Positions 1-64,000 of a stretch of DNA of 64,000 bases are shown here, one piece after another (positions within the stretch are counted from its first letter, which is position 1; every line of letters starts with the position of its first letter). The notes beneath the pieces were generated by a model that did no database searches, was not told the origin of the DNA, and worked only from the letters and a program-made list of their open reading frames with translations. The DNA lies in assembly GCA_964599375.1 (NCBI GenBank), contig CAZREW010000017.1, forward strand, positions 3,926-67,925. The letters are read 5' to 3'. This stretch comes from an uncultured bacterium. GTDB lineage: Bacteria > Krumholzibacteriota > Krumholzibacteriia > Krumholzibacteriales > Krumholzibacteriaceae. Made by a program: the position numbers and the translations under genes.

Positions 1-2
1 TC

Positions 3-161
3 GCAGGGGCGGTCGTCGCCGAATATATCCTCTACAGCCGCATGGACGAGGCGCTTCGGACCGGGTTCTGGGCCTTCGTCGGGAAGCTCTGGGCGTATTT
101 CGTGAAGTACGCGCTGGCGCTGGTGGCGCTGGTGATCTTTATCATCCGGTCGTGGCGGTGA
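3..161 (+). CDS. 3' end of a membrane protein (partial); hydrophobic C-terminal segment ...LWAYFVKYALALVALVIFIIRSWR*
   Basis: Open frame from the window edge to TGA at 159-161. The tail is strongly hydrophobic and TM-like. There is no start in the window. Confidence 0.3.
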   Translation, partial: AGAVVAEYILYSRMDEALRTGFWAFVGKLWAYFVKYALALVALVIFIIRSWR

Positions 162-217
162 CGGGGAGATAGCTTCTTTTCCGACATAATTATCCAGGCA
201 CATTTAAATCATCTATA

Positions 218-246
218 TTGATGCCGCTTCCGTGGTGTGGTATATT
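218..246 (+). promoter_or_regulatory. sigma70-type promoter: TTGATG, 17-nt spacer, TGgTATATT extended -10
   Basis: TTGATG at 218-223, 17-nt spacer, TG at 238-239 and TATATT at 241-246. It sits in an AT-rich stretch just upstream of the HTH-zeta gene. Confidence 0.5.
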
Positions 247-278
247 ATATACCACACATGCCGAAGAGGAGACTGATC

Positions 279-1253
279 ATGTTCGGCGAGATGGTCAAGG
301 CGCGTCGGGCTGAGCTGGGGCTGACACTCAGGGAGTTCTGCCGAAGGCTCGGGGAGGACCCGAGCAACTGGAGCAAGGTCGAGAGGGGGATCCTGAGGCC
401 GCCCGTTAGCAGGGAGAAGCTTCGGCGTATCGCCGGGGTCCTGGGCATCAGCGAAGGCTCGGCCGAGTGGGAGGGGCTGGTCGACGCGGCTGTCATCGGC
501 TCCGGGGAGATCCCCTCGTATGTCATGGAGAACAGGGAGGTGTACGGCACACTTCCCGAGCTGTTCAGGGCGATCGGGGGCGCTTCCCTGACGGCCGAAG
601 AGATCCGGCGGATGGTCGAACGGTTGAAAGAAGGCGGCCTGGATGATACGGATGGGGTCGTCGATGAGCGGACTGAAAGAAAAGCGATAGTGGTGGCCGG
701 GCCCAACGGCGCAGGGAAGACGACCTTCGTGCGCGAATATCTCGTCGGGCATGACATCCCGTACATCAGCGCCGACGCGATCGCCGAGAGCATGACCGGT
801 GGAGATATAAGAGATGTCGCCCTGTCTGCCGGAAAGATGTTTTTCGCAGAACTGCGTGACGCTGTTTCAGCAGGCAGGAGCTTCGCCGTGGAGACCACGC
901 TCTCGGGGATGGGATTCCGGCGCCTTCTAAACGCAATGAAACAGGAGCGGTATGGAGTGAGTATCATCTTCATCTATCTCGATAATCCGGGGTTCTGCGT
1001 CACCAGGATCGTGGAGCGGACAAGAAGAGGAGGGCATCATGTGCCCGAGGGGGATGTGGTCCGGCGCTTTCACAGAAGTGTCGCCAATTTCTGGAAGATG
1101 TACAGGTTCGAAGCGGACGACTGGCATCTCGTATGTAATACAGCGCAGGAATTCATAGAGGTGGCCAGGGGATGCGGGGGCGAGCGCCTCGTGTTCGATC
1201 CGGAGTCTTGTGATGCATTGCTTGAATCGGAAGGATTGAGTGATGAAAAGTAG
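279..1253 (+). CDS. HTH_XRE DNA-binding domain fused to a zeta-toxin-like P-loop kinase domain
   Basis: N-terminus MVKARRAELGLTLREFCRRLGEDPSNWSKVERG is a classic XRE helix-turn-helix. Walker A is VVAGPNGAGKTTFV. The C-terminal part carries RIVERTRRGGHHVPEGDVVRRF, a zeta/PezT-type kinase signature. ATG 279 is preceded by AGGAG at 267-271. The ORF track starts at 237, but the SD fits 279. Confidence 0.75.
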   Translation: MFGEMVKARRAELGLTLREFCRRLGEDPSNWSKVERGILRPPVSREKLRRIAGVLGISEGSAEWEGLVDAAVIGSGEIPSYVMENREVYGTLPELFRAIGGASLTAEEIRRMVERLKEGGLDDTDGVVDERTERKAIVVAGPNGAGKTTFVREYLVGHDIPYISADAIAESMTGGDIRDVALSAGKMFFAELRDAVSAGRSFAVETTLSGMGFRRLLNAMKQERYGVSIIFIYLDNPGFCVTRIVERTRRGGHHVPEGDVVRRFHRSVANFWKMYRFEADDWHLVCNTAQEFIEVARGCGGERLVFDPESCDALLESEGLSDEK

Positions 1254-1437
1254 ACTGTTCGATCCCGGTTTCGCCAGGCAGTCTGCCGAGATCCGGCGGA
1301 TCGGCAGCCGGGCGGTCAAGAAGGCCCAGGAGGAAAACCGCCGGCTGGGCATCCCCAACACATACTTCATCAACGGGCATACGTACTACGAGCTTCCCGA
1401 CGGCACGCTCAGCCTCGAGGACCCGTGGGATAAATGA
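1243..1437 (+). CDS. small hypothetical protein (64 aa), translationally coupled to the HTH-zeta gene
   Basis: ATG 1243 overlaps the upstream stop (1251-1253). AAGGA lies 7 nt upstream. I recognise no domain. Its position suggests a partner or antidote of the kinase. Confidence 0.5.
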   Translation: MKSRLFDPGFARQSAEIRRIGSRAVKKAQEENRRLGIPNTYFINGHTYYELPDGTLSLEDPWDK

Positions 1438-1464
1438 AAGGTGTCTACGATCGGCCTCACCGCT

Positions 1465-1516
1465 GTCCACTTTCGGGGACGCGATTCTACTAAAGTGGAC
1501 ACTTTTCTCTTTTCTG
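1465..1516 (+). terminator. putative intrinsic terminator
   Basis: GTCCACTTT at 1465-1473 pairs with AAAGTGGAC at 1492-1500 (9-bp stem, 18-nt loop). It is followed by ACTTTTCTCTTTTCT. Confidence 0.45.
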
Positions 1517-1709
1517 ATGGTGTAACTCCTTATTCTACAATGGCGTGTTTCGGCACGTCTCATGCGATTAACCTTCTTTTGGGCCAGTGCGGCATGGGAG
1601 AGGTATGCCCTGCCGCGTTTCCGCCCGGCAGCCGGGGGATACGCCGATACGCGGCGGACGATCCGGCGGCCAGCCGCCCCGGCGCGGGAGATATCGACCG
1701 GAGCAACTT

Positions 1710-2228
1710 ATGGCATCAGTGCGAATGACCAGGCTGACAGCGGCGCTTATCGTGATACCGGCCCTGCTGCTTCTTGCCGCCACGCCCGCCTTCTCACAGG
1801 AGAGGAGCATCCCGGACAAGCGGAAGATCGAGAAGAGGAAGCCGGCGGCGGCCTCGTCGCAGGATCCCCTGAAGGTCTTCAAGGGGCTGGAGCGCGCCTG
1901 GCAGAAGAAGAACGCCGACGACATCGCCTCGTACGCGGGCGAGGGGCGCGTATTCCTAGACGTGCGCGGCATCGGCAAGAAGGGTGGCTACTACAGCAGG
2001 TCGCAGGTCAAGTACCTCTTCAAGGACATGTTCAGGACCGACGACCAGGTCAAGTTCGAGTTCATCAAGTTCCAGAATCTGGAAGAGCCAGACAGGAAGG
2101 TCTACGGGATAGCTTACAGGAGCTGTAAAAACAATCGCAGCGGCAAGGTCTTTCAGGATAAGGTTTACGTTACGCTGGGGCGCGAGGGCCCCTCTTGGGT
2201 CGTGGCCGAGATAAAGACCACACGTTGA
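1710..2228 (+). CDS. secreted NTF2-like/DUF4440-like small protein
   Basis: Signal peptide MASVRMTRLTAALIVIPALLLLAATPAFSQE. The mature part (ERAWQKKNADDIASY...VVAEIKT) resembles SnoaL/NTF2-fold DUF4440 proteins. The upstream part of the listed ORF at 1587 is probably not translated. Confidence 0.55.
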   Translation: MASVRMTRLTAALIVIPALLLLAATPAFSQERSIPDKRKIEKRKPAAASSQDPLKVFKGLERAWQKKNADDIASYAGEGRVFLDVRGIGKKGGYYSRSQVKYLFKDMFRTDDQVKFEFIKFQNLEEPDRKVYGIAYRSCKNNRSGKVFQDKVYVTLGREGPSWVVAEIKTTR

Positions 2229-2262
2229 TCCCGGCCGACGGTTTTACGGGAGACACTTAGCC

Positions 2263-5200
2263 GTGGACGCAAAGCGAGAGAATAAGATATTCCTGTCGGT
2301 CCTCTGGGTGTTCCTCGTATCGGCTCTTGTATTCTTCTTTATCTACATCGCGGCAGGCAGGATCGGGCTCGCGCCCTCGGTCTGGTTCATGTTCCTGCTT
2401 CTCGACCTCGGCTTTATCATCTTTCTCTTCGTCCCGCTGCCGGGCAGGCAGAAGGCGGGCGGGAGGAAAGCGCCGCGCAGGCAGGAGTGGTACCCGCGCG
2501 ACCTCGGCGAGATCGTCGAGAAGCGAGGCGACGCCGTCTCCGAGGATCCCGGGATGCTAAGGCCCGGCAGGGCCGTAGGCCCCGTGCCCCTTATCCCCCT
2601 TCTGATACTCCTTGTCGTCATCCTGCTGGCCGCCCCGTTCGGGAGCGGCGAGGAGGCGTGGGACAAGAGGGAGACCGGCCGCCTCACCTCGATTTACGGC
2701 GAGGCGGCAGGCATGCTCGCCGGCCTCGAGAGCAAGCTCGGCGATGTCGGTGCCGAGGCGGCGGAGTTGCTCGGGCGCTGGGAGATCACGAAGTCCGACG
2801 ATCCGGCGCGGATCGAGATGATACACGCGATAGACTCGCTCGCCGCCTCGGCCTCGGCCGGGCTCGAGCCGGTCTCCGAGCTCGGCATACAGGTCTTCAA
2901 CGCGGGAGGGAACAGGCTCGCCTGGGGCGGGAGGCCGAGATACGACGGGCGCCAGGACACGAGGGCCGACGCGACGAAGCTGTTCATCGCCAGCGCGCGC
3001 CTCTTCACAGTGCTCGTGCGCGAGATCCCGCTCGAGTCGGGCGGAAGGGTCGTCGTCGACCTGCCGCTCGAGGTAAACTACAGGATAAGCAACCGGTTCC
3101 TGCGCAGCACGAGCCTCGGGGAGATCGTCGGCGCAAGGCACGGAGTCGACGTCGAGTTCAGCTACTGGATGGGGCGGCACGGCAGCCGCACGATCGAGGG
3201 CGAGGATGAGGGAGACATCCCGCAGGCGGCGAGGACCTCTGACGGAGCGGTAAGGGTGACGGGGCTGCTGCGTTCTGCGGACGGGCAGCCACTCGCCAGG
3301 CTCACGGTCCGAGGCGAGACGTACGAAGCGGCAGCGGCAGGCGCCGCGGGCAGGAGGGCCACGTGGGCCGGCCTGCTTCTGACCCTCTCCGTGATAGTGA
3401 TAGCCCGCTGGATCTACAACGGGTGGGGAAAGAGGAGGCCGGGCGGCGAGAGCAACCTGCGCGCATTCGCCAGGCGGGTCGTCCTGCTCGTCTTCTTCAT
3501 AGGGATAATCCGATATCTCCTGCTGCGGCTCGAGATGCCGGGCGGGATATTCGGGATAGACCTTTTCGACTCGGCGCTCTTCGCCGACGACGCGCCGGGC
3601 GGGCTGATGCGCACAGCGGGCGACTACCTCGTCTCGGCGGCGTTCCTGCTCGCGCTCGTCTTCGGGATCGTCAAGTCGTTCAGGACCTACTACGGCGGGA
3701 TACTCGAGAAACAGATATCGAGGGGCGCGCCGTTCGACGCGCTGCGCATGGCCGTCCGCGCGGTCCTCCTGGCCGCCGTGCTCGCCGGGGCGGCGTACGG
3801 TTCGACGCTCATCGTCTCGAGGACCGTGCTCAACTCGAACCCCAGGCTGATCGGTCTCGACGCGGGGTTCTTCAGCATCCCCGCGCTCACGCTTCACACG
3901 GCGCTGCTCTTCTCGGTGGCCGCCGTCTTCATCGCGGCCATCTTCCTCTTCAGGCTCCTTCTGAGCTGGGGAGGCGGGCCGAAGGGCGAAGCGCTGCTCT
4001 CGTCCGCGCTGGGCCTGGCCGCCGTCTATTTCCTTGTCCACCCGCACTGGTCGGCGCTCGTCGCGGCGGCGGCGCTGATCTTCCTTTCGGCGAGGATCTT
4101 CCCGCTCCTTCGCAAGGAGGAGGTCCTCTCGGTCGTCTTCGCGTCGTTCTTCCTCGTGCTGATCTGCTCGGTAGTGATATACGGGGTCGGAACGAAGGCT
4201 TACGACGAGATAAGGAGGGGAAAGATCGAGGAACTCGCGGGCGACATCAACGACCCGCAGGAGAACATGTTCGAGATGGCCCTGCAGTTCGGCATGGAGG
4301 AGATAGCCGCCGACAGGACGCTCGTCTCGAAGGCGATGTCGCATTCACAGTCGGCCGCGTTCGAGATATGGGCCGGGAGCGACCTGAGCGGGCTCGGCCG
4401 GCCGTGTGTCTTCGACGTCTACGACGCGGCGGGGGTGAGGTTCTCGAGCTTCTCGGTCGGCATCCCGTTCGAGATAGCCGGCGTCTTCGACGACGGGGGG
4501 TACCCGCTCGAGAAGACCGGCGTGCTCAGCGTCGAGCGCGACAGCGACTTCGGCAAGGTCTATTACTTCGTCGGCGTGGCACCGATCCGCCACCCGAGCG
4601 GTAGGCTCGCCGGGCGGGTCGAGGTCAAGTGGCCTTACCACTTCGAGAACCCTTCCATGCTTACCAGCGCGGGGCCGGCCGCTCCCGAGATACTGCGCAA
4701 CGTCGAGAGGGGCTCGGTGACGCCGAGGATAGACGAGCCGGAGAAGCTGCTGGTCGCGAGGGTCGAAGGTGGCCGCGTGCTCGAGTCCTCCGACCCGATG
4801 TTGCGCACCGGGACGCCGCTCGCGGGCAAGCCGGGGGAATGGTTCGTCTACGGCTCGGCCGAGGGGAAGTACTACTGCGTCTACATCCCGGGAGACGGGC
4901 CGTCGCAGTACATCGTCGGGTACCTCTCGCCCGGGCTGAACGGAAGCGTCCTGATGTGGGCGACAGTGATATCTGTCGACATAATGATAACGATAGCATC
5001 GCTGGCGCTCCTGTTGCTCGTGCGCAAGCTCCCATTCTTCGGGAGCGTCACGCCCGACGTCTCGCTGCGCGGCGGGCTCGGGTTCAGGCGCAAGCTCCTT
5101 CTCTCGTTCACCGTCGTATCGATGATACCGGTCCTGCTGATGGGAGTCTTCTCGTCGCGCTACATCCGGTACAGGTACAGGGCGGTCAGCGAGAGGGAGG

Positions 5201-7122
5201 CGTTCGAGGCGGCCTCGTCCGCGGGGGCGCTCGTGCGGCACGGAGTGCGGGCCGAGGCGGAGGCGTTCGCGCGGAGCAGCTATCTGAGCGACATGCTCCG
5301 GCCCGCCGGGGCGGATGAGGCGGAGGCGCACGAGTACGGGGATGCGCTCTTCACGATAGTCGATGCCGGCGGCGCGGTCATCCTCGATGACAGCCGATAT
5401 CCGGTCGACCAGGACAATCTGCCGACGATAAGGCAGGAGTCGCTCTCGGAGCGCGTGACGATAACCTGGGACAGGCCGGGGCTCTACGCAGGGACGGTGA
5501 TCCCTATCTCGCTGCCCGGCAGGCCCGGCGCGTACCTCTACTACCGCAGGAAACTCGACGACGATTTCATAGGAAGTACGGCGGCCGTGCTCGGCCGTAA
5601 CCTCAACGTATACTACAAGGGCTCGCTGGCGGCCTCGAGCGAGCGCGAGCTCTTCGTGGGCGGGTTTCTGCCGACCCTGCTCGCGCCGCGCACGTACGCC
5701 GACGTCGCGCTCGGGGGGAGCAGGACCGTGGTCACAAGCGAGTCGCTCGGTGACTACTCCTACCAGGTCTCGAGCATCGCGATGCCCTCGCTTACAGGCG
5801 GGGAGAGCGCGGTCCTCTCGGTGCCGCACCTCTTCAGGACCGCCATCGTGCGCAGCGAGGTGCTCAGGACCTCGGCCGTGCTGCTCGGGCTGCTCGCCCT
5901 GATACTCTGCGTGGCGGTCACGCTCGGCGTCTTCCTCGCGGGGAAGATATTCAACCCGATAGCGGCGCTGCGCGTCGGGACAAAGAGGATCATAAGAGGC
6001 GATCTCGAGTTCAGGCTCGAATCGGGGGCAACAGACGAGATCGGCGAGCTGGTCGACTCGTTCAATTCGATGACGTCGTCGCTCGCCACGGCTAGGCGCG
6101 ATCTGCTCGAGAGGCAGCGCTACCTCGCAGCGGTCCTCGACAACATGTCGACGGGCGTCATCTCGGCCGGGAGCGACGGCACGATAATGACGATCAATCC
6201 CGCAGGCGAGAGGATACTCGGCATATCCGCCGGGGAACTCGTCGGGCGCAAGGCGGCCAGGGCGGGGGACGCCCATCTGCGGGGCTTCTTCGACCTCTTC
6301 GCCCTCGAGACCGGCAAGACGATCGAGGGGGAGATCACGCTCGAGCAAGGCGACGAGCGCCGCACGCTGAAGACCGTCGTCGCGGGTCTCTCCGAGGGGG
6401 GAGAGAGGCTCGGCACAGTGATCGTCTTCGACGACCTCACCGAGCTGATACGCACGAAGAAACTCGCGGCGTGGATAGAGATGGCGCGGCAGATAGCGCA
6501 CGAGGTGAAGAACCCGCTCACTCCGATCAAGCTCTCGGCGCAGCTGATGCGCAGGGCGTACGACGCGGGGAGCGGCGAGTTCGGCGAGATATTCACGAGC
6601 GGGATAGAGACGGTCATCCAGCAGACTGAGATCCTCCGCCAGATAGCCTCCGAGTTCTCGAGCTTCGGCCGGGCCGTCGACCTCAGGCGCGAGACGGTCA
6701 GGCTCGACGAGTTCATCGGCAGCGTCATTGCGGGGTACCGCGGCGTAGAGGGTATAACGATCAGGTACGCGGGCGGCCCGGGCGCCGCCACGGCCGACCG
6801 GGAGGCGCTCAGAAGGATACTGGTCAACCTCGTTGAGAACGCCCTCGAGGCGATCTCGGGCGAGGGCGAGATCGTCGTCTCGCACGAGGTCGCCGGCGGC
6901 AGGGCAGTGATCAGCGTCACCGATACCGGGACGGGGCTCGCGGGGGATGCGGAGAAAAAACTCTTCGAGCCGTACTTCTCGACCAAGACGAACGGCACCG
7001 GGCTCGGGCTCGCGATATGCCAGTCGCTGGCGAACGAGATGGACGGCGAGATAGTGCTCAGGAACAGGGAGGACGCCCGGGGGGTAAAAGCGGTTGTGAC
7101 CCTCCCCGCGGCGAAGGATTAA
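2263..7122 (+). CDS. giant (1619 aa) multi-TM sensor histidine kinase with HAMP-PAS-HisKA-HATPase_c, NtrY-like
   Basis: Many TM helices in the first ~650 aa plus two later TM segments. HAMP-like KIFNPIAALRVGTKRIIRGDLEF...; H-box IAHEVKNPLTPIKLSAQLM at about nt 6490-6550 (NtrY-type); N-box LVENALEA; G-boxes DTGTGL and GTGLGLAICQ. Confidence 0.85.
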   Translation: MDAKRENKIFLSVLWVFLVSALVFFFIYIAAGRIGLAPSVWFMFLLLDLGFIIFLFVPLPGRQKAGGRKAPRRQEWYPRDLGEIVEKRGDAVSEDPGMLRPGRAVGPVPLIPLLILLVVILLAAPFGSGEEAWDKRETGRLTSIYGEAAGMLAGLESKLGDVGAEAAELLGRWEITKSDDPARIEMIHAIDSLAASASAGLEPVSELGIQVFNAGGNRLAWGGRPRYDGRQDTRADATKLFIASARLFTVLVREIPLESGGRVVVDLPLEVNYRISNRFLRSTSLGEIVGARHGVDVEFSYWMGRHGSRTIEGEDEGDIPQAARTSDGAVRVTGLLRSADGQPLARLTVRGETYEAAAAGAAGRRATWAGLLLTLSVIVIARWIYNGWGKRRPGGESNLRAFARRVVLLVFFIGIIRYLLLRLEMPGGIFGIDLFDSALFADDAPGGLMRTAGDYLVSAAFLLALVFGIVKSFRTYYGGILEKQISRGAPFDALRMAVRAVLLAAVLAGAAYGSTLIVSRTVLNSNPRLIGLDAGFFSIPALTLHTALLFSVAAVFIAAIFLFRLLLSWGGGPKGEALLSSALGLAAVYFLVHPHWSALVAAAALIFLSARIFPLLRKEEVLSVVFASFFLVLICSVVIYGVGTKAYDEIRRGKIEELAGDINDPQENMFEMALQFGMEEIAADRTLVSKAMSHSQSAAFEIWAGSDLSGLGRPCVFDVYDAAGVRFSSFSVGIPFEIAGVFDDGGYPLEKTGVLSVERDSDFGKVYYFVGVAPIRHPSGRLAGRVEVKWPYHFENPSMLTSAGPAAPEILRNVERGSVTPRIDEPEKLLVARVEGGRVLESSDPMLRTGTPLAGKPGEWFVYGSAEGKYYCVYIPGDGPSQYIVGYLSPGLNGSVLMWATVISVDIMITIASLALLLLVRKLPFFGSVTPDVSLRGGLGFRRKLLLSFTVVSMIPVLLMGVFSSRYIRYRYRAVSEREAFEAASSAGALVRHGVRAEAEAFARSSYLSDMLRPAGADEAEAHEYGDALFTIVDAGGAVILDDSRYPVDQDNLPTIRQESLSERVTITWDRPGLYAGTVIPISLPGRPGAYLYYRRKLDDDFIGSTAAVLGRNLNVYYKGSLAASSERELFVGGFLPTLLAPRTYADVALGGSRTVVTSESLGDYSYQVSSIAMPSLTGGESAVLSVPHLFRTAIVRSEVLRTSAVLLGLLALILCVAVTLGVFLAGKIFNPIAALRVGTKRIIRGDLEFRLESGATDEIGELVDSFNSMTSSLATARRDLLERQRYLAAVLDNMSTGVISAGSDGTIMTINPAGERILGISAGELVGRKAARAGDAHLRGFFDLFALETGKTIEGEITLEQGDERRTLKTVVAGLSEGGERLGTVIVFDDLTELIRTKKLAAWIEMARQIAHEVKNPLTPIKLSAQLMRRAYDAGSGEFGEIFTSGIETVIQQTEILRQIASEFSSFGRAVDLRRETVRLDEFIGSVIAGYRGVEGITIRYAGGPGAATADREALRRILVNLVENALEAISGEGEIVVSHEVAGGRAVISVTDTGTGLAGDAEKKLFEPYFSTKTNGTGLGLAICQSLANEMDGEIVLRNREDARGVKAVVTLPAAKD

Positions 7123-7166
7123 AAGGGATGATATAGACTGTATGTCCCTGTCATATTCCCCTATGG

Positions 7167-7646
7167 GTGAGAGATATGCTTAAACGTTTCTGTATGGCGT
7201 CATGTGTCGTTCCGTTATTGTCGGTGGCGTTCTGTGGAGAGTGCGCGGCCGGGGAGGACAAGTTGGCCGAAAGGCTAAAGGGGCCGCTTGTGATTACTGG
7301 CGCCCTGATCACCGGGGTGAATATCGCTATGACGGCGCACAACATTTCCGGGTTGCGCGCGGACACGCCGGGCAAGCTCGGAGGCGTAGGAGGGATGCTG
7401 CTCGGGTCGTACGGCGCCCTGTTCGGAGCCGCCTGCTTCTTCGTCCAGGAGCCGGTGTTTTTCATCACCGGCCTGGGGTGCACGGCGGCCGGCGTGGTCA
7501 CCGCGTATTACGGGGTGAAGACCCTGAAGGCCGTTCAGCGGAAATTTATCGAGGAGGAGGAGCGGGGTGTCGCCTTCAGCCCTGTCCTGATCGACGACGG
7601 GTCTGGAAGGCTCGAGCCGGGAGTGCAGGTCAGCTGGAGGTTCTGA
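7167..7646 (+). CDS. small hypothetical membrane protein
   Basis: Hydrophobic N-terminus and Gly-rich TM segments. It does not overlap any real + gene. The minus-strand ORF 7151-7501 is the antisense alternative. Confidence 0.45.
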   Translation: MRDMLKRFCMASCVVPLLSVAFCGECAAGEDKLAERLKGPLVITGALITGVNIAMTAHNISGLRADTPGKLGGVGGMLLGSYGALFGAACFFVQEPVFFITGLGCTAAGVVTAYYGVKTLKAVQRKFIEEEERGVAFSPVLIDDGSGRLEPGVQVSWRF

Positions 7647-7672
7647 GACAGGGAGCGTGAAAGGGCGGCATC

Positions 7673-8107
7673 GTGAAAAGGCTCGCGTGGATATTACTGG
7701 CTGTTCTGGCGGCGACTTCGTCGTGCGGAACGAGGTACGCTTACGATCCGGCCGAAGAGTTCGACGGGGCGATAGACCAGGCCACGCGCAAGGAGATGCG
7801 GGAGATAACCGGGGAGTTCTGGTGCAACGGGTACGGGGATTATTTCGCGCCCTATGAATTTGAAGAGATATGGTGCACGTCCGGCGGAGGGCTCTGCCCG
7901 AGGTACGAGGCCGAGATCGACAGGCTGTTCGAAGAGGGGGTGCTCGACGGCGGGGACCCGTACGTCGAGGTCACGCTTTCAGGCTTCATCGGGGTCCCGA
8001 TCGACTGGTACTATGAGCTCGACTGTGCGCGGGTGTTCTACGTCACGAGCATCGACAGGCTGGTTGTTAGAAACAAGGGTCCGGTGATCTACGGAAATGA
8101 GGAATAG
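7673..8107 (+). CDS. lipoprotein, Cys-rich
   Basis: MKRLAWILLAVLAATSSCG is a lipobox. The mature part has several Cys (CNGYGDY...WCTSGGGLCPRY). Confidence 0.5.
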   Translation: MKRLAWILLAVLAATSSCGTRYAYDPAEEFDGAIDQATRKEMREITGEFWCNGYGDYFAPYEFEEIWCTSGGGLCPRYEAEIDRLFEEGVLDGGDPYVEVTLSGFIGVPIDWYYELDCARVFYVTSIDRLVVRNKGPVIYGNEE

Positions 8108-8861
8108 ATCTATATATGGCCGGCGTTCTCGAGCGCGTGTGGGCGCGTTCGTGGCGGCCGCATTGTTACTGGCAGTGTGTGGCAGCGCCGGTGCCCAGGG
8201 ACACAGACCTGATGGGATGGATACCCCCGCCGCGAAGCGCGGCGGGGCGGGCAGGGCGGCGTCCGACGAGTACCGGGTGACGGTCGCCCGGCTCAAGTAC
8301 GGGGGCGGCGGGGACTGGTACTCGGATCCCTCGTCGCTGCCGAACTTCCTCTCGGAGTTCGAGAGGCGCACCGGGATACCGACCGCGTCGATGGAGAAGG
8401 TCATAGAGCCGGGGGATCCGGCGCTCTCCTCGTTCCCGTTCCTCTACATGACCGGGCACGGGAACATCTCTTTTACCGGCACCGAGCTCGAGCGGCTCCG
8501 CGCGCACCTTCTCGGGGGCGGGTTCCTCTACGCGGACGACAATTACGGGATGGACAAGTCGTTCCGCAAGGCCGTCACCGAGCTCTTCCCCGAGCGCGAG
8601 CTCGTGGACGTGCCGTTCAGCCATCCGATATACAGCTGCTTCTACCGGCTCGACGGGCCGCCGAAGATACACGAGCACGACGGCAAGCCTCCCGAGGGGC
8701 TGGGGATCTTCGACGGGGACAGGCTGATGCTCTTCTACACCTACGAGAGCGACGTCGGCGACGGGCTCGAGGACCCCGACGTGCACGGCGATCCTCCAGA
8801 CAAGAGAGAGGCCGCGATGCGCATGGCGGTCAACGTCTTCTATTACGCTATGACGAGGTGA
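8097..8861 (+). CDS. secreted DUF4159-like (GATase1-like fold) protein
   Basis: Signal peptide ...AAALLLAVCGSAGAQ. Motifs YGGGGDWYSDPSSLPNF and FLYMTGHGNISFTGTELERLRAHLLGGGFLYADD recall DUF4159 family members. The assignment is from memory, not a search. Confidence 0.5.
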   Translation: MRNRSIYGRRSRARVGAFVAAALLLAVCGSAGAQGHRPDGMDTPAAKRGGAGRAASDEYRVTVARLKYGGGGDWYSDPSSLPNFLSEFERRTGIPTASMEKVIEPGDPALSSFPFLYMTGHGNISFTGTELERLRAHLLGGGFLYADDNYGMDKSFRKAVTELFPERELVDVPFSHPIYSCFYRLDGPPKIHEHDGKPPEGLGIFDGDRLMLFYTYESDVGDGLEDPDVHGDPPDKREAAMRMAVNVFYYAMTR

Positions 8862-9052
8862 CCTCATCAGGGGCGCCGGGGATGATTCCAGCTGAAGAGA
8901 TCTCTGGCTGTCATCCGGCATGGACATTGCGAGGGACAAAATGATGGACATGCATAGGCACTTGACATGTATTTATTGTTGTGTTAATATCATCTGTGTG
9001 GCGACTAATACGTTATAATATAATCAGATAAATTCAATAATGGCGGTCATGT

Positions 9053-10213
9053 ATGCGGACATATGAGCGGACACATCCCTGGATAACTTATACTCTCGAT
9101 TTGAACAATGCCCGGTATATCCATTGGCTTATGCTGGGTGAAGCCCAGTCAAAATGCAAACATTTTGAGCGGGTGCCCCTTCTCCCCGCTGCAGCGGAGC
9201 GTCTGTACAGCGTCTTTCTCGCGAAGGGAGTGCTGGCGACAACAGCGATCGAAGGAAATACTCTTACTGAGGATGAGGTCATGAGGCACCTGGAAGGCAG
9301 GCTCGAGCTCCCCCCTTCCAAGGACTACCTGCTTCAGGAGATCGACAATATCATCGAAGCCTGCGGGGAGATCGGCGACCATGTACTGAAGGCTGAAGTC
9401 GCTGACATCTCCATCGAGACGGTCAAGCGATACAACAGCCTAGTCCTGAAGGACCTGCCGCTGGCTGAACATGTCGTCCCGGGCGAGATCCGTGATTATG
9501 TCGTAGGCGTGGGGCCCTACAAGGGTGCGCCTCCTGACGATTGTGAATACCTTCTCTCCGAGATGTGCGCCTGGATCAACCGGAGACTGGATGCCCCCGC
9601 CGAATACGGGATGGCGTTCGGGATACTGAAAGCCATCCTGGCCCATCTGTATCTTGCCTGGATACATCCTTTCGGGGATGGAAACGGCAGGACCGCGCGG
9701 CTTGTCGAGTTCCATCTGCTCCTGTCCGCGGGAGTCCCCGCCACGGCGGCACATCTCCTGAGCAGTCATTATAACCAGACCAGGACTGAGTACTACAGAC
9801 AACTCGGCCTGAGCCATAAGGCAGAAAACAATGTCTTCCTGTTCCTGGAGTACGCTCTCAGAGGATTCATCGACGGGCTCAAAGAACAAATCGACATCAT
9901 AAAGGACCAGCAGATGACGGTTCACTGGATAAACCATGTGCACACGGTGTTTAAAGACAGAGACAGCACGGCTGATCTTAGAAGGAGAAGGCTGGTGATC
10001 GACCTGTCCCAGATAGAGGAGCCCGTGCCCGTGTCCAGCATAAGGCACATTTCGCCGAGGATCGCTGAAGCATACGCGTCAAAGACGGAAAAAACGGTGA
10101 GGCGCGATCTGAACGCACTCGAATCGATGAACCTGATCGTCAAGTCCCGTGACGGAGTCAAGGCGCACAAGGAAGTCATGCTCGCATTTCTTTCGCCGGC
10201 TAGGAAAGGCTGA
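9053..10213 (+). CDS. fic: Fic family protein (class II, N-terminal inhibitory helix, C-terminal wHTH)
   Basis: Fic motif HPFGDGNGRTAR. N-terminal TTAIEGN matches (S/T)xxxE(G/N). The gene and its 190-nt upstream spacer are much more AT-rich than the flanks. Confidence 0.85.
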   Translation: MRTYERTHPWITYTLDLNNARYIHWLMLGEAQSKCKHFERVPLLPAAAERLYSVFLAKGVLATTAIEGNTLTEDEVMRHLEGRLELPPSKDYLLQEIDNIIEACGEIGDHVLKAEVADISIETVKRYNSLVLKDLPLAEHVVPGEIRDYVVGVGPYKGAPPDDCEYLLSEMCAWINRRLDAPAEYGMAFGILKAILAHLYLAWIHPFGDGNGRTARLVEFHLLLSAGVPATAAHLLSSHYNQTRTEYYRQLGLSHKAENNVFLFLEYALRGFIDGLKEQIDIIKDQQMTVHWINHVHTVFKDRDSTADLRRRRLVIDLSQIEEPVPVSSIRHISPRIAEAYASKTEKTVRRDLNALESMNLIVKSRDGVKAHKEVMLAFLSPARKG

Positions 10214-10218
10214 TAAGG

Positions 10219-13200
10219 ATGGCGGGATCACATCACAGTGATTTCAACAGGCGGATCGAAGCGCTGGGCGCGCGGCGCAGGCGCGCCGCGCTCGCGGGAG
10301 TGTTTTCGACCCTGCTCCTGCCGGCCGTAGCGGCCTGGATAGCGCTCTGCCTTCTGTCGCTCGCGGCGCTCGGCGGGCGGTACTTCCCGCTTGTCGCGTT
10401 CGTCGTATTCTGGTCGATCGTCGGGATTGCGGCCGTCGCGGCGGCTCTTCGGGTGCCGGCAGCCTTCGGGGGCGCGGCCAGGGCCGCGGCAGAGCTCGGC
10501 GCGAGCTCGGGTCGCGGGAGCCTTTTCGTCTCGGCGCTCGAGTTCGCCCGCGGTGGAGAGCGGCTCGCCGCGTACTCGCAGTACCTGGTCGCGGAGACCG
10601 TGCGGCGCGCCGGCGAGGAGCTCGGGTCGGTCGACGCCGCGCCGGTGATGGTGTCGGCCGGCAGGCCGGGAGCGACGGCGGCGGCATTTCTGCTCGGGCT
10701 GGTGGCGCTTCTTCTCGCCGTTGTCGACCCTGGCGGATCCCTCTCTGTCGGCTCGTTCATCTCCGACCCTCTTTACTCCTTCCGCGGCGAGCCGGTGAAC
10801 GGGCTCGCGGTGCCGGGGCGCGATATCGCGGCGATCTCCGGCGAGGACGTGACGGTCGCGGCGGTGAGGCTCGGCTCGCGGCGTGATCCGGTCAGCATCG
10901 AGTGGAGCACGGTGCCGGGAATCTGGAGGACAGGGAAGGCTGAGGCCGGGAGCGCCGGCGAGGGGGAGGCGTCGCTCGAGACCTTCGAGCACACCTTCAC
11001 CGAGCTGCGCGAGGACGTCACATTCAGGTTCGAGGCCGGCGGCGAGAGGACGGCTGAGGCGAGGATAGTGGTCGAGAGAAGGCCGGTGATCAACCGCGTC
11101 TCGGCGAGGCTCGACCATCCGGTCTATACCGGGGTGCCGGCTGATACGATAGAGACACTTACGGGGAGCGTCGCCGCCCCGGTCGGCACGAAGGTGACGC
11201 TCGCCGGCGAGACGAGCAGGCCCGTCGCAGCGGGAAGCATAAGGATGGCGTCGGGGGGTGATTCGGAGCTGGCCCCGTCGGCGCAGGGGTTCACGGGTAG
11301 CTTCACCGTCAGCGCAAAGGACACGGTGTACATCACCGTGACCGGCGAAAACGGGCTCGAATGCGAGGTGCCGTTCCGCGTGCCGGTCGTCCCGGTCCCG
11401 GACAGGCCGCCGGTCGTCGAGATACTGGCCCCCGGCGACGGCGACCTGCTGCCGCGCTCGCAGAGGGTCAGGCTCGTCCTTCGGGCCTGGGACGACTACG
11501 GGCTCACGGCGATAACGCTCTTCTACATGCTCGAGAGGCGAGGCGGGAACTGGCGCGAAGTGGCGCTCTACCCCGAAGGGCATCCGTGGCCCGCGAGGAT
11601 AGAGGGGCCGTACGACTGGTCGCTAGAGGACGAGCGGATAATGCCGGGCGACAGGGTCCTCTATTATCTCGAAGTGCGCGACAATAACGCGGTGACCGGG
11701 CCCTCTTCGTCGCGCACCGAGACGAGGACGCTGCGCGTCCCGTCCCTTTCCGAGCTGTACGCCGACTCGCGCGAGCGCGAGGATGCGCAGAAGAAGGAGA
11801 TGGACGACATCCTCGAGGAAGGGCGCGATATAAAGGAGCGGATCACCGAGCTCTCCGAGGAGATACGCGCCGAGGGCGAGATGGACTGGAGCCGCCGCAG
11901 CGAGGCGGGCGAGCTGCTCGAGCAGCAGAAGAGGCTGCAGGAGAAATTGAAAGATGCGGCAGGAAGGCTCGACGAGACGCTCGAGTCGCTCGAGGCGAAC
12001 CGGATGACATCGGCCGAGGTCGGCGAGAAGCTCGAGCAGATACAGTCGCTGATACAGAATATAGAGAGTGAGGAGCTGCGTGATGCGATCGAGAAGCTCC
12101 GCTCGATGATGGAGGAGGCCGACCCCGACCAGGTCGCCTCCGCGATGCAGGACATAGAGATGACGGCCGAGAAGCTGATGGAGAGCCTCGACCGGACGAT
12201 AGAGCTGCTTCAGCGCCTTCTCGACGAGCAGAAGGTCGAGGAGATGATGCGCAGGATGGAGGAGATGCTCGCCGAGCAGCGCGAGCTGCGCGATTCGACG
12301 CTCGCCGGCGGCGGCGAGAAGACGGCCGACGACCAGGACCGTCTCGGGGACGAGTACGGGGAGTTCGAGAAGGACCTCGGGGAGTTCTCGGAGCAGACGA
12401 AGAGCCAGCAGGCATCCGACCTCGAGCAGATGGCCGAGCAGGCCTCCTCTTCCGGGGTCGATTCGCTGATGAAGTCGGCGGCCGGGGATATCCGAGAGGG
12501 CCAGATGGAAGGCGCGGCGAGCTGCCAGTCCAGCGCCATCTCTAAGATGATCTCTCTCTACACGAAGCTCGGGAAATGCCAGATGTCGATGTCGTCGATG
12601 ATGGACGAACAGGTCAACGAGGAGGTAGAACGCGCCGTCGTCGACCTGGTCGAGACCTCGAAGCTCCAGGAGGATTACGCCGCCTCGCTCGCATCCTCGG
12701 GGGGCAGGCTGCCCGTCCGCGCGATGATCGGCGGTCAGCTCGAGATACGCGACGCGGTCTCGGCGATCACCGACCACCTCTACGAAGTGGCGAGAATGAG
12801 CCTGCGGATATCGCAGGACGCCTTCATCGAGCTGGGGTTCGCGATCGCCTCGATGGACCAGGCGATGAGCGAGATAGAGTCGCGCAAGACGGGCGACGCC
12901 GCGCGCACGGCCGCGCGCGTCCCCGAGAGGATCAACGTCGCAGCGATAAGGCTCCTCGAATCGACCTCGTCGAGCGGCTCGAGCGCCGGCGGCGGGGGGC
13001 AGGGGATGCAGAAGCTCTCCGGCGGCCAGAGCCGGATCGACAACGGGATGCGCGACCTGATCGGCGGCCAGGGACAGGGATGGACGATGGAGCAGAGGGC
13101 TGCGATGGAGAGGATGGCGGCCGAGCAGCGCAGCATGAGCGAGCTCCTCGATCAGATACTCGAGGAGGGAAGCGGGTCGCAGCCGACGCTTGGCGACCTG

Positions 13201-13536
13201 AGCGATCTCGGCGGGGATATGGAGGAGATCGCCCGGCGACTCGAGAGGGGAGATCTCGACAGCGAGCTCCTCGATCGGGAGGAACGGGTGCTGAGCAGGC
13301 TTCTCGAGTCTCAGAGATCGCTGAGCCGCCGCGACTACAGCCGACGCCGCAAGAGCCGCACCGGCGATGACCTGCGCGGCGTCGACCCGGGGGATCGCTA
13401 TTACGCGCCCGACGACAGGGAGGTCCTGCTCGACCGCATAAGGCGGGCGATGAGAGAGAAGGGGCCGGCCGAGTACGAGGAGCTCAACCGCCTCTACTTC
13501 AGAGCGCTTTCGGGGAAAGCGAGGGAGGTGAGATGA
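10219..13536 (+). CDS. large (1105 aa) membrane-anchored protein: N-terminal double-TM domain plus long hyper-acidic coiled-coil region (DUF4175-like)
   Basis: Two N-terminal TM helices (VFSTLLLPAVAAWIALCLLSLAALGG and LVAFVVFWSIVGIAAVAAAL). The central ~260 aa are extremely E/D/L-rich with heptad-like repeats (nt ~11700-12500). I see no vWA motif. Confidence 0.6.
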   Translation: MAGSHHSDFNRRIEALGARRRRAALAGVFSTLLLPAVAAWIALCLLSLAALGGRYFPLVAFVVFWSIVGIAAVAAALRVPAAFGGAARAAAELGASSGRGSLFVSALEFARGGERLAAYSQYLVAETVRRAGEELGSVDAAPVMVSAGRPGATAAAFLLGLVALLLAVVDPGGSLSVGSFISDPLYSFRGEPVNGLAVPGRDIAAISGEDVTVAAVRLGSRRDPVSIEWSTVPGIWRTGKAEAGSAGEGEASLETFEHTFTELREDVTFRFEAGGERTAEARIVVERRPVINRVSARLDHPVYTGVPADTIETLTGSVAAPVGTKVTLAGETSRPVAAGSIRMASGGDSELAPSAQGFTGSFTVSAKDTVYITVTGENGLECEVPFRVPVVPVPDRPPVVEILAPGDGDLLPRSQRVRLVLRAWDDYGLTAITLFYMLERRGGNWREVALYPEGHPWPARIEGPYDWSLEDERIMPGDRVLYYLEVRDNNAVTGPSSSRTETRTLRVPSLSELYADSREREDAQKKEMDDILEEGRDIKERITELSEEIRAEGEMDWSRRSEAGELLEQQKRLQEKLKDAAGRLDETLESLEANRMTSAEVGEKLEQIQSLIQNIESEELRDAIEKLRSMMEEADPDQVASAMQDIEMTAEKLMESLDRTIELLQRLLDEQKVEEMMRRMEEMLAEQRELRDSTLAGGGEKTADDQDRLGDEYGEFEKDLGEFSEQTKSQQASDLEQMAEQASSSGVDSLMKSAAGDIREGQMEGAASCQSSAISKMISLYTKLGKCQMSMSSMMDEQVNEEVERAVVDLVETSKLQEDYAASLASSGGRLPVRAMIGGQLEIRDAVSAITDHLYEVARMSLRISQDAFIELGFAIASMDQAMSEIESRKTGDAARTAARVPERINVAAIRLLESTSSSGSSAGGGGQGMQKLSGGQSRIDNGMRDLIGGQGQGWTMEQRAAMERMAAEQRSMSELLDQILEEGSGSQPTLGDLSDLGGDMEEIARRLERGDLDSELLDREERVLSRLLESQRSLSRRDYSRRRKSRTGDDLRGVDPGDRYYAPDDREVLLDRIRRAMREKGPAEYEELNRLYFRALSGKAREVR

Positions 13537-15404
13537 GAAGGGCGGCGAACCTGTTTCTCCTCTTCCTTCTGGTGGCCGCCGTCCCGGCCGCGGGCCAGAA
13601 GAATGAGGACGGGTCGGTCGACGGCGCGGCCAGGGCGCTTCGCGCCGAGGCGTTGGCCGCGATGAACGCCGGGGACTACGCCGGCGCGATCGGGCCGCTG
13701 AGGGAGTTCCTCGCGAGGTACCCGGGCCACTACGCCGAGAGCACTCTGCTGGCCAACTGCTACCTGGGCGCAGGGAGGTTCGAGGAGGCGGCCGCCTTCC
13801 TCGAGGAGGCGGTGAAGAGATGGGCCGGCGACATCCAGATGATCGAGATGCTCGGGCAGGCTTATCTCGAGACGGGGCAGCCCGAGAAGGCGGTCTCGGT
13901 ATGGCACTCGGTCCTGACCGGGAACGAAAGGGACGTGCCGATGTACCTGAAGGTCTCGAGGGCGGAATGGAACGCTGGGATGTACGACCAGGCGATCTCC
14001 ACACTGAAGGAGGCCCGTAGGTTCGAGAAGCAATACGCGCGGCTCACCGCCGAGATAGTCCGGATGGAACAGACCAGAGGGAACTACCGGGGGGCGTTCA
14101 TCGAGGCGCTTCCGGGGTTCGAGATGGAGGATATCCCCGACCTCGGGCGGGCCTCCGGCGCGATACGCTCGTTCAGGGAGGCGGGAAGCCCGCCGGAGCT
14201 GATCGCCGCCGTGGATTCGTTCGCCTCTCACGGCAAAAGGAACGCGGTCTTCTTCCAGACGCTCGGCGCGGCGCTTCGCGTCGACACCGGCGACTACAGC
14301 CGGGCGTCGGACTACCTGATCCTCGCCGGCTCGGGGAAGGTGCCGGAGCAGGATGTATACTCGCTGGTCCTTCATCTCTATTCGCTCGGTGGGAAGGCGG
14401 GAGATCCGGCGTTCGAGAGCTACCTCGAGCGGGCGTCCTCGACGTTCGTACGAAGATTCGGGGATTCACCGAGGGCGCCGAGGGTGCTGCTCGAGGCCGC
14501 CGGGCACGCCGAGCTCGCGGCGGGGCGCGGGGGGGCCGGAGAGCGCGAAAGCGCCCTGCGGGCGGTGGCCCTGGCCGACAGCACGATATCGCACAGGCGC
14601 GGGCGGCCCTACATGGAGAAGGCCCTCCTGGTAAAGGCCAGGGTGTATCTCGAGCACCTTCACGATCCCGCCGCTGCGCTAAGAGCGGTCGACGGCGGGC
14701 AGTGGCGCCACCCGGACACGGCGGCCGAGGCCGCCTCGATAAGGCTCGAGGCGCTCGTCCTTTCGGGACGGTGGGACGAGGCCATGAAGAGGTTTGAGGC
14801 GCTCTGCGCCTCTCCCGACTCATCGCTCGCCGCCTCGGGAAAGTACGGCAAGGGCATGGTACTCTTCTACCGGGGGAAGTTCGAAGAGTCGGCGAAGCTC
14901 CTCTCGGAGACTGCCGCGGAGGCGCCATGGGGCGAGTGGGCCAACGACGCCCTGGCGACGGCCGTTCTGATAAGGCGCGCCGAGTCGGACGACCCCGCCG
15001 TCCTCGCCTCGTTCGCATCGGCGATGTCGGCCGGCGGGAGCGGCAGGTACGGCGAGGCCGCCGATTCGCTCTCCGCGGTCGCGGTGAGGTTCCCAGGCTC
15101 TCCGCTCGCGCCTGAGGCGCTCTACCAGAGCGCGCTCCTTCTCGAACGCGCGGGAAGGCACGGCGAGTCGGTCGCGGCGCTCGAGGAGGTCGCGGGGACC
15201 TGGCCGCTCAGCAGGGTCGCGCCGCGGGCGGTGGAGACGCTCGCCCGCCTCTTCGAGGAGCCCGACCCCGAGGCGTCGGCGCGCTGGTACGCCCTCTTTC
15301 TAGAGCGATACGGGGACGACCCCTGGGTGACGAGGGTGCGCAGCAGGTATATAAGGCTGAGGAAGATAATGGGAGGCGGAACGCCCGGGGAGGACGAGAC
15401 ATGA
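13533..15404 (+). CDS. secreted TPR-repeat protein
   Basis: ATGA overlap with the upstream gene. Signal peptide MRRAANLFLLFLLVAAVPAAGQ. Repeated A/Y/L-rich TPR-like helices throughout. Confidence 0.6.
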   Translation: MRRAANLFLLFLLVAAVPAAGQKNEDGSVDGAARALRAEALAAMNAGDYAGAIGPLREFLARYPGHYAESTLLANCYLGAGRFEEAAAFLEEAVKRWAGDIQMIEMLGQAYLETGQPEKAVSVWHSVLTGNERDVPMYLKVSRAEWNAGMYDQAISTLKEARRFEKQYARLTAEIVRMEQTRGNYRGAFIEALPGFEMEDIPDLGRASGAIRSFREAGSPPELIAAVDSFASHGKRNAVFFQTLGAALRVDTGDYSRASDYLILAGSGKVPEQDVYSLVLHLYSLGGKAGDPAFESYLERASSTFVRRFGDSPRAPRVLLEAAGHAELAAGRGGAGERESALRAVALADSTISHRRGRPYMEKALLVKARVYLEHLHDPAAALRAVDGGQWRHPDTAAEAASIRLEALVLSGRWDEAMKRFEALCASPDSSLAASGKYGKGMVLFYRGKFEESAKLLSETAAEAPWGEWANDALATAVLIRRAESDDPAVLASFASAMSAGGSGRYGEAADSLSAVAVRFPGSPLAPEALYQSALLLERAGRHGESVAALEEVAGTWPLSRVAPRAVETLARLFEEPDPEASARWYALFLERYGDDPWVTRVRSRYIRLRKIMGGGTPGEDET

Positions 15405-16684
15405 GAACGATAAGGATGCTACTTCAGGCGGCGGCGGTGCTCCTTTCGATAGCCGTAGTGATCCTGGCGGCGACTTCGGACGCTTCCGCCGATTTCCTCG
15501 TCCCGATGGACCTCTCGCAGTCGAACCATCTGAAGGCGTACGGCCTCGCCTACCACGTCCTCGAGCGCGGGGGGAACGTCCGGTGGCTGCTCAACTACCG
15601 CGGCGGCTCCTTCCTTATGCCCGAGACGGCCGGCCTGACGCTCGAGGCGCAGGCGCTCGGGGTGAGGATGGAAAGGGTCGACGGGTCCGCGATCGCGGCG
15701 ATACTGAAGGAGATAGACGGGGGGAACATGGATGTGGTCCTCCTCGAGAAGGCGCCCAGGATCGCGATCTACGCGCCGCCGAACAAGCAGCCGTGGGACG
15801 ACGCCGTGATGATGGCCCTCGAGTACGCCGGCATCCCTTACAAGATCGTCTACGACCGCGAGGTCCTCGCCGGGGAGCTCCAGCTCTACGACTGGCTCCA
15901 CCTCCACCACGAGGATTTCACCGGCCAGTACGGGAAGTTCTACCGAGGCTACCAGACCGCCGAGTGGTACATAAGGCAGCAGATCCTCTTCGAGGAGATC
16001 GCGAAGTCGCTCGGGTACGACAAGGTCTCCGACGAGAAGAAGGCGGTCGCGGAGATGATCCGCGAGTACGTGCGCGCGGGGGGGTTCCTGTTCGCGATGT
16101 GCTCGGCCTGCGACACGGTCGACCTCGCCCTGGCCGCCCACGGGATAGACATCGTGCCGCGGCAGTTCGACCACGACGGGACGACGCCTCTCTGCCAGGA
16201 AAAACTCGATTACTCGAGATGCTTCGCGTTCGAGGGGTTCACGCTCGAGATGAACCCGATGGTGTACGAGTTCTCCGATATAGACATGACGATGGAGGCG
16301 GCCGCGCGCGGCGAGGGGAACGACTGGTTCACCCTCTTCGAGTTCTCCGCGAAGCACGACCCGGTGCCGACGATGCTCGTCCAGGACCATGTCCCGGTCA
16401 TAAAGGGGTTCATGGGGCAGACGACCTCGTTCCGCAAGTCGCTGCTGAAAAAGAAGGTCCTTGTGCTCGGCGAGGTGAAGGGATCGGACGAGGCGCGCTA
16501 CATACACGGGAACTTCGGCAAGGGGACATTCACGTTCTTCGGCGGCCACGACCCCGAGGACTACCAGCACTTCGTCGGCGACCCCCCGACCGACCTCGAC
16601 CTCTACCCGAACTCGCCGGGATACAGGCTGATACTGAACAACATCCTCTTCCCAGCGGCGAGAAAGAAGGAGCAGAAGACCTGA
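15401..16684 (+). CDS. secreted protein with probable class-I glutamine-amidotransferase-like (ThuA/DUF4159-like) fold
   Basis: ATGA overlap with the TPR gene. Signal peptide MRTIRMLLQAAAVLLSIAVVILAATSDASA. The alpha/beta pattern includes a conserved Cys (FLFAMCSACDT). The fold call is inference. Confidence 0.5.
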   Translation: MRTIRMLLQAAAVLLSIAVVILAATSDASADFLVPMDLSQSNHLKAYGLAYHVLERGGNVRWLLNYRGGSFLMPETAGLTLEAQALGVRMERVDGSAIAAILKEIDGGNMDVVLLEKAPRIAIYAPPNKQPWDDAVMMALEYAGIPYKIVYDREVLAGELQLYDWLHLHHEDFTGQYGKFYRGYQTAEWYIRQQILFEEIAKSLGYDKVSDEKKAVAEMIREYVRAGGFLFAMCSACDTVDLALAAHGIDIVPRQFDHDGTTPLCQEKLDYSRCFAFEGFTLEMNPMVYEFSDIDMTMEAAARGEGNDWFTLFEFSAKHDPVPTMLVQDHVPVIKGFMGQTTSFRKSLLKKKVLVLGEVKGSDEARYIHGNFGKGTFTFFGGHDPEDYQHFVGDPPTDLDLYPNSPGYRLILNNILFPAARKKEQKT

Positions 16685-17772
16685 TGGGATCCCTGCCTGT
16701 CAAAGCAGTCCCCGCCGACGCGAGGGAGATATTCGCGCTGATCGTCTCCTGCCGTGACGCCATGCGGGGGTCGGGGATGGAGCAATGGCCCGATTTCTAC
16801 CCCGACCTCGATACCGTCAGGGACGACATATCGCGGGGGGCCCTGTGGATATACCGCGACGGTGGCCCGATCGTCGCCGCCATGACGGTCGACGACATCC
16901 AGCCCGGGCCGTACGACGGGATCGAATGGAAGTACGGCGGGCTGTACATCTGCGTCCACCGCCTCGCCGTCGACCCGGCAAGTCAGAGGGAGGGGATAGC
17001 GGGCCGGATGATGGCGTTCGCCGAGGAGGAGGCTCTCCGCAGGGGGCGCAGATCGGTCCGGCTCGACACTTACGGGCTCAACACTGCGGCGGTGAGGTTC
17101 TACGAGGGTCTCGGTTACAGGCGAAGGGGGACCATACACCTCCCCAAGAAGGAGGGAGAGTACATCTGCTTCGAGAAGAGCCTTGCGCCCTTCCCTCCGG
17201 ACCGGTTCCGCGCGCTCGTCTCGGGAAGCAGGAGCGTCCGCAGGTTCAGGGAGGACGTCCCGGTCAGCAGAGAGATGCTCGAGGAGCTCGCCGGGCTGGC
17301 AAGGCTCGCCCCGTCGGGGGGGAACAAGCAGCCGCTAAAATTCATGCTCTCGTCGGGGGAGCCACGAAACGGGATGATATTCCCCCACCTGCGCTGGGCG
17401 GGGTACATGCAGGACTGGGACGGTCCCGCCGAGGGGGAGAGGCCTGCGGCCTACATCGTCATCCTCGGAGATACGGAGATCACCGAGAGCTTCGGCACCG
17501 ATCACGGCATATCGGCGCAGACGATCATGCTCGGCGCCGCCTCGATGGGGCTCGCCGGGTGCATAGTCGGGTCGGTGGACCGCAAGGGGCTGCGCGTGGT
17601 CCTAGGAATACCGGTCAGTTACGAGATACTCTACGTCCTCGCGCTCGGGTACCCGGCAGAAGAGGTCGTCATCGAGGAAGTCAGGGAAGGCGACATCAGG
17701 TACTGGCGCTCCGGGGACGGGGTACATCACGTGCCGAAACGGTCCCTCAACGAGATCCTGTTCGAACCGTAA
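16684..17772 (+). CDS. GNAT acetyltransferase fused to a nitroreductase-family domain
   Basis: ATG 16684 shares its A with the upstream TGA. N-terminal half is GNAT (RLAVDPASQREGIAGRMMAFAEEEALRRGRRSVRLDT, acetyl-CoA site). C-terminal half is nitroreductase-like (VRRFREDVPVS...GGNKQP...GYPAEE). The 729-aa ORF 15583-17772 is an out-of-frame extension. Confidence 0.7.
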   Translation: MGSLPVKAVPADAREIFALIVSCRDAMRGSGMEQWPDFYPDLDTVRDDISRGALWIYRDGGPIVAAMTVDDIQPGPYDGIEWKYGGLYICVHRLAVDPASQREGIAGRMMAFAEEEALRRGRRSVRLDTYGLNTAAVRFYEGLGYRRRGTIHLPKKEGEYICFEKSLAPFPPDRFRALVSGSRSVRRFREDVPVSREMLEELAGLARLAPSGGNKQPLKFMLSSGEPRNGMIFPHLRWAGYMQDWDGPAEGERPAAYIVILGDTEITESFGTDHGISAQTIMLGAASMGLAGCIVGSVDRKGLRVVLGIPVSYEILYVLALGYPAEEVVIEEVREGDIRYWRSGDGVHHVPKRSLNEILFEP

Positions 17773-17774
17773 GA

Positions 17775-18239
17775 TTATTTAGCGCGCCCCAGGATCTGCT
17801 CGACCTGCTTTTCCATAGCCTCGTAGTGCGAGCCCTTCCAGTACACCCTGCCGCACCAGACGCACTCGCGAAACTCCTTGAATTCCCTGGCGATACGCGG
17901 AGGCACCCTCGGCTCGGCCTCTTGCGGCGATATCTCGCGCAGGGGCTTGTTGCACTCGAGGCAGATCGTGAAGGGCTCGAGCTCCGGCGTCTCGCCGATC
18001 GCGATGAAGAGCTCTGCGATCATCTCCGCGGCGCCAGAGAGGCGCAGAACGATGGGGGGCCTGCCGCGCCTGTCGAGCGGCCGGGTGGCGGTGGTCACGG
18101 CGGTGCGGCCGTCCGCTTCTGCGTCGGCGAGGAAGTACGGGCTCCTGCCCGGGGCCACGAGCTCGCAGTCCAGCCCCAGCATCCGCATCTTCCTGCAGAG
18201 CCTGCCGAGCATACCGTCGAGCAGGAAACGTCTTTTCAT
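17775..18239 (-). CDS. Mut7-C RNase domain (DUF82) protein
   Basis: MLGRLCRKMRMLGLDCELV...CLECNKPLREI...CVWCGRVYWKGSHYE is typical of PF01927. Its stop is 2 nt from the stop of the convergent + gene. Confidence 0.65.
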   Translation of the reverse strand: MKRRFLLDGMLGRLCRKMRMLGLDCELVAPGRSPYFLADAEADGRTAVTTATRPLDRRGRPPIVLRLSGAAEMIAELFIAIGETPELEPFTICLECNKPLREISPQEAEPRVPPRIAREFKEFRECVWCGRVYWKGSHYEAMEKQVEQILGRAK

Positions 18240-18401
18240 GGCAGCCGGGCCCCGTCCCGGGGGTGTGGAAAAGAGTTCAATTTTCCTTGACAGCCTAGCA
18301 GAAACTCTTAAAGATGAGTAGCCACAAAGGTAGGGATGTCGTGTTACGGTGGTGATTAAGACGGAGATGGAGGTGAGAGGTCCGGTTGGAGGGGATGCCG
18401 G

Positions 18402-18602
18402 ATGGGGAACATGCCGGAAGAATTTACAGGATGTCTCAAGTGTAACAAGGGTGTTTTGCTGCCCCTCTCTGATTACGGAAGGGACGGCGCGCCGATCCGC
18501 TACAAGGCCTGGGTCTGCAACAATCCCGATTGCGGGTTCAATATCAGGATAGACAACGGGGAGATCAGCATCGGCAAGGACCTGGGCTATTCATCGAAAT
18601 GA
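18402..18602 (+). CDS. small zinc-ribbon protein (CxxC...CxxC)
   Basis: CLKCNKGV...WVCNNPDCGF is a four-Cys zinc ribbon. GGAGGGG lies 13 nt upstream. The gene sits in an otherwise non-coding gap and is followed by a terminator. Confidence 0.4.
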   Translation: MGNMPEEFTGCLKCNKGVLLPLSDYGRDGAPIRYKAWVCNNPDCGFNIRIDNGEISIGKDLGYSSK

Positions 18603-18630
18603 CCCCGGACTGACAGATCAACGGCAAATG

Positions 18631-18662
18631 AGGGAGGACACGGGTCCTCCCTCTTCTTTTAT
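18631..18662. terminator. bidirectional intrinsic terminator between convergent genes
   Basis: GAGGGAGGAC at 18631-18640, loop ACGG, GTCCTCCCTC at 18645-18654, then TTCTTTT. The other strand is flanked by an A-rich tract. Confidence 0.6.
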
Positions 18663-18680
18663 ATCCCTTTTGCGCGCATT

Positions 18681-19526
18681 TTATGCCCCGTCCGTGTCCG
18701 CGTGGCGGGCGGTGTGCCTCGTGAAAAGGACCAGCGCGACGGCCAGGGCGGCAACCGAACCGGCGAGCCAGCCGGTATCCGGAGGCGACCACTCGAAGCT
18801 CCTTATCGTCTCCTCGCTTATGCCGCTGAGCCTGTAGAGGGAGAAAAGGTTGAAGATCGAGTGTATGATCACCGCGTAGGTCAGCACCCCGGTCCTGTAG
18901 AAGACATACGCGAGGACTATGCCGAGGGCGGTCACGCCGGGGATGAGGTAGAGGACCCCGTGTGAGGCGGCGAAGACGAGACCGGAAAGGAGGATGGCCG
19001 GGGCGGCGGTCATGTTCCTGTGGAAGACGCTCTGGACCGTACCGCGGTAGAGGAGCTCCTCTCCGAGAGGGCCTATCAGGCCGAGCCCGAGCGCCATCCC
19101 GGCGAAGTGCCACGCCCCTTTGGGCTTGAACGCGAGCAGGATTTCGATATAATCGGAATCCACCGGGCGCCCCCGCCTGAACAGCCACGAGAGAGCGTCG
19201 ACGGGGTAGATGGCGGCAGCCGCTATGAGGATGACCAGGGCCGCCGTCACGGCCTCGGGGCGGTGCAGCCTGAACTCACCGGTGAAGCTGAGGTTATACC
19301 GTTTAGTGATGATCACGAGGGGAAGGATATAGCCGAATATCGACGGCAGTATCACCGACAGTACGACATTTCCGTTCAGGTAGAGGATCCCTACGAGGGA
19401 CGACGCCATCAGGAAGCACGCGAATGCGTAGATCAGCAGGAACCAGTTGTTCATCCTGCCGAAGAGGCCCGGCTCCTGCAGCGGCTCCTGCCCGTCCTGG
19501 TCATCATATTCATCTTCATCTGTCAC
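18681..19526 (-). CDS. CPBP (CAAX) family intramembrane metalloprotease
   Basis: Multi-TM protein with EELLYRG (EExxxR) and the FAASHG/HSIFN motifs of the Abi/CPBP family. Confidence 0.8.
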   Translation of the reverse strand: MTDEDEYDDQDGQEPLQEPGLFGRMNNWFLLIYAFACFLMASSLVGILYLNGNVVLSVILPSIFGYILPLVIITKRYNLSFTGEFRLHRPEAVTAALVILIAAAAIYPVDALSWLFRRGRPVDSDYIEILLAFKPKGAWHFAGMALGLGLIGPLGEELLYRGTVQSVFHRNMTAAPAILLSGLVFAASHGVLYLIPGVTALGIVLAYVFYRTGVLTYAVIIHSIFNLFSLYRLSGISEETIRSFEWSPPDTGWLAGSVAALAVALVLFTRHTARHADTDGA

Positions 19527-19577
19527 GGGGATTGACTATATAACCGGCCGGCCGGGCCGGCAAGCGGAAAGGGCGCG

Positions 19578-20273
19578 ATGATAAAGCTCATCATCTTCGA
19601 TCTCGACAACACGCTGACCGATTTCATGAGGATGAAGGACGAATCGATCAACGCCGCGATCTGGTCGATGATCGACGCGGGGCTCGATTTTCCCGAACAG
19701 AGGATACGCGAGGAGATATACAGGATCTACGACGAGGAGGGGATCGAGTACCAGAAGGTCTTCAACAGGCTGCTGGTGACCCTGATAGGCGAGGTCGACT
19801 ACCGTATCCTCGCCGCGGGGATCGTGGGTTACAGGAAGGCCCGCGAGGCGGCGCTCGTCCTGTACCCGCACGTAAACCGGACGCTCCTGACGCTGCTGAA
19901 GAAGGGGCTCAGGCTCGCAGTGATATCAGACGCGCCGAGGCAGGAGGCGTGGATGCGCCTCTGCTACCTCGGGCTCCACCACATGTTCGACACGGTCATC
20001 GCCTTCGAGGACACCGGCGAGCGCAAGCCGAGCCCGGTCCCCTTCCGGCTCGCCCTCGAGAGGCTGGGATTAGAGCCGACTGAGGCCCTGATGGTCGGGG
20101 ACTGGCCCGAGCGCGACATCGCCGGCGCCGGGGAGCTCGGGATACACACCGTCTTCGCGAGGTACGGGGACACCTTCGGGACGGGGGAATCTGGGGCGGA
20201 TTACGACATAAACGACATATACGCGCTCGTCGGGATAGTCGACGAGCTGAACGGGGCACTTACGGAGGGGTGA
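19578..20273 (+). CDS. HAD-superfamily hydrolase
   Basis: FDLDNTLTD (DxDxT motif I), SDAPRQ and GDWPERDI motifs. Confidence 0.75.
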   Translation: MIKLIIFDLDNTLTDFMRMKDESINAAIWSMIDAGLDFPEQRIREEIYRIYDEEGIEYQKVFNRLLVTLIGEVDYRILAAGIVGYRKAREAALVLYPHVNRTLLTLLKKGLRLAVISDAPRQEAWMRLCYLGLHHMFDTVIAFEDTGERKPSPVPFRLALERLGLEPTEALMVGDWPERDIAGAGELGIHTVFARYGDTFGTGESGADYDINDIYALVGIVDELNGALTEG

Positions 20274-20277
20274 CCGG

Positions 20278-21849
20278 ATGCATTTAGTCACAAGTGAGCA
20301 GATGAGGCTTCTCGACGAGGAGACGATAAAGAGGTTCGTGCCGGGGCTGACCCTGATGGAGCGGGCCGGCCAGGGGATCTTCGACTCGGTCCTAGAGCTC
20401 GCAGGGGATGCCGCGGAGCTCTGCGTCTCGATATTCCTCGGCCGCGGCAACAACGCCGGCGACGGGCTCGTCGTGGCGAGGCTGCTCGCCGAGAAGGGGG
20501 TCAAGTGCTCTCTCTTCTACCTCCACGAGCCGAAGGAGCTCTCTCCCGACGCGTTCAAAAACTTCTCGAAGCTATCGAGGCTTCGCAAGAAGGGGGCGAT
20601 CGAGGAGGTCAACCTCTTCCTCGAGGGGTGGGAAGACAAGGCCATCAAGGGTCTCGCCGAATGCGACCTGATCATCGACGCGCTCCTCGGCACCGGGATC
20701 AACAGCCCCGTCAGGGAGAGCTACGCGGGCGTCATAGGGCTGATCAACCACTCGGGCCTTCCCGTGATGGCGGTCGACATCCCGTCGGGGATCAACGGGA
20801 CGACCGGCGAGGTGATGGGGACCGCCGTGATGGCCGACATAACGGTGACTATGGGTCTGCCGAAGACCGGGTCGGTCTTCTATCCGGGCAAGGCGTTCAC
20901 AGGCTCTCTCGAGGTAGTCGACATCGGCATCCCCCCCGAGGTCATCGAGGCGGCCGGCCTGGACACCTGGGTCCTCGACGACAAGGCGGCGCTGGCCGAC
21001 CTGCCCCATCACTCACCCGAGGCCCACAAGTTCGAGAGGGGGTCGCTTCTAGTGGTGGCGGGGAGCAGGCGGTACGCCGGGGCGGCTTCGCTCTCGGCGG
21101 TATCGGCGCTTCGCACGGGGTGCGGGATAGTCTATCTCGCAGGCCCCGAGTCGATACGGACCGTGGTGCAGTCCGCGCATCCGGAGATAATATTCGTATC
21201 GCTGCCAGAGACGGGCTCAGGTTCTATCGCCGAAAGCGCGTTAAAGACAATCTTCGAAGAGATAAGATTCGACGCCGCCGCGATAGGCCCGGGTCTGACG
21301 ACAGACAAGGAGACCGAGATCCTCGTTCGCGGGTTCGTGTCGAGGTGCGAGAAGCCGGTGCTGATCGACGCAGACGGGATCAACGCATTCGCCGGCCATT
21401 ACGAGGAGCTCAAGACGCTGTCTATGGGCAGGCCGGTGGTGATATCGCCCCACTCGGGGGAGCTTCGGAGGCTTACCGGTATAGACGTGCCCTCTGAGCC
21501 CGGCGACAGGGCCGACACGCTCAGGAAGCTCGTCATCGGGGCCGGGATAACGCTCGTCCACAAGGGGGCGCCGACATTGATCTCGCACGCGGGCGGGCGC
21601 GTCGACGTCAACGTCCACGGCCATCCCGGCCTGGCGACCGCCGGGAGCGGCGACGTCCTGACAGGGGCGATAGCGGGGATGCTAGCCCAGGGAGCCGCCC
21701 CCGCCGAGGCGGCGCGGGTCGGGGTCTACATACATTCGAGGGCGGCCGAGATAGCCGCCGAGGTGACCGGCGAGCGCGGCATGCTGGCCGGCGATTGCTC
21801 AGCCTCACTGCCGGCGGCGTTGCGTGAGCTCGAGGAGCTGACGCCGTAG
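20278..21849 (+). CDS. nnr: bifunctional NAD(P)H-hydrate epimerase/dehydratase
   Basis: YjeF-N (GRGNNAGDG) plus YjeF-C carbohydrate-kinase-like domain (GPGL, GDVL). Confidence 0.85.
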   Translation: MHLVTSEQMRLLDEETIKRFVPGLTLMERAGQGIFDSVLELAGDAAELCVSIFLGRGNNAGDGLVVARLLAEKGVKCSLFYLHEPKELSPDAFKNFSKLSRLRKKGAIEEVNLFLEGWEDKAIKGLAECDLIIDALLGTGINSPVRESYAGVIGLINHSGLPVMAVDIPSGINGTTGEVMGTAVMADITVTMGLPKTGSVFYPGKAFTGSLEVVDIGIPPEVIEAAGLDTWVLDDKAALADLPHHSPEAHKFERGSLLVVAGSRRYAGAASLSAVSALRTGCGIVYLAGPESIRTVVQSAHPEIIFVSLPETGSGSIAESALKTIFEEIRFDAAAIGPGLTTDKETEILVRGFVSRCEKPVLIDADGINAFAGHYEELKTLSMGRPVVISPHSGELRRLTGIDVPSEPGDRADTLRKLVIGAGITLVHKGAPTLISHAGGRVDVNVHGHPGLATAGSGDVLTGAIAGMLAQGAAPAEAARVGVYIHSRAAEIAAEVTGERGMLAGDCSASLPAALRELEELTP

Positions 21850-21918
21850 CGGCAGGCGCGTTCTCAATCGAGCCCGGCCGTCGGCCGGGCGTGCACATTC
21901 AACAGGGGAGGGGTTCCC

Positions 21919-22749
21919 ATGAAGAGACGGGTTTCCAGCGTCCTGGCCCTGATCGTCCTGGCGGCGTCCGTATCCGGATCCGCCGCGGCGCAGACGTACA
22001 TGTTCAAGAGCGTCCCGGGCGAGACTCCGCAGATCGGCGTGAGGTATCTCAGGCCCGATTTCAAGCATGGATCCGAGATGTCGGTCTTCTCGGGGATATA
22101 CGATTTCCGGGCCGATCTGCCGATCAACGCGAGATGGAGCATCGACGCCTCTGTGCCCTGGTCCAGGTGGTCTTCGGACGAGGAAGACGTGTCCGACGAC
22201 TACATAGGGAATATCTACGCCGGGATGCAGTATCTCCGGGCGGAGGGGGACAGGACCATGGTCGCCTCCTTCGGCGCCTACCTCCCGACGGCCGAAGCGA
22301 ACCTCGGGCATGTGCTGCTCGGGGCGATAACCGACAACATCGGCCTGTTCAAATATATCCCCGACGCATGGACCTTCTACGGCAACTTCGCCTGGTTCGA
22401 CCTCAGGGAAGGTGGGGTAAGGTTGGGCTTCGAGGCCGGCCCCGACCTTGTCGTCCCGACGGGCGATAACGACTCGGACACCGAGTTCTTTCTCCATTAT
22501 GGCCTGACCGCCGGGTTCAGGGCGGAGAAGTTCGCGGCCACGTTAGAGCTCATCGGCCTGATGGTCGTATCGGAGGACTACGACGATTTCGGCGACAGGT
22601 TCGTGCACGCCCTTGATCTCGGCGTCAGCTATATCAGCCCGCATCTCTCTCCCGGGGTCTTTTACATGATATACCTCGGTAACGACGAGAACGACTGGAC
22701 CAGCCTGGTCGACGGGGTGCTCGGGGTCGACGTGAATTTTGTCTTCTGA
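21919..22749 (+). CDS. outer-membrane beta-barrel-like protein
   Basis: Signal peptide MKRRVSSVLALIVLAASVSGSAAAQ. Alternating amphipathic strands. C-terminal ...GVDVNFVF ends in Phe, the OMP sorting signature. Confidence 0.55.
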   Translation: MKRRVSSVLALIVLAASVSGSAAAQTYMFKSVPGETPQIGVRYLRPDFKHGSEMSVFSGIYDFRADLPINARWSIDASVPWSRWSSDEEDVSDDYIGNIYAGMQYLRAEGDRTMVASFGAYLPTAEANLGHVLLGAITDNIGLFKYIPDAWTFYGNFAWFDLREGGVRLGFEAGPDLVVPTGDNDSDTEFFLHYGLTAGFRAEKFAATLELIGLMVVSEDYDDFGDRFVHALDLGVSYISPHLSPGVFYMIYLGNDENDWTSLVDGVLGVDVNFVF

Positions 22750-22893
22750 CGCGGAGGCAGTCTTATCAGGGAGCGCGACGTAATAGGGTTTCTCAGGGAC
22801 TCGTTCCCTGAGGCGGGGCTAGGCGACGACACCGCCGTCATCGATCCACCGGGCGGGAGCTTACTTTTCGCCTCCGACGCGGCGGTCGAGCAG

Positions 22894-23862
22894 GTGCACT
22901 TCCGGCTCGACTTCTCGACCGTCGGTCAGGCCGTCCAGAAGGTCGTGACCTCCAACGTCTCAGACGTGTACGCGATGGGGGGAGAGCCTTACGGGATAGT
23001 CTTCACCGCGGGGCTGCCGGAGAGCTGCGGGGAGGAGGACCTAGTCTCGATCGTCGACGGGCTGCAAAGGGCCTGCGCCGCCTACGGCATCAGGCTCTGC
23101 GGCGGCGACACCGTCCTTTCGCCGGCCCGCTACTTCTTCGATGTTGCCATAATAGGATCGGTGCCCGTGGGGTTCGCGCCTTTCCGGCGCGGCGGGGCGC
23201 GGCCCGGCGACAGGCTCGTCCTCTTTGGCGAAGTCGGAGGCTCGCTCGCCGGGCTGAGGCTGCTCGAGGGGATCACAGGGCCCGGGCAGGCGGAGCCCCT
23301 CGACCGGCTCCTGCCGCCTCAGGCCGGCAGGGCCTGTCTTCTCGAGGCGGCCCGTACGCTCGCGCTGGACAGCACGGCGGCCGGCTTCTCGGCGATATGC
23401 GCGGAAAAGGGCCTGGACGCGGGCGCGCAGGCTGCGCTGGCGATGATAGAGAGGCACGTCGCGCCGCTGGCGCACAAGCCCTCGGTGAACGGCTCGCCGG
23501 AGTGGGCGCCGATGGTCATGGCGATGATAGACATAAGCGACGGTCTAGGCAGGGACCTCGCGACGCTCTGCGCGGAGAGCGGAGTGGGAGCGGTCGTCTC
23601 CGCGGAGGCGGTCCCCGTTCCCGCGCCACTCGCGGGCGCGATTGAGGGCGGTCGCGAGAAGCTGATCCGGTTCGCGCTGTCGAGCGGCGAGGAGTATGTC
23701 GCGCTCGCCGCCCTGAGCCCGGGCCCCGTCCCACCGGGCGCTGTCGTCATAGGCGCCGTCACCGAGGAAGCGGGCGGGCTGCTGATGGAGGAACCCGACG
23801 GTGGGATCAGAAGGCTCCCGACGTTGGGATACGAACACGAATTCCGGGAGAGTGACGAATGA
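22894..23862 (+). CDS. thiL: thiamine-monophosphate kinase
   Basis: AIR-synthase-related fold. Annotated from the first canonical start (GTG 22894). Homology clearly continues upstream: ERDVIGFLRDSFPEAGLGDDTAVID at 22771-22845 matches the ThiL N-terminus. See the finding on this region. Confidence 0.8.
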   Translation: MHFRLDFSTVGQAVQKVVTSNVSDVYAMGGEPYGIVFTAGLPESCGEEDLVSIVDGLQRACAAYGIRLCGGDTVLSPARYFFDVAIIGSVPVGFAPFRRGGARPGDRLVLFGEVGGSLAGLRLLEGITGPGQAEPLDRLLPPQAGRACLLEAARTLALDSTAAGFSAICAEKGLDAGAQAALAMIERHVAPLAHKPSVNGSPEWAPMVMAMIDISDGLGRDLATLCAESGVGAVVSAEAVPVPAPLAGAIEGGREKLIRFALSSGEEYVALAALSPGPVPPGAVVIGAVTEEAGGLLMEEPDGGIRRLPTLGYEHEFRESDE

Positions 23863-24566
23863 AATACGATCTCGAGCCTGGCTTCATGATCGCCGGCAAG
23901 TACGAGGTCATCGATAAGCTCGGATCCGGCTGGGAGGGAGAGGTATACCGCGTAAAGGAGAAGGCGATAGGCGTCGAGCGCGCCGCCAAGCTCTTCTACC
24001 CGCGGGCCGATTCACGGAACAGGGCGACAAAGTTCTACGCGCGCAAGCTTCACAAGCTGCGCCACTGCCCGATCCTGATCCAGTACCATACGGGCGAGAG
24101 GATCGCGATCGACGGCGAGAAGGTCAACGTCCTGATCTCGGAGTACGTGGAGGGAGAGATCCTCGCCTCCTTCGTCAGGCGCCAGCCGGGCAGGAAGCTT
24201 ACGCCGTTCGAGGGGCTTCACCTGCTGCACGAGCTCTCGGTCGGTGTCGAGGTGATACACAGGGCGCGCGAATACCACGGCGACCTGCACGACGACAACA
24301 TCATCATCAGGCGCAAGGGCCTCTCGTTCAACGTAAAGGTCGTCGACATGTTCAACTGGGGCACTCCCGGCGCGGAGAACTACAAGGACGACGTCTGCGA
24401 CCTCATCAGGATCTTCTACGACTGCATCGGGGGCAAGAGCACTTACTGGAAGCAGTCGCCCGGGATCAAGTACATCGTCTCCGGCCTGAAAAGGTCGCTG
24501 ATCACGGAAAAGTTCAGGACAGCCGGTCATCTGCGACGGTATATCGAGACGATGGAATGGGAGTGA
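23859..24566 (+). CDS. small atypical protein-kinase-fold protein, Bud32/RIO/Kdo-kinase-like
   Basis: ATGA overlap with thiL. Gly loop LGSGWEGEVYRV, Lys AAKLF, hinge ISEYVEG, catalytic loop HGDLHDDNIII, DMF (DFG-like). No activation segment after DFG, as in Bud32/RIO. Confidence 0.6.
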   Translation: MKYDLEPGFMIAGKYEVIDKLGSGWEGEVYRVKEKAIGVERAAKLFYPRADSRNRATKFYARKLHKLRHCPILIQYHTGERIAIDGEKVNVLISEYVEGEILASFVRRQPGRKLTPFEGLHLLHELSVGVEVIHRAREYHGDLHDDNIIIRRKGLSFNVKVVDMFNWGTPGAENYKDDVCDLIRIFYDCIGGKSTYWKQSPGIKYIVSGLKRSLITEKFRTAGHLRRYIETMEWE

Positions 24567-24575
24567 CGCCACAGG

Positions 24576-25208
24576 ATGCTCATCTACATGATCAGGCACG
24601 GAAGGACGGACTGGAACGACCGGCGCAGGATAATGGGGCGCGAGCAGGTGCCGCTCAACGCCGCCGGCCGCGAGATGGTCGAGGCGGTAGCCGGGCATCT
24701 CTCAGGAGAGGGGATCGCGGCGGTCTACACGGGGACGCTCGCGCGGACACGGGAGTCGGCCGGGATACTCGCCTCGGCGTGGGGCGCCGAGCTCATCGAG
24801 GAGCCACGGCTCGACGAGTCCGGATACGAAAAGTGGGTCGGCATGACCTACTACGAGCTCACCGGGGACCGCGATTTCGAACTCTACACGAAACGGCCTA
24901 CCGAGTCGCGTTTCTCCGAGGGCGAGAATATGGCGGGGATACAGGAGCGCGCGCTGGCCGCAGTCGACAGGATCGCCTCCGAGAGACGCGGCGTCAAGAC
25001 TGCGCTCGTCTCGCATGCCGATGTGATCAAGCCCGTGATCACCCACTACCTTGGGATGGATCTCGACACGATGCACAGGCTGGCGGTCGCGAACGCCTCG
25101 GTCACCGTCCTCGACCTGGGCTACCCGGGCAGCCCCCGGATCAGGTATATGAACCTGATGCCGTGGAAATGGAAGAAGGGCCTGACCGACCCGCCGTCCC
25201 CCGAGTGA
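24576..25208 (+). CDS. histidine phosphatase (phosphoglycerate-mutase-like) family protein
   Basis: RHGRTDWN catalytic motif at the N-terminus and a C-terminal His (SHADVI). Confidence 0.8.
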   Translation: MLIYMIRHGRTDWNDRRRIMGREQVPLNAAGREMVEAVAGHLSGEGIAAVYTGTLARTRESAGILASAWGAELIEEPRLDESGYEKWVGMTYYELTGDRDFELYTKRPTESRFSEGENMAGIQERALAAVDRIASERRGVKTALVSHADVIKPVITHYLGMDLDTMHRLAVANASVTVLDLGYPGSPRIRYMNLMPWKWKKGLTDPPSPE

Positions 25209-25252
25209 CGAAGCGGGTTGCGCCGGCGCCGTGGCCTGGTTAATTTCTGATT

Positions 25253-26260
25253 ATGAATCTTTACCTCGGCATAGAGACCTCGTGCGACGACACCTCGTGC
25301 GCGATCTATTCACCAGAAGAGGGCCTGATCGCCTACCGGACCGCCGCCCAGCTCGACCACGCGAAGTACGGCGGCGTCGTGCCGGAGATCGCCTCGCGCA
25401 CGCACATGAAAACGATCCTTCCCCTCTACGAGACGGTGATGGAGGAGGCCGGGGCAGGGCTCGGCGGCCTTTCTGGGATCGGGGTGACCAACGGACCCGG
25501 GTTGACCGGGTCGCTCCTGGTCGGGCTCTCGTTCGCCAAGGCTCTAGCTTACGGGAGCGGAGTGCCGCTCGCCGGCATCCACCACATCGAGGGGCACATA
25601 CTCGCCAACGCGATCGAGGGGCCTATGGGGACGCCGGCCATAGTGCTCGTGGTCTCGGGAGGGCACACACAGCTCTTCAGCGTCGAGAAGCCGGGCAGGT
25701 ACGAGCTCCTCGGCGGGACGAGGGACGACGCGGCGGGCGAGGCGTTCGACAAGATCGGGAAGATACTCGGCCTCCCGTACCCGGGCGGGCCTTCGATAGA
25801 GAAGGCCGCGCGCTCCGGCGACCCGGCCGCCTTCGATTTTCCACGCGCGATGCGCGGCTCGGGCAGGTGCGACTTCTCTTTCTCGGGGCTCAAGACCGCG
25901 GTCAGGCTTAAGGTCGAGGAGCTCGGTCGCCTCACCGAGCAGGCCGTCGCAGATGTCGCCGCCTCGGCCCAGGAGGCGATCGTCGACGCACTCGCGATCA
26001 AGTCGGTCATGGCGGTTGAGATGACGGCTGTCTCGCGCTTCTACCTCGCCGGCGGGGTCGCGGCCAACGGGAGGCTCCGCGAGGTGATCAGCGAGCGGAT
26101 CGGAGCGGCGGGCGCGCAGGTGTCGTGGCCGCCGGCAAGGTTCTGCACGGACAATGCCGCGATGATCGCGTGCGCCGCCTGGCACCATCTGTCGGCAGGC
26201 CGCGCTGACGGGCTCGACCTGAACACCTTTCCCAGAGGCGGGCTCGAGTCCTGGGCGTGA
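25253..26260 (+). CDS. tsaD: tRNA N6-adenosine threonylcarbamoyltransferase
   Basis: LGIETSCDDT, HHIEGH and GGVAAN motifs of Kae1/TsaD. Confidence 0.9.
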   Translation: MNLYLGIETSCDDTSCAIYSPEEGLIAYRTAAQLDHAKYGGVVPEIASRTHMKTILPLYETVMEEAGAGLGGLSGIGVTNGPGLTGSLLVGLSFAKALAYGSGVPLAGIHHIEGHILANAIEGPMGTPAIVLVVSGGHTQLFSVEKPGRYELLGGTRDDAAGEAFDKIGKILGLPYPGGPSIEKAARSGDPAAFDFPRAMRGSGRCDFSFSGLKTAVRLKVEELGRLTEQAVADVAASAQEAIVDALAIKSVMAVEMTAVSRFYLAGGVAANGRLREVISERIGAAGAQVSWPPARFCTDNAAMIACAAWHHLSAGRADGLDLNTFPRGGLESWA

Positions 26261-26538
26261 GGCATATCTCCACATTTTCCCCGGCCTTACATTTATTTCT
26301 TACCGATCCGATAGTGCATTGTCGATATTGCATTATCCGACATTTCCTTTGCATTCCCTCCCCATCCCGGCGCCCGGACAGATGCGTGAACCCGCCGTAT
26401 AAGGGCTTTTCAGGTAGCGGGTTAACCGGTTTCCGATACTCCCGCTCCTTGGCATATTAATTGCCATTCATCTCGTGGCGATCGGCCGAAGACCCGATCT
26501 GAGCGGAGGGGAACTACCCTTTTCGGGGATTTTGATGG

Positions 26539-27519
26539 ATGAGCGCAGGGAAAGATAACGACGTCCGCAGGGTGCTCGTCGTCGACGACGAAGAGCACAT
26601 CAGGCGGATACTGAAGTTTCAGCTCGAGAAGAACGGCTACGAGGTCGTCACTGCGGAGAACGGCGAGGAAGCGTTGAAGTTTGTCAGGCGTTCGATGCCC
26701 GACCTCATTCTGCTCGACCTGATGATGCCGAAGATCGACGGCTTCGAGGTCTGCCGGCAGCTCAGGGCTGACTTCCAGACGAGCCAGATCCCGATAATCA
26801 TGCTTACCGCCAAGAGCGACCTCCCCGACAAGATCAAGGGGCTTCAGGGGGGCGCCAACGATTACCTCGTCAAGCCGTACTCGAACGAAGAGCTCATGCT
26901 GCGAGTCAACAACGTGCTCGAATGGAGCCAGAACCAGAAGAACGCCAATCCGCTCACGGGGTTCGCGGGGAACAAGGCGATCGAGAAGGAACTGGCCCGG
27001 AGAATAGAGCGCAACGAGCCGTTCGCGTTCCTCTACATCGACATCGACAATTTCAAGGCATACAACGATTACTACGGATATCAGAAGGGCGACGAGTCGA
27101 TCCTCTTTCTCGCCGACATCATCACCGAGGCTGTCAACTCGCTCGGTGGCAGGAAGGATTTCGTCGGCCATATCGGTGGCGATGATTTCGTCATCGTCAC
27201 TTCTCTAGACCGGGCCGAGTTCATAGGGCGCCACATCATCGATGAGTTCGACAAGGGCTCCCTGGTCCTGATGCACGAGGAAGACATCCGCAAGGGGTAC
27301 CTCGAGATCAGGAACCGCCTCGGAGAGATCAAGAGGGTGCCGCTGATGTCACTGACGATAGCGCTTGTGCTCAACGACGGCGAACGGCTGAAGCATTTCG
27401 CACAGGTCAGCGATATCGCGTCCGAGCTCAAGAAATTCGGGAAGGGTATGACAGGAAGCGTCGTCGTGAGAGAGAGGCGCAAGGAGATCTCGGAGCCAGC
27501 CGAGATCGACAGCCTGTAA
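26539..27519 (+). CDS. response regulator with REC plus GGDEF-type domain (non-canonical GGDDF)
   Basis: REC: VLVVDDEEHIRR...DLILLDLMMP...LTAK. GGDEF domain has active-site GGDDF at nt 27175-27189 and no RxxD I-site. Confidence 0.85.
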   Translation: MSAGKDNDVRRVLVVDDEEHIRRILKFQLEKNGYEVVTAENGEEALKFVRRSMPDLILLDLMMPKIDGFEVCRQLRADFQTSQIPIIMLTAKSDLPDKIKGLQGGANDYLVKPYSNEELMLRVNNVLEWSQNQKNANPLTGFAGNKAIEKELARRIERNEPFAFLYIDIDNFKAYNDYYGYQKGDESILFLADIITEAVNSLGGRKDFVGHIGGDDFVIVTSLDRAEFIGRHIIDEFDKGSLVLMHEEDIRKGYLEIRNRLGEIKRVPLMSLTIALVLNDGERLKHFAQVSDIASELKKFGKGMTGSVVVRERRKEISEPAEIDSL

Positions 27520-27531
27520 CCGGAGGGCGCA

Positions 27532-28371
27532 GTGGCCGGAACGACCTACACGGACAGAGGCCGCGCGGCGGGGACGGATCCCGCCGGACAGAGCGAGACG
27601 GATCTTCTCAGGGAGGAGATCGCCCGCTACCGGAGCGTCTTCGAATCGGCCAGCATGATCGTCGGCCACGAGCTGGTAAAGCCGCTCACCTCTATAAGCG
27701 GATACGTGGAACTTCTCGAGGACCGGTTCGCCGCTTTCACCGACGGGGACGCGAAGAGGTATTTCATGCGACTGAGGGAATCGATCGGCCAGCTCGAGGA
27801 GCTCGTCGAATCGTTCGTCCAGCTGCTCAGGTTCAACCGGGTCGACGACCAGGCCGGTGTGCTCCAGAGCGTAGACCTGCGCGCGCTCGTCGAGAAGCTC
27901 AGGCCGGGCGAAGGCGAGGGCCGGGCCAGGCTGAGAAACGCGGTCGACCCGGCGATGCCGCCACTGCTGCTTCGAAGGAAACATGTCGAGGTCGTCCTAG
28001 ACAACCTGATCTCCAACGCCCTGAAGCACAGCGGGGGTGGCGCCCCCGTGACCGTCGAGGCGGAGGTCATAAAGGAAAGGCGCGGCAACACCGCCGAGAG
28101 CGTCCTGATCGTCAACGTGACGGACGCCGGGGTAGGGATACCGGAGAACGAGATAGAGGAGATCTTCAATCCGTTCTACAGGGGAGCTTCGGACCGGCGC
28201 TCCGGCGGGCTAGGGCTCGGGCTGGCTCTCGTGAAGAACATCATGGATATCATGAGCGGAGAGGTCCGGGTAAGCAGCGCTCCCGGCAAGGGCACAAGGG
28301 TGACAATAAGCATCCCGCTCAATGGAGACGACAGGCCCGGAGAATCGAAAGAGCAGAAAAATGGCCGTTAA
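27532..28371 (+). CDS. soluble histidine kinase (HisKA plus HATPase_c, no sensor domain)
   Basis: H-box IVGHELVKPLTSISGYVELL, N-box LDNLISNALKH, G-boxes DAGVGI and GGLGLGLALVKNI. Confidence 0.8.
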   Translation: MAGTTYTDRGRAAGTDPAGQSETDLLREEIARYRSVFESASMIVGHELVKPLTSISGYVELLEDRFAAFTDGDAKRYFMRLRESIGQLEELVESFVQLLRFNRVDDQAGVLQSVDLRALVEKLRPGEGEGRARLRNAVDPAMPPLLLRRKHVEVVLDNLISNALKHSGGGAPVTVEAEVIKERRGNTAESVLIVNVTDAGVGIPENEIEEIFNPFYRGASDRRSGGLGLGLALVKNIMDIMSGEVRVSSAPGKGTRVTISIPLNGDDRPGESKEQKNGR

Positions 28372-31354
28372 CAGGAAAAATGAAGTAAAACCCCCGCCGC
28401 TCGTCAGCATTCCCCAGGCCAGGCTGATCGAGCTTGTCGCCATGTTCGCGATACTCTACGTCGCGAGGGAGATAGCAGGATTCACCTATCATACCGGGTT
28501 CGTAGTCGGCGTGTTTGTCGCCGCGGCGCTGTTAAACGTCGGCATATCATCGGTGCGGGGAATAATGAGGAACCACGGCAGTGCGGTCGCCGGCCAGCGG
28601 GTCTGGAGCTGGCTGGCAGTCATGATAGACCTGACCACCGTGCTCTCGCTCATCTATCTCACCGGCACGGTTGCCAGCCCGTTCATGTTCCTCGTCGTGA
28701 TACCCCTCTTCTTCGCGGGGAGGCTGCTGCCGGCGATGACGGCAGGGTTCGCCGTCACGTTCGCCACCGTGGCCGTGATCGCGGCGCTGGGGCTGCTCGA
28801 GCTCAAGGGAGTCATCCCCCATCATTCAGTCCTCGGCAGCGGCATGGAAGGCCCAGCGGAGTCACATTACCTTATTGGCACACTGCTCGTAGTCGGTGGC
28901 TTCATGAGCCTGATGACCTACCTGTTCAGCACCTTCTATGATAACTTCCAGGTCTATTTCCGTGACGCGGAGAACCGCATCGATTCCTCGCGCAAGAGAA
29001 TACTCGAGCTGACACGTCTCTACGACATCAGCCTCGGGATCAACTCCGTCATAAGTCTAGATACGCTGCTCAAGATGGTATGCAAGGAAGTCACCCTCCT
29101 GCTCAGGCGCCCCTGGGCCGCCGTCGCCCTGATATCGCATAAGGGCGAGGTTGTCAAGTTCATCGAGCTCGGGGCGGGAGGAACGGAAGCAGAAGGGTCA
29201 CTGGGGAAGCTCGACGAGGATCCGCTCTTGACGGAAATGATCGGGAGCGAGGACGGCCTCGCGGTCGAGGATGCCAGCGGGCACGAGACTCTGGGGCAGT
29301 CACGCATAATAAAGGAAAGAAAACTCGTGCCGGTCCTCGCGGTCCCCGTGCTGTCGGGACACGATTCGCAGGGCGTGCTTTTCGTGGGCGACCGCAGGAA
29401 GGACCCGTTCACCGACGAGGAAGTCAAGCTCATGTCGATACTTTCCGGCCAGATCTCGACGGCCATCGACAAGAGCCGGCTCTATGAAGTCATGACCGGA
29501 AGGATCAGGCGCCTCGAGCGGGAGAACGAGGCCCTGCAGAACTCCAACAACCTCAAGATGGGTTACATATCGCACGTCTCGCATGAGCTCAAGACGCCGC
29601 TCACATCGATAAAGGCGTACGTCGAGTCGCTCGCCGAGAATATGGGCGATCCGGGTTTCACCGAGGGGAAGGATTTCCTCGGCGTGATATCGAGCGAGAC
29701 GGACAGGCTCATACGCCTGGTCAACAAGGTGCTGGACATATCCAAGATAGAGTTCGGCCAGAGGACGCTCCGCCGCAGGCTCTTCGACCTGCTCGGCCTG
29801 GTGAGCGAAGTCGACACCTCGATGCAACCGTACTTCAGCGAAAAGAACCTTCACCTGCTGATCGATTTCCCCGACGACCTGCCGCTTGTTGACGGCGACG
29901 AGGATCTTGTCAAGCAGGTGCTGATCAACCTGATCGGGAACGCGGTGAAGTTCTCGCCGGCGGGGTCGAGGATATTCCTCACCGCGGAGGAGGAGGCCGT
30001 ATCGATCAAGATCACCGTCCGCGACGAGGGAGTCGGCATCCCGAAAGACGACCTTAAGAACATATTCAGGCAGTTCTACCAGGTCGGAACGGACTCGTCC
30101 GAGGGCGTTGGCCTCGGGCTCGCGATAGTGAAGAACATAGTGGAGCAGCACGGTGGGTATATGCATGTCACCAGCGAGATGGGCGAGGGAAGCTCATTTA
30201 CCTTCACTCTGCCGAAGGAGCACCACTTCAACGACCTGCTCGGGTACATATTCGATTCCATGGATGCCCGCGAGGAGGTCCAGGAGATGTTCCAGCTCGC
30301 GGTAAAGGTAGTCGCAGAGATACTGTCGGCGAAGATCGTCTCGATGATGCTTCTCGACCGTGAGCGCAAGGAGCTCTTCATAAAGGTCGCCTACGGGCTC
30401 GATGAGAGGATAGTAGAGAACACGCGAGTGGCGGTGGGCAAGAGCATTGCCGGCCGGGTCGCCCAGACGGGCGAACCCCTGCTTATAGAGGATATAGAGG
30501 AAACTGGACTCTCCTCGATGAGATCGAACAATCCGCAGTACGAGACGAAATCCCTGCTCAGCGTCCCGCTGGTGGTCGGCTCGACGGTCATCGGCGTCAT
30601 AAACGCGAACAACAAGACATCGGGCAGGCCGTTTACCGAAGACGACATGATACTGCTGCAGAGCATAAGCGAAAGGATATCTAAGGTCATAGAGAGGATG
30701 CGCACGGCCGAGGACTTCCATGCCTTTCTGCGTGAGACCATCTCGTCTCTCAACTCGCTTCTGGAGATATGCGAGTCCGACGAAGCCGGCATGCGAAACA
30801 TGCTCGTCGAATGGTCGGTCAAGGTCGCCAGGAAGCTCGGGCTTTCCGAGAAGGAGATCCAGGTAATCCAGTTCGTCTCGAGCGTCCACGACGTGGGGAT
30901 GACGACAATCGGCGACGACATACTCTCGAAGACGCTTGATCTGACCCCCGAGGAGATCGACGAGATCCGCAAGCATCCGCAGCGTGGAGCGGCGATAATG
31001 CGGCCGCTCGAGTTTGTCGAGGCGGTAAGCCAGACTATGCTCTTCCATCACGAGAGGATGGACGGCAAGGGGTACCCGATGGGTCTCAAGGGGGACCAGA
31101 TACCGATAGGCGCCAGGATAATCTCAGTGCTCGACGCGTGGGTGTCGATGGTGAGCGAACGGCCGTTCAGGAAAGCGCTTGCCCTCGAGGATTCGATCAA
31201 TGAGCTCGTGGACAACGCCGGGAAACAGTTCGACCGCGAAGTCATCGGCGCCTTCATGGAGGTGCTCGTCGACGAGGGGCGGATAGAGATAGAGGAGTAT
31301 GCGGGAATAAGGGACAGGCTGAGGTTCGGCGGTAGGCACCACGCCATGCCGTAG
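28361..31354 (+). CDS. multi-TM sensor: GAF - HisKA - HATPase_c - GAF - HD-GYP fusion protein
   Basis: Starts 11 nt before the upstream HK stop. About 6 TM helices (aa 30-205). GAF1 at nt ~29000-29480. H-box ISHVSHELKTPLTSIKAY at ~29570-29620. HATPase G-box GVGLGLAIVKNIV. GAF2 at nt ~30270-30690. HD-GYP with HDVGM at 30887-30892 and HHERMDGKGYP. Confidence 0.85.
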   Translation: MAVNRKNEVKPPPLVSIPQARLIELVAMFAILYVAREIAGFTYHTGFVVGVFVAAALLNVGISSVRGIMRNHGSAVAGQRVWSWLAVMIDLTTVLSLIYLTGTVASPFMFLVVIPLFFAGRLLPAMTAGFAVTFATVAVIAALGLLELKGVIPHHSVLGSGMEGPAESHYLIGTLLVVGGFMSLMTYLFSTFYDNFQVYFRDAENRIDSSRKRILELTRLYDISLGINSVISLDTLLKMVCKEVTLLLRRPWAAVALISHKGEVVKFIELGAGGTEAEGSLGKLDEDPLLTEMIGSEDGLAVEDASGHETLGQSRIIKERKLVPVLAVPVLSGHDSQGVLFVGDRRKDPFTDEEVKLMSILSGQISTAIDKSRLYEVMTGRIRRLERENEALQNSNNLKMGYISHVSHELKTPLTSIKAYVESLAENMGDPGFTEGKDFLGVISSETDRLIRLVNKVLDISKIEFGQRTLRRRLFDLLGLVSEVDTSMQPYFSEKNLHLLIDFPDDLPLVDGDEDLVKQVLINLIGNAVKFSPAGSRIFLTAEEEAVSIKITVRDEGVGIPKDDLKNIFRQFYQVGTDSSEGVGLGLAIVKNIVEQHGGYMHVTSEMGEGSSFTFTLPKEHHFNDLLGYIFDSMDAREEVQEMFQLAVKVVAEILSAKIVSMMLLDRERKELFIKVAYGLDERIVENTRVAVGKSIAGRVAQTGEPLLIEDIEETGLSSMRSNNPQYETKSLLSVPLVVGSTVIGVINANNKTSGRPFTEDDMILLQSISERISKVIERMRTAEDFHAFLRETISSLNSLLEICESDEAGMRNMLVEWSVKVARKLGLSEKEIQVIQFVSSVHDVGMTTIGDDILSKTLDLTPEEIDEIRKHPQRGAAIMRPLEFVEAVSQTMLFHHERMDGKGYPMGLKGDQIPIGARIISVLDAWVSMVSERPFRKALALEDSINELVDNAGKQFDREVIGAFMEVLVDEGRIEIEEYAGIRDRLRFGGRHHAMP

Positions 31355-31367
31355 ACAGGAGCATTCG

Positions 31368-34300
31368 ATGCTGAGGGCAGGCGCGGAATACATCTTTACC
31401 GGCGAAGCAGGAGCGGTGACGTATCTATTCGTCCTGCTCCTTCTCTCGCTCTCATGCGTTTGCAGGGCGGTCTCCGCACACAGAGAAGGGGGCCGCAAGG
31501 AGCTCGGCGCGCTCGCGTCCGGGCTGTCCCTGCTTTTCGTCTCCCGCGCGCTCGGCGTCTACTCGATGAGGTCGGGCGTCGAGGCCCTCTCGCTCCTGGC
31601 GGCCGCCGCGGGACTGGCGGGGCTCTACCTGATGATCACATCGATAGTGTCCGGCAGGAGGGAGGGCGACTATGCGCCTCTGAGCAGGACGGTCCTCGCG
31701 GGAGGGCTGACGGCCGGTGTCGCCGTGAGTGCCGTGGCGCTCCTGCTGCTTCCAGGCTCGGGTTCGGGCCCGGCCGCCATCAGTACGGGACATATCTTCG
31801 CCGCTGCAGTTCCGGTGGGTCTTCTCGCCGGATTGCTGATCGAGAGTATGCGCAGGCCGGCAGGCGCCCGCCGCGCGGGCGGGTCGCTCATCGCCGCCGC
31901 TGCCGCCGTCTTGCTTGCGGCGGCTTCAACGGTCGCCGTCCTGGCTTGGACAGGCTTTGCCGGAGGCGGGTCGTTCGTCCCGCAGCTCTGGGCCCTTCTC
32001 GACGTGTCGGGGATCTTCCTCTTCCTCGCATGGCTCACACTCGAGCCTGCAGGGAGGAGGGCGTCCTGCTCCCCCGCCCTCTGCGGCGCCGCCCCGTCAG
32101 AGGCAAGGCTGCCAGAAGGCCAGGGGCGCCGGGTGCTGGAGATCAGCAGGGCGATCGTCTCGGGAGACAGGGAGACGGATATATACAGGGAGATAGCCGC
32201 CGCGATCCGCGAGGAGACAGGCTCCGGGTTCGTCGTCGTGCGCGCCTCCGGCGAGGGCGACGAGAGGTTCGAAGTAAAGGGATTTTCGGCCGAAGGGCAC
32301 GATTCGGGGTCCCCCGCCTTCTCGATGAGCCTGACGAGAGAGAGGCTTGAGCAGTACCTCGATCCTCAGGACGGGGCGTCCGGCCTGCTCGTACTCGACG
32401 AGAAGACGCTCGGCGACGACAGGGAGGCCTTCGTGCCCGCGATGCTGGCCGCCGACAGGGGGGCCGTAGCCGTGATGCCGGTCGAGGACGCCGGTGTCAG
32501 CAGGGCCGTGGTGATCGCCGGCTTTTTCCGCGACGGGCTGCCCGAGGAGGTCTCCGGCGTGATCGAGGCATACAGGATAAACATCATCCAGATCGCCGGG
32601 CGGGAGGAATGGGCGAACAGGACGAGGAAAAGGGAGAAGGAGCTCACCGTCTGCAAGGAAGAGCTCGAGAGCGTCAATCAGATGAAAAGCAACTTCCTCT
32701 CCATCGTCTCGCACGAGCTCAGGACCCCGCTGACCTCGGTGAAGGCATACGCCGAGACGCTGATGGACAACGTGGGATCGATAGAGACAGAGACGGTGCG
32801 GGATTTCCTGAAGGTGATGGGAGAGGAGAACGACCGCGTCATCTCACTGGTCGACAACATACTGAACTACTCGTGCATGGAGAGCGGGCACCTCAAGGTC
32901 GAGAAGACCGAATGCGATCTTGGCGAGATCATAGAGGAGGTGCACGCCGGGCTGGAGAACCGCATGCTCACGGAGCGTGTCAACAGCGAGATCAAGCTGC
33001 CGCGGGGACGGGTTGTAGTCGACGCCGACCGGGAGCTGATCCGCCAGATGCTCCACAACCTGATGAGCAACGCGATAAAGTTCACGCCCCAGGGCGGGCT
33101 GGTCACGATAGTCCTCGAGGAGGAAGCCTCCGCGGCGAGGATAGTTGTGCAGGATACGGGGCGGGGGATCCCGGAGGACCAGCTCGAGAAGATATTCGAG
33201 AGATTCCACCAGGTCGACGCCAGCGACACGCGCGAGCACGGCGGATCCGGCCTCGGCCTTGCCATTTGCAAGAACATCGTCGAGTGGCACGACGGACATA
33301 TCTGGGTGGAGAACGTCAAGGAAGCGGGAGCTAAGTTCACCGTGATGCTTCCGATGAAGGACATCATCGTGCGGCACGCCGTCTCCTCGGGATTCATCGG
33401 ATCAGTGCGCTTCGAGAGGGAGAGGTATCTCACCCTGCTCGTAGAGATGCTGTCCGGGTTCCTGCAGGCGAGAAAGGCCTCGATCATGCTGTTCGATCCA
33501 CGCGACCGGACACTGCAGGTAATCGCGGCCAAGGGGCTCGATCCCGAGTTCGTCCAGAATTCCCGCGTCGAAGTGGGAGAGCGCATATCCGGGAAGGTCT
33601 TCGCCGACGAACAGTCCCTTCATGTATTCGATATCGAGAAGGATTCGAAGGTGTCGAGAAGCAACAACACCGCCTATTACTGGACCAAATCGTTTATATC
33701 GGTACCACTGCGCGACGGCGACGACGTCATCGGCGTCCTCAACGTCGCCGACCATGTGGAAAACAGGGGATTCACTCAGGCTGACCGCGAGATCCTCGAA
33801 TCGCTCGGGCCGGTCATCTCGGGAATGGTCAAGAAGCTGGGCGCTTTTGAGACTGTCTCCTCGAACTTCGAGAAGCTGAAGGAGGCGATGAAGGGAATCC
33901 TGCACATAAGGGAGGTCTGGGGTGCGAGGAACATGCTTAACTTCACGATGATCGCCATGGCGGTCGCCCGCAGGCTCAACCTCGACGAGAAGTCGCTGAC
34001 AGCGCTCAGGATGGGGATGAGCCTGTACGATCTGGGCATGATGAAGATCCCGAGGTCGCTCAGGGTGAAGAAGGAAAGCCTGAGCGAGAAGGAATGGGAG
34101 AAGCTCAGGGAGCATCCAGACCTCGGCTACTCGCTCGTCTCCCCGATGGGGCTCGACGAGAGGATCATGAAGATGGTACGCGGCCATCACGAGCATTACG
34201 ATGGCAGCGGGTACCCGGCAGGGCTGATAAAGGACGAGATCCCTATAGAGGCGAGGATCCTGGGCGTCGTCGATTCGTTCCGGGCCCTTATAACGCCAGG

Positions 34301-34553
34301 GCCGTACAGGCGCTGCTTCTCGGTGGACGAGGCGAAGAACGAGATAATACAGGGCGCGGGCACGAGGTTCGACCCGAAGGTGGTCGGGGCGTTTGTCAAG
34401 TCGCTCCACGACCTGGGCGCCCGCGAAGACAGGTGTGAGCTCGTGCTCGACGCGGTCGAGAAGGAGCTCGAGATGAAGAAGATGGAAAACGAAAAGACAG
34501 CAGAGACAGAAGTAAATGAAGAGATAGCGTTTGCAGTCAAGGAGGACGCCTGA
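31368..34553 (+). CDS. multi-TM sensor paralog: HisKA - HATPase_c - GAF - HD-GYP-like (HD replaced by YD) fusion protein
   Basis: About 7 TM helices (aa 1-225). H-box IVSHELRTPLTSVKAY at ~32690-32740. G-box GGSGLGLAICKNIV. GAF at nt ~33400-33830. HD-GYP region with YDLGM at 34026-34031 instead of HD, but HHEHYDGSGYP conserved. Acidic C-terminal tail. Confidence 0.85.
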   Translation: MLRAGAEYIFTGEAGAVTYLFVLLLLSLSCVCRAVSAHREGGRKELGALASGLSLLFVSRALGVYSMRSGVEALSLLAAAAGLAGLYLMITSIVSGRREGDYAPLSRTVLAGGLTAGVAVSAVALLLLPGSGSGPAAISTGHIFAAAVPVGLLAGLLIESMRRPAGARRAGGSLIAAAAAVLLAAASTVAVLAWTGFAGGGSFVPQLWALLDVSGIFLFLAWLTLEPAGRRASCSPALCGAAPSEARLPEGQGRRVLEISRAIVSGDRETDIYREIAAAIREETGSGFVVVRASGEGDERFEVKGFSAEGHDSGSPAFSMSLTRERLEQYLDPQDGASGLLVLDEKTLGDDREAFVPAMLAADRGAVAVMPVEDAGVSRAVVIAGFFRDGLPEEVSGVIEAYRINIIQIAGREEWANRTRKREKELTVCKEELESVNQMKSNFLSIVSHELRTPLTSVKAYAETLMDNVGSIETETVRDFLKVMGEENDRVISLVDNILNYSCMESGHLKVEKTECDLGEIIEEVHAGLENRMLTERVNSEIKLPRGRVVVDADRELIRQMLHNLMSNAIKFTPQGGLVTIVLEEEASAARIVVQDTGRGIPEDQLEKIFERFHQVDASDTREHGGSGLGLAICKNIVEWHDGHIWVENVKEAGAKFTVMLPMKDIIVRHAVSSGFIGSVRFERERYLTLLVEMLSGFLQARKASIMLFDPRDRTLQVIAAKGLDPEFVQNSRVEVGERISGKVFADEQSLHVFDIEKDSKVSRSNNTAYYWTKSFISVPLRDGDDVIGVLNVADHVENRGFTQADREILESLGPVISGMVKKLGAFETVSSNFEKLKEAMKGILHIREVWGARNMLNFTMIAMAVARRLNLDEKSLTALRMGMSLYDLGMMKIPRSLRVKKESLSEKEWEKLREHPDLGYSLVSPMGLDERIMKMVRGHHEHYDGSGYPAGLIKDEIPIEARILGVVDSFRALITPGPYRRCFSVDEAKNEIIQGAGTRFDPKVVGAFVKSLHDLGAREDRCELVLDAVEKELEMKKMENEKTAETEVNEEIAFAVKEDA

Positions 34554-34930
34554 TGGCAAAGGGCAAGATCCTCGTCGTAGACGATGAGGTCAACATAACG
34601 CAGATACTGGAGTTCAGCATAGGAGCGGAAGGGTACGAGGTAGTGACCGCCGCTAACGGCGAAGAGGCTATAGACAAGGCGCGCCGCGAGCAGCCCGACC
34701 TTATAATACTCGATGTCATGATGCCGAAGATCGACGGGTACGAAGCCTGCAGGATACTGAAGGCCAATCCGTTGACCAAGTCGATCCCGGTAGTCCTGCT
34801 CACCGCCAAGGGCAGGGACATCGACAAGAGACTCGGCTACGAGGTAGGCGCTACAGACTACATCATCAAGCCGTTCAGTCCCAACAAGCTGATAGACAGG
34901 ATCCACCAGCTGCTCGTGGGCACGAAATAG
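34553..34930 (+). CDS. single-domain (CheY-like) response regulator
   Basis: TGATG overlap with the upstream kinase. KILVVDDE...DLIILDVMMP...LLTAK...DYIIKPF. Confidence 0.9.
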   Translation: MAKGKILVVDDEVNITQILEFSIGAEGYEVVTAANGEEAIDKARREQPDLIILDVMMPKIDGYEACRILKANPLTKSIPVVLLTAKGRDIDKRLGYEVGATDYIIKPFSPNKLIDRIHQLLVGTK

Positions 34931-34977
34931 CATAACGGTTGCCCGGCGCGGCCGCCCGTCATATAATCCGCAACGAG

Positions 34978-36981
34978 ATGACGCCGCGCCGCGAAATACA
35001 CGGCTATGCCGAGATCGCACTTCCCGTTCCCGTGGACGGGACTTTTACCTATATGATCCCCGAAGAGATCCGCGAGGCGATCGCACCCGGTTGCCGCGTG
35101 ATGGTGCCGTTCGGCAGGAGGCGGATGACCGGCTACGTGATCTCGACACACTCGGATCCCCCCGGCGGGATGAAGATCAGGAACATATCCGCGCTCGTCG
35201 ACGACCAGCCGCTCATAACTGCCAGTCTCCTCGATCTCGCCGCATGGATGTCCGGATATTACGCGCACTCGATGGGCGAGGTGCTCAGGGCGGTCCTCCC
35301 CGCGGCGCTCAAGGGCCGTGGAAGGATAGCGGCCTCGGCGGCGGGCGACTCGATGTTTCCCGAGGACGAGCACCGTCCCGCTTTGACCGCGGGGCAGCAG
35401 GAGGCGTTCGAGGCCGTAAGGGCCTCGATCGGCAGGGGCGAGTTCGCGCGCTATCTCGTCTACGGCGTCACGGGGAGCGGCAAGACCGAGGTATACCTGA
35501 GGTGCATCGAGGAGGTCCTCGCGGCCGGGGGCAGGGCGATAGTGCTGATCCCCGAGATATCGCTGGTCCCGCAGACGACAGCGAGGTTCCGCAGGAGGTT
35601 CGGCGAGCGGGTGGCGGTCATCCACAGCAGGCTCACCGGGCCGCAGAGGGCCTCGATATGGAGGGACGCGGCGGCCGGCAGGGTCGATGTGGTCATCGGG
35701 GCGCGCTCGGCGGTATTCGTCCCGCTAAGGGACCTTCGCATGATCGTCATCGACGAGGAGCAGGACTCCTCTTTCAAGCAGCAGGAGAAACCCCATTACG
35801 GCGCAGTCGAGGTCGCCGAGTTCAGGGCTCGCTCGGAGAGCGCCGTGATGGTGACCGGCTCGGCTACTCCCTCGCTCGAATCATGGTACAGGTCTCAGAA
35901 GGGCCAGATAGAGAGATTCGTCCTCCCGAACCGTCCCGGCGCGGGCAGGCTCCCGCCCGTCGAAGTCATAGACATGAGGAAGAAGCGGGGCGGGATCTCG
36001 GAGAAGCTCCTCGATGCCCTCGATGTGTGCGTCTCGGCGGGGCGCCAGGCGATCGTGCTGATAAACCGGAGGGGATTCGCCAATTATCTCCAGTGCCCGA
36101 AGTGCGGATGGATCGGCAGGTGCCCGAACTGCTCGATATCGCTCACATGGCACAGCAGCGGCAGAAGGCTCGTCTGCCATTACTGCGGCTACAGCGGGGG
36201 CACGCCGGAGAAGTGCCCCGAGTGCGGCTCGTACGGGTTCGTGCGCCTCGGAGGGGGGACGCAGAAGATCGAGTCGGACCTGGCGAACCTGCTCCCCGGG
36301 GTGAGGATACTCAGGATGGACCTCGATACGACCGCCGGCAAGAGTGGGCACTCCGATATCCTAGAGAAGTTCGCCTCGGGCGGAGCCGACATACTTCTCG
36401 GCACGCAGATGGTCGCCAAGGGGCACCATTACCCGAACGTGACCGTGGTCGGGGTGCTCTCGGCGGACGCCGGCCTGAACTTCCCCGACTTCCGCGCCGC
36501 AGAGAGGACCTTCCAACTCCTCTCCCAGGCGGCGGGCAGGACGGGCAGGGGAAGCGAGGGGGGAAAGGTCTACATACAGACATATACTCCGGAGCACTTC
36601 ATATTCGATTATATCGTCAGGCACGATTACCCGGGGTTCGCGGGCAGAGAGCTCGCCTCGCGGGAGCAGTTCGCCTACCCCCCGGCCGGGCGGCTCATAC
36701 TGCTGACCGTGTCGGCCAGGACCCGTGATACGGCGATGAAGGGGGGCGAATCTGTCGCGGGGGCGGCCGCGGCGTCGGGGACGGTGGAAGAGTCCGGCAT
36801 CCTCGGGCCCGTCCCGGCTATGATAGAGAGGCTCAGGGGGATGTACAGGGTCCAGGTCCTGGTGCGCGCCGATATCGGCCCGGACGGGAAAAAGGCACTC
36901 GTCGGGGCATGCCGGGAGGCCCTTTCAGGGATGCGGGGGGCCGCCCTGCAGTGGGACGTCGATCCCCTCGATATCTTCTGA
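34978..36981 (+). CDS. priA: primosomal protein N'
   Basis: Walker A GVTGSGKT, DEEQD box, and the Cys4 zinc fingers CPKCGWIGRCPNCS and CHYCGY...CPECG. Confidence 0.9.
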   Translation: MTPRREIHGYAEIALPVPVDGTFTYMIPEEIREAIAPGCRVMVPFGRRRMTGYVISTHSDPPGGMKIRNISALVDDQPLITASLLDLAAWMSGYYAHSMGEVLRAVLPAALKGRGRIAASAAGDSMFPEDEHRPALTAGQQEAFEAVRASIGRGEFARYLVYGVTGSGKTEVYLRCIEEVLAAGGRAIVLIPEISLVPQTTARFRRRFGERVAVIHSRLTGPQRASIWRDAAAGRVDVVIGARSAVFVPLRDLRMIVIDEEQDSSFKQQEKPHYGAVEVAEFRARSESAVMVTGSATPSLESWYRSQKGQIERFVLPNRPGAGRLPPVEVIDMRKKRGGISEKLLDALDVCVSAGRQAIVLINRRGFANYLQCPKCGWIGRCPNCSISLTWHSSGRRLVCHYCGYSGGTPEKCPECGSYGFVRLGGGTQKIESDLANLLPGVRILRMDLDTTAGKSGHSDILEKFASGGADILLGTQMVAKGHHYPNVTVVGVLSADAGLNFPDFRAAERTFQLLSQAAGRTGRGSEGGKVYIQTYTPEHFIFDYIVRHDYPGFAGRELASREQFAYPPAGRLILLTVSARTRDTAMKGGESVAGAAAASGTVEESGILGPVPAMIERLRGMYRVQVLVRADIGPDGKKALVGACREALSGMRGAALQWDVDPLDIF

Positions 36982-36999
36982 GAAGCGGGGGCTTTCCGC

Positions 37000-37028
37000 T
37001 TGACACCGGGGCGGCCGGTTGCTAATTT
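37000..37028 (+). promoter_or_regulatory. sigma70-like promoter TTGACA-17-TAATTT
   Basis: TTGACA at 37000-37005, 17-nt spacer, TAATTT at 37023-37028. About 170 nt upstream of the TPR lipoprotein gene. Confidence 0.4.
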
Positions 37029-37205
37029 TCCATTGTAAAAAGAAGATACCACGATACTTCCAATTCCCGTCCAGACTTGTCGATGTCGGGAGGATCCCCG
37101 GGTCCAGAGCAGAAACGAAGAGACGGCCCCCAGCGGATGGTCCGTATCGTGACAGGGAGAGAACGAAGGTCAGGAAACGAGGTTTCGAAGGAGGTTTGTC
37201 CGCCC

Positions 37206-38258
37206 ATGAACAGGAAGCATATCATAATCGTGCTCCTCGTCGCCGCTCTCGCTACCGTCTACGCGTGCAAGAGCGTCGAGACCACGAGCGCGATGCTTCA
37301 TAACCAGACTGGCAACTACGAGGATGCCATAGCGCAGGCCAAGCTCGGCCTGGCGAAAAATCCTAATGACGCCGAGGCTTACTTCCAGCTGGGCATTTCC
37401 TACTCCTATACTGAGGAGATGGCGCTCGCGTACCAGAGCTTCACAAAGGCAGCGGAGCTTGACCCGAAGAAGCAGAAACTCGTGGAGGACAATATAAAAT
37501 CGAACTGGGCGCGCCACTTCAATGCCGGTATAGCCGAGTTCCAGGGCGACAACATAGAGGGAGCCGCCGTCGAGTTCCGCGAGGCCGTCGACGCCGACCC
37601 GAGGCAGATCAAGGGATGGCTCAACCTGGCGAAGGCCTACAACTCCCTGGCTGCCGACGATTCGACATACTGGGACAAGTCGTTCATGGTCGCAGACACG
37701 CTTATGACGCTGGTAAAAGAAGACGACCAGGACTACGGCAAGGTGCTCGAGCTCGCCGGGAAGGTCCTGATAATCAAGGGCGAGAAGGACAGGGCCTACG
37801 GGATATTCGAGAAGCTGATGAGGGACGACCCTGTCAACGCCGAGATAGTCGAGGAGGTAGGCAACGATTTCCTGATGAACGACCAGTGGGAAGACGCCGT
37901 GAAGTTCTTCCAGCTGGCCGCCGACGGGCGCCGCGCTACCGAGACGGAGAGCTTCGACCTCTACTACAACATGGGCGTTTGTTATCTGAGGCTTGATCAG
38001 TACCTTCTTTCCGCGGATTCCTTCCAGAACGCGCTGGCGGTAGATCCCGATAACAAGGCCGCGAACTACAGCCTTCTTCTCGCCTACTACTCTGGCGAGT
38101 TCTGGGACGAGGCGATCATGCAGGGGCAGGCCTATACCGAGAAGTTTTCGGACGACCCGAGGGGCTGGCAGATCCTGAGCCTCGCCTTCAACAAGAAGGG
38201 CATGAAGATCAAGGCCGAGGAAGCGGCCAGGAAATACCAGGAGCTGATGGGTGGCTGA
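37206..38258 (+). CDS. TPR-repeat lipoprotein
   Basis: MNRKHIIIVLLVAALATVYAC is a lipobox. Several canonical TPR motifs (AEAYFQLGISY, ALAYQSFTKA, etc.). Confidence 0.75.
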   Translation: MNRKHIIIVLLVAALATVYACKSVETTSAMLHNQTGNYEDAIAQAKLGLAKNPNDAEAYFQLGISYSYTEEMALAYQSFTKAAELDPKKQKLVEDNIKSNWARHFNAGIAEFQGDNIEGAAVEFREAVDADPRQIKGWLNLAKAYNSLAADDSTYWDKSFMVADTLMTLVKEDDQDYGKVLELAGKVLIIKGEKDRAYGIFEKLMRDDPVNAEIVEEVGNDFLMNDQWEDAVKFFQLAADGRRATETESFDLYYNMGVCYLRLDQYLLSADSFQNALAVDPDNKAANYSLLLAYYSGEFWDEAIMQGQAYTEKFSDDPRGWQILSLAFNKKGMKIKAEEAARKYQELMGG

Positions 38259-38343
38259 GAGAACTGTCGCGGGGGCGCGCCGCCGGCGCGCCCCGGCTTC
38301 GCTTCCGCCCGCCGGCGTTCTTTCCGTTCGAAGCCCATTTATC

Positions 38344-38647
38344 TTGACATGGGGAGGATTCTCAGATATTATGATTATCGTAAGGGTTTGTTTCTTCGAT
38401 GTCCCCAGTTCTCCCTGAAAGACGGAGGTCGTTCCCGGCAACGGGTCCTCGTATAAGCCCTTTCGATGATTGCCACATATCATGTTCGAACGCCATGGAT
38501 CCACCGAAATAAACGGAGAACTTGATCAGCGTTGTTTTTATCGATGATTGAGATAGATCCCGATTTTCAGCAGGAAAGGAAAGACCAGTGAAACCGCGGG
38601 GTACCGCCCGGCGGTGGTGAGGGGTAACAGTAAAGAGGTTTTTATTT
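38344..38647 (+). promoter_or_regulatory. rho promoter (TTGACA-17-TATTAT) plus ~270-nt 5' leader
   Basis: TTGACA at 38344-38349, 17-nt spacer, TATTAT at 38367-38372. A long untranslated leader precedes rho, as in the autoregulated rho leaders of other bacteria. Confidence 0.55.
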
Positions 38648-39895
38648 ATGGAAATAGCAGAGCTCAAAAAAAGGAAGATCGACGAGCTGATGACGATGGC
38701 TGACGAGCTGAAGATCAGCGAGGCGAGCAGCCTGAGGAAGCAGGAGCTTATATTCAGGATCCTCGAGGAGCAGGCCAAGCAGAACGGCTTCATTTATAAC
38801 GAGGGGGTCCTGCAGGTGCTGCCCGAAGGGTACGGGTTCCTGAGGTCTCCCGATTACAATTATCTGCCTGGCCCGGACGACATCTACGTGTCACCGTCCC
38901 AGATCAAGAAGTTCTCGCTTCGCACGGGGGATACGGTCTCGGGGCAGGTCCGCTCGCCCAAGGATTCGGAGAGGTATTTCGCCCTTCTGAAGGTCGAGGC
39001 GGTCAACGGGGAACACCCGGAGGAAGCGAAGAAGAAGACGCTCTTTGACAACCTCACCCCGCTTTACCCGCTCGAGATGATAGATCTCGAGCACGATCCG
39101 GTCGACCTGTCGACGAGGTTGATGAACCTTCTCACCCCGATCGGCAAGGGGCAGAGGGCCCTGATCGTGGCCCCCCCGAGGACTGGAAAGACGATCCTGC
39201 TGCAGAAGATCGCTAACTCGATCACGGCAAATCACCCCGAGATAGTCCTGATAGTCCTGCTCATAGACGAGCGTCCCGAAGAGGTCACCGACATGCAGCG
39301 CTCGGTCCACGGCGAGGTAATCAGCTCGACGTTCGACGAACCGGCGGACAGGCACGTGCACGTCGCCGACATGGTCATCCAGAAGGCGAAGCGCCTGGTC
39401 GAGCACGGGAAGGACGTCGTGATCCTGCTCGACTCGATCACGAGGCTCGCCAGGGCGCACAACGCGGTCGTCCCCCATTCGGGCAAGATCCTCTCCGGAG
39501 GAGTTGACTCGAACGCGCTGCAGAGGCCGAAGCGCTTCTTCGGAGCGGCCCGTAACACCGAGGAGCAGGGGAGCCTGACGATCATCGCCACGGCGCTGAT
39601 CGAGACGGGAAGCCGGATGGACGAGGTCATCTTCGAGGAGTTCAAGGGAACCGGCAACCTCGAGATAGTCCTCGACCGCAGGCTCGCCGACAAGAGGGTC
39701 TGGCCGGCGATCGACATCTTCCGCTCGGGCACGAGGAAGGAAGAACTGTTGCTCGACGAGAAGGTGCTGAGCAAGGTCTACATACTACGCAAGTTCCTCA
39801 GCGACAAGTCGTGTGTCGAGGCGATGGAGTTCCTGCTCGAGAAGATGTCGAGGACTAAATCGAACAACAAGTTCCTCCAGTCGATGAACGCCTGA
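38648..39895 (+). CDS. rho: transcription termination factor Rho
   Basis: N-terminal [23 protein letters not shown], the CSD/OB RNA-binding region, Walker [16 protein letters not shown], and the Q and R loops. Confidence 0.95.
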
Positions 39896-39917
39896 CGGCG
39901 GAGGCGTGAAAATATAT

Positions 39918-39946
39918 TTGAATTCGTCGTGGCGCGTTATTAGATT
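39918..39946 (+). promoter_or_regulatory. sigma70-like promoter TTGAAT-17-TAGATT upstream of rpmE
   Basis: TTGAAT at 39918-39923, 17-nt spacer, TAGATT at 39941-39946. Confidence 0.4.
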
Positions 39947-40010
39947 GTCTGGTCCCCGGCATCCGCCGGATAAGTGGAAGTGAAACAGGGATAATACCGG
40001 AGAAGATGAA

Positions 40011-40241
40011 ATGAAGAAGGATATCCACCCCGAGTACAAGAAGACGACGATCACCTGTCTATGCGGCAACGTGATAGAGACACGTTCCACACAGGACGAG
40101 ATACACGTCGAGATCTGCTCGCAGTGCCACCCGTTTTTCACCGGAAAACAGAAGCTGATCGATACGGCGGGGCGTGTCGAGAGATTCCAGCGCAAGTACG
40201 GCGATTACAGGAAGAAAGCAAGCGAGCGGGACAAGAAGTAG
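40011..40241 (+). CDS. rpmE: 50S ribosomal protein L31
   Basis: MKKDIHPEY...CLCG...[13 protein letters not shown] is the canonical Zn-binding L31 form. Confidence 0.95.
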
Positions 40242-40280
40242 CTCCACCCTCACAGGCCTTCGATCGGGACAGAGGGAAGA

Positions 40281-41198
40281 ATGCCCGGCTGCGACGGAGA
40301 AAAACGCCTTCAGGTCGGTGGCCAGGCCGTCATCGAGGGCGTCATGATGCGTTCACCCTCAGGCATGGCGACGGCCGTGAGGACGCGCAACGGCAGGATC
40401 GTCGTAAAGACCGAGCCTTTCGTCAGCCTCACCAGGAAAAACAGGTTCTTCGGCTTTCCCGTGATCCGCGGGGCAGTGGCCCTTGTGGAGACGTTCGTCG
40501 TCGCCATCAAGGCGCTCGCCTTTTCGGGGGACGAGTCTATCAGAGAGGATGAAGAAGAGGAGAAAAAGGGCGGTGGCGTCACGTGGCAGATGGTCCTTGC
40601 GATGGTCGGGGCGGTCTTGCTCGGCATGGCGCTCTTCTTCTACGTCCCCCTTCTGCTGACCGGACGACTCGGTATCGAGAGTGGCGTGCTCTTCAACCTC
40701 GTCGACGGGATCTTCCGGCTTACGATCATATTCCTCTACATCTGGGGCATAACGAGGTGGAAGGAGATGAAGAGGATATTCGAGTACCACGGCGCGGAGC
40801 ACAAGGCTATCTTCACGTACGAGGATGGAGCCGAAGTAACGGCCGACAACGCGATGGACCACCCGCGGCTTCATCCGAGATGCAGCACCTCCTTTCTTAT
40901 GATAGTGGTCCTCGTCAGCGTCATCGTCTTCATCTTCACCGGCAGGCCCGACAGTCTCGGGGAGAGGGCCTTCAGGCTCGCGTTGATCCCGCTGATCGGC
41001 GGCCTGTCGTACGAGGTCCTCAAGGCTTCCTCGCGCCCGGGCTTCCGCAGGTATTTCGGGTTCGTCTACTGGCCGGGGATGATGATGCAGAAGATGACCA
41101 CCCGGGAGCCATCCCGCGACCAGATCGAAGTGGCCATAGCCGCCCTGAAAGCCAGCCTGGCGGACAATTTACTGGAATCCCGACAGTTTATGGATTAG
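40281..41198 (+). CDS. DUF1385 (YqhQ-like) membrane protein
   Basis: [15 protein letters not shown]...[10 protein letters not shown]...HGAEHKAI is typical of DUF1385, a family commonly found in the rpmE-prfA neighbourhood. Confidence 0.75.
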
Positions 41199-41271
41199 TG
41201 TTTTTCGCGGGATCGGCGGCAGTCCCGGGGATCTTCCCCGCGCGGGGCCGCCATTCCGCCGGAGGACCGCG

Positions 41272-42369
41272 ATGAGCAACAGCGACAGGTACAGGAAGGT
41301 ACTGGCCCGGTATGACCAGCTCTCCGAGGAGCTGGGCCGCCCGGAGAATATCCGTGACCAGAGAAAATACAGGGATCTGGCCCGAGAGCGCAGCGATCTG
41401 GCCGACGCAGTCAAGGCTATCCGCGAGTACCTGGATCTCGACGTGAAAGCCGCCGACGACGAAGCCGTCGTCGACTCCTCGGACGACGGGGAGCTCGTCG
41501 AGATGGCGAGCGCGGAGCTCGAGGAGATCAGGCCGCGGATGGAGGAGCTCGAGGACGAGATAAAGCTGCTGCTGATACCGAGCGACCCGGACGACTCCCG
41601 CAACACGGTCTTCGAGATCAGGGCCGGCACGGGTGGGGACGAGGCGGCCCTGTTCGCCGCCGACCTTGCGAGGATGTACAGGCTGTACGCCGAGGAGCAG
41701 AAGTGGAAGATCGAGGTGCTCAGCAGCAGCCCGACCGAAAAGGGCGGGTACAAGGAGATCATCTTCCTCATAACGGGCGAGAACGCCTATGGCAAGCTCA
41801 AGTTCGAGAGTGGAGTGCACAGGGTACAGCGGGTCCCTGTCACCGAGTCGGGCGGGAGGATACATACATCGGCCGTCTCGGTGGCGGTGCTCCCCGAGGC
41901 TGAGGAGGTCGACGTAGACATAGATCCCGGCGACCTCAAGATAGACGTTTACAGGTCAAGCGGGCCGGGAGGCCAGAGCGTCAACACGACGGACTCGGCC
42001 GTGCGCGTCACGCACTTGCCGACCGGGCTGGTCGTCACCTGCCAGGACGAGAAATCACAGCACAAGAACAAGGCGAAGGCGCTCAAGGTTCTCAGGTCGC
42101 GCCTGCTCGAGAAGGCCCGCAGCGAGCAGGATGACGCGATCGCCGCGCAGAGGCGGAGCATGGTCGGCTCGGGCGACCGCAGCGCCAAGATAAGGACGTA
42201 CAACTTCCCCCAGGGGAGGGTCACCGACCACAGGATCGGGCTGACCGTGCACAATCTCCACGGTATACTCGACGGGGATCTGGGCGAGGTCGTCGAGGAG
42301 CTCGCGGTGGCGCATCGCGAAGAGCTCCTCGCTCAGGAGATGGCAAAGGGATCCGCGGCGAAAGGTTGA
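41272..42369 (+). CDS. prfA: peptide chain release factor 1
   Basis: GGQ motif in [24 protein letters not shown]. PxT-type tripeptide region. Confidence 0.95.
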
Positions 42370-42373
42370 ACGG

Positions 42374-43237
42374 ATGGATCGCACGCCGACAGTGATCGAA
42401 GCGGTCAGGATGTCCGAGGGGTACCTCGAGAAGCACGGGGTCGAGTCGCCGAGGCTCAGCGCCGAGCACCTGCTCGCCAAGGCCCTGCGCTGCACGAGGC
42501 TCGATCTCTACCTGAGGTTCGAGGAGAAGCTCTGCGCCCCGGTGCTCGACGAGTACCGCGGCGACCTGAGGAAGAGGGCCGGCCGGATGCCGCTGCAGTA
42601 CATACTCGGCGAGGCCCCGTTCCGTTCCCTTATGCTGAGGATCGAGGAGGATGTCTTCATCCCGCGCCCGGAGACCGAGCTTCTCGTAGAGATGGCGGTC
42701 GGGCTGATGGGCGGGCGCGAAGATGTCCGGTTCATAGAGTTCGGCACCGGTTCGGGCGCGATATCGGGCGCGCTCGCCTCGGCCGGCCCGGGTTGGACCG
42801 GGATAGCGTTCGACATCTCGCCTAAAGCGGCGGCGCTGGCGGCCTCTAACATGGAGAAGCTCGGCCTGTCGGGGCGCGTCGATGTCCTGGTCTCGGACGG
42901 GTTCGGCGAGTTCGCTGAAGAGGGGAGCTTCGACCTCGTGATCTCCAACCCCCCGTATATACCGGCCGGCGATATCGCCGGCCTGCAGGCGGAGGTATCG
43001 TCTTGGGAAAGCCGCATGGCCCTTGACGGTGGCGAGGACGGGCTGCGATTCTACCCCGTTATCGCCGGGGAGGGCATCAGGCTGCTCAGGCCGGGCGGGG
43101 CGATCGCCGTCGAGATAGGTCACGGGCAGGGAGGAACAGTCTCCTCCATGCTGAAGGCGGCGGGATTTGCCGACGTGGAGATAAGAAGGGACTATAACGG
43201 CCTCGAGCGGATGGTCGGTGGAAGACGGGAGCAGTGA
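42374..43237 (+). CDS. prmC: release-factor glutamine N5-methyltransferase
   Basis: SAM motif [11 protein letters not shown] and NPPY in VISNPPYIP. Confidence 0.9.
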
Positions 43238-44490
43238 TGGACAGTTTCATTATCAGGGGGCCGTCGAGGCTCGAGGGGACGGTCAGGATAAGCGGCGCTA
43301 AGAACGCGATGCTCCCGCTCATGGCGGCGACGATCCTCACCGGAGGGCGCTGCATCCTCGACAACGTCCCGAACCTCCGCGACACGAGGACGATGATGAA
43401 GGTCCTCGGGACGCTCGGCATTCCGTCGGCCCTCGAGGACGGAGTCCTGACGATCGACGCGACCGATGTCACCTCGTTCGAGGCGCCGTACGACCTGGTC
43501 CGCACGATGCGCGCCTCGATATATGTGCTCGGCCCGCTGCTTGCGAGGTTCGGCAGGGCCAGGGTCTCGATGCCCGGCGGATGCGCCTGGGGCCCGAGGC
43601 CGATCGACCTGCACCTCAAGGGGATGATGGCGCTGGGAGCGGAGATAAGGATAGACCACGGATATATAGACGCCACAGCCGACAGGCTCAGGGGCGGTCA
43701 GGTGATACTCGCAGTTCCGAGCGTCGGCGCGACCGTGAACATACTGATCGCCGCTTCGCTGGCCGACGGCGAGTCGGTGATCGAGAATGCCGCCCGGGAG
43801 CCCGAGATCTCGGCGCTCGCAGGCGCGCTCAGATGCGCCGGCGTGGAGATCGAGGGGGAAGGGACATCCACGATACGCGTTCAGGGAAGCGGATCGGTAG
43901 AGCCGTTCAGGCATGCAGTTATCCCCGACAGGATCGAGGCGGGTACTTACGCCGCCGCGGCGCTCATCACTGGGGGCGACGTGACTCTTGAAGGCTGCCG
44001 ACCGGATCATATGCTCGCCATGATCGACAAGCTCGAGGCGTGCGGCGCCACCGTCAGCGCGACCGGTGACTCGATGAGGGTCAAGGGCCCGGACAGGATC
44101 TCGCCGGTCGATATAGACACGGGATTCTATCCTTCGTTTCCCACCGACATGCAGGCGCAGATGATGGCGGTCCTCTGCGTTGCCGAAGGGACGAGCACGA
44201 TCATAGAGCATGTCTATCCCGACAGGTTCACCCATGTCCCCGAGCTGAGGCGCTTCGGCGCGAAGATCGCGCTTGACGGTCACGTCGCGATCATCTCCGG
44301 CACGGAAAAGCTCGAGGGAGCGCCGGTGATGGCTACCGATATCAGGGCCAGCTCGGCCCTTCTGCTCGCCGGTATGATCGCAGAGGGTGAGACGAAGGTC
44401 CTGAGGATCTATCATATCGAGCGTGGTTACGAGGACATCGAGAACAAGCTGCGCGCACTCGGCGCGAACATACAGAGAGTTTCCGGCTGA
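43234..44490 (+). CDS. murA: UDP-N-acetylglucosamine 1-carboxyvinyltransferase
   Basis: ATGA overlap with prm[20 protein letters not shown] and the full EPSP-synthase-fold repeats. Confidence 0.95.
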
Positions 44491-44515
44491 CCGGTCCCGC
44501 GGGGGGAGCCTCTTC

Positions 44516-46429
44516 TTGAAACACGTCATCATAGGAACCGCCGGCCATGTCGACCATGGCAAGACCGAGCTGGTCAAGGCGCTCACGGGGCACGATACCG
44601 ACCGCCTTGCCGAGGAGAAGAAGAGAGGCATCTCGATCGTCCTCGGTTTCGCGCCGATCGACCTCGGTACGGATGTCGAAGCGGGCGTCGTCGATGTTCC
44701 GGGCCATGAGCGTTTCGTGAAGAACATGGTCTCGGGCGCGGTCGGCGTCGACGTCGCGCTGATCGCCGTGGCTGCCGACGAGGGCGTGATGCCTCAGACC
44801 GAGGAGCACTTTGAGGTGCTCAGGCTGCTCGGCGTTCGCAGCGGCGTTATAGCGCTGACCAAGATCGATATCGTCGACAGGGAGATAGTGGACATCGTCG
44901 AGAGCGAGATCGTGGATCTTCTGAAGGGCACCTCGCTCGAGGGCAGCCCCTTCGTTCGGACATCGGTGGTGAGCGGAGAAGGCATAGAGGAGCTCAGGAA
45001 GGCGCTCGCCCGCGCCGCGGGTGAGGTCTCGGGGCGAGCCCCGGGCGCATTCTTCAGGATGCCGGTCGACAGGATCTTTACCAGGAGCGGGATCGGGACG
45101 ATAGTGACCGGGACGACATGGAGCGGGAGCGTCCGCACAGGTGACGAGCTGGCGCTCGAGCCGCAGGGCCGCAGAATCAGGGTCAGGGAGGTCCAGTCCT
45201 TCGAGCATGACATAGATGAGTCGGTTTCGGGGATGCGCACGGCCCTGGCCCTTCACGGGGTCAAGGTCGAGGAGGTTCATACCGGCGACCAGCTCCTTAC
45301 GCCCGGGATCCTCCCGGTGACTTCGATGATAGACGCGCGCATAGAGATGAGCAGGCTTGGGGGCTCAAAGCTCAGGAACAGGCAGAGGGTGAGGTTCCAT
45401 CACGCCGCCGCGGAGATATTGGCCCGGGCCGTCCTGCTCGACGGCGAGCAGCTGGGCCCCGGCGAGAGCGGTATCGTCCAGCTGAGGCTCGAAAGGCCGG
45501 TCGCCGCGATGGGCGGTGACCGTTTCGTGCTGAGGACGTACTCCCCGATGAGGATACTCGCTGGAGGGCGGATCATCGATCCCGCGGCGCCGAAGGAGAA
45601 GCGTTTCCGCTCAGAGAGGCTCGCCCTGCTCGCCGAGCTCGACTCCGGAGAAGCGGGGCGCATAGTCGCCGCCCTGGCCAGGGGCGCGGGCCCCGCCGGG
45701 CTGGAGACCGGGCAGCTCTTGATCTACGGCGTAGGCCCCGAATCGGCGGCGGACGCGGCGCGCGCGCTGGTTTCTTCCGGCGAACTGGAGACTGACGGCG
45801 CGAGGTTCTATCACCGCGATACGGTCGGACGTCTCGAGAAGAGGATCCTCTCTGAGCTCGAGGATTTCATGAAGGAGAACGAGCTGGTGTGGGGAGTAGA
45901 CCGCGAGGAGCTGCGCGCAATGGCCGGTCTGGCCGGCAGCCCGCTCTTCGACTATCTTCTCGAGAAGGGGCGGACGCGGTCCACCCTCTTTTTCAGGGGC
46001 GGCAAGGTGCGGGCCGGATCGGATGATCTCGAGCTGACAGGCGAGACGAAGGCTCTCGTCGAGAAGCTTGGCTCCGCCTTCGCGGAGGCGGGATGGAGAT
46101 TCCCGATGAAGGGCGACATCCTTCAGGCCGCCTCGGGGGACGCAAAGAAGATGAACAGATGTATCCGTATCCTCCAGGACGCGGGGAAGATAGTGCGTGT
46201 GGGGCAGGAAGGGTGGATATCGGCTCAGGCCCTTTCGGAAGTCATATCGAAGGTAGCCGGCATCATCGGCGAAAAAGGATCGATGTCTGTCGGGGATTTC
46301 AAGGACGGGCTCGGGCTGTCGCGCAAGTATGCCGTCCCGCTGCTCGAGTATCTCGACGGCAGCGGCTACACGAGGCGCGAGGGGGACGAGAGGGTCTCCG
46401 GCCCCGCGCTGAAGGGAGAGGTGGAATGA
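44516..46429 (+). CDS. selB: selenocysteine-specific elongation factor
   Basis: TTG start gives [19 protein letters not shown]-Tu-like domains I-III plus C-terminal winged-helix SECIS-binding domains ending ...[17 protein letters not shown] (compare E. coli ...YFDRIGFTRRRGNDH). Confidence 0.85.
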
Positions 46430-47496
46430 CAGGGCCTTCGGGGAGAAGGAAGACGAGGCAGGTCCGCTACGGCCGCGTGGCGGTAGGCGGCGACGCGCCG
46501 GTGAGCATCCAGTCGATGTGCACCTGCCCGGCATCGAGCACGGGCGATGTCCTCAGAGAGATCGATGCCCTCTCACGGGCGGGCTGCCAGGTCGTGCGTG
46601 TCGCGGTCAGGGATGAGAGAGACCTTGTGGCGCTCCCTGCGATCATTGGCGGGAGCGGCATGCCTGTCGTCGCCGATATCCATTTTCATCATCTCCTCGC
46701 GATCGGAGCCGCGAAAGCGGGAGCTGCGGGGCTGCGCATCAATCCGGGCAACATAGGAAGCGAGGATAAGGTAAGGGCGGTCATCGAGGCGGCGGGGGGG
46801 GCCGGGATACCGGTCCGCGTGGGAGTAAACGCGGGGAGCCTGGAGAAGAGGCTCAGGGAGCTCGCGCGCGGCGAGCCGGCGCGGGCGCTGAGCGAGAGCG
46901 CTGCCGGATATATGGAGATGATCGAACGATGGGGGTTTGCGGACATGGTCTTCAGCCTCAAGTCTTCCGACGCGGCGGTCACCGTAGAGGCGAACGCGCT
47001 CTTCGCGGCGGGCAACGACTACCCGATACACGCCGGGGTCACCGAGGCGGGGCCTCCCCTGAGCGGAGCTGCGAGGTCGGCCGTCGCACTGACGAAACTC
47101 CTCTCGATGGGGATCGGCGATACGATCCGCGTCTCCCTCTCCGGCGATCCGGTCAACGAGGTCATAGTGGCGGCGGCCCTTCTCTCGTCGCTCGGGCTGA
47201 GGGACGACTTTCCGAGGATAGTATCGTGCCCGACATGCGGAAGGTGCCATCTCGACGTCGGAGCCATAGCTGAAAGGATCGAGAGGGAGATAAACGGCTG
47301 CGGGAAGGGGATAAGCGTCGCCGTGATGGGATGCGAGGTTAACGGGCCCGGGGAGGCCCGTGAGGCCGATATCGGGATCGCCGGCTCGAAGAAGGGCGCC
47401 GTCCTGTTCAGGAAGGGCGAGATCATCCGTACGATCGACGGGGACCCGCTCGAGACCCTTCTGGGTGAGATCGGGAAGCTTCTGGAGAAGGCGTAA
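46426..47496 (+). CDS. ispG: 4-hydroxy-3-methylbut-2-enyl diphosphate synthase
   Basis: ATGA overlap with selB. VSIQSM and the CPTCGRC...GC [4Fe-4S] ligands. Confidence 0.9.
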   Translation: MTGPSGRRKTRQVRYGRVAVGGDAPVSIQSMCTCPASSTGDVLREIDALSRAGCQVVRVAVRDERDLVALPAIIGGSGMPVVADIHFHHLLAIGAAKAGAAGLRINPGNIGSEDKVRAVIEAAGGAGIPVRVGVNAGSLEKRLRELARGEPARALSESAAGYMEMIERWGFADMVFSLKSSDAAVTVEANALFAAGNDYPIHAGVTEAGPPLSGAARSAVALTKLLSMGIGDTIRVSLSGDPVNEVIVAAALLSSLGLRDDFPRIVSCPTCGRCHLDVGAIAERIEREINGCGKGISVAVMGCEVNGPGEAREADIGIAGSKKGAVLFRKGEIIRTIDGDPLETLLGEIGKLLEKA

Positions 47497-47556
47497 ACTA
47501 TTTTTACAAACTGTCCGCATATTACGTAAAATCATCTAGAAAAATTACCAGAAATA

Positions 47557-47565
47557 TGGTATATT
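47557..47565 (+). promoter_or_regulatory. extended -10 element TGgTATATT
   Basis: This is the same 9-mer as at 238-246. It lies ~95 nt upstream of ATG 47662, within an AT-rich spacer. Confidence 0.35.
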
Positions 47566-47661
47566 AACCGCCGTATGACTGTATGACCGTTTTTTGTGTC
47601 AGCTATGACCGGACACAGGGCGTGCAGTGAAGTCTACCGTCAGGTAGAGAGGAGGTCTTTG

Positions 47662-48024
47662 ATGAGGGGCAGCAGTAAGATCCTGATGGCGCTGGTCGCC
47701 ATGATGATTCTCGCCGCACCTTTCGCCAGGGCGCAAGACGACCTGGCCCTGCCCACAGATAAGACATCAGGGACGACGTACAAGCTGGTCAGGTTCGACG
47801 GCGTTGTCTACAGGATATTTGCGGAGGTGCCGTGCGAACTGTACTTCCAGAAGGTAGACAGCTGTCACCATCGTTTCTACGCAAAACCGGTTGCGGACAC
47901 AGTGACGCCTTTCTGTGAGGTCTCGGTCCAGTGGGGCTCGTTCCCCACCGTGTCCCTCTTCCTGGAAACGGGTGGCACTAACAGCTGGATACTGGGCACG
48001 GAGACAGGCTACGCTGAGAAGTAG
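47662..48024 (+). CDS. small secreted hypothetical protein
   Basis: GAGAGGAGG RBS. Signal peptide MRGSSKILMALVAMMILAAPFARAQ. Two Cys pairs in the mature part. Confidence 0.55.
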   Translation: MRGSSKILMALVAMMILAAPFARAQDDLALPTDKTSGTTYKLVRFDGVVYRIFAEVPCELYFQKVDSCHHRFYAKPVADTVTPFCEVSVQWGSFPTVSLFLETGGTNSWILGTETGYAEK

Positions 48025-48071
48025 TCGAGAAAAGATTTTAACGCGCCTTTAAGAAATTTTACCAGGCTTCT

Positions 48072-48116
48072 GGAAGCCCGGCAGAGAAAGAGTGGATCTT
48101 TTTCTGCCGGGCTTCC
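48072..48116 (+). terminator. perfect 13-bp GC-rich inverted repeat (putative terminator or protein-binding palindrome)
   Basis: GGAAGCCCGGCAG at 48072-48084 pairs with CTGCCGGGCTTCC at 48104-48116. 19-nt loop, then ATCTTTAAT. Confidence 0.45.
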
Positions 48117-48245
48117 ATCTTTAATCAGCACAAATAGTTGCAGTGGCACTTCCGGCGGCCCCATTTCGTCGTATTGGAATGGCTCTTGCCCTTTGAATGA
48201 GACCCGCGGTAACAGGAAGACGTGGCTGATGTGGCCGCGCAGATG

Positions 48246-48276
48246 AAAGGGAGCCCGAGAGGGCTCTCTTTTTATA
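48246..48276. terminator. intrinsic terminator hairpin GAGCCC-GAGA-GGGCTC plus T-run
   Basis: Stem at 48251-48256 and 48261-48266, extendable by flanking A/T pairs, followed by TCTTTTTAT. It lies just 3' of the minus-strand rqcH stop (48308), so it may act on both strands. Confidence 0.5.
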
Positions 48277-48307
48277 TGAGACGGGACGTGTGGCGGTCAC
48301 TCCGCTA

Positions 48308-50107
48308 TTAGTGCTCTTCCCGTTCCCGGTCGTCCCGGCCCGGTGTGGCGTCGGCCTCAGGCAGGCGGGGCGATACGAAGAGCGTCTTCGACCTCAGGCA
48401 GGCCGCGGTTCCCGGCTTCGCGCCGCGGGGCCTTCTGACGTATCTTTTCTCGGCGCATATCACAGGCACGGTCCCCGACCCCCTGGCCTTGCTGAACCAG
48501 GCCGCCGTCTCGGCTGCCTTCTCGATCACGCTGGCCGGCGTAGAAGGCCCCGCGCCTCTGAGGACCACGTGCGATCCGGGCGTTCCCTGGGCATGGAACC
48601 AGAGGTCGGAAGGGGCCGCGTAGCGATGGGTCAGCTCGTCGTTCTCCCTGTCGCTGCGCCCGACGAGTATGGTGTGGGCGGCGTCGATACGGAATGACTT
48701 GAAGCGCGGCTTTTCCGCGTCTCCCGCCTTCCCGGGACCCGCTCCACGACCGCCGGCAGGGATGATCATAGCCGCCAACGCGGCCGGGTCGTCGACGGCG
48801 GCGATCTCAGCGATGCCTCTCTCGAGTTCCTCGATGTCCTTCCTGATGCTCGCCCTGCGAGCCTTGATTATCTCGAGGCCCTTGTCGCCCTTCTTCGCCC
48901 TGCGGAAAAGGGCCCGGATATTCCCTTCAGGATCGAGGGCGGGATCGAGCTGTATCTTTACCTCGTCCTCGCCGTTGAAGTCTTTTACGGTGATCTCCCT
49001 CATCCCGGGCTTGAGCCTGTGCCGCCACGTGACGAGCAGGTTGCCCATGTATCGCATCTCGTCGGCTCGCCTGGCCGACTCGAGGTCCTCCTGGACATTG
49101 ACGAGGAGGCGGCGGGTCTTCTTCAGCGCCCGCAGCCGCTGCCTCGCCGCGGCCTTCCTGAGCCACGCGGTGTATACCGGGATGACCTTCTCCCCGGTTC
49201 TCGCGTCGAGGACGGCGGACATCCCCACCGGGCTCCCGGGCCGGGGATCGAACGGGAGCGCGACCGGATACACGGAGCAGATCCCGCGGTCGCCCGCTTC
49301 GGGAAAATCATAGACCTTCCATTCGAAGCCGCCGGTGCGCAGACGCGCTCCGATCTCCGTCAGTGCTTCCGATAGTCCCGCCGGATCTGAGACGAAACGG
49401 GCGGCGAGCGCCTTCGAGAGGACCGGATCGACTCCTCCGACATTACGGACAAGGATAGAGGAGAGATCTTCTTTTTCTTCCCATAGCCTCGTATGCTCCT
49501 CTGCCCCTGCCGGCCCCTGGTGCGGCGCATACGCGGCGGGGTCGAGATCCCATCCCGCGGGCAGGTCGAGAAGCGACCACCTCTTCGGGGGCGGCAGCTG
49601 ACGCGGCGAACCGGGCGGCCGCGTGCCGGGAGCGCCGAAGGTCTCGAGAGCGCGGCCGGCCCCCTCCCTGAAAAGAGCCGCGGCGCGGAAGACCGAGGAA
49701 AGGTCTATCCTCAAGGTGAGCGAGCCCTTCTCGCCCCAGGTCCCCTTTTTCTCGAACCGGATCAGGATCACGCGTTCGAGGCCGAGAGGCTCGACGGAGG
49801 CGACCACCTTTCCGGACAGGTCGCCGAAAGAAGGCCTGCAGACACTCTCGGGCAGGAGACGGTCCTCCGAGAGGATGATCTCCGTTTCCCTCCCGACGCT
49901 GACCAGGTGGAGGAAGCGGCGCCCGACGCCCGAGAAGGCGACAGTCATCCCGCCGGCGAATCCGCATGCCGATTCGACCGCCTTGTCCGCAAGCAGCGGG
50001 GCGAGCTCGAGGCTCAGTGCGTATGCCGTCATTGCGTTCACGGCGGAATCATAAGTGTCGGAGGCGCTTAAGTCAAACCGTACCGCCCGTCTCGAATCTG
50101 TGGACAA
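48308..50107 (-). CDS. rqcH: NFACT-family RNA-binding protein (RqcH/FbpA-like ribosome quality-control factor)
   Basis: NFACT-N at the N-terminus. DUF814/NFACT-R motif ENDELTHRYAAPSDLWFHAQGTPGSHVVL. Confidence 0.75.
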   Translation of the reverse strand: MSTDSRRAVRFDLSASDTYDSAVNAMTAYALSLELAPLLADKAVESACGFAGGMTVAFSGVGRRFLHLVSVGRETEIILSEDRLLPESVCRPSFGDLSGKVVASVEPLGLERVILIRFEKKGTWGEKGSLTLRIDLSSVFRAAALFREGAGRALETFGAPGTRPPGSPRQLPPPKRWSLLDLPAGWDLDPAAYAPHQGPAGAEEHTRLWEEKEDLSSILVRNVGGVDPVLSKALAARFVSDPAGLSEALTEIGARLRTGGFEWKVYDFPEAGDRGICSVYPVALPFDPRPGSPVGMSAVLDARTGEKVIPVYTAWLRKAAARQRLRALKKTRRLLVNVQEDLESARRADEMRYMGNLLVTWRHRLKPGMREITVKDFNGEDEVKIQLDPALDPEGNIRALFRRAKKGDKGLEIIKARRASIRKDIEELERGIAEIAAVDDPAALAAMIIPAGGRGAGPGKAGDAEKPRFKSFRIDAAHTILVGRSDRENDELTHRYAAPSDLWFHAQGTPGSHVVLRGAGPSTPASVIEKAAETAAWFSKARGSGTVPVICAEKRYVRRPRGAKPGTAACLRSKTLFVSPRLPEADATPGRDDREREEH

Positions 50108-50168
50108 GGGAGGCCGATGGCTGTAATATCAAGTCCGGGCGGCTGTTTTCAGCAAAGGAGATGATCAG

Positions 50169-51044
50169 ATGGTGACGAGCATGACCGGGTACGGAAGGGG
50201 CGCCGCGCCGGTCGGCGGCGGGAAGATCGACGTCGAGATAAGGACCGTGAACCACAGGTTCATCGACTTCTCGATCAGGGTCCCGAAACCGCTGAACGGA
50301 TACGAGAGGGATATCGAGAAGGCGGTCAGGCGCAAGGTCAGGCGCGGCCATGTCTACGTGAACGTCATCTTCGACAAGGGCGTCGATTCTTCGGCGTCTG
50401 CGGTGAACAGGGATCTTCTCAGGAAGACCTACAGGGACCTGACCTCGTTCGCGAAGAAGGAAGGGATCCCCGGCGACCTGGAGATAGGCACTCTCCTCCT
50501 GCTGCCTGACATGTTCAGGCCGGAGATCGACACGATCCCTCCCGCCAGGCTCAAAGCCGCACTGAAGAGGGCTCTGGGCGAGGCGGTCGACAGGCTGGCG
50601 GCCATGAGAGACAGGGAGGGGGAGACGCTGAGGGCAGACATGGCCAAAAGGCTCAGGGACATCTCGAAGGTCGCGGCGAGGATCGAGAAGAAAGCCCCGA
50701 AGGCTCTCGAGGAGACGCTGGCGAGGGCGCGCAGGAAGCTCGAGAACCTCCTGGGAAAGGCCGAGGTGCGTGACGACCGCTGGGCGATCGAGGCTGCGGC
50801 GCTGGCGGACAGGACCGATTTTTCCGAGGAACTTGTCAGGCTGGGAAGCCACCTCGTCGAGTTCGGGGCGGTGCTCGACAAGGGGGGCGAGATCTCGAAG
50901 AAGCTCACCTTCCTGCTCCAGGAGATCCACCGGGAAGCGACGACGATGGGGAACAAGTCGGCCGACCCGGTTATCATCCGGGACTGCCTGGCGATAAAGG
51001 AGCAGGTCGAGAAGATCAGGGAGCAGGTCCAGAACCTCGAGTGA
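50169..51044 (+). CDS. yicC: YicC family stress-induced protein
   Basis: MVTSMTGYGRG...VEIRTVNHRF N-terminal domain plus C-terminal DUF1732. Confidence 0.85.
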   Translation: MVTSMTGYGRGAAPVGGGKIDVEIRTVNHRFIDFSIRVPKPLNGYERDIEKAVRRKVRRGHVYVNVIFDKGVDSSASAVNRDLLRKTYRDLTSFAKKEGIPGDLEIGTLLLLPDMFRPEIDTIPPARLKAALKRALGEAVDRLAAMRDREGETLRADMAKRLRDISKVAARIEKKAPKALEETLARARRKLENLLGKAEVRDDRWAIEAAALADRTDFSEELVRLGSHLVEFGAVLDKGGEISKKLTFLLQEIHREATTMGNKSADPVIIRDCLAIKEQVEKIREQVQNLE

Positions 51045-51053
51045 CGGGAAGGC

Positions 51054-51659
51054 ATGTCAGCTGGAGATCCTATCATAATAGTGATATCGGGGCCTTCAGG
51101 GGTCGGCAAGTCCACGGTTGCCCGGAAGGTCCTCGACAGGACGCCCGGGCTGGTCAGGTCGGTCTCGCTGACGACCAGGCTGCCGAGGGCCGGCGATGTC
51201 GACGGAGAGGACTACTTCTTCGTGTCACCGGCTGAATTCGCCGCGAAGCGCGACGGGGGCGGCCTTCTAGAGTGGGCCGAGGTCTATGGCAATCTCTACG
51301 GGACCGAGGCGGACCAGGTCGACCGGCAGCTGGCGCTCGGAAAGAGCGTGCTTCTCGAGATAGATGTCCAGGGAGGCAGAAGCGTCAAGGCAGCGCGCCC
51401 CGAGGCGGTCCTGATATTCATCCTTCCGCCCTCGGACGCGGTCCTCGAGGAAAGGCTCAGGGGAAGGGGCACCGACGAGGAGGCGGTCATCCTCAGAAGG
51501 CTCGAGAACGCGCGCAGGGAGCTTGAATCGGCCGGAGAATATGATTTCAGGGTCGTCAACGATGACCTGGAGAGATGCGTCGGAGAGGTCCTCGGGATAA
51601 TCGAAGCCCAGTCGCGCAGCGGCGCCACCGGCAGGCCTTCCTCTCCTTCAGGCGATTAA
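51054..51659 (+). CDS. gmk: guanylate kinase
   Basis: P-loop VISGPSGVGKST, SVSLTTRLPR and YFFVS motifs. Confidence 0.9.
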   Translation: MSAGDPIIIVISGPSGVGKSTVARKVLDRTPGLVRSVSLTTRLPRAGDVDGEDYFFVSPAEFAAKRDGGGLLEWAEVYGNLYGTEADQVDRQLALGKSVLLEIDVQGGRSVKAARPEAVLIFILPPSDAVLEERLRGRGTDEEAVILRRLENARRELESAGEYDFRVVNDDLERCVGEVLGIIEAQSRSGATGRPSSPSGD

Positions 51660-51816
51660 CTATTGATAATTACCGCGATTTGTATTAATAATATATATTC
51701 CGATAAAATACGGCCGGAGAGGCATCCGCAAGGGCGCCGGCGGCGCACCGGGCGCTGTGTCTCCGCCGCGGAAGGCCGGTAAGGGGATGTTCCGCATAAA
51801 AATGAGAGGTTGATGA

Positions 51817-52023
51817 ATGGAGACCGAATCAATGGAAAAGATCCTGGAAAGAATCGACAACAGATACGAAGCGATAAGGGTGATAGCCAAGGAAGCCCGC
51901 AGGATAAACACGCTCATCAGGCTCTCCGGGGAAGAGTTCGAGGAAAAACCCACCACCATCGCGGTCAGACGCACGATCGACGGGAAAGTGAAATACACGT
52001 ATGGGCAGGAGGAGCAGGAGTAA
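51817..52023 (+). CDS. rpoZ: DNA-directed RNA polymerase subunit omega
   Basis: ILERIDNRYEAIRVIAKEARRIN matches the RpoZ core. The yicC-gmk-rpoZ synteny is conserved. Confidence 0.85.
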   Translation: METESMEKILERIDNRYEAIRVIAKEARRINTLIRLSGEEFEEKPTTIAVRRTIDGKVKYTYGQEEQE

Positions 52024-53242
52024 GGGGGAAGGTGGCCTCGAAGGCAGAAAGATCCTTCTCGTAGTCACCGGAGGAATCTCCGCTTACAAGTCCGCTTTTC
52101 TCGTACGGATGCTCGTGCGCTCTGGCGCGGCCGTCAGGGTGCTGATGACGGAGGCGGCCGCCAGGTTCGTGACTCCGCTTACATTCGAGGTCCTCTCGGG
52201 GAATCCAGTTCCCATGGATATGTGGGTCTCGCGCTCCGAGGCCCCTGTCGAGCACGTCGACCTCGCCACTTGGGCCGACGCCGTCGTCATAGCGCCGGCG
52301 ACGGCAGATTTCATCGCGAAAGTCGCCGGCGGAATCGCCGATGACCTTCCCTCTACGGTCGTATGCGCGTCCCGGTGCCCCGTGTGGCTCGCCCCGGCGA
52401 TGAACGACGGGATGTGGGACAATCCCGCGGTCGCGCGCAATATAGGAATACTGACAGAAGACGGCAGGCGCGTCATCGAACCGGGCGAGGGGGACCTCGC
52501 CTGCGGCACCAGAGGCGCCGGCCGGATGGCCGAGCCCGAAGAGATCGTCTCTCGCCTCGGGGCGTCCTTCGCCCCGGGACCGCTCGCTGGAGTCCGGGTG
52601 CTGGTAACCGCCGGGCGCACCGAAGAGGAGATAGACCCGGCCAGGTACATCTCCAACCGCTCGAGCGGGAGGATGGGATTCGCGCTCGCTCGACGGGCCG
52701 CCGAGCTCGGAGCGCGCGTGACGCTGATCCACGGTCCCGTGGATATAGCGCCACCGGCGGTCGAATCGGTCACGAGGACCGTGAGCGCGGCGGATATGAA
52801 GAGGGCCGTCACCAAGGAGTTTCCCCGGTGCGATGTCCTGATCATGGCTGCCGCGGTAGCCGATTACACACCGGCGAAGAGATCGGGCGAAAAGATCAGG
52901 AGGGAGAAGGGGGCGATGTCGCTCGGCCTCGAGCCGACCGAGGACATCCTCGCCGGGCTAGCCGGCAGGAAAAAGGACGGCCAGGTCGTCGTGGGGTTCG
53001 CCCTCGAGAGCGGAGACGGAGAGGCCTCGGCGAGAAGAAAAGCCAGATCGAAGGGATGCGACTACCTCGTCCTCAACATGATCGGCGACGGGACCGGCTT
53101 CGGCTCAGATACCAACAGCGTCACGGTATTCAAGGGGACAAGAAAGATCGCCGGGACCGGCCTCGTGACGAAACGGGAGGCGGCCTCGGTGATACTTGAC
53201 ATACTGGCAGGAGACAGTCGAGTGAAGAAAGCGGCCGGATGA
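52001..53242 (+). CDS. coaBC: bifunctional phosphopantothenoylcysteine decarboxylase / phosphopantothenate-cysteine ligase
   Basis: Flavoprotein domain ILLVVTGGISAYKS and PAMN. The CoaB ligase domain follows. No canonical start lies downstream of the rpoZ stop, so it overlaps rpoZ by 23 nt. Confidence 0.85.
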   Translation: MGRRSRSKGEGGLEGRKILLVVTGGISAYKSAFLVRMLVRSGAAVRVLMTEAAARFVTPLTFEVLSGNPVPMDMWVSRSEAPVEHVDLATWADAVVIAPATADFIAKVAGGIADDLPSTVVCASRCPVWLAPAMNDGMWDNPAVARNIGILTEDGRRVIEPGEGDLACGTRGAGRMAEPEEIVSRLGASFAPGPLAGVRVLVTAGRTEEEIDPARYISNRSSGRMGFALARRAAELGARVTLIHGPVDIAPPAVESVTRTVSAADMKRAVTKEFPRCDVLIMAAAVADYTPAKRSGEKIRREKGAMSLGLEPTEDILAGLAGRKKDGQVVVGFALESGDGEASARRKARSKGCDYLVLNMIGDGTGFGSDTNSVTVFKGTRKIAGTGLVTKREAASVILDILAGDSRVKKAAG

Positions 53243-53967
53243 AAGACGCGATCAGCTATCTCAGGCGGCGCGGCTCGCTGTCGGGAGGCGTCGTGTTCAC
53301 GATCCCGGCAGAGCCGCCGGCCGAGCAGGCTCCGGCTCCCGCGAGAGACGAGACGGTCGTAAGGACCTCGCCGGTAAAGGGGACTGACGTCCACGATGCC
53401 GGACTCTCCGAGCTCGAGAGGATGGTCTCGGAGTGCACGAGGTGCGTTCTTCACGAGACCAGGAACAGGACTGTCTTCGGGGACGGCGATCCCTCGGCGC
53501 GGATAGTCTTCATCGGCGAGGCGCCCGGACGGGACGAGGACCTGCAGGGCCTGCCGTTTGTCGGCCGGGCCGGCAAACTCCTCGACAGGATGATCGAGGC
53601 GATCGGCTTCTCTCGGAGCAACGTCTACATAGCGAACATCCTCAAGTGCAGGCCTCCTGGCAACAGGGACCCTAGGGAAGACGAGGTCGCCGCCTGCGGG
53701 GATTATCTCGCCCGACAGATAGAGCTTATAGACCCGGTGATTATATGCGCCCTCGGAAGGGTGGCCGGCCAGAATCTACTGGGAAAGGATGCGCCCCTCA
53801 GAGTGCTCAGGACGGGCGAACATCATTACAACGGGATACGGGTCATCGTCACGTACCACCCGGCGGCTCTGCTGAGGAATCCCGCCTGGAAGAAAGGCGC
53901 GTGGGAGGACCTGCAGAAGCTCAGGGCGCTCTATGACGATTTCACGGGCGCGGATACCGGGAAATAG
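53239..53967 (+). CDS. uracil-DNA glycosylase, family 4
   Basis: ATGA overlap. [19 protein letters not shown] and [12 protein letters not shown] motifs (Fe-S UDG). Confidence 0.85.
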
Positions 53968-53997
53968 GTTACGATACGCGAAGCGGAGGGTTACAGT

Positions 53998-55386
53998 ATG
54001 GCCCGGGATATGAAATTCAACTTGGACACCGATCTTATCGAGAAGATGCCGCCGCAGGCCACCGCAGCGGAAAAGGCGGTCCTCGGCGGGATACTCCTCG
54101 AGCCGGAGGCGGCTACGCGCGCCATCGAGGTCGTCCTGCCCGAGGCCTTCTATCTCCCCGCGCACGCGAGGATCTACAGGGCCATGATAGCCCTCTTCTC
54201 GAGACACGAACCGATCGACGTGATGACGCTCTCAGAGGAGATGCGCAAGTCCGGCGACCTTGAATCTGCCGGAGGGATAGCCTATCTCACAGAGCTCGTC
54301 GACAGCGTGCCGAGCGCGGCGAACATCGAGCACTACGCGAAGAACATCCTCGACAAATATATCCTCAGGCAGCTGATCGGCGCGTCGTCCGACATCGCGA
54401 GAGAATGTTACAGGGCTGAGACCGACGCCGGCTCGATCCTCGACGAGGCCGAGCAGAAGATCTTCCGCGTCTCTGAATCGAGGGTCAGCCAGGGATTTCT
54501 TCACATTAAGGAGATCCTCAAGGAGAGATTCGAGGAGATACAGCGCGTGCACGAGACGCGCGAGAGCGTCACCGGCCTCTCGACCGGGTTTATCGATCTC
54601 GACAAGTTCACTGCGGGATTCCATCCTGGCGACATGGTGATCATCGCCGGGAGGCCCTCGATGGGAAAGACGAGCTTCGCGCTGAACATAGCCCAGCACG
54701 TCGGCCTGGACGAGAAGAAGCCGGTCGCGATCTTCAGCCTCGAGATGTCGAAGGAGCTCCTCGTGCAGAGGCTGCTCTGCTCGGAGGCGCAGGTTGACGC
54801 GCAGAAGGTCCGCAGGGGATTTACATCGGCGAAGGATATCGAGAGGCTCACCAACGCGGCCGGGCTTCTGTCCGAGGCGCCGATCTTCATAGACGACACG
54901 CCCGCGATAACGACTCTCGATATCAGGGCGAGGGCGAGGCGCCTGAAGGTCGAGAGGAACATATCGATGATAGTGGTCGACTACCTGCAGCTCGCGCGCA
55001 CCAGCGACAGGGTCGAGAACAGGCAGCAGGAGATCTCGTCGATCTCGAGATCGATGAAGGCGCTTGCCAAGGAGCTCAAAGTCCCGGTGGTCGCCCTGTC
55101 CCAGCTCTCCAGGGCCGTCGAGGCGCGCGGAGGGGACAAGAGGCCGATGCTCTCCGACCTCAGGGAGTCGGGAGCGATCGAGCAGGACGCCGATCTGGTC
55201 CTCTTTCTCTACCGCCCCGAGTTCTACGACCAGGGCGATCCGGAAAAGGAAGGAAAGGCCGAGCTGATAATCGGCAAGCAGAGGAACGGCCCCACGGGCA
55301 CGGTGGACCTGATGTTCGAGAAGCAGTATACGAGGTTCCGCTCGCTCGACACGTCCCATGTCCCTGAGCCGGACGGGGTGTTCTGA
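53998..55386 (+). CDS. dnaB: replicative DNA helicase
   Basis: N-terminal LPPQATAAEKAVLGGIL. Walker A GRPSMGKTSFAL. The H3/H4 motifs through to ...IIGKQRNGPTG. Confidence 0.95.
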   Translation: MARDMKFNLDTDLIEKMPPQATAAEKAVLGGILLEPEAATRAIEVVLPEAFYLPAHARIYRAMIALFSRHEPIDVMTLSEEMRKSGDLESAGGIAYLTELVDSVPSAANIEHYAKNILDKYILRQLIGASSDIARECYRAETDAGSILDEAEQKIFRVSESRVSQGFLHIKEILKERFEEIQRVHETRESVTGLSTGFIDLDKFTAGFHPGDMVIIAGRPSMGKTSFALNIAQHVGLDEKKPVAIFSLEMSKELLVQRLLCSEAQVDAQKVRRGFTSAKDIERLTNAAGLLSEAPIFIDDTPAITTLDIRARARRLKVERNISMIVVDYLQLARTSDRVENRQQEISSISRSMKALAKELKVPVVALSQLSRAVEARGGDKRPMLSDLRESGAIEQDADLVLFLYRPEFYDQGDPEKEGKAELIIGKQRNGPTGTVDLMFEKQYTRFRSLDTSHVPEPDGVF

Positions 55387-55399
55387 CCGGAGGCGCCCT

Positions 55400-56188
55400 T
55401 TGAGGATATTCGCGATACTGGGAAGGTTCTTTCTCGGCTTCATCGAGGAGATCGGCGGCGTATGTATCCTGCTGTGGAGCACCATACGGCTCGCCCCCAG
55501 GATCTTCAGGAACATCGGCAATACTCTCGTGCAGATGGAGAAGATCGGCATCGGCTCGATCCCGCTCGTCCTGGTGACCTCGGTATTCGTGGGCGCGGTA
55601 GCTTCCGTGCAGGCGGCCTACCAGTTCCAGGGATATGTCCCGCTCAAGTTCCTCGGAGCCGTGGTCGGCAAGTCGGTCACGCTCGAGGTCGGCCCGGTGC
55701 TCACCGCGCTCGTCGTCGGCGGACGCGTCAGCGCGGCGATAGCCGCCGAGGTCGGGACCATGAAGGTCACCGAGCAGATCGACGCGATGGAAATGATCGC
55801 GATCGACCCAGTCGAGTACCTCGTCCTGCCGAGGCTCGTGGCAGCAACCCTGATGCTGCCAGTGCTGACGGTGTTCGCCGATTTCCTCGCGATCATCGGC
55901 GGGATGGTTGTCGCCAAGATGGCCGTAGGAATCAGCTTCAGCACATTCGAGGACGGGCTGACTATGCTGTTCAAATATCAGGACCTGGTCGGCGGGCTTC
56001 TCAAGACCTTCGTATTCGGGTTCATAATAGCTTTCATGGGGTGCTATAACGGGTTCAGGACGCAGGGAGGAGCTGAAGGAGTCGGGATGTCGACGATGAA
56101 GGCAGTGGTCTCGTCCTGCCTGCTCATCCTCGTTTCGAACTACCTTCTCGCCTATCTCATATTCAGGGTGATATTCGCTCCCGATTGA
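55400..56188 (+). CDS. mlaE: phospholipid ABC transporter permease MlaE
   Basis: TTG start with GGAGG 7 nt upstream. Multi-TM MlaE/Ttg2B pattern. Confidence 0.85.
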   Translation: MRIFAILGRFFLGFIEEIGGVCILLWSTIRLAPRIFRNIGNTLVQMEKIGIGSIPLVLVTSVFVGAVASVQAAYQFQGYVPLKFLGAVVGKSVTLEVGPVLTALVVGGRVSAAIAAEVGTMKVTEQIDAMEMIAIDPVEYLVLPRLVAATLMLPVLTVFADFLAIIGGMVVAKMAVGISFSTFEDGLTMLFKYQDLVGGLLKTFVFGFIIAFMGCYNGFRTQGGAEGVGMSTMKAVVSSCLLILVSNYLLAYLIFRVIFAPD

Positions 56189-56210
56189 TGTCGGGAGCAT
56201 CGGAGCTGTA

Positions 56211-56981
56211 TTGAACGAGATCTGCGCAGGAGCGATAATCAGTATCAGGGACCTCCACAAGCGGTTCGGCCGGCAGGTGGTGCTCGACGGCGTGGACCTC
56301 GATATCGCTTCGTGCGAATCGCTTGTCATCCTCGGCCGGAGCGGGTGCGGGAAGAGCGTACTCCTGAAGCACATCACCGGGCTCATCAGCCCCGACAGCG
56401 GATCCGTCCTCTTCCAGGGCGAGGACATCACAAGGTTCAACAGGCAAAAGCTTTTTGAAATGAGGGTGCACTTTGGTATGCTTTTCCAGGGCGCGGCCCT
56501 TTTCGACTCGATGACGGTGGGCGAGAACGTCGGCCTGCCTCTGGTCAAGCACGGGCAGAGATCGGACGACGAGATCAGGGAGATCGTGTTGGACAAGCTC
56601 AGGCTCATCGGCCTTACCGATGTGTACGACAGCTATCCCTCGCAGCTCAGCGGGGGGATGAAGAAGAGGGTCGGGCTCGCCAGGGCGATAGTGATGGGGC
56701 CCCAGGTCGTGCTGTATGACGAACCGACCACCGGTCTCGACCCGATAATGGCCGACGTCATCAACAGCCTGATCAGGGATCTTCAGCGCGAGCTCAACAT
56801 AACGTCCGTAATCGTGACCCACGATATCCACAGCGCGAACAGGGTCGCCGACAGGATCACGATGCTGCATGAGGGGAAGATCATATTTTCCGGCACTCCG
56901 CAGGAGACGAGAGAGACGGATAACGAGATAGTGAGACAGTTCATAGAGGGGCGCGCCGAAGGTCCGGTAAAGGCCGTGTAG
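56211..56981 (+). CDS. mlaF: phospholipid ABC transporter ATP-binding protein MlaF
   Basis: Walker A GRSGCGKS, signature LSGGMKKRV, Walker B VLYDEPTTGLD. Confidence 0.9.
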   Translation: MNEICAGAIISIRDLHKRFGRQVVLDGVDLDIASCESLVILGRSGCGKSVLLKHITGLISPDSGSVLFQGEDITRFNRQKLFEMRVHFGMLFQGAALFDSMTVGENVGLPLVKHGQRSDDEIREIVLDKLRLIGLTDVYDSYPSQLSGGMKKRVGLARAIVMGPQVVLYDEPTTGLDPIMADVINSLIRDLQRELNITSVIVTHDIHSANRVADRITMLHEGKIIFSGTPQETRETDNEIVRQFIEGRAEGPVKAV

Positions 56982-57003
56982 AAAGGTATATCAGGAGAGT
57001 CAG

Positions 57004-57897
57004 ATGGAATACAGATCACTCGAGCTGAAAGTCGGATTCACGGTCTTCATCGCTATACTTGCCTTTTCGGTGGGGTTGATGTGGCTCGAGGGGTTCAAGC
57101 GTCACGGCAAGATGTACGAGGTGCACGCGGTCTTCCCGATGGTGGGGGGAGTAAAGTCCGGGGACGCGGTCAACGTCAACGGCGTTGACAGGGGAGAGGT
57201 GACACGGGTCGACCTTCGCGAGCGAGACGTGATCGTCACGATGTCGATAGATGTCGACACGAAGATACCCGAGGACTCGAAGGTGGTCGTGCAGACGCAG
57301 GGGATAATGGGCGACCGGATTGTCACGATCATCGTGGGACAGTCCGAGGTCATGATGGGGCCCGGCTCGATGATAGTAGGCGTATACGACCCGGGCATCT
57401 CCGAAGCGCTGTCCTCGATGGGGAAGGTGATGGAGGACCTGCACTGGCTGACCGCGGATATAAGGGAGATAGCCAAGGTCCTCAGGGGCGAGGGGATCGC
57501 CGAGACGCTGAAGAACCTCGCCGCAGCGAGCGAGCAGATCACCTCCATGATACAGGACCTTTCGCCCGACCTGAAGACCGGCGCCGCCGCCTTCAGCGCT
57601 TCGGCGATCAGGGCCGACTCGATGATGGCGCGCAACGAGGCGAAGTTCGACAGCATCATCGTCCATCTCGACGATGCGTCCAGGAGGCTTCCCGCTCTCG
57701 CGGAGCGCCTCGGGGACCTCAGCGCGGCACTGAAAGGCGTCACGGACAGGCTCAGTAGCACGGACAACACTATGGGGACGCTGCTCAACGACAAAGAGCT
57801 GCTCTACAAGCTCGAGTCGGCCATCACGGGCCTCGACGAGCTTGTCACCGATATAAAGGCAAATCCGAAGAAGTATCTGAAGGTCGAGGTGTTCTAG
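57004..57897 (+). CDS. mlaD: MCE-family substrate-binding protein MlaD
   Basis: N-terminal TM helix plus MCE domain (VKVGFTVFIAIL...FPMVGGVKSGDAVNVNGV). Confidence 0.85.
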   Translation: MEYRSLELKVGFTVFIAILAFSVGLMWLEGFKRHGKMYEVHAVFPMVGGVKSGDAVNVNGVDRGEVTRVDLRERDVIVTMSIDVDTKIPEDSKVVVQTQGIMGDRIVTIIVGQSEVMMGPGSMIVGVYDPGISEALSSMGKVMEDLHWLTADIREIAKVLRGEGIAETLKNLAAASEQITSMIQDLSPDLKTGAAAFSASAIRADSMMARNEAKFDSIIVHLDDASRRLPALAERLGDLSAALKGVTDRLSSTDNTMGTLLNDKELLYKLESAITGLDELVTDIKANPKKYLKVEVF

Positions 57898-57940
57898 GGA
57901 TCGGGCGGCGGGGATAGACCCTGGAAGGAGACATCTGGAG

Positions 57941-58669
57941 ATGAATGATGAGAAGATCGTCTGCCTCGTCGCGGCGGCGGGCAGAGGCAAGAGATTCGGG
58001 CGCGAGATGCCGAAGGCTTTCCACCCTGTCGAGGGCCTTTCACTCCTGGTCAGGTCGCTCAAGAGCCTCAGCGCTTGGGGGGGGATATCACGGTTCGTAG
58101 TGATGGTCCCTGAAGGATGGGAGAAGCAAGCAGAGGAGGACATAGCCGCGAACTTCGACGGCATGGAAGTGGTCGTCAAAGCCGGCGGCGAGACGAGGCA
58201 TGAATCGGTCGCGATAGGTCTCGAGGCCGCCGGCGACGCGGACATGATCCTCGTTCACGACGCAGCGAGGCCGTTCGTCTCGCCGGCGCTGATAGAGCGC
58301 GTAGTGGCCGGCGCAAGGGAGGCAGGAGCAGCGGTGCCAGCCCTTCACATGACCGATACGCTGGGGAGGCTGCGGGGAGAGGAACTCGACGCTATCGTTC
58401 CCAGAGACAAGGTGGTGGGCATCCAGACCCCTCAGGGCTTCAGGACCGACGTCTTGAGGAAGGCCTTCGAGGTGGCTGCGGGCTCGGAGCATAAGGTGAC
58501 CGACGAGAGTTCCCTGGTGCTCGCCGCGGGCATGTCGGTCAAGGTGGTCGACGGCGAGAGATGGAACGTGAAGGTGACGGTGAAGGACGACATAGATATA
58601 GTGACGAGCTTCCTCTCCGGAACGAAACTCGACCTGAGTCTCGATATGGAGAGCCTGGACGAGGCGTGA
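57941..58669 (+). CDS. ispD: 2-C-methyl-D-erythritol 4-phosphate cytidylyltransferase
   Basis: VAAAGRGKRFG P-loop-like motif, VHDAARPF and QTPQGF. Confidence 0.9.
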   Translation: MNDEKIVCLVAAAGRGKRFGREMPKAFHPVEGLSLLVRSLKSLSAWGGISRFVVMVPEGWEKQAEEDIAANFDGMEVVVKAGGETRHESVAIGLEAAGDADMILVHDAARPFVSPALIERVVAGAREAGAAVPALHMTDTLGRLRGEELDAIVPRDKVVGIQTPQGFRTDVLRKAFEVAAGSEHKVTDESSLVLAAGMSVKVVDGERWNVKVTVKDDIDIVTSFLSGTKLDLSLDMESLDEA

Positions 58670-58677
58670 GCGGCGGA

Positions 58678-59157
58678 ATGGAGATGAGAGTAGGCATAGG
58701 GTACGATATACATCCCCTCGTCAGGGGCAGGCCACTCGTGCTGGGCGGGGTCCGCATAGAGCATGAAAAGGGCCTGAGCGGCCACTCTGACGCGGACGCG
58801 CTTGTCCACGCGCTGTGCGACGCGATCCTCGGCGCGATCGGCGCTGGTGATCTCGGCAGGCACTTCCCCGGGACCGACGAGTTCAGGGACATGGACAGCC
58901 TGATAATCCTCGGGAGGGTCGCCGCGATGGCGGCGCAGAAGGGATACAGGATAGTCAACGCGGACTGCATCGTTCATGCGGAGGAGCCGGCGATATCTCC
59001 CCACGCGGCCGCGATGGAATCTGCCATGGCGGCCGCCGCCGGGACCGACCCCGGCAGGATCTCGGTGAAGGCGACGCGAGGCGAGGGGCTTGGGCCGGTA
59101 GGGGAAAAACGCGCCATAGCTGCGCGGGTGGTCATCCTGCTCGAGAAGGCAGACTGA
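58678..59157 (+). CDS. ispF: 2-C-methyl-D-erythritol 2,4-cyclodiphosphate synthase
   Basis: RVGIGYDIH...GHSDADALVHAL...DIDS...HAEEP motifs. The upstream part of the listed ORF 58561 is not part of the gene. Confidence 0.9.
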   Translation: MEMRVGIGYDIHPLVRGRPLVLGGVRIEHEKGLSGHSDADALVHALCDAILGAIGAGDLGRHFPGTDEFRDMDSLIILGRVAAMAAQKGYRIVNADCIVHAEEPAISPHAAAMESAMAAAAGTDPGRISVKATRGEGLGPVGEKRAIAARVVILLEKAD

Positions 59158-59173
59158 AGAAAGGCACGGGGTC

Positions 59174-60622
59174 TTGTCCGGAATCAGAGTCAGATTCGCT
59201 CCCAGCCCGACGGGGCTTCTTCATATCGGCGGGGCGAGGACCGCCCTTTTCAACTGGCTCTTCGCTAGGCACGAGGGTGGCGCATTCGTACTGAGGATCG
59301 AGGACACCGATGTCGAGCGTTCGAGCGGAGAGCTCGAGCGGAGCCTGCTCGACGACATCAGGTGGCTCGGCCTCGAATGGGACGAGGGCCCCGGCACACC
59401 GGGAAAGTACGGCCCCTATCGGCAGTCCGAGCGGACCGGTACTTACAGGGAATACGCGGAAAGGCTCGTCGATGCGGGCAGGGCCTATCCCTGTTTCTGC
59501 ACCGAAAAGGAGCTGAAGGAGAAGCGTGAGGGGGCCAGAGCCGAGGGCCGCCCCCCGAGGTACGACGGGAAATGCCGCGGCCTCAGCGAGGAGGAGCGCG
59601 CGGCGAAGAGGGCTGCGGGCCTGCCGGAGAGCGTAAGGTTCCGCGTCGAGGGAGACGCGGCGTGGACGGTCGAGGATATGGCCAGGGGGGGCGTCGAGTT
59701 CCCCGCCGACATGGTCGGCGATTTCGTCATACTGCGCTCCAACGGGATGCCGACTTACAATTTCGCCGCTGCTGTCGACGACGGGCTGATGGGGATCACA
59801 CACGTTATCAGGGGAGCGGAGCACCTTTCGAACACGGTCCGCCAGCTCCTCGTGTACGAAGCGTTCGATATGCCCGCTCCGCGATTCGCGCACATACCGC
59901 TGATACTGGGGAGCGACAGGTCGAAGCTAAGCAAGCGGCACGGCGCCCCGAACATTGCGGACTATAGAGAGAGAGGATACCCGGCAGAGGCCCTTATCAA
60001 CTATCTCGCTTTTCTCGGATGGTCGACAAAGGGCAAGGACGAGATAATGCAGGTCGGCGCGCTGATCGCCGAATTCGACCTGTCGCGCGTATCGGACAGC
60101 CCGAGTATCTTCGACGAGGACAAGCTGGATTGGATCAGCGCTAACCATATCCGCCGCGGAGGGTCGGGCCGTTATCTCGACCAGGCGATGCCGTTCTTCC
60201 CGGAGCCGATGCGTGAAAGGTACAACCGCGAAGAGCTGGGCAGGATATTCGATATCGTTTCGGAGAACCTGCCATGCTTCGGGGACCTCCAGTCCGGAGC
60301 CGCGGCGTTCATGCCGGGGCCTCCCGCGTACGGCGAAGAAGCCGCCGGGGGGATGGCCGGGGCGGCTGTGCTTCTCGGGGCGCTCAGGGACGGGCTCAGG
60401 GGACTGACCGACTGGAGCGCGGACACGTTGAGGGCCGCGATAAAGAGTATAGGAAAAGAGACCGGAGTGAAGGGCAAAGGGCTCTATATGCCGCTCAGGA
60501 TAGCCGTCACCGGCGCAGCGCACGGGCCGGACCTCACGTCGATACTCGTCATAAGAGGGAGAAAGGACGTGATCGGTTCGATAGGCGAGGCTATCAGGTC
60601 GATTTCGAGGCAGGGGGGATGA
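59174..60622 (+). CDS. gltX: glutamate--tRNA ligase
   Basis: HIGG (HIGH) motif in PSPTGLLHIGGART. KMSKS-like KLSKR. The anticodon-binding domain follows. Confidence 0.9.
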   Translation: MSGIRVRFAPSPTGLLHIGGARTALFNWLFARHEGGAFVLRIEDTDVERSSGELERSLLDDIRWLGLEWDEGPGTPGKYGPYRQSERTGTYREYAERLVDAGRAYPCFCTEKELKEKREGARAEGRPPRYDGKCRGLSEEERAAKRAAGLPESVRFRVEGDAAWTVEDMARGGVEFPADMVGDFVILRSNGMPTYNFAAAVDDGLMGITHVIRGAEHLSNTVRQLLVYEAFDMPAPRFAHIPLILGSDRSKLSKRHGAPNIADYRERGYPAEALINYLAFLGWSTKGKDEIMQVGALIAEFDLSRVSDSPSIFDEDKLDWISANHIRRGGSGRYLDQAMPFFPEPMRERYNREELGRIFDIVSENLPCFGDLQSGAAAFMPGPPAYGEEAAGGMAGAAVLLGALRDGLRGLTDWSADTLRAAIKSIGKETGVKGKGLYMPLRIAVTGAAHGPDLTSILVIRGRKDVIGSIGEAIRSISRQGG

Positions 60623-61653
60623 TGAGCAGAAAAAAAGGGATTAACGTGGCGGTCCTTATGGGAGGGCTGTCGGAAGAGAGGGAAGTATCCCTGGTCAGCG
60701 GCCAGGGTGTCCTCGAGGCGCTTCGCAGGAGGGGGCACGAGGCCTGTCCAGTCGACCCGGCGATCCCGGCCGAGGAGCAGTCGGATTCCTGCCACGCCGT
60801 TATAGGCGACGCTCCCCCGGAGGCGATCCCTCCACTTCCGCCCGAGAAGGTCTTCGAGTGGCTCAAGCTTCCGAGGATACTCGAGGCGGATCTCGTATTC
60901 ATCGGGCTCCACGGGGGGGCTGGAGAGGACGGCACCGTGCAGGCGCTCCTCGATACTGCCGGCAAGGCGTACACCGGCACCGGCATACTGGGCAGCGCGC
61001 TCGCGATGAACAAGGACAGGGCCAAGGCTCTCTTCAACGAGGCGGGCGTCCAGACCGCGCCGCACCTGCTGACCGCCGGTAACGGGGATGTCGAGCTTCA
61101 CCGGGTGATCGAGACGATAGAGACCGGCATCGGGTTCCCCGTCGTGATCAAACCGAACGACCAGGGCTCGAGCGTCGGTTTCTCCTTCGTAAGGAAGGCG
61201 GCGGAGCTGCCCGGCGCTCTTGCCGCGTCGGCGAGGTTCGGCGCCGAGCTCATAGTAGAGAAATACGTACCGGGTAGGGAGGTCACCGCCGCCGTTCTCG
61301 AAGGCGAGGCCCTTCCACTCGTCGAGATAATCCCGGAAGGCGGGTTTTACGACTACACGAGGAAATATACGAAGGGAACGAGCAGGTACGAGGTCCCCGC
61401 GAAGATCGACAGGCGGATCAGCGACCGGATAAAACGCGAGGCGATCCTTGCGTACCACGCGCTGGGCTGCAGGGATTACGCGAGAGTCGATTTCAGGCTG
61501 AACGGGGAGGGAGAACCATACTGCCTCGAGGTCAACACGCTGCCGGGGATGACAGAGCTGAGCCTGGTTCCGATGGCGGCGGCCGAGGTGGGCCTGCCGT
61601 TCGATGAGCTTGTCGAGAGGATATGCCTTATGGCCCTCGAGAGGGTCAGATAG
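60619..61653 (+). CDS. ddl: D-alanine--D-alanine ligase
   Basis: ATGA overlap with gltX. N-terminal domain plus ATP-grasp (IGFPVVIKPNDQGSSVG, EVNTLPGMT). The long ORF 60274 is an out-of-frame 5' extension. Confidence 0.9.
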   Translation: MMSRKKGINVAVLMGGLSEEREVSLVSGQGVLEALRRRGHEACPVDPAIPAEEQSDSCHAVIGDAPPEAIPPLPPEKVFEWLKLPRILEADLVFIGLHGGAGEDGTVQALLDTAGKAYTGTGILGSALAMNKDRAKALFNEAGVQTAPHLLTAGNGDVELHRVIETIETGIGFPVVIKPNDQGSSVGFSFVRKAAELPGALAASARFGAELIVEKYVPGREVTAAVLEGEALPLVEIIPEGGFYDYTRKYTKGTSRYEVPAKIDRRISDRIKREAILAYHALGCRDYARVDFRLNGEGEPYCLEVNTLPGMTELSLVPMAAAEVGLPFDELVERICLMALERVR

Positions 61654-61665
61654 CGAGGGGAAGAT

Positions 61666-62727
61666 ATGGACCGGATTGAGACACTTCTGAAGGAATTCAC
61701 CGAGGCGGCCGGAGTCTCCGGCGCCGAGGGCGATGTCTTCGCCCTGATGCGCAAGCACCTTGGGGATATCACGGAGGTCAGCGGCGACCGTCTCGGATCG
61801 TTCATAGGGAAGCTTTCTCAGGGCAAGGTGGCTCCCAGGATAATGCTGACCGCCCACATGGACGAGATCGGGCTGATGGTCTCTCACTTCACCGGGAATT
61901 TCGTGAGGTTCAACGCACTCGGCGGGTGGTGGGCACCGAGGCTGATCGGCCTGCCCGTGAGGATAATCACGAGAAAAGGCGATATCCCAGGGGTCGTCGC
62001 CACGCAATCCCCGTTCCTGGTCGAGAAGGAGGAGAGGGACAAACCGGTCAAGCCGAAGGACATGTTCATCGACGTTGGGCTTATCGGGAAGAAGAAGCCG
62101 GAAGACCTCGGCATCAGACCTGGCGATCCCGTCGTCCCGGTCTTTCCCTTCACCGCGCTCAGCGGCGGGAAGACATACATGGCAAAGGCGTGGGATGACC
62201 GTCTGGGCTGCGCGGTGATCGTAGAGGTCATGCGGAAGCTGTCGAAGATGAAGCTGCCTTGCGGAGTGTACGCGGTCGGCACGGTGCAGGAGGAGGTCGG
62301 CATAAGAGGCGCGGTGACGAGCGGACACGCCGTCTCTCCCGACGTCTGCTTCGCGGTCGATGTCAACATCGCAAGGGACCTTCCCGGCTCTCCCGATGGA
62401 GAGCCCGAGAAGCTCGGAGGGGGAGTGTCGATATGCGTCTTCGATGCGACGCTCATCCCCAATACAAAACTGAGAGACCTCGTGGCCGACGTAGCCGATC
62501 GCGGGAAGATCCCCTACCATTTCAGCGCGGTCCCCTTCGGCGGTACCGACGGAGGGCGGATCCATCTGAACGAATCGGGAGTCCCGACTCTCGTCATAGG
62601 GATCCCGACACGCTATATACACAGTGCCGCCGGGATAGTGCACAGGAAAGATTTCGACAGCGCGGTAAAGCTGCTCGTCGAGGTGACGAGAGCCCTGGAC
62701 GCGAAGACAGTCGCCGGCCTCTATTGA
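61666..62727 (+). CDS. M42 family aminopeptidase (FrvX-like)
   Basis: LTAHMDEIGLMV, the AWDDRLGC metal-binding segment, and the C-terminal GGTDGG. Confidence 0.85.
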   Translation: MDRIETLLKEFTEAAGVSGAEGDVFALMRKHLGDITEVSGDRLGSFIGKLSQGKVAPRIMLTAHMDEIGLMVSHFTGNFVRFNALGGWWAPRLIGLPVRIITRKGDIPGVVATQSPFLVEKEERDKPVKPKDMFIDVGLIGKKKPEDLGIRPGDPVVPVFPFTALSGGKTYMAKAWDDRLGCAVIVEVMRKLSKMKLPCGVYAVGTVQEEVGIRGAVTSGHAVSPDVCFAVDVNIARDLPGSPDGEPEKLGGGVSICVFDATLIPNTKLRDLVADVADRGKIPYHFSAVPFGGTDGGRIHLNESGVPTLVIGIPTRYIHSAAGIVHRKDFDSAVKLLVEVTRALDAKTVAGLY

Positions 62728-62755
62728 CCGGCCGGCGGGAGGAAGGAACGGACCG

Positions 62756-64000
62756 ATGTCACTGCAGGTCTATAACAGGTACAAGGGAAGAAAAGAGGAA
62801 TTCAAGCCGGTCCACGAAGGGAAGGTCGGTATCTATTTCTGCGGGATGACCGTTCAGGACAAGCCTCACATGGGGCACATGCTCGCCTTCGTCGCCGGCG
62901 ATATGATCAGGCGATACCTGAGATTCAAGGGGTTCGGCGTTACGTACGTCCAGAACTTCACCGATGTTGACGACAAGATCATATCGAAGGCGAACGATGA
63001 GGGCATCGATTTCACCGAGGTCGCCCGCAGAAACATAGACGAGTATTTCAAGTTTGCCGGCGAGCTTAACATCATGCCCGCGGATATCTACCCGAAGGCC
63101 ACCGAGCACATCGACGACATCATCGCCCTGATAAGGGAGCTCGAGGAGAAAGGGTACGCCTATAAAGGAGGCAGCGACGTCTATTATCGGGTAAGGAAAT
63201 TCCCCGCCTACGGAAAGCTATCCGGCAGGGTGATCGACGACCTGCAGTCGGGAACGAGGATAGAGGTAGGCGAGGAAAAGGAGGATCCCCTCGACTTCAC
63301 TCTCTGGAAGGGAGCGAAAGAGGGTGAGCCGGCGTGGGATTCGCCGTGGGGTCCCGGCCGGCCCGGGTGGCACATAGAGTGTTCGGTGATGTCGATGAAA
63401 TATCTCGGAGAGACCCTCGACATGCACGGGGGCGGGATGGATCTCGTATTCCCCCATCACGAGAACGAGATCGCACAGAGCGAGGCGGCAACGGGCCGAG
63501 AGTACGTCAGGTACTGGATGCATAACGGTCTTCTCAATCTCAGCGGCGAGAAGATGTCGAAGTCGACGGGGCATTTCTTCCTGATAGAGGACATACTGAA
63601 GGAGTTCTCAGGCGAAGTCGTGAGGTTCTACTTCCTTTCGACGCATTTCCGCAGCAACAGCGAGTTCGGGCGCGAGCGTCTCGCGGAGGCGGCCGCCGGG
63701 TTCGAGCGTATACGCGATTTCTGCGCGAGGCTCGCCGAGGCGCGAGGAGCATCCAGCCAGGAAGAGGGGCGCGACGGAAAGATCGACGCTCTCGCCGCCC
63801 AGGTCCGGGAGGATTTCATGGCCTCCATGGACGACGATTTCAACAGCGCCGAGGCGATCGGGCATATATTCCGGCTGATCCGCGAGGTGAACATTATCAC
63901 GGGCGGGAATATCATGAGGCTGGCCGGTTCGCCCGGGACGCTCGACTCCCTGCTCGGGGACCTGCAGACGTACGATTCGATACTGGGCCTCTTCGCCGGC
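62756..64000 (+). CDS. cysS: cysteine--tRNA ligase (5' portion, runs off the window)
   Basis: GGGAGGAAGG RBS. CGMTVQDKPHMGHM contains the HIGH-class HMGH motif. KMSKS is present at ~63550. There is no stop before nt 64000, so it is absent from the ORF track. Confidence 0.9.
   Translation, partial: MSLQVYNRYKGRKEEFKPVHEGKVGIYFCGMTVQDKPHMGHMLAFVAGDMIRRYLRFKGFGVTYVQNFTDVDDKIISKANDEGIDFTEVARRNIDEYFKFAGELNIMPADIYPKATEHIDDIIALIRELEEKGYAYKGGSDVYYRVRKFPAYGKLSGRVIDDLQSGTRIEVGEEKEDPLDFTLWKGAKEGEPAWDSPWGPGRPGWHIECSVMSMKYLGETLDMHGGGMDLVFPHHENEIAQSEAATGREYVRYWMHNGLLNLSGEKMSKSTGHFFLIEDILKEFSGEVVRFYFLSTHFRSNSEFGRERLAEAAAGFERIRDFCARLAEARGASSQEEGRDGKIDALAAQVREDFMASMDDDFNSAEAIGHIFRLIREVNIITGGNIMRLAGSPGTLDSLLGDLQTYDSILGLFAG

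Follow-up and report, generated by a model that had tools for sequence, protein, structure and literature searches.

Can a toxin-like kinase gene that stands first in its operon and carries its own DNA-binding domain form, with the small gene behind it, a toxin-antitoxin module of reverse order? This question is raised by a two-gene unit at one end of the window (the whole 64-kb stretch of DNA analysed here), which runs from a promoter through gene A and the overlapping gene B to a hairpin. The architecture of the unit and the fold class of its kinase are established by sequence analysis. On balance, we lean towards reading it as a toxin-antitoxin-type module of the zeta/PezT superfamily that is self-contained, represses itself and has its genes in reverse order, with the regulator fused to the toxin; its biological role would be addiction, stress stasis or phage defence. 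The layout is new, the category is unchanged: a toxin-antitoxin-type module of a known superfamily.

Table 1. Positions of the features of the two-gene unit in the window, with their basis.
Feature	Position	Strand	Basis or description
Sigma-70-type promoter	218..246	+	-35 TTGATG 218-223, 17-nt spacer, extended -10 TGgTATATT 238-246
Candidate operator, perfect 23-bp palindrome GTGTGGTATAT-T-ATATACCACAC	235..257	.	overlaps -10 and likely transcription start
Shine-Dalgarno AAGAGGAG of gene A	264..271	+	direct reading of sequence
Gene A, 324 aa, XRE repressor module fused to short zeta-like P-loop kinase	279..1253	+	ATG 279, TAG 1253
N-terminal module, aa 2-120	282..638	+	XRE helix-turn-helix aa 2-59 and helical subdomain aa 62-117
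Variable low-confidence linker, aa ~121-133	639..677	+	pLDDT <50 at aa 121-130
Kinase (putative toxin) domain, aa 134-324	678..1250	+	alignment, fold matches, AAA_33 and Zeta_toxin matches
Shine-Dalgarno GGAAGGA of gene B	1229..1235	+	within gene A 3' end; direct reading
Gene B, 64 aa, helix and beta-hairpin, probable antitoxin	1243..1437	+	ATG 1243, TGA 1437
Hairpin and T-rich tail, possible terminator	1464..1516	+	stem 1464-1473 / 1492-1501

The limits of the unit were analysed first at the promoter. The extended -10 promoter proposed in the initial annotation is present: a promoter scan of positions 1-2400 returned exactly one sigma-70-like site (-10 TATATT at 241-246, TG at 238-239). Since shuffled sequence is also expected to give one site, the scan alone has no proof value; the arrangement TTGAC(G/A)-17 nt-TAnAnn is kept in 7 homologous loci, including L001, L003, L010, L063, L065 and L066. 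The motif GAGAGGAGG is likewise kept ahead of gene A in homologous loci. A longer reading frame opening at GTG-237 was rejected as the start of gene A; homologs start with MFGE instead and leave GTG-237 unused. Long antisense open reading frames cross gene A (for example 245-973, minus strand); all homology found there lies on the plus strand.

At the other end, the hairpin has a perfect 10-bp stem and an 18-nt loop followed by the T-rich tail, and its sequence is conserved in L010, L065 and L076. The structure is not canonical: the terminator scan did not detect it at 1464-1501, its folding z-score is only -1.56, and the relatives display no compensatory changes. Therefore, while the hairpin and tail described initially do exist, their role as a terminator is plausible but unproven. 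We do not claim a structured RNA at 1464-1501 either, since no compensatory changes were found and the region is an intergenic stretch common to the relatives, preceding a syntenic 171-aa gene. Rfam gave no match in positions 1-2300.

The protein encoded by gene A has 12 full-length homologs (64-98% identity) of common architecture. Its N-terminus matches Pfam HTH_31 over residues 2-59 (E 1.7e-8), and AlphaFold2 (AF2) models residues 1-70 with a pLDDT of 83-94. The capH model of PADLOC matches residues 2-118 weakly (E 7e-5). Stand-alone homologs of about 120 aa span the whole N-terminal module, with 38-56% identity (most 45-56%), and precede an M78 peptidase, ARPP-1 and a 187-aa protein of no known kind. 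Because these stand-alone modules adjoin unrelated partners, the helical subdomain at residues 62-117, whose confidence is higher in a deeper AF2 model, does not appear kinase-specific; more likely, to judge from these homologs, it is a dimerisation domain as in CapH. The N-terminal module as a whole is probably a dimerising repressor. The linker that follows is unconserved in sequence among the fused homologs, and P0012 lacks part of it.

The kinase domain was compared with known families at the level of both sequence and fold. Pfam AAA_33 matches gene A residues 137-258 (E 3.7e-8, 34.2 bits) and outscores Zeta_toxin (PF06414), which passes marginally with 23.4 bits for a cutoff of 22.3; precomputed PF06414 matches exist for most gene A homologs. 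Both of the families suggested for a check at the outset were thus recovered, PF06414 narrowly, and with HTH_31 they bear out the idea of an XRE helix-turn-helix fused to a zeta-like P-loop kinase. A housekeeping NMP or gluconate kinase had been named as the finding that would speak against it, and the domain is not most similar to such an enzyme. The top matches of the kinase domain in a Foldseek search of the PDB are AvrRxo1-ORF1 (4z8q, E 2.6e-7), PezT (2p5t) and zeta (1gvn). In a sequence-profile search of the PDB, the best match is 4gp7, the polynucleotide kinase domain of Clostridium thermocellum (E 1.2e-5), above PezT (E 0.007). By sequence, the domain belongs to a group of about 195 aa labelled 'zeta toxin family / COG4185'. 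Kinase homologs occur in 556 plasmid records, and those listed are mostly named 'zeta toxin family protein' by PGAP.

The Walker A motif GPNGAGKT occupies residues 141-148 (nt 699-722). The positions that are invariant in 121 homologs include D166, E205, T207, R243, R247, G251-G252, D259, R262, R263 and R266, and H253 is nearly invariant; as judged by alignment, all family-invariant catalytic residues are retained in gene A. The catalytic Asp, D166, lies about 20 residues after Walker A, as expected for the zeta/PezT family, and was equated with zeta D67 and PezT D66 by spacing and by the Rv0366c alignment in PMC6362051. The RGGHHVP motif pointed out initially is real and nearly invariant in the 121 homologs, but it is a mark of the short Rv0366c-type kinases and not of classical zeta/PezT. 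The GTxR (UNAG-binding) motif is absent, the corresponding segment being E205-T-T207-L-S-G210 (ETTLSG); therefore, the substrate is probably not UDP-GlcNAc. By these sequence features, the kinase falls within the short ParD-like/Rv0366c-type branch and is no classical UNAG kinase.

A sister branch of this ATPase family was retrieved by tblastn against gene A (E 1e-13 to 1e-15). There, a ParD_like gene precedes the kinase in 8/8 tested loci and overlaps it by 4 nt; no such upstream gene is found in the window or in any of the 36 loci of gene A's kinase subfamily. Among stand-alone kinases, the closest ones (56-62% identity) lack a helix-turn-helix as well as any N-terminal or upstream partner, and gene B is kept. 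In the window, nothing but the tail of a DUF456-type gene precedes the promoter of the module, and no epsilon or PezA antitoxin was found, in agreement with the initial description of a toxin-like gene that comes first.

The small open reading frame overlapping the stop of gene A, with its own Shine-Dalgarno sequence, was also correctly described. The overlap is 11 nt (usually 4-14 nt in relatives), which suggests translational coupling. Gene B has 49 homologs and 575 cluster representatives at E<=1e-3, the latter number being a lower bound obtained at 50% identity for the gene B subtype alone; thus, it is a real gene. Conservation of the small gene behind the kinase, on which the toxin-antitoxin reading had been made to depend, was confirmed: the family stands behind fused and stand-alone kinases alike, and 35 of the 36 subfamily loci have a member within -22 to +81 nt of the kinase stop, compared with 1/16 loci of the ParD-like branch, as counted with an HMM partly trained on the very open reading frames counted. 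A non-circular comparison by hhalign linked the partner type of the window to the divergent partners with a probability of 90% (E 1.5e-6). The pairing of A and B is conserved, as far as the sequences of these loci tell. Natural fusions of kinase and B were found in three lineages, P0011 (two samples), P0289 and P0309. Conversely, the kinase is lost and B intact in two genomes: in L011 the P-loop half is deleted, and in L076 gene A is deleted down to its last ~20 codons, with GGAAGGA still present ahead of gene B.

Pfam, NCBIfam, PHROG and PADLOC hold no family for gene B or for seven divergent partners. When AF2 was run on the natural fusion P0011, the B part was modelled as a helix then a hairpin with a pLDDT of 90-95, and the pTM rose from 0.58 to 0.71. 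The gene B family profile was also run against all PDB chains (AvrRxo1-ORF2 included), with no match at E<=10 other than chance S-layer ones; by this search, gene B resembles neither epsilon, PezA and Arc1 nor any other chain of solved structure. A shared '...G..V..L.E.G.L....PDGT' look had prompted a comparison of gene B with ParD-like antitoxins. Homology to their C-terminal part was rejected (hhalign probability 0.6%), the sole HMM match, a weak one, being L054 (E 0.021). In our reading, gene B is a probable antitoxin of the kinase.

The autoregulation proposed for the module gained support from the palindrome over the -10 box. The palindrome, with the core GTGGTA-N7-TACCAC at 237-255, is unique within the 64-kb window (0 expected from shuffles). 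In all fused XRE-kinase loci the arms are invariant and the centre is variable. The stand-alone XRE homologs L067-L069 likewise have the core upstream; it is absent from stand-alone kinase loci. In 383 kb, 13 sites were detected, of which 13/13 co-occur with an XRE module, fused or free, and none lies elsewhere; conversely, no gene for the module lacks the motif upstream. Co-occurrence of palindrome and XRE module is clear in the sequences compared, and the palindrome is a candidate operator to which the module would bind. A helix-turn-helix domain and a palindromic operator over its own promoter are expected of XRE-family autorepressors, and here the domain and a candidate for such an operator are both present. 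Thus, the conserved palindrome over -10 strengthens the 'inverted, autoregulated' reading.

The module was also considered in its genomic context. In several relatives it has a conserved chromosomal position, between the DUF456 and the 171-aa/sensor-kinase genes. Relatives sharing this position are only 64-70% identical, and the position is steadier than that of typical mobile toxin-antitoxin loci. In the close relatives L076 and L011 the module is absent or decayed at the same position, a patchy distribution. A location at the edge of an accessory stretch shared with a Fic gene found no support: the Fic gene (9053-10213) is 7.6 kb away, and between the two lies a gene for a 1619-aa sensor kinase whose synteny is kept in relatives; we rejected a single accessory island on this synteny and distance. 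Elsewhere, the module adjoins genes of phage or mobile-element type, e.g. ORF6N and DUF5131. Kinase-B pairs were also found in defence and mobile surroundings: on Synechocystis pSYSG their neighbours are DarTG-like genes and a restriction-modification gene, on a Legionella plasmid a Tn3 transposase.

In the mechanism that we propose, the toxin would be the C-terminal ~190 aa of gene A, an ATP-dependent P-loop kinase. By analogy with its tested relatives, the free kinase would be toxic, most likely phosphorylating an essential small molecule or a nucleic-acid end and so arresting growth. Gene B, presumably translationally coupled to gene A and with no DNA-binding domain, would bind and neutralise the kinase. 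The DNA-binding role usual to antitoxins would have moved onto the toxin, via the N-terminal XRE module. Probably as a dimer, this module would bind GTGGTA-N7-TACCAC over -10 and repress the bicistronic operon, and repression would scale with the toxin's own concentration. If true, the usual regulatory logic of type II toxin-antitoxin systems would be inverted; a toxin bearing the repressor domain of its operon is an unusual design for such systems.

Several points could be read in another way. Gene A might encode a metabolic or repair enzyme under its own control (e.g. a nucleotide, cofactor or polynucleotide 5'-kinase), with gene B as its specificity or activating subunit, in a vertically inherited housekeeping or stress operon. 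The C. thermocellum match, the higher score of AAA_33 and the conserved position in several relatives point in this direction, and the recurrence of kinase-B fusions would suit an enzyme that needs both subunits. Nevertheless, we consider this unlikely: the distribution is patchy, with loss or decay at the same position in close relatives; the module elsewhere adjoins ORF6N and DUF5131; plasmids and defence islands carry many homologs; the sister branch, with its coupled ParD-like antitoxins, has proved toxic in experiments; and a mere activating subunit would not be expected to outlast its kinase as B does. The fused N-terminus leads to a different proposal, in which gene A is an EzeT-like single chain whose helix-turn-helix and helical region act as a PezA-like cis antitoxin, blocking the ATP site as well as repressing, with gene B as an accessory. 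PezA has the same order of an XRE helix-turn-helix and then a helical domain that binds the toxin, EzeT is an example of a zeta toxin with a cis antitoxin, and the helical subdomain becomes better defined in the deeper AF2 model. We find this arrangement quite improbable, since no PezA sequence match to gene A was found, the stand-alone modules precede unrelated genes, and the closest stand-alone kinases do without any N-terminal or upstream partner while keeping gene B.

Kinase antitoxins such as TakA/TglT are known, and A bears the helix-turn-helix, as antitoxins do; the roles could in principle be reversed in a type VII-like manner, with B as the toxin and A as an enzymatic antitoxin phosphorylating it. 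This is hardly credible, given that two genomes with a deleted or truncated kinase still have an intact B, that the closest stand-alone kinases lack the helix-turn-helix, and that homologous kinases are the toxic part in two tested systems (PMC6362051, PMC5728571). Finally, the module might be an abortive-infection switch, in which a CapH-like repressor silences the operon until an infection or DNA-damage signal (e.g. proteolysis of the linker) derepresses it; the kinase, released from DNA, would then kill the infected cell or halt its growth. The weak match to capH, which spans the entire N-terminal module, is consistent with such a switch, as are the predicted disordered, protease-accessible linker between repressor and kinase and the defence neighbourhoods of kinase-B pairs on pSYSG. 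The L068 stand-alone XRE homolog, with the same operator, moreover adjoins an M78 peptidase, an AbiEii/DUF6088 pair and a restriction-modification specificity subunit. In the window, however, no M78/CapP-type protease adjoins the module, PADLOC has no model for the kinase, gene B or the module, and phage matches are only 4 and weak. We judge a switch of this kind very unlikely; it is a proposal about biological role and could hold together with the toxin-antitoxin mechanism, with which it does not compete.

Staying with the toxin-antitoxin reading, a wider proposal can be put forward tentatively, as a possibility for which we would claim rather less than even confidence. Gene B may represent a large unannotated family of minimal antitoxins, the partners of many 'orphan' short zeta-like toxins, overlooked by upstream-only surveys; a 2023 survey reported many 'orphan' zeta/PezT members and examined upstream genes only (PMC10532202). 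Autoregulation would be restored in this lineage by the fused XRE-operator cassette, with repression tracking the toxin and not the antitoxin. Such a conserved downstream partner family would explain many orphans and add a new antitoxin fold, and the portable XRE-operator cassette, with one operator before unrelated effectors, is an example of modular conflict-system assembly. In the literature on fused HTH-zeta proteins or downstream zeta antitoxins, we found only AvrRxo1-Arc1, EzeT, PezAT and the ParD-like pairs; nothing was found on COG4185.

Among these systems, the ParD_like + zeta pair Rv0367c/Rv0366c (PezAT-Mtb; PMC6362051, PMC6504116) and the ParD_like-zeta pair of Mycobacterium sp. 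MHSD3 (PMC5728571) are experimentally toxic and neutralisable. As in Rv0366c and MHSD3, the kinase here is short (~195 aa), with GPNGAGK[ST], an Asp ~20 residues on, and conserved Glu, Arg and GGH His. The residues listed for Rv0366c (GPNGAGKS, D36, E75, R116, H122) match K147, D166, E205, R247 and H253 by spacing, and Rv0366c likewise lacks the UNAG-binding GTxR. In contrast to both pairs, there is no upstream ParD-like antitoxin and the XRE helix-turn-helix is on the toxin itself. Unlike the ParD-like antitoxins, the partner is downstream, 64 aa long, without a DNA-binding domain and of no detectable relation to them.

The gene order recalls AvrRxo1-Arc1 of Xanthomonas, a zeta-family NAD 3'-kinase with a downstream antitoxin, where arc1 stays intact behind avrRxo1 pseudogenes (PMC4938570). 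In both cases the toxin gene comes first with a small partner directly downstream, and the partner is kept on kinase decay, here in L011 and L076. However, AvrRxo1 has 421 aa, a type III secretion signal and no helix-turn-helix, and Arc1, a helical protein of 98 aa, has no sequence relationship to gene B. With PezAT and omega-epsilon-zeta the module shares the P-loop fold class of the kinase; the three functions of regulator, antitoxin and toxin are those of omega-epsilon-zeta, and PezAT also uses an XRE-type helix-turn-helix for autoregulation. It differs from both in having the regulator fused to the putative toxin, the probable antitoxin downstream and ETTLSG in place of GTxR, with an identity of only 13-16%.

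EzeT of E. coli is similar in joining a zeta-type kinase and an extra N-terminal domain in one polypeptide, and the P0011, P0289 and P0309 kinase-B fusions are formally EzeT-like single chains. The N-terminal domain of EzeT is an antitoxin, whereas that of gene A appears to be a generic XRE module common to unrelated systems. In this respect the locus resembles the XRE-COG2856/M78 and CapH-CapP cassettes, as the portable module and operator also stand before M78 peptidase and ARPP-1 genes, and fusion of Xre to an effector is common for COG2856 (PMC2701414). No description of such a cassette fused to a zeta-like kinase was found in the literature, and it is this fusion that distinguishes the present module from the XRE/CapH cassettes.

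The module is a compact promoter-led two-gene unit, as the initial annotation had proposed: promoter, gene A (324 aa) and an overlapping gene B (64 aa) with its own Shine-Dalgarno sequence were all located. The sigma-70-like promoter was the only one found in a scan of positions 1-2400. The palindrome covering its -10 has no second copy in the 64-kb window when up to 3 mismatches are allowed (none expected by chance). A longer ORF opening at GTG-237 was not retained as the real start of gene A because homologs begin at the same MFGE. The hairpin terminator thought to close the unit was only partly borne out. A hairpin with a T-rich tail exists, but its role as terminator is only plausible, since it was not called by the terminator scan, its folding z-score is -1.56, and compensatory changes are absent among relatives, though the sequence is conserved.

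For about 110 nt located 3' of gene B, including the hairpin loop GAGGACGCGATT, a three-way alignment of loci gives a mean column identity of ~84%. The coding genes of these loci are just 64-70% identical at the protein level. This stretch gave no match in an Rfam search and, instead of a terminator, may represent promoter or leader sequence of the gene that follows.

Positions of the features discussed (coordinates without prefix are those of the window; L-numbers are fetched homologous loci)
Feature	Position	Remarks
DUF456-type membrane-protein gene	stop at 160	5' boundary of unit
Promoter, sigma-70-like	218-223 / 241-246	-35 TTGATG, 17-nt spacer, -10 TATATT with TG ahead
Perfect 23-bp palindrome	235-257	GTGTGGTATAT-T-ATATACCACAC
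Gene A Shine-Dalgarno	264-271	AAGAGGAG
Gene A	279-1253	ATG to TAG
Gene B Shine-Dalgarno	1229-1235	GGAAGGA
Gene B	1243-1437	ATG to TGA; 11-nt overlap with gene A
Hairpin	1464-1473 / 1492-1501	10-bp stem, 18-nt loop, then T-rich tail
Conserved post-gene-B stretch	1430-1540; L010:1215-1325; L065:3920-4030; L076:3880-4010	
Secreted 172-aa protein gene	1710-2228	signal peptide; 3' boundary of unit
Membrane sensor histidine kinase gene, 1619 aa	2263-7122	HAMP/PAS/HisKA/HATPase in L002 homolog
Two small ORFs	7202-7660, 7673-8107	no Pfam match; ahead of DUF4159 gene
DUF4159 protein gene	8097-8861	E 1.3e-62; between histidine kinase and Fic genes
Fic-domain protein, 386 aa	9053-10213	C-terminal DeoR-type HTH
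Triple fusion P0011 (XRE module, kinase, small protein), 387 aa	L063:261-1424; L064:501-1664	two samples
Broken gene A, Candidatus Krumholzibacteriota MAG	L011:1115-2047	same DUF456-flanked slot
Gene A cut to last ~20 codons, relative	L076:3540-4010	2.3-Mb contig
Free-standing XRE-module loci	L067:2682-3073; L068:2585-3630; L070:3001-4396	
Variable cargo between module and 171-aa gene	L001:5195-6295; L003:4698-5459	
Synechocystis pSYSG pair	L073:1197-3504	NC_005231.1 1920-4655

Gene A was described as an XRE HTH fused to a zeta/PezT-like kinase. The fusion is upheld by Pfam: HTH_31 covers aa 2-59 (E 1.7e-8) and AAA_33 covers aa 137-258 (E 3.7e-8); Zeta_toxin scores 23.4 bits (cutoff 22.3). In the AlphaFold2 model, the HTH and the kinase domain are confident and aa 86-130 are poor. 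The kinase label needed qualification. In Foldseek against the PDB, AvrRxo1-ORF1 (4z8q, E 2.6e-7), PezT (2p5t) and zeta (1gvn, 3q8x) fill the top twelve, above PFKFB kinase domains and bacterial polynucleotide kinase, whereas a sequence profile of 121 homologs best matched Clostridium thermocellum polynucleotide kinase (E 1.2e-5), with PezT weak (E 0.007). Rather than a classical zeta toxin, the domain thus represents a separate family of the zeta/AAA_33 kinase clan. It lacks GTxR, the UDP-GlcNAc motif of zeta, and has ETTLSG in that segment. The window copy retains every residue invariant in the 121 homologs (N143, G144, G146, K147, D166, E205, T207, R243, R247, G251, G252, D259, R262, R263 and R266), as well as the near-invariant H253. 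The full fused architecture is common to twelve proteins (64-98% identity), and thousands of stand-alone proteins of ~195 aa correspond to the C-terminal half (40-62% identity); these are named 'predicted ABC-type ATPase' by JGI or, for plasmid homologs, 'zeta toxin family protein' by PGAP. Gene A homologs occur in 556 plasmid records versus only 4 phage records.

Gene B is a genuine gene, an unannotated partner conserved alongside the kinase. A word index returned 49 homologs and an exhaustive profile search 575 cluster representatives (E<=1e-3); no Pfam, NCBIfam, PHROG or PADLOC family matched gene B or seven divergent relatives. It is present behind fused as well as stand-alone kinases, including at loci missed by gene callers. 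Among 51 metagenomic loci with kinases 30-40% identical, nearly all of gene A's branch carry a following ORF of 49-80 aa, usually with an ATGA overlap, that encodes a helix 'A(L/M)(R/K)xAVxxA...G.P' and then a hairpin '..W.NGKVV..P'. When the window-type family was set against 21 of these divergent partners in a non-circular hhalign run, the probability was 90% (E 1.5e-6, residues 16-54). Such an ORF stood behind the kinase in 35 of the 36 loci from gene A's branch that had enough downstream sequence; in the ParD-like branch it did so in 1 of 16. The counting HMM was partly trained on the same ORFs. In the more distant ParD-like branch, the kinase gene is instead preceded, with a 4-nt overlap, by a ParD_like antitoxin gene (PF11903, best E 6.8e-19) in 8 of 8 cases, and profile comparison found these partners unrelated to gene B. 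Thus the interpretation in the initial annotation, against which a housekeeping NMP or gluconate kinase domain or an unconserved downstream ORF would have counted, came through on both points.

The pair also exists in cultured organisms, on a Legionella plasmid (adjoining a Tn3 transposase) and on Synechocystis pSYSG, where a 'zeta toxin family protein' overlaps a 59-aa hypothetical partner. A nucleotidyltransferase gene lies upstream of the pSYSG pair (8-nt overlap), a DUF4433/macro (DarTG-like) pair lies on the other side, and a restriction-modification S subunit adjoins it. A 2016 survey of Synechocystis toxin-antitoxin systems listed these pSYSG genes merely as 'related to TA modules', criteria unmet (PMC4963859).

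In-frame fusions of kinase and gene B were found in three lineages. In P0011, which precedes a 371-aa gene and then a DUF5131 gene, AlphaFold2 with an unpaired alignment places the gene B part as a helix (330-356) and a hairpin (361-372) at pLDDT 90-95, and pTM rises from 0.58 to 0.71 with the fusion model. The other two, P0289 and P0309, are possibly frameshift artefacts. The kinase is gone from two related genomes that still have gene B intact. In L011, a stop closes the XRE module (128 aa), after which no more than the last 108 aa of the kinase remain, the region of the P-loop, D166 and E205 being deleted; the operator and a 66-aa small ORF are intact. In L076, which has no operator, gene B (64 aa, 89% identity) is preserved intact along with its Shine-Dalgarno sequence and 3' flank, and the 171-aa gene comes next. 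This asymmetry is predicted by a toxin-antitoxin pair. By comparison of loci, genes A and B likely act together, with gene B as the protective partner.

An alternative is that the N-terminal region of gene A holds an EzeT-like, kinase-specific antitoxin acting in cis. However, its first ~120 residues have free-standing homologs (117-150 aa, covering 82-92% of the 130-aa query) at 38-56% identity, mostly 45-56%, and PADLOC gave a weak capH match across the whole module (E 7e-5). The free-standing forms precede an M78 peptidase adjoining DUF6088/AbiEii and a type I restriction-modification S subunit, an ARPP-1 gene adjoining a PIN gene, or a gene for a 187-aa protein of no known type. The operator core GTGGTA-N7-TACCAC occurs 13 times in 383 kb (window and fetched loci), always just upstream of XRE-module genes (10 fused and 3 stand-alone loci); L070 and L072 have a near match whose spacer is shorter, and the fetched stand-alone kinase loci have none. 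At fused loci the arms are invariant and the centre, doubling as the -10, is variable. Together, this co-occurrence and pattern of conservation are strong comparative evidence that the module would be a sequence-specific autorepressor, and its helical subdomain probably a generic, dimerising part, which makes the cis antitoxin less likely. Module and operator look like a portable repressor-operator cassette placed ahead of unrelated effectors.

The source organism probably lies within or near Krumholzibacteriota. In several relatives the slot is bounded by SecD-SecF-DUF456 on one side and by the 171-aa and 1619-aa HAMP/PAS histidine kinase genes on the other; A proteins in this same slot are only 64-70% identical. 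Because the cargo after the module differs (an opposite-strand Omp85-family gene, a DUF3800 gene, or none, as in the window), the data suggest a local insertion/deletion hotspot. Other copies adjoin ORF6N or DUF5131 genes in different contexts. The GC content of the module (0.59-0.60) is slightly lower than that of its neighbours. The 172-aa protein has no Pfam match, and its gene and the histidine kinase gene are syntenic in all relatives examined. The Fic gene, once placed in the same accessory stretch, was rejected as part of the module: it lies 7.6 kb away, past the syntenic histidine kinase gene, in a separate GC dip where the window has its lowest kilobase value (0.535).

Altogether, the architecture, pairing, operator co-occurrence, fold class and decay pattern, obtained by sequence and comparison, make an autorepressed, reverse-order, zeta-like toxin-antitoxin-type unit the best-supported reading, in line with the inverted, autoregulated module first suggested. 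The kinase part of gene A would be the toxin, its XRE domain would bind the operator and repress the operon, and the minimal gene B product would be the likely antitoxin; we infer these activities, as well as any substrate and biological role. More generally, many 'orphan' zeta-like toxins (PMC10532202) may have their partner in this unannotated family encoded downstream.

Rv0367c-Rv0366c and the pair from Mycobacterium sp. MHSD3 share the upstream-ParD_like layout of the distant branch; in both, the kinase halts growth and its ParD-like partner relieves the arrest (PMC6362051, PMC6504116; PMC5728571). The reported Rv0366c residues (GPNGAGKS, D36, E75, R116, H122; PMC6362051) agree by spacing with K147, D166, E205, R247 and H253 of gene A. 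AvrRxo1-Arc1 is a zeta-family precedent for an antitoxin encoded downstream, although Arc1, like epsilon and PezA, has no detected sequence relationship to gene B. There, arc1 remains intact behind avrRxo1 pseudogenes (PMC4938570), a survival of toxin decay that parallels that of gene B in L011 and L076.

Follow-up and report, generated by a model that had tools for sequence, protein, structure and literature searches.

In the histidine kinases CckA and ShkA, the kinase/phosphatase balance is set by c-di-GMP. HD-GYP domains are usually fused to a receiver (REC) and, in systems of the RpfC/RpfG type, coupled to a histidine kinase. The best comparison for their active site is PmGH of Persephonella marina (PDB 4MCW/4MDZ), in which a GAF domain precedes HD-GYP; its H189A, H221A and K225A substitutions each abolish activity, and the nucleophile has been proposed to sit on its M-H metal pair (PMC4159591). 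In Xanthomonas RpfG, Phe takes the place of H189 (PMC4159591), and loss of H189 alone is no proof of inactivity because a close Lysobacter relative has been reported as an active phosphodiesterase (10.1101/2021.11.05.467447, PMC8463545). Lysobacter RpfG is physically coupled to the REC-GGDEF cyclase WspR and to the histidine kinases HtsH1-3 (PMC9758175, PMC8463545), whilst DvhD of Desulfovibrio vulgaris (dCache-PAS-HD-GYP, PDB 9RBZ/9RC0) is non-catalytic, binds c-di-GMP and moves stalk helices (PMC13090378).

The window analysed here is a stretch of 64,000 nucleotides from an uncultured bacterium (GCA_964599375.1, contig CAZREW010000017.1) with a genome of the Krumholzibacteria type. It encodes two large proteins, P3 and P4, whose C-terminal 360 residues share the GAF-then-HD-GYP order of PmGH but, unlike PmGH, sit behind a complete membrane histidine kinase. 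Whereas RpfC/RpfG-type systems employ a receiver, neither protein has one between kinase and HD-GYP; the latter lies on the transmitter itself, and is therefore not controllable by Asp phosphorylation in cis, and of the receivers in the operon one bears a cyclase and the other no further domain. Pfam detected no receiver N-terminal to either HD-GYP domain, placing both proteins outside the RpfG family, and no Response_reg match anywhere in P3 or P4, bearing out an earlier sequence-only reading that had set this fusion apart from the usual REC-HD-GYP architecture. The contacts of Lysobacter RpfG are made in trans by separate proteins, whereas here the kinase is covalently fused and the cyclase is an operon neighbour.

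A five-gene cassette between tsaD and priA

Five co-directional open reading frames on the + strand were confirmed, namely RR1 (gene 1, REC-GGDDF, 26539..27519), sHK (gene 2, 27532..28371), P3 (gene 3, 28361..31354), P4 (gene 4, 31368..34553) and RR2 (gene 5, a lone receiver, 34553..34930). Genes 2 and 3 overlap by 11 nt and genes 4 and 5 by 1 nt, so that the partly overlapping cluster described from the sequence was recovered, its domain descriptions agree with Pfam, and its H-boxes and HDVGM, YDLGM and GGDDF motifs all lie where they had been reported. Both flanks are conserved in synteny: upstream, tsaD (25253..26260, +; TIGR03723, 1.4e-117, above its cut-off) is separated from RR1 by a 278-nt spacer, and downstream, priA (34939..36981, +; Pfam PriA domains) may be co-transcribed with the cassette, since it begins 8 nt past the end of RR2.

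The block tsaD / REC-GGDDF / kinases / REC / priA is kept in all complete Krumholzibacteria/Latescibacteria-labelled loci examined among L001-L014, its synteny persisting down to 45% P3 identity. The same block recurs on one contig of Candidatus Eisenbacteria and on two metagenome contigs (L081, L082 and L086). RR2 is the most conserved cassette protein by tblastn identity (69-98% across L001-L013), and sHK is limited to Krumholzibacteria-type loci, being absent from L081, L082 and L086.

Beyond the cassette, the top 150 representatives include approximately 53 clusters at 50% identity that combine HisKA-HATPase-GAF-HD-GYP in a single polypeptide, and these derive from MAGs labelled Krumholzibacteria/Latescibacteria, from Candidatus Eisenbacteria and from one Thermodesulfovibrionales MAG. 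Loci from Planctomycetota were also considered and rejected as the same fusion, kinase and HD-GYP there being separate genes. The fusion is thus neither unique nor rare; of the proviso attached to the sequence-only reading, that the architecture might prove common and already characterised, the first part applies and the second does not, as we found no description of the HisKA-HATPase-GAF-HD-GYP fusion in the literature.

Three kinases and two receivers

sHK is a soluble HisKA kinase of approximately 279 aa, with HisKA at 27661-27831, HATPase at 27979-28323 (Pfam) and the H-box GHELVKP at 27664-27684; translation may in fact begin downstream of 27532. It has no sensor domain detectable by Pfam and no hydrophobic segment. 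Among 14 sequences (the sHK of the window and 13 orthologues), 13 retain the H-box His, and the N, G1, F and G2 boxes are likewise conserved.

The domain order proposed earlier for the two large proteins was reproduced with Pfam. P3 (997 aa) runs from six TM helices (28409-28927; six by both the AF2 model and hydropathy) through GAF1 (29054-29470), HisKA (29567-29755, H-box SHELKTP at 29579), HATPase_c (29894-30220) and GAF2 (30278-30697, residues 640-779) to HD-GYP (30770-31243; HD_5, PF13487, 1.5e-32). Its first ATG is at 28322, yet the start at 28361 is favoured by the 997-aa length of most full-length orthologues among those listed. The TM bundle, GAF, DHp, CA order of P3 is also that of the C-terminal half of KdpD and, with PAS in place of GAF, of PilS; in NCBIfam, residues 336-634 (numbering of the 1010-aa ORF from 28322) align with KdpD 595-884, but P3 lacks the KdpD N-terminal domain. 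Likeness to PilS is distant: 12 of 13 P3 membrane regions match 6TM_PilS (PF25323) below threshold, with a best E-value of 1e-4, and the P3 of the window scores 18.3 bits, under the 27-bit cut-off. GAF2 carries NK..F...D (30608-30646), invariant across the P3 family, and has as its top PDB matches 5w10 and 1ykd, which we take to be the GAF domains of Lcd1 and CyaB2 that bind cAMP.

P4 (1061 aa) comprises approximately seven TM helices (31392-32042, from hydrophobic segments), HisKA (32682-32888, H-box SHELRTP at 32709), HATPase_c (33027-33359), GAF (33417-33824, residues 684-819) and HD-GYP (33888-34382; HD_5, 2e-33). Its membrane part matched no known domain, nor was any domain match, GAF included, obtained for the approximately 190 cytoplasmic residues between membrane part and DHp. 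P3 and P4 align from DHp to the C-terminal end at 36% identity (614 aa, E 3e-114), so the two are paralogs, as had been proposed, except in their N-terminal membrane parts, which are unrelated.

All three are HisKA-type (class I) kinases that have HisKA and HATPase_c above the Pfam cut-offs, with H, N, G1, F and G2 boxes intact and conserved in orthologues. RR2 (REC, 34568-34903) is a single-domain CheY-like receiver matched by Pfam Response_reg only, with its acceptor Asp within ILDVMMP (34706-34726), and the corresponding Asp of RR1 lies within LLDLMMP (26710-26730); in both receivers the acceptor Asp is accompanied by Thr and Lys. DHp positions H+7, +11 and +12 are T, A, Y in P3 and P4 and T, G, Y in sHK, and the two REC domains are approximately 50% identical, consistent with shared partners. 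It is from gene order and these three DHp positions only that the kinases are proposed to signal to these receivers.

The GGDDF cyclase domain of RR1

RR1 consists of REC (26572-26907; Response_reg, 1.6e-34) followed by a GGDEF-type cyclase domain (26950-27483; GGDEF, 3.6e-16, spanning only profile positions 5-88 of 161). Matches to diguanylate cyclases in the PDB likewise span the first half of the domain, the second half being divergent and containing an insertion. The guanine-binding block DIDNFKAYNDYYGYQKGD (27040-27093) contains DxDxFKxxNDxxGHxxGD, the GTP-binding block, including the guanine-specific Asn and Asp in alignment to solved cyclases. The catalytic motif GGDDF (27175-27189) departs from the [G/A/S]G[D/E]E[F/Y] consensus but is kept in all orthologues, and all the cassettes examined share DF[VI]GH[IV]GGDDFV. 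In our reading against the PleD register RR1 lacks the RxxD inhibitory site, having GRKD, in which Gly stands where Arg would be. The Asp of QKGD is retained, at what we take to be the guanine-specific position D344 of PleD, where Hypr enzymes have Ser.

On the strength of GGDDF, the domain had been counted among catalytically altered ones. The motif does not necessarily mean a dead enzyme: GSU1937 of Geobacter sulfurreducens, with the same variant as RR1, is active as a Hypr cGAMP synthase, the sole GGDDF enzyme with demonstrated activity (PMC8835794). The two proteins nevertheless differ, GSU1937 being membrane-bound and having the Hypr serine, RR1 being a REC fusion with the guanine-type Asp.

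A distinct HD-GYP active site in the fused proteins

The C-terminal domains are genuine HD-GYP domains, as had been suggested, rather than a generic HD fold, given their HD_5 profiles and PDB sequence matches, which were V-cGAP3 (1e-25, the best), PmGH (3e-22), DvhD, PA4781 and Bd1817, with no others. V-cGAP3 is cGAMP-specific, and the ligand could be 3'3'-cGAMP or another nucleotide rather than c-di-GMP. The PmGH profile gave E-values of 1e-30 for P4 and 1e-25 for P3, and Foldseek aligned PmGH over approximately 390 columns (26-27% identity). With the P3 model Foldseek also recovered HK853-type kinase cores, and its matches contain 6qrj, which we take to be ShkA. In this AF2 model, continuous helices are predicted at 623-655 and 760-805, connecting ATPase, GAF2 and HD-GYP; pLDDT is below 50 through the active-site region 845-904.

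In P3, the motifs are HDVGM (30887-30901), HHERMDGKGYP (31046-31078) and RPFR (within 31157-31174), and the Met of AGMRNML (30785-30805) takes the place equivalent to H189. Those of P4 are YDLGM (34026-34040) and HHEHYDGSGYP (34185-34217), and in the P4 of the window GPYR replaces the substrate-binding motif RxY[K/R], R314/K317 in PmGH (within 34296-34313), R314 becoming Gly. Like PmGH, both keep D222, H250, H276, H277, D305, Y285 and HHExxDGxGYP. Unlike PmGH, both lack H189, E185/D183 and K225, KPG is KTL in P3 and KKE in P4, and P4 has Tyr for H221. Scored against the core metal ligands of PmGH (H189, H221, D222, H250, H276, H277 and D305), P3 thus has six of seven (H189 is Met) and P4 five (H189 absent, H221 Tyr).

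In a set of 55 fused proteins, the residues of HHExx(D/N)GxGYP are invariant or nearly so. Residues H250, H276, H277, E278, G282, G284, Y285, P286 and D305 are invariant and D222 and D281 nearly invariant, and in the 75 residues that precede the HD motif no alignment column reaches 30% His. The position of the HDxGK Lys, for which Met had been noted in both large proteins, is never K: it is M in all 31 proteins of the HD type (HDxGM, the gene 3 lineage) and L, M or I in all 23 of the YD type (YDxG[LM], the gene 4 lineage). H221 is kept in the HD type and the Tyr seen in P4 is fixed in the YD type (23/23); R314 is present in 31/31 HD-type proteins, and Arg is kept in 17/23 of the YD type. By contrast, DAKDxYTxGHSERV and HDxGK occur in all 21 unfused GAF-HD-GYP genes adjoining kinase and REC genes, an argument that the altered active site goes with a change of function.

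The proposal that the first protein keeps HD and the second has lost hydrolysis was therefore right as to the motifs and too simple as to function, both lacking H189 and K225. Nor do the altered sites look like degeneration: the changes are fixed in every fused protein examined whilst the remaining ligands are invariant, a conservation pattern that marks them as selected variants, not decay. With its active site altered alike in all the fused relatives that were examined, the domain probably has a role other than plain hydrolysis. DvhD, the third or fourth best PDB match, also has an altered metal site, but it lost HD (SQ) and HH (MN), and P3/P4-type proteins, which keep HH, D222, H250 and D305, do not share this pattern of loss. 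That five or six metal ligands, together with R314, are so strictly conserved fits a catalyst better than a pure receptor.

A possible kinase/c-di-GMP feedback module

From the genes, domains, motifs, conservation and synteny observed, we infer the activities, ligand and direction of coupling of the cassette, and tentatively, at somewhat less than an even chance, favour a kinase/c-di-GMP feedback module in which HD-GYP would bind, and perhaps slowly cleave, the nucleotide and couple back to the kinase. Three HisKA kinases, one soluble and two polytopic with unrelated membrane sensors, would feed REC-GGDDF and the lone REC, and c-di-GMP synthesis would start once REC-GGDDF is phosphorylated, as happens with WspR or PleD. 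Behind its ATPase domain, each large kinase carries a PmGH-like GAF-HD-GYP module of a distinct subtype that keeps D222, H250, H276, H277, D305 and the GYP Tyr and has lost the 'H-site' side (H189, E185/D183, K225), and in the second paralog, P4, H221 too. This module would act mainly as a metal-dependent nucleotide-binding element: slow hydrolysis on a reduced metal centre may persist in the HDxGM form, and the YDxG[LM] form would probably only bind. The long helices linking HD-GYP, GAF and kinase core would pass on whether nucleotide is bound and so reset the kinase/phosphatase balance, with c-di-GMP bound on HD-GYP rather than on the CA domain or a pseudo-receiver as in CckA and ShkA. The result would be a self-contained loop from kinase to cyclase to c-di-GMP and back to kinase, tuned by two membrane inputs and possibly by a cyclic mononucleotide through the C-terminal GAF.

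Alternatively, though we consider it unlikely at around one chance in four, both HD-GYP domains may be true phosphodiesterases with a binuclear (G-M) centre, making the large proteins bifunctional kinase/phosphodiesterases in a push-pull circuit: one state would phosphorylate the cyclase and the other would dephosphorylate it and degrade c-di-GMP, with GAF setting phosphodiesterase activity. The invariant or nearly invariant D222, H250, H276, H277, D305, Y285 and, in the HD type, R314 accord with catalysis, as do the matches to PA4781 (PDB 4r8z), one of the known binuclear HD-GYP enzymes, and the reported activity of H189-less RpfG-type enzymes (10.1101/2021.11.05.467447, PMC8463545). However, K225A and H189A are each sufficient to abolish activity in PmGH, whose M-H pair is the proposed carrier of the nucleophile (PMC4159591); H189 and K225 are both missing from every fused member, H221 also from the YD lineage, and the unfused kinase neighbours retain the canonical residues throughout.

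Less probable again is that the domains are protein-interaction adaptors docking REC-GGDDF, and possibly RR2, onto the kinase, nucleotide chemistry being secondary, so that one polypeptide would fix the contacts known in trans between RpfG and WspR or hybrid kinases. Lysobacter RpfG does bind and inhibit unphosphorylated WspR independently of its PDE activity (PMC9758175) and binds the hybrid kinases HtsH1-3 (PMC8463545), and REC-GGDDF accompanies the fused kinases in every cassette examined, but a pure docking surface needs no invariant metal ligands, and orphan fused kinases with no adjoining REC-GGDEF exist (L084, L085). Least probable is that the modules act on or sense another nucleotide (3'3'-cGAMP, pGpG or a cyclic oligonucleotide) made by the GGDDF enzyme, for although the top PDB match of both modules is V-cGAP3, the one GGDDF enzyme shown to be active makes cGAMP (PMC8835794) and KPG is replaced in both, RR1 keeps the QKGD Asp, and RxY/F-R fits the c-di-GMP-type RxY[K/R], not the cGAMP-linked RxxQ or RxxN (10.1101/2021.11.05.467447).

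Under the feedback reading that we favour, the cassette is best explained as a vertically inherited two-component/cyclic-di-GMP unit of Krumholzibacteria-type genomes, and as a five-gene signalling cassette it is conserved in several uncultured bacterial lineages.

Cassette genes and domain layout

Five open reading frames lie on the forward (+) strand at the coordinates proposed in the sequence-only reading, and Pfam searches assigned domains to each: a response regulator with REC and GGDEF domains (RR1, 26539-27519), a small soluble kinase with HisKA and HATPase_c domains (sHK, 27532-28371), P3 (28361-31354, 997 aa; GAF, HisKA, HATPase_c, GAF and HD_5), P4 (31368-34553, 1061 aa; HisKA, HATPase_c, GAF and HD_5) and a lone receiver (RR2, 34553-34930; REC only). 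The H-boxes, HDVGM, YDLGM, GGDDF and both HHExxDGxGYP motifs were all located where that reading had placed them. The C-terminal domains of P3 and P4, which it had called HD-GYP, are indeed of this family rather than generic HD domains, their sole PDB matches being V-cGAP3, PmGH (the Persephonella marina GAF-HD-GYP reference), DvhD, PA4781 and Bd1817. The architecture itself was confirmed, whilst the interpretation built on it was supported in part. The parts are of known kinds (histidine kinase, PmGH-like GAF-HD-GYP and REC-GGDEF). HD-GYP is the less understood class among c-di-GMP phosphodiesterases and, in known architectures, sits behind receivers or sensor domains, whereas here it is carried on the kinase itself.

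As had been proposed, P3 and P4 are paralogs, related over 614 aa (36% identity) that begin at the DHp domain and reach the C-terminus, and have unrelated membrane parts. P3 has six membrane helices by hydropathy and AF2, with hydropathy giving about seven in P4 and none in sHK. The P3 membrane domain resembled the PilS 6TM domain below threshold in 12 of 13 orthologues, and the AF2 model of this region had a pLDDT of 63.7, too low to support a fold search. A GAF domain considered in the juxtamembrane region of P4 was not supported (profile-profile probability 3.9%). The AF2 model of full-length P3 (pLDDT 71, with residues 845-904, in the active-site region, below 50) has long helices connecting TM6 to GAF1, GAF1 to DHp, CA to GAF2 and GAF2 to HD-GYP, and Foldseek searches with it recovered HK853-type kinase cores as well as PmGH, the latter over ~390 columns.

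Catalytic boxes are complete in all three kinases, the DHp specificity positions are identical in P3 and P4, and both receivers (RR1 and RR2) are canonical. The C-terminal GAF domain of P3, in which an NK..F...D motif is invariant, gave best PDB matches to 5w10 and 1ykd, GAF domains of Lcd1 and CyaB2 that bind cAMP. The cyclase domain of RR1 matched Pfam over its first half only, the second half being divergent, and retains the guanine-type Asn and Asp. Its GGDDF motif had been read as a sign of altered catalysis; the motif is present and conserved in orthologues, but it does not prove inactivity, because the GGDDF-bearing GSU1937 is active (PMC8835794). At one Krumholzibacteria-type locus (L012, 10154-10975), the small soluble kinase has Ser for the H-box histidine (VVGSEFIRPLTS) with ATPase boxes intact, and this lineage may thus have a pseudokinase in its place.

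Conservation and genomic setting

More than 120 full-length relatives of P3 (47-100% identity) carry an identical Pfam set, and those with a named source derive from Candidatus Krumholzibacteriota or Latescibacteria MAGs. Most are 997 aa long, supporting the start at 28361. Where contigs were long enough, the 14 genome loci compared had the order tsaD, REC-GGDEF, small kinase, P3, P4, REC, priA and TPR protein, which persists down to 45% P3 identity. Every orthologue recovered keeps HD[VI]GM in P3, YD[LV]G[ML] in P4 and DF[VI]GHIGGDDFV in the cyclase. Since the cassette is surrounded in the window by housekeeping genes (ThiL, YjeF, Rho, RF1, PrmC, SelB, CoaBC and UDG), it appears to be a core locus passed on vertically and not an island.

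Rfam searches found no riboswitch or other RNA family in the 278-nt leader or the 64-kb window at the gathering threshold, nor anything in 26200-26600 at E<=1, and promoter and terminator scans gave no signal above shuffled background marking the operon ends. No tRNA genes were found in the 64-kb window. GC skew is positive in all 2-kb windows but one, and nearly all genes up to ~46 kb lie on the forward strand.

Several neighbouring genes were also recorded. Directly upstream of the bacterial-type tsaD, 23859-25243 holds two ORFs: one of 228 aa without any family match, and one of 235 aa that is protein-kinase-like (Pfam Pkinase 8e-13, profile positions 1-141 of 263) and has faint sub-threshold matches to archaeal Kae1-associated Bud32 models (E ~1e-3). 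This pair is kept at the Krumholzibacteria-type locus L001 and absent from the metagenome contigs L082 and L086, where YjeF adjoins tsaD. A 1619-aa protein (2263-7122) has HAMP, PAS, HisKA and HATPase_c, all in its last 400 residues, as its only Pfam matches, and at E<=1e-5 the ~1200 residues of its N-terminal part matched no family. A 1105-aa ORF (10219-13536), which Pfam likewise left unmatched at E<=1e-5, is flanked by genes for a Fic-domain protein (9053-10213) and a TPR protein (13533-15404), and a 729-aa ORF (15583-17772) joins a GNAT acetyltransferase domain to a C-terminal nitroreductase domain.

Distribution of the fusion

To map the fusion of HisKA, HATPase, GAF and HD-GYP in one polypeptide, we searched 1.84 billion cluster representatives exhaustively with HMMER and inspected the best 150. 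Approximately 53 of these 150 are single polypeptides in which the H-box is followed ~450-500 residues on by the GYP motif, with named sources including Candidatus Eisenbacteria and a Thermodesulfovibrionales MAG. Pfam found HisKA, HATPase_c, GAF and HD_5 in all of the fused proteins scanned (n = 10), the N-termini of which vary between membrane, GAF and REC. The Eisenbacteria contig (L081) has tsaD, REC-GGDDF, a tandem pair of fused kinases and REC, whilst L082 and L086 share the order HAD, YjeF, tsaD, REC-GGDEF, fused kinase, REC, fused kinase and REC, with L082 running on into priA. GGDDF was confirmed in the cyclases of L081 and L082, and orphan fused kinases also occur (L084 and L085). 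Together, the HMMER hits, cassettes and orphan copies establish that the architecture is widespread in uncultured lineages. No paper describing or testing the fusion was found in the literature, though it may still figure in the architecture table of Galperin and Chou.

Composition varies among these loci. Both fused kinases of L081 (10001-14985) are of the HDxGM type, with an N-terminal GAF and without membrane segments, and the small kinase is absent, which marks the membrane sensors and the YD paralog as lineage-specific elaborations. An additional single-domain REC gene lies between the two fused kinases in L082 (10433-10819) and L086 (7586-7972), giving three receivers compared with two receivers and a small kinase in the window.

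Planctomycetota and Nitrospirota loci (L019, L022, L066 and others), which matched query residues ~385-967, were considered as the same fusion and ruled out by ORF listing, as kinase, REC and GAF-HD-GYP are three separate genes there. These unfused loci served as a canonical HD-GYP control set.

The HD-GYP active site

HMMER profile alignments to PmGH reproduced its published numbering (chain index = residue number + 6). Both P3 and P4 keep D222, H250, H276, H277, Y285 and D305, have Met at K225 and have a conserved residue at neither D183 nor E185. H221 is kept in P3 and is Tyr in P4; R314 is kept in P3 (RPFR) and is Gly in P4 of the window's clade (GPYR); KPG is KTL in P3 and KKE in P4. H189 is absent from P4 and is Met in P3 of the window, variable among orthologues. 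MAFFT alignment against PmGH was unreliable N-terminal to the HD motif; the H189 conclusion is based on the HMMER profile alignments and a His-frequency scan, which found no column with at least 30% His over the 75 residues preceding the HD motif in the fused proteins.

Across 55 fused proteins, K225 is replaced by Met in 31/31 HD-type sequences and by Leu, Met or Ile in YD-type ones, 23/23 of which have Tyr at H221. H250, H276, H277, E278, G282, G284, Y285, P286 and D305 are invariant, with D222 and D281 nearly so. In the control set of GAF-HD-GYP genes that are unfused and lie next to kinase and REC genes, DAKDxYTxGHSERV and HDxGK are present in 21/21. The active-site rewrite is thus found in every fused protein examined (55/55) and in none of the 21 unfused kinase neighbours; judged from these alignments, the variant is clearly subject to selection and linked to the fusion. 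That the rewrite tracks the fusion, which the sequence-only reading did not remark upon, is the most interesting feature of the system.

A proposed circuit and its alternatives

From what was observed directly, which is genes, motifs, conservation and synteny only, we tentatively favour a closed kinase/cyclase/HD-GYP loop, all activities of which we infer. Membrane signals would set the kinase state, phosphorylation would switch on the REC-GGDDF cyclase, and its product would be bound by the HD-GYP modules, perhaps with slow turnover in the HDxGM paralog. Occupancy of these modules would then be relayed to the kinase along the helical spine, much as the non-catalytic HD-GYP of DvhD shifts its stalk upon c-di-GMP binding (PMC13090378).

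Activity of PmGH is abolished by H189A, H221A and K225A, and its M-H metal pair was proposed to hold the nucleophile (PMC4159591); against this, H189 is also missing from RpfG, and activity has been reported for a Lysobacter RpfG (10.1101/2021.11.05.467447, PMC8463545). A push-pull design in which the modules are genuine phosphodiesterases with a binuclear centre is unlikely. We consider it quite improbable that they are adaptors docking the cyclase, for which the docking of WspR by RpfG is a precedent (PMC9758175), and a nucleotide other than c-di-GMP, such as cGAMP, is very doubtful.

On a more speculative and rather unlikely reading, HDxGM/YDxG[LMI] could define a new HD-GYP functional class, occurring solely as a kinase C-terminal extension, that would have given up the H-site half of the metal centre to become a metal-dependent cyclic-dinucleotide sensor steering the kinase in cis. 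On that reading the tandem paralogs might act together, perhaps heterodimerising, with weak catalysis in one partner and a purely regulatory role for the other.

The contrast between fused variant and unfused canonical proteins provides a clean natural experiment on the residues dividing hydrolysis from sensing, and the question is testable as the cassette proteins can be made recombinantly. Cassette synteny holds at all complete Krumholzibacteria-type loci examined and is common also to a Candidatus Eisenbacteria contig, so the cassette may serve as a central regulatory circuit in lineages without cultured members. A kinase-borne HD-GYP suggests a direct route by which a second messenger resets a two-component kinase. 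If the new sensor class is real, this would represent a previously unrecognised c-di-GMP feedback onto two-component signalling that several uncultured lineages retain at a single housekeeping locus.
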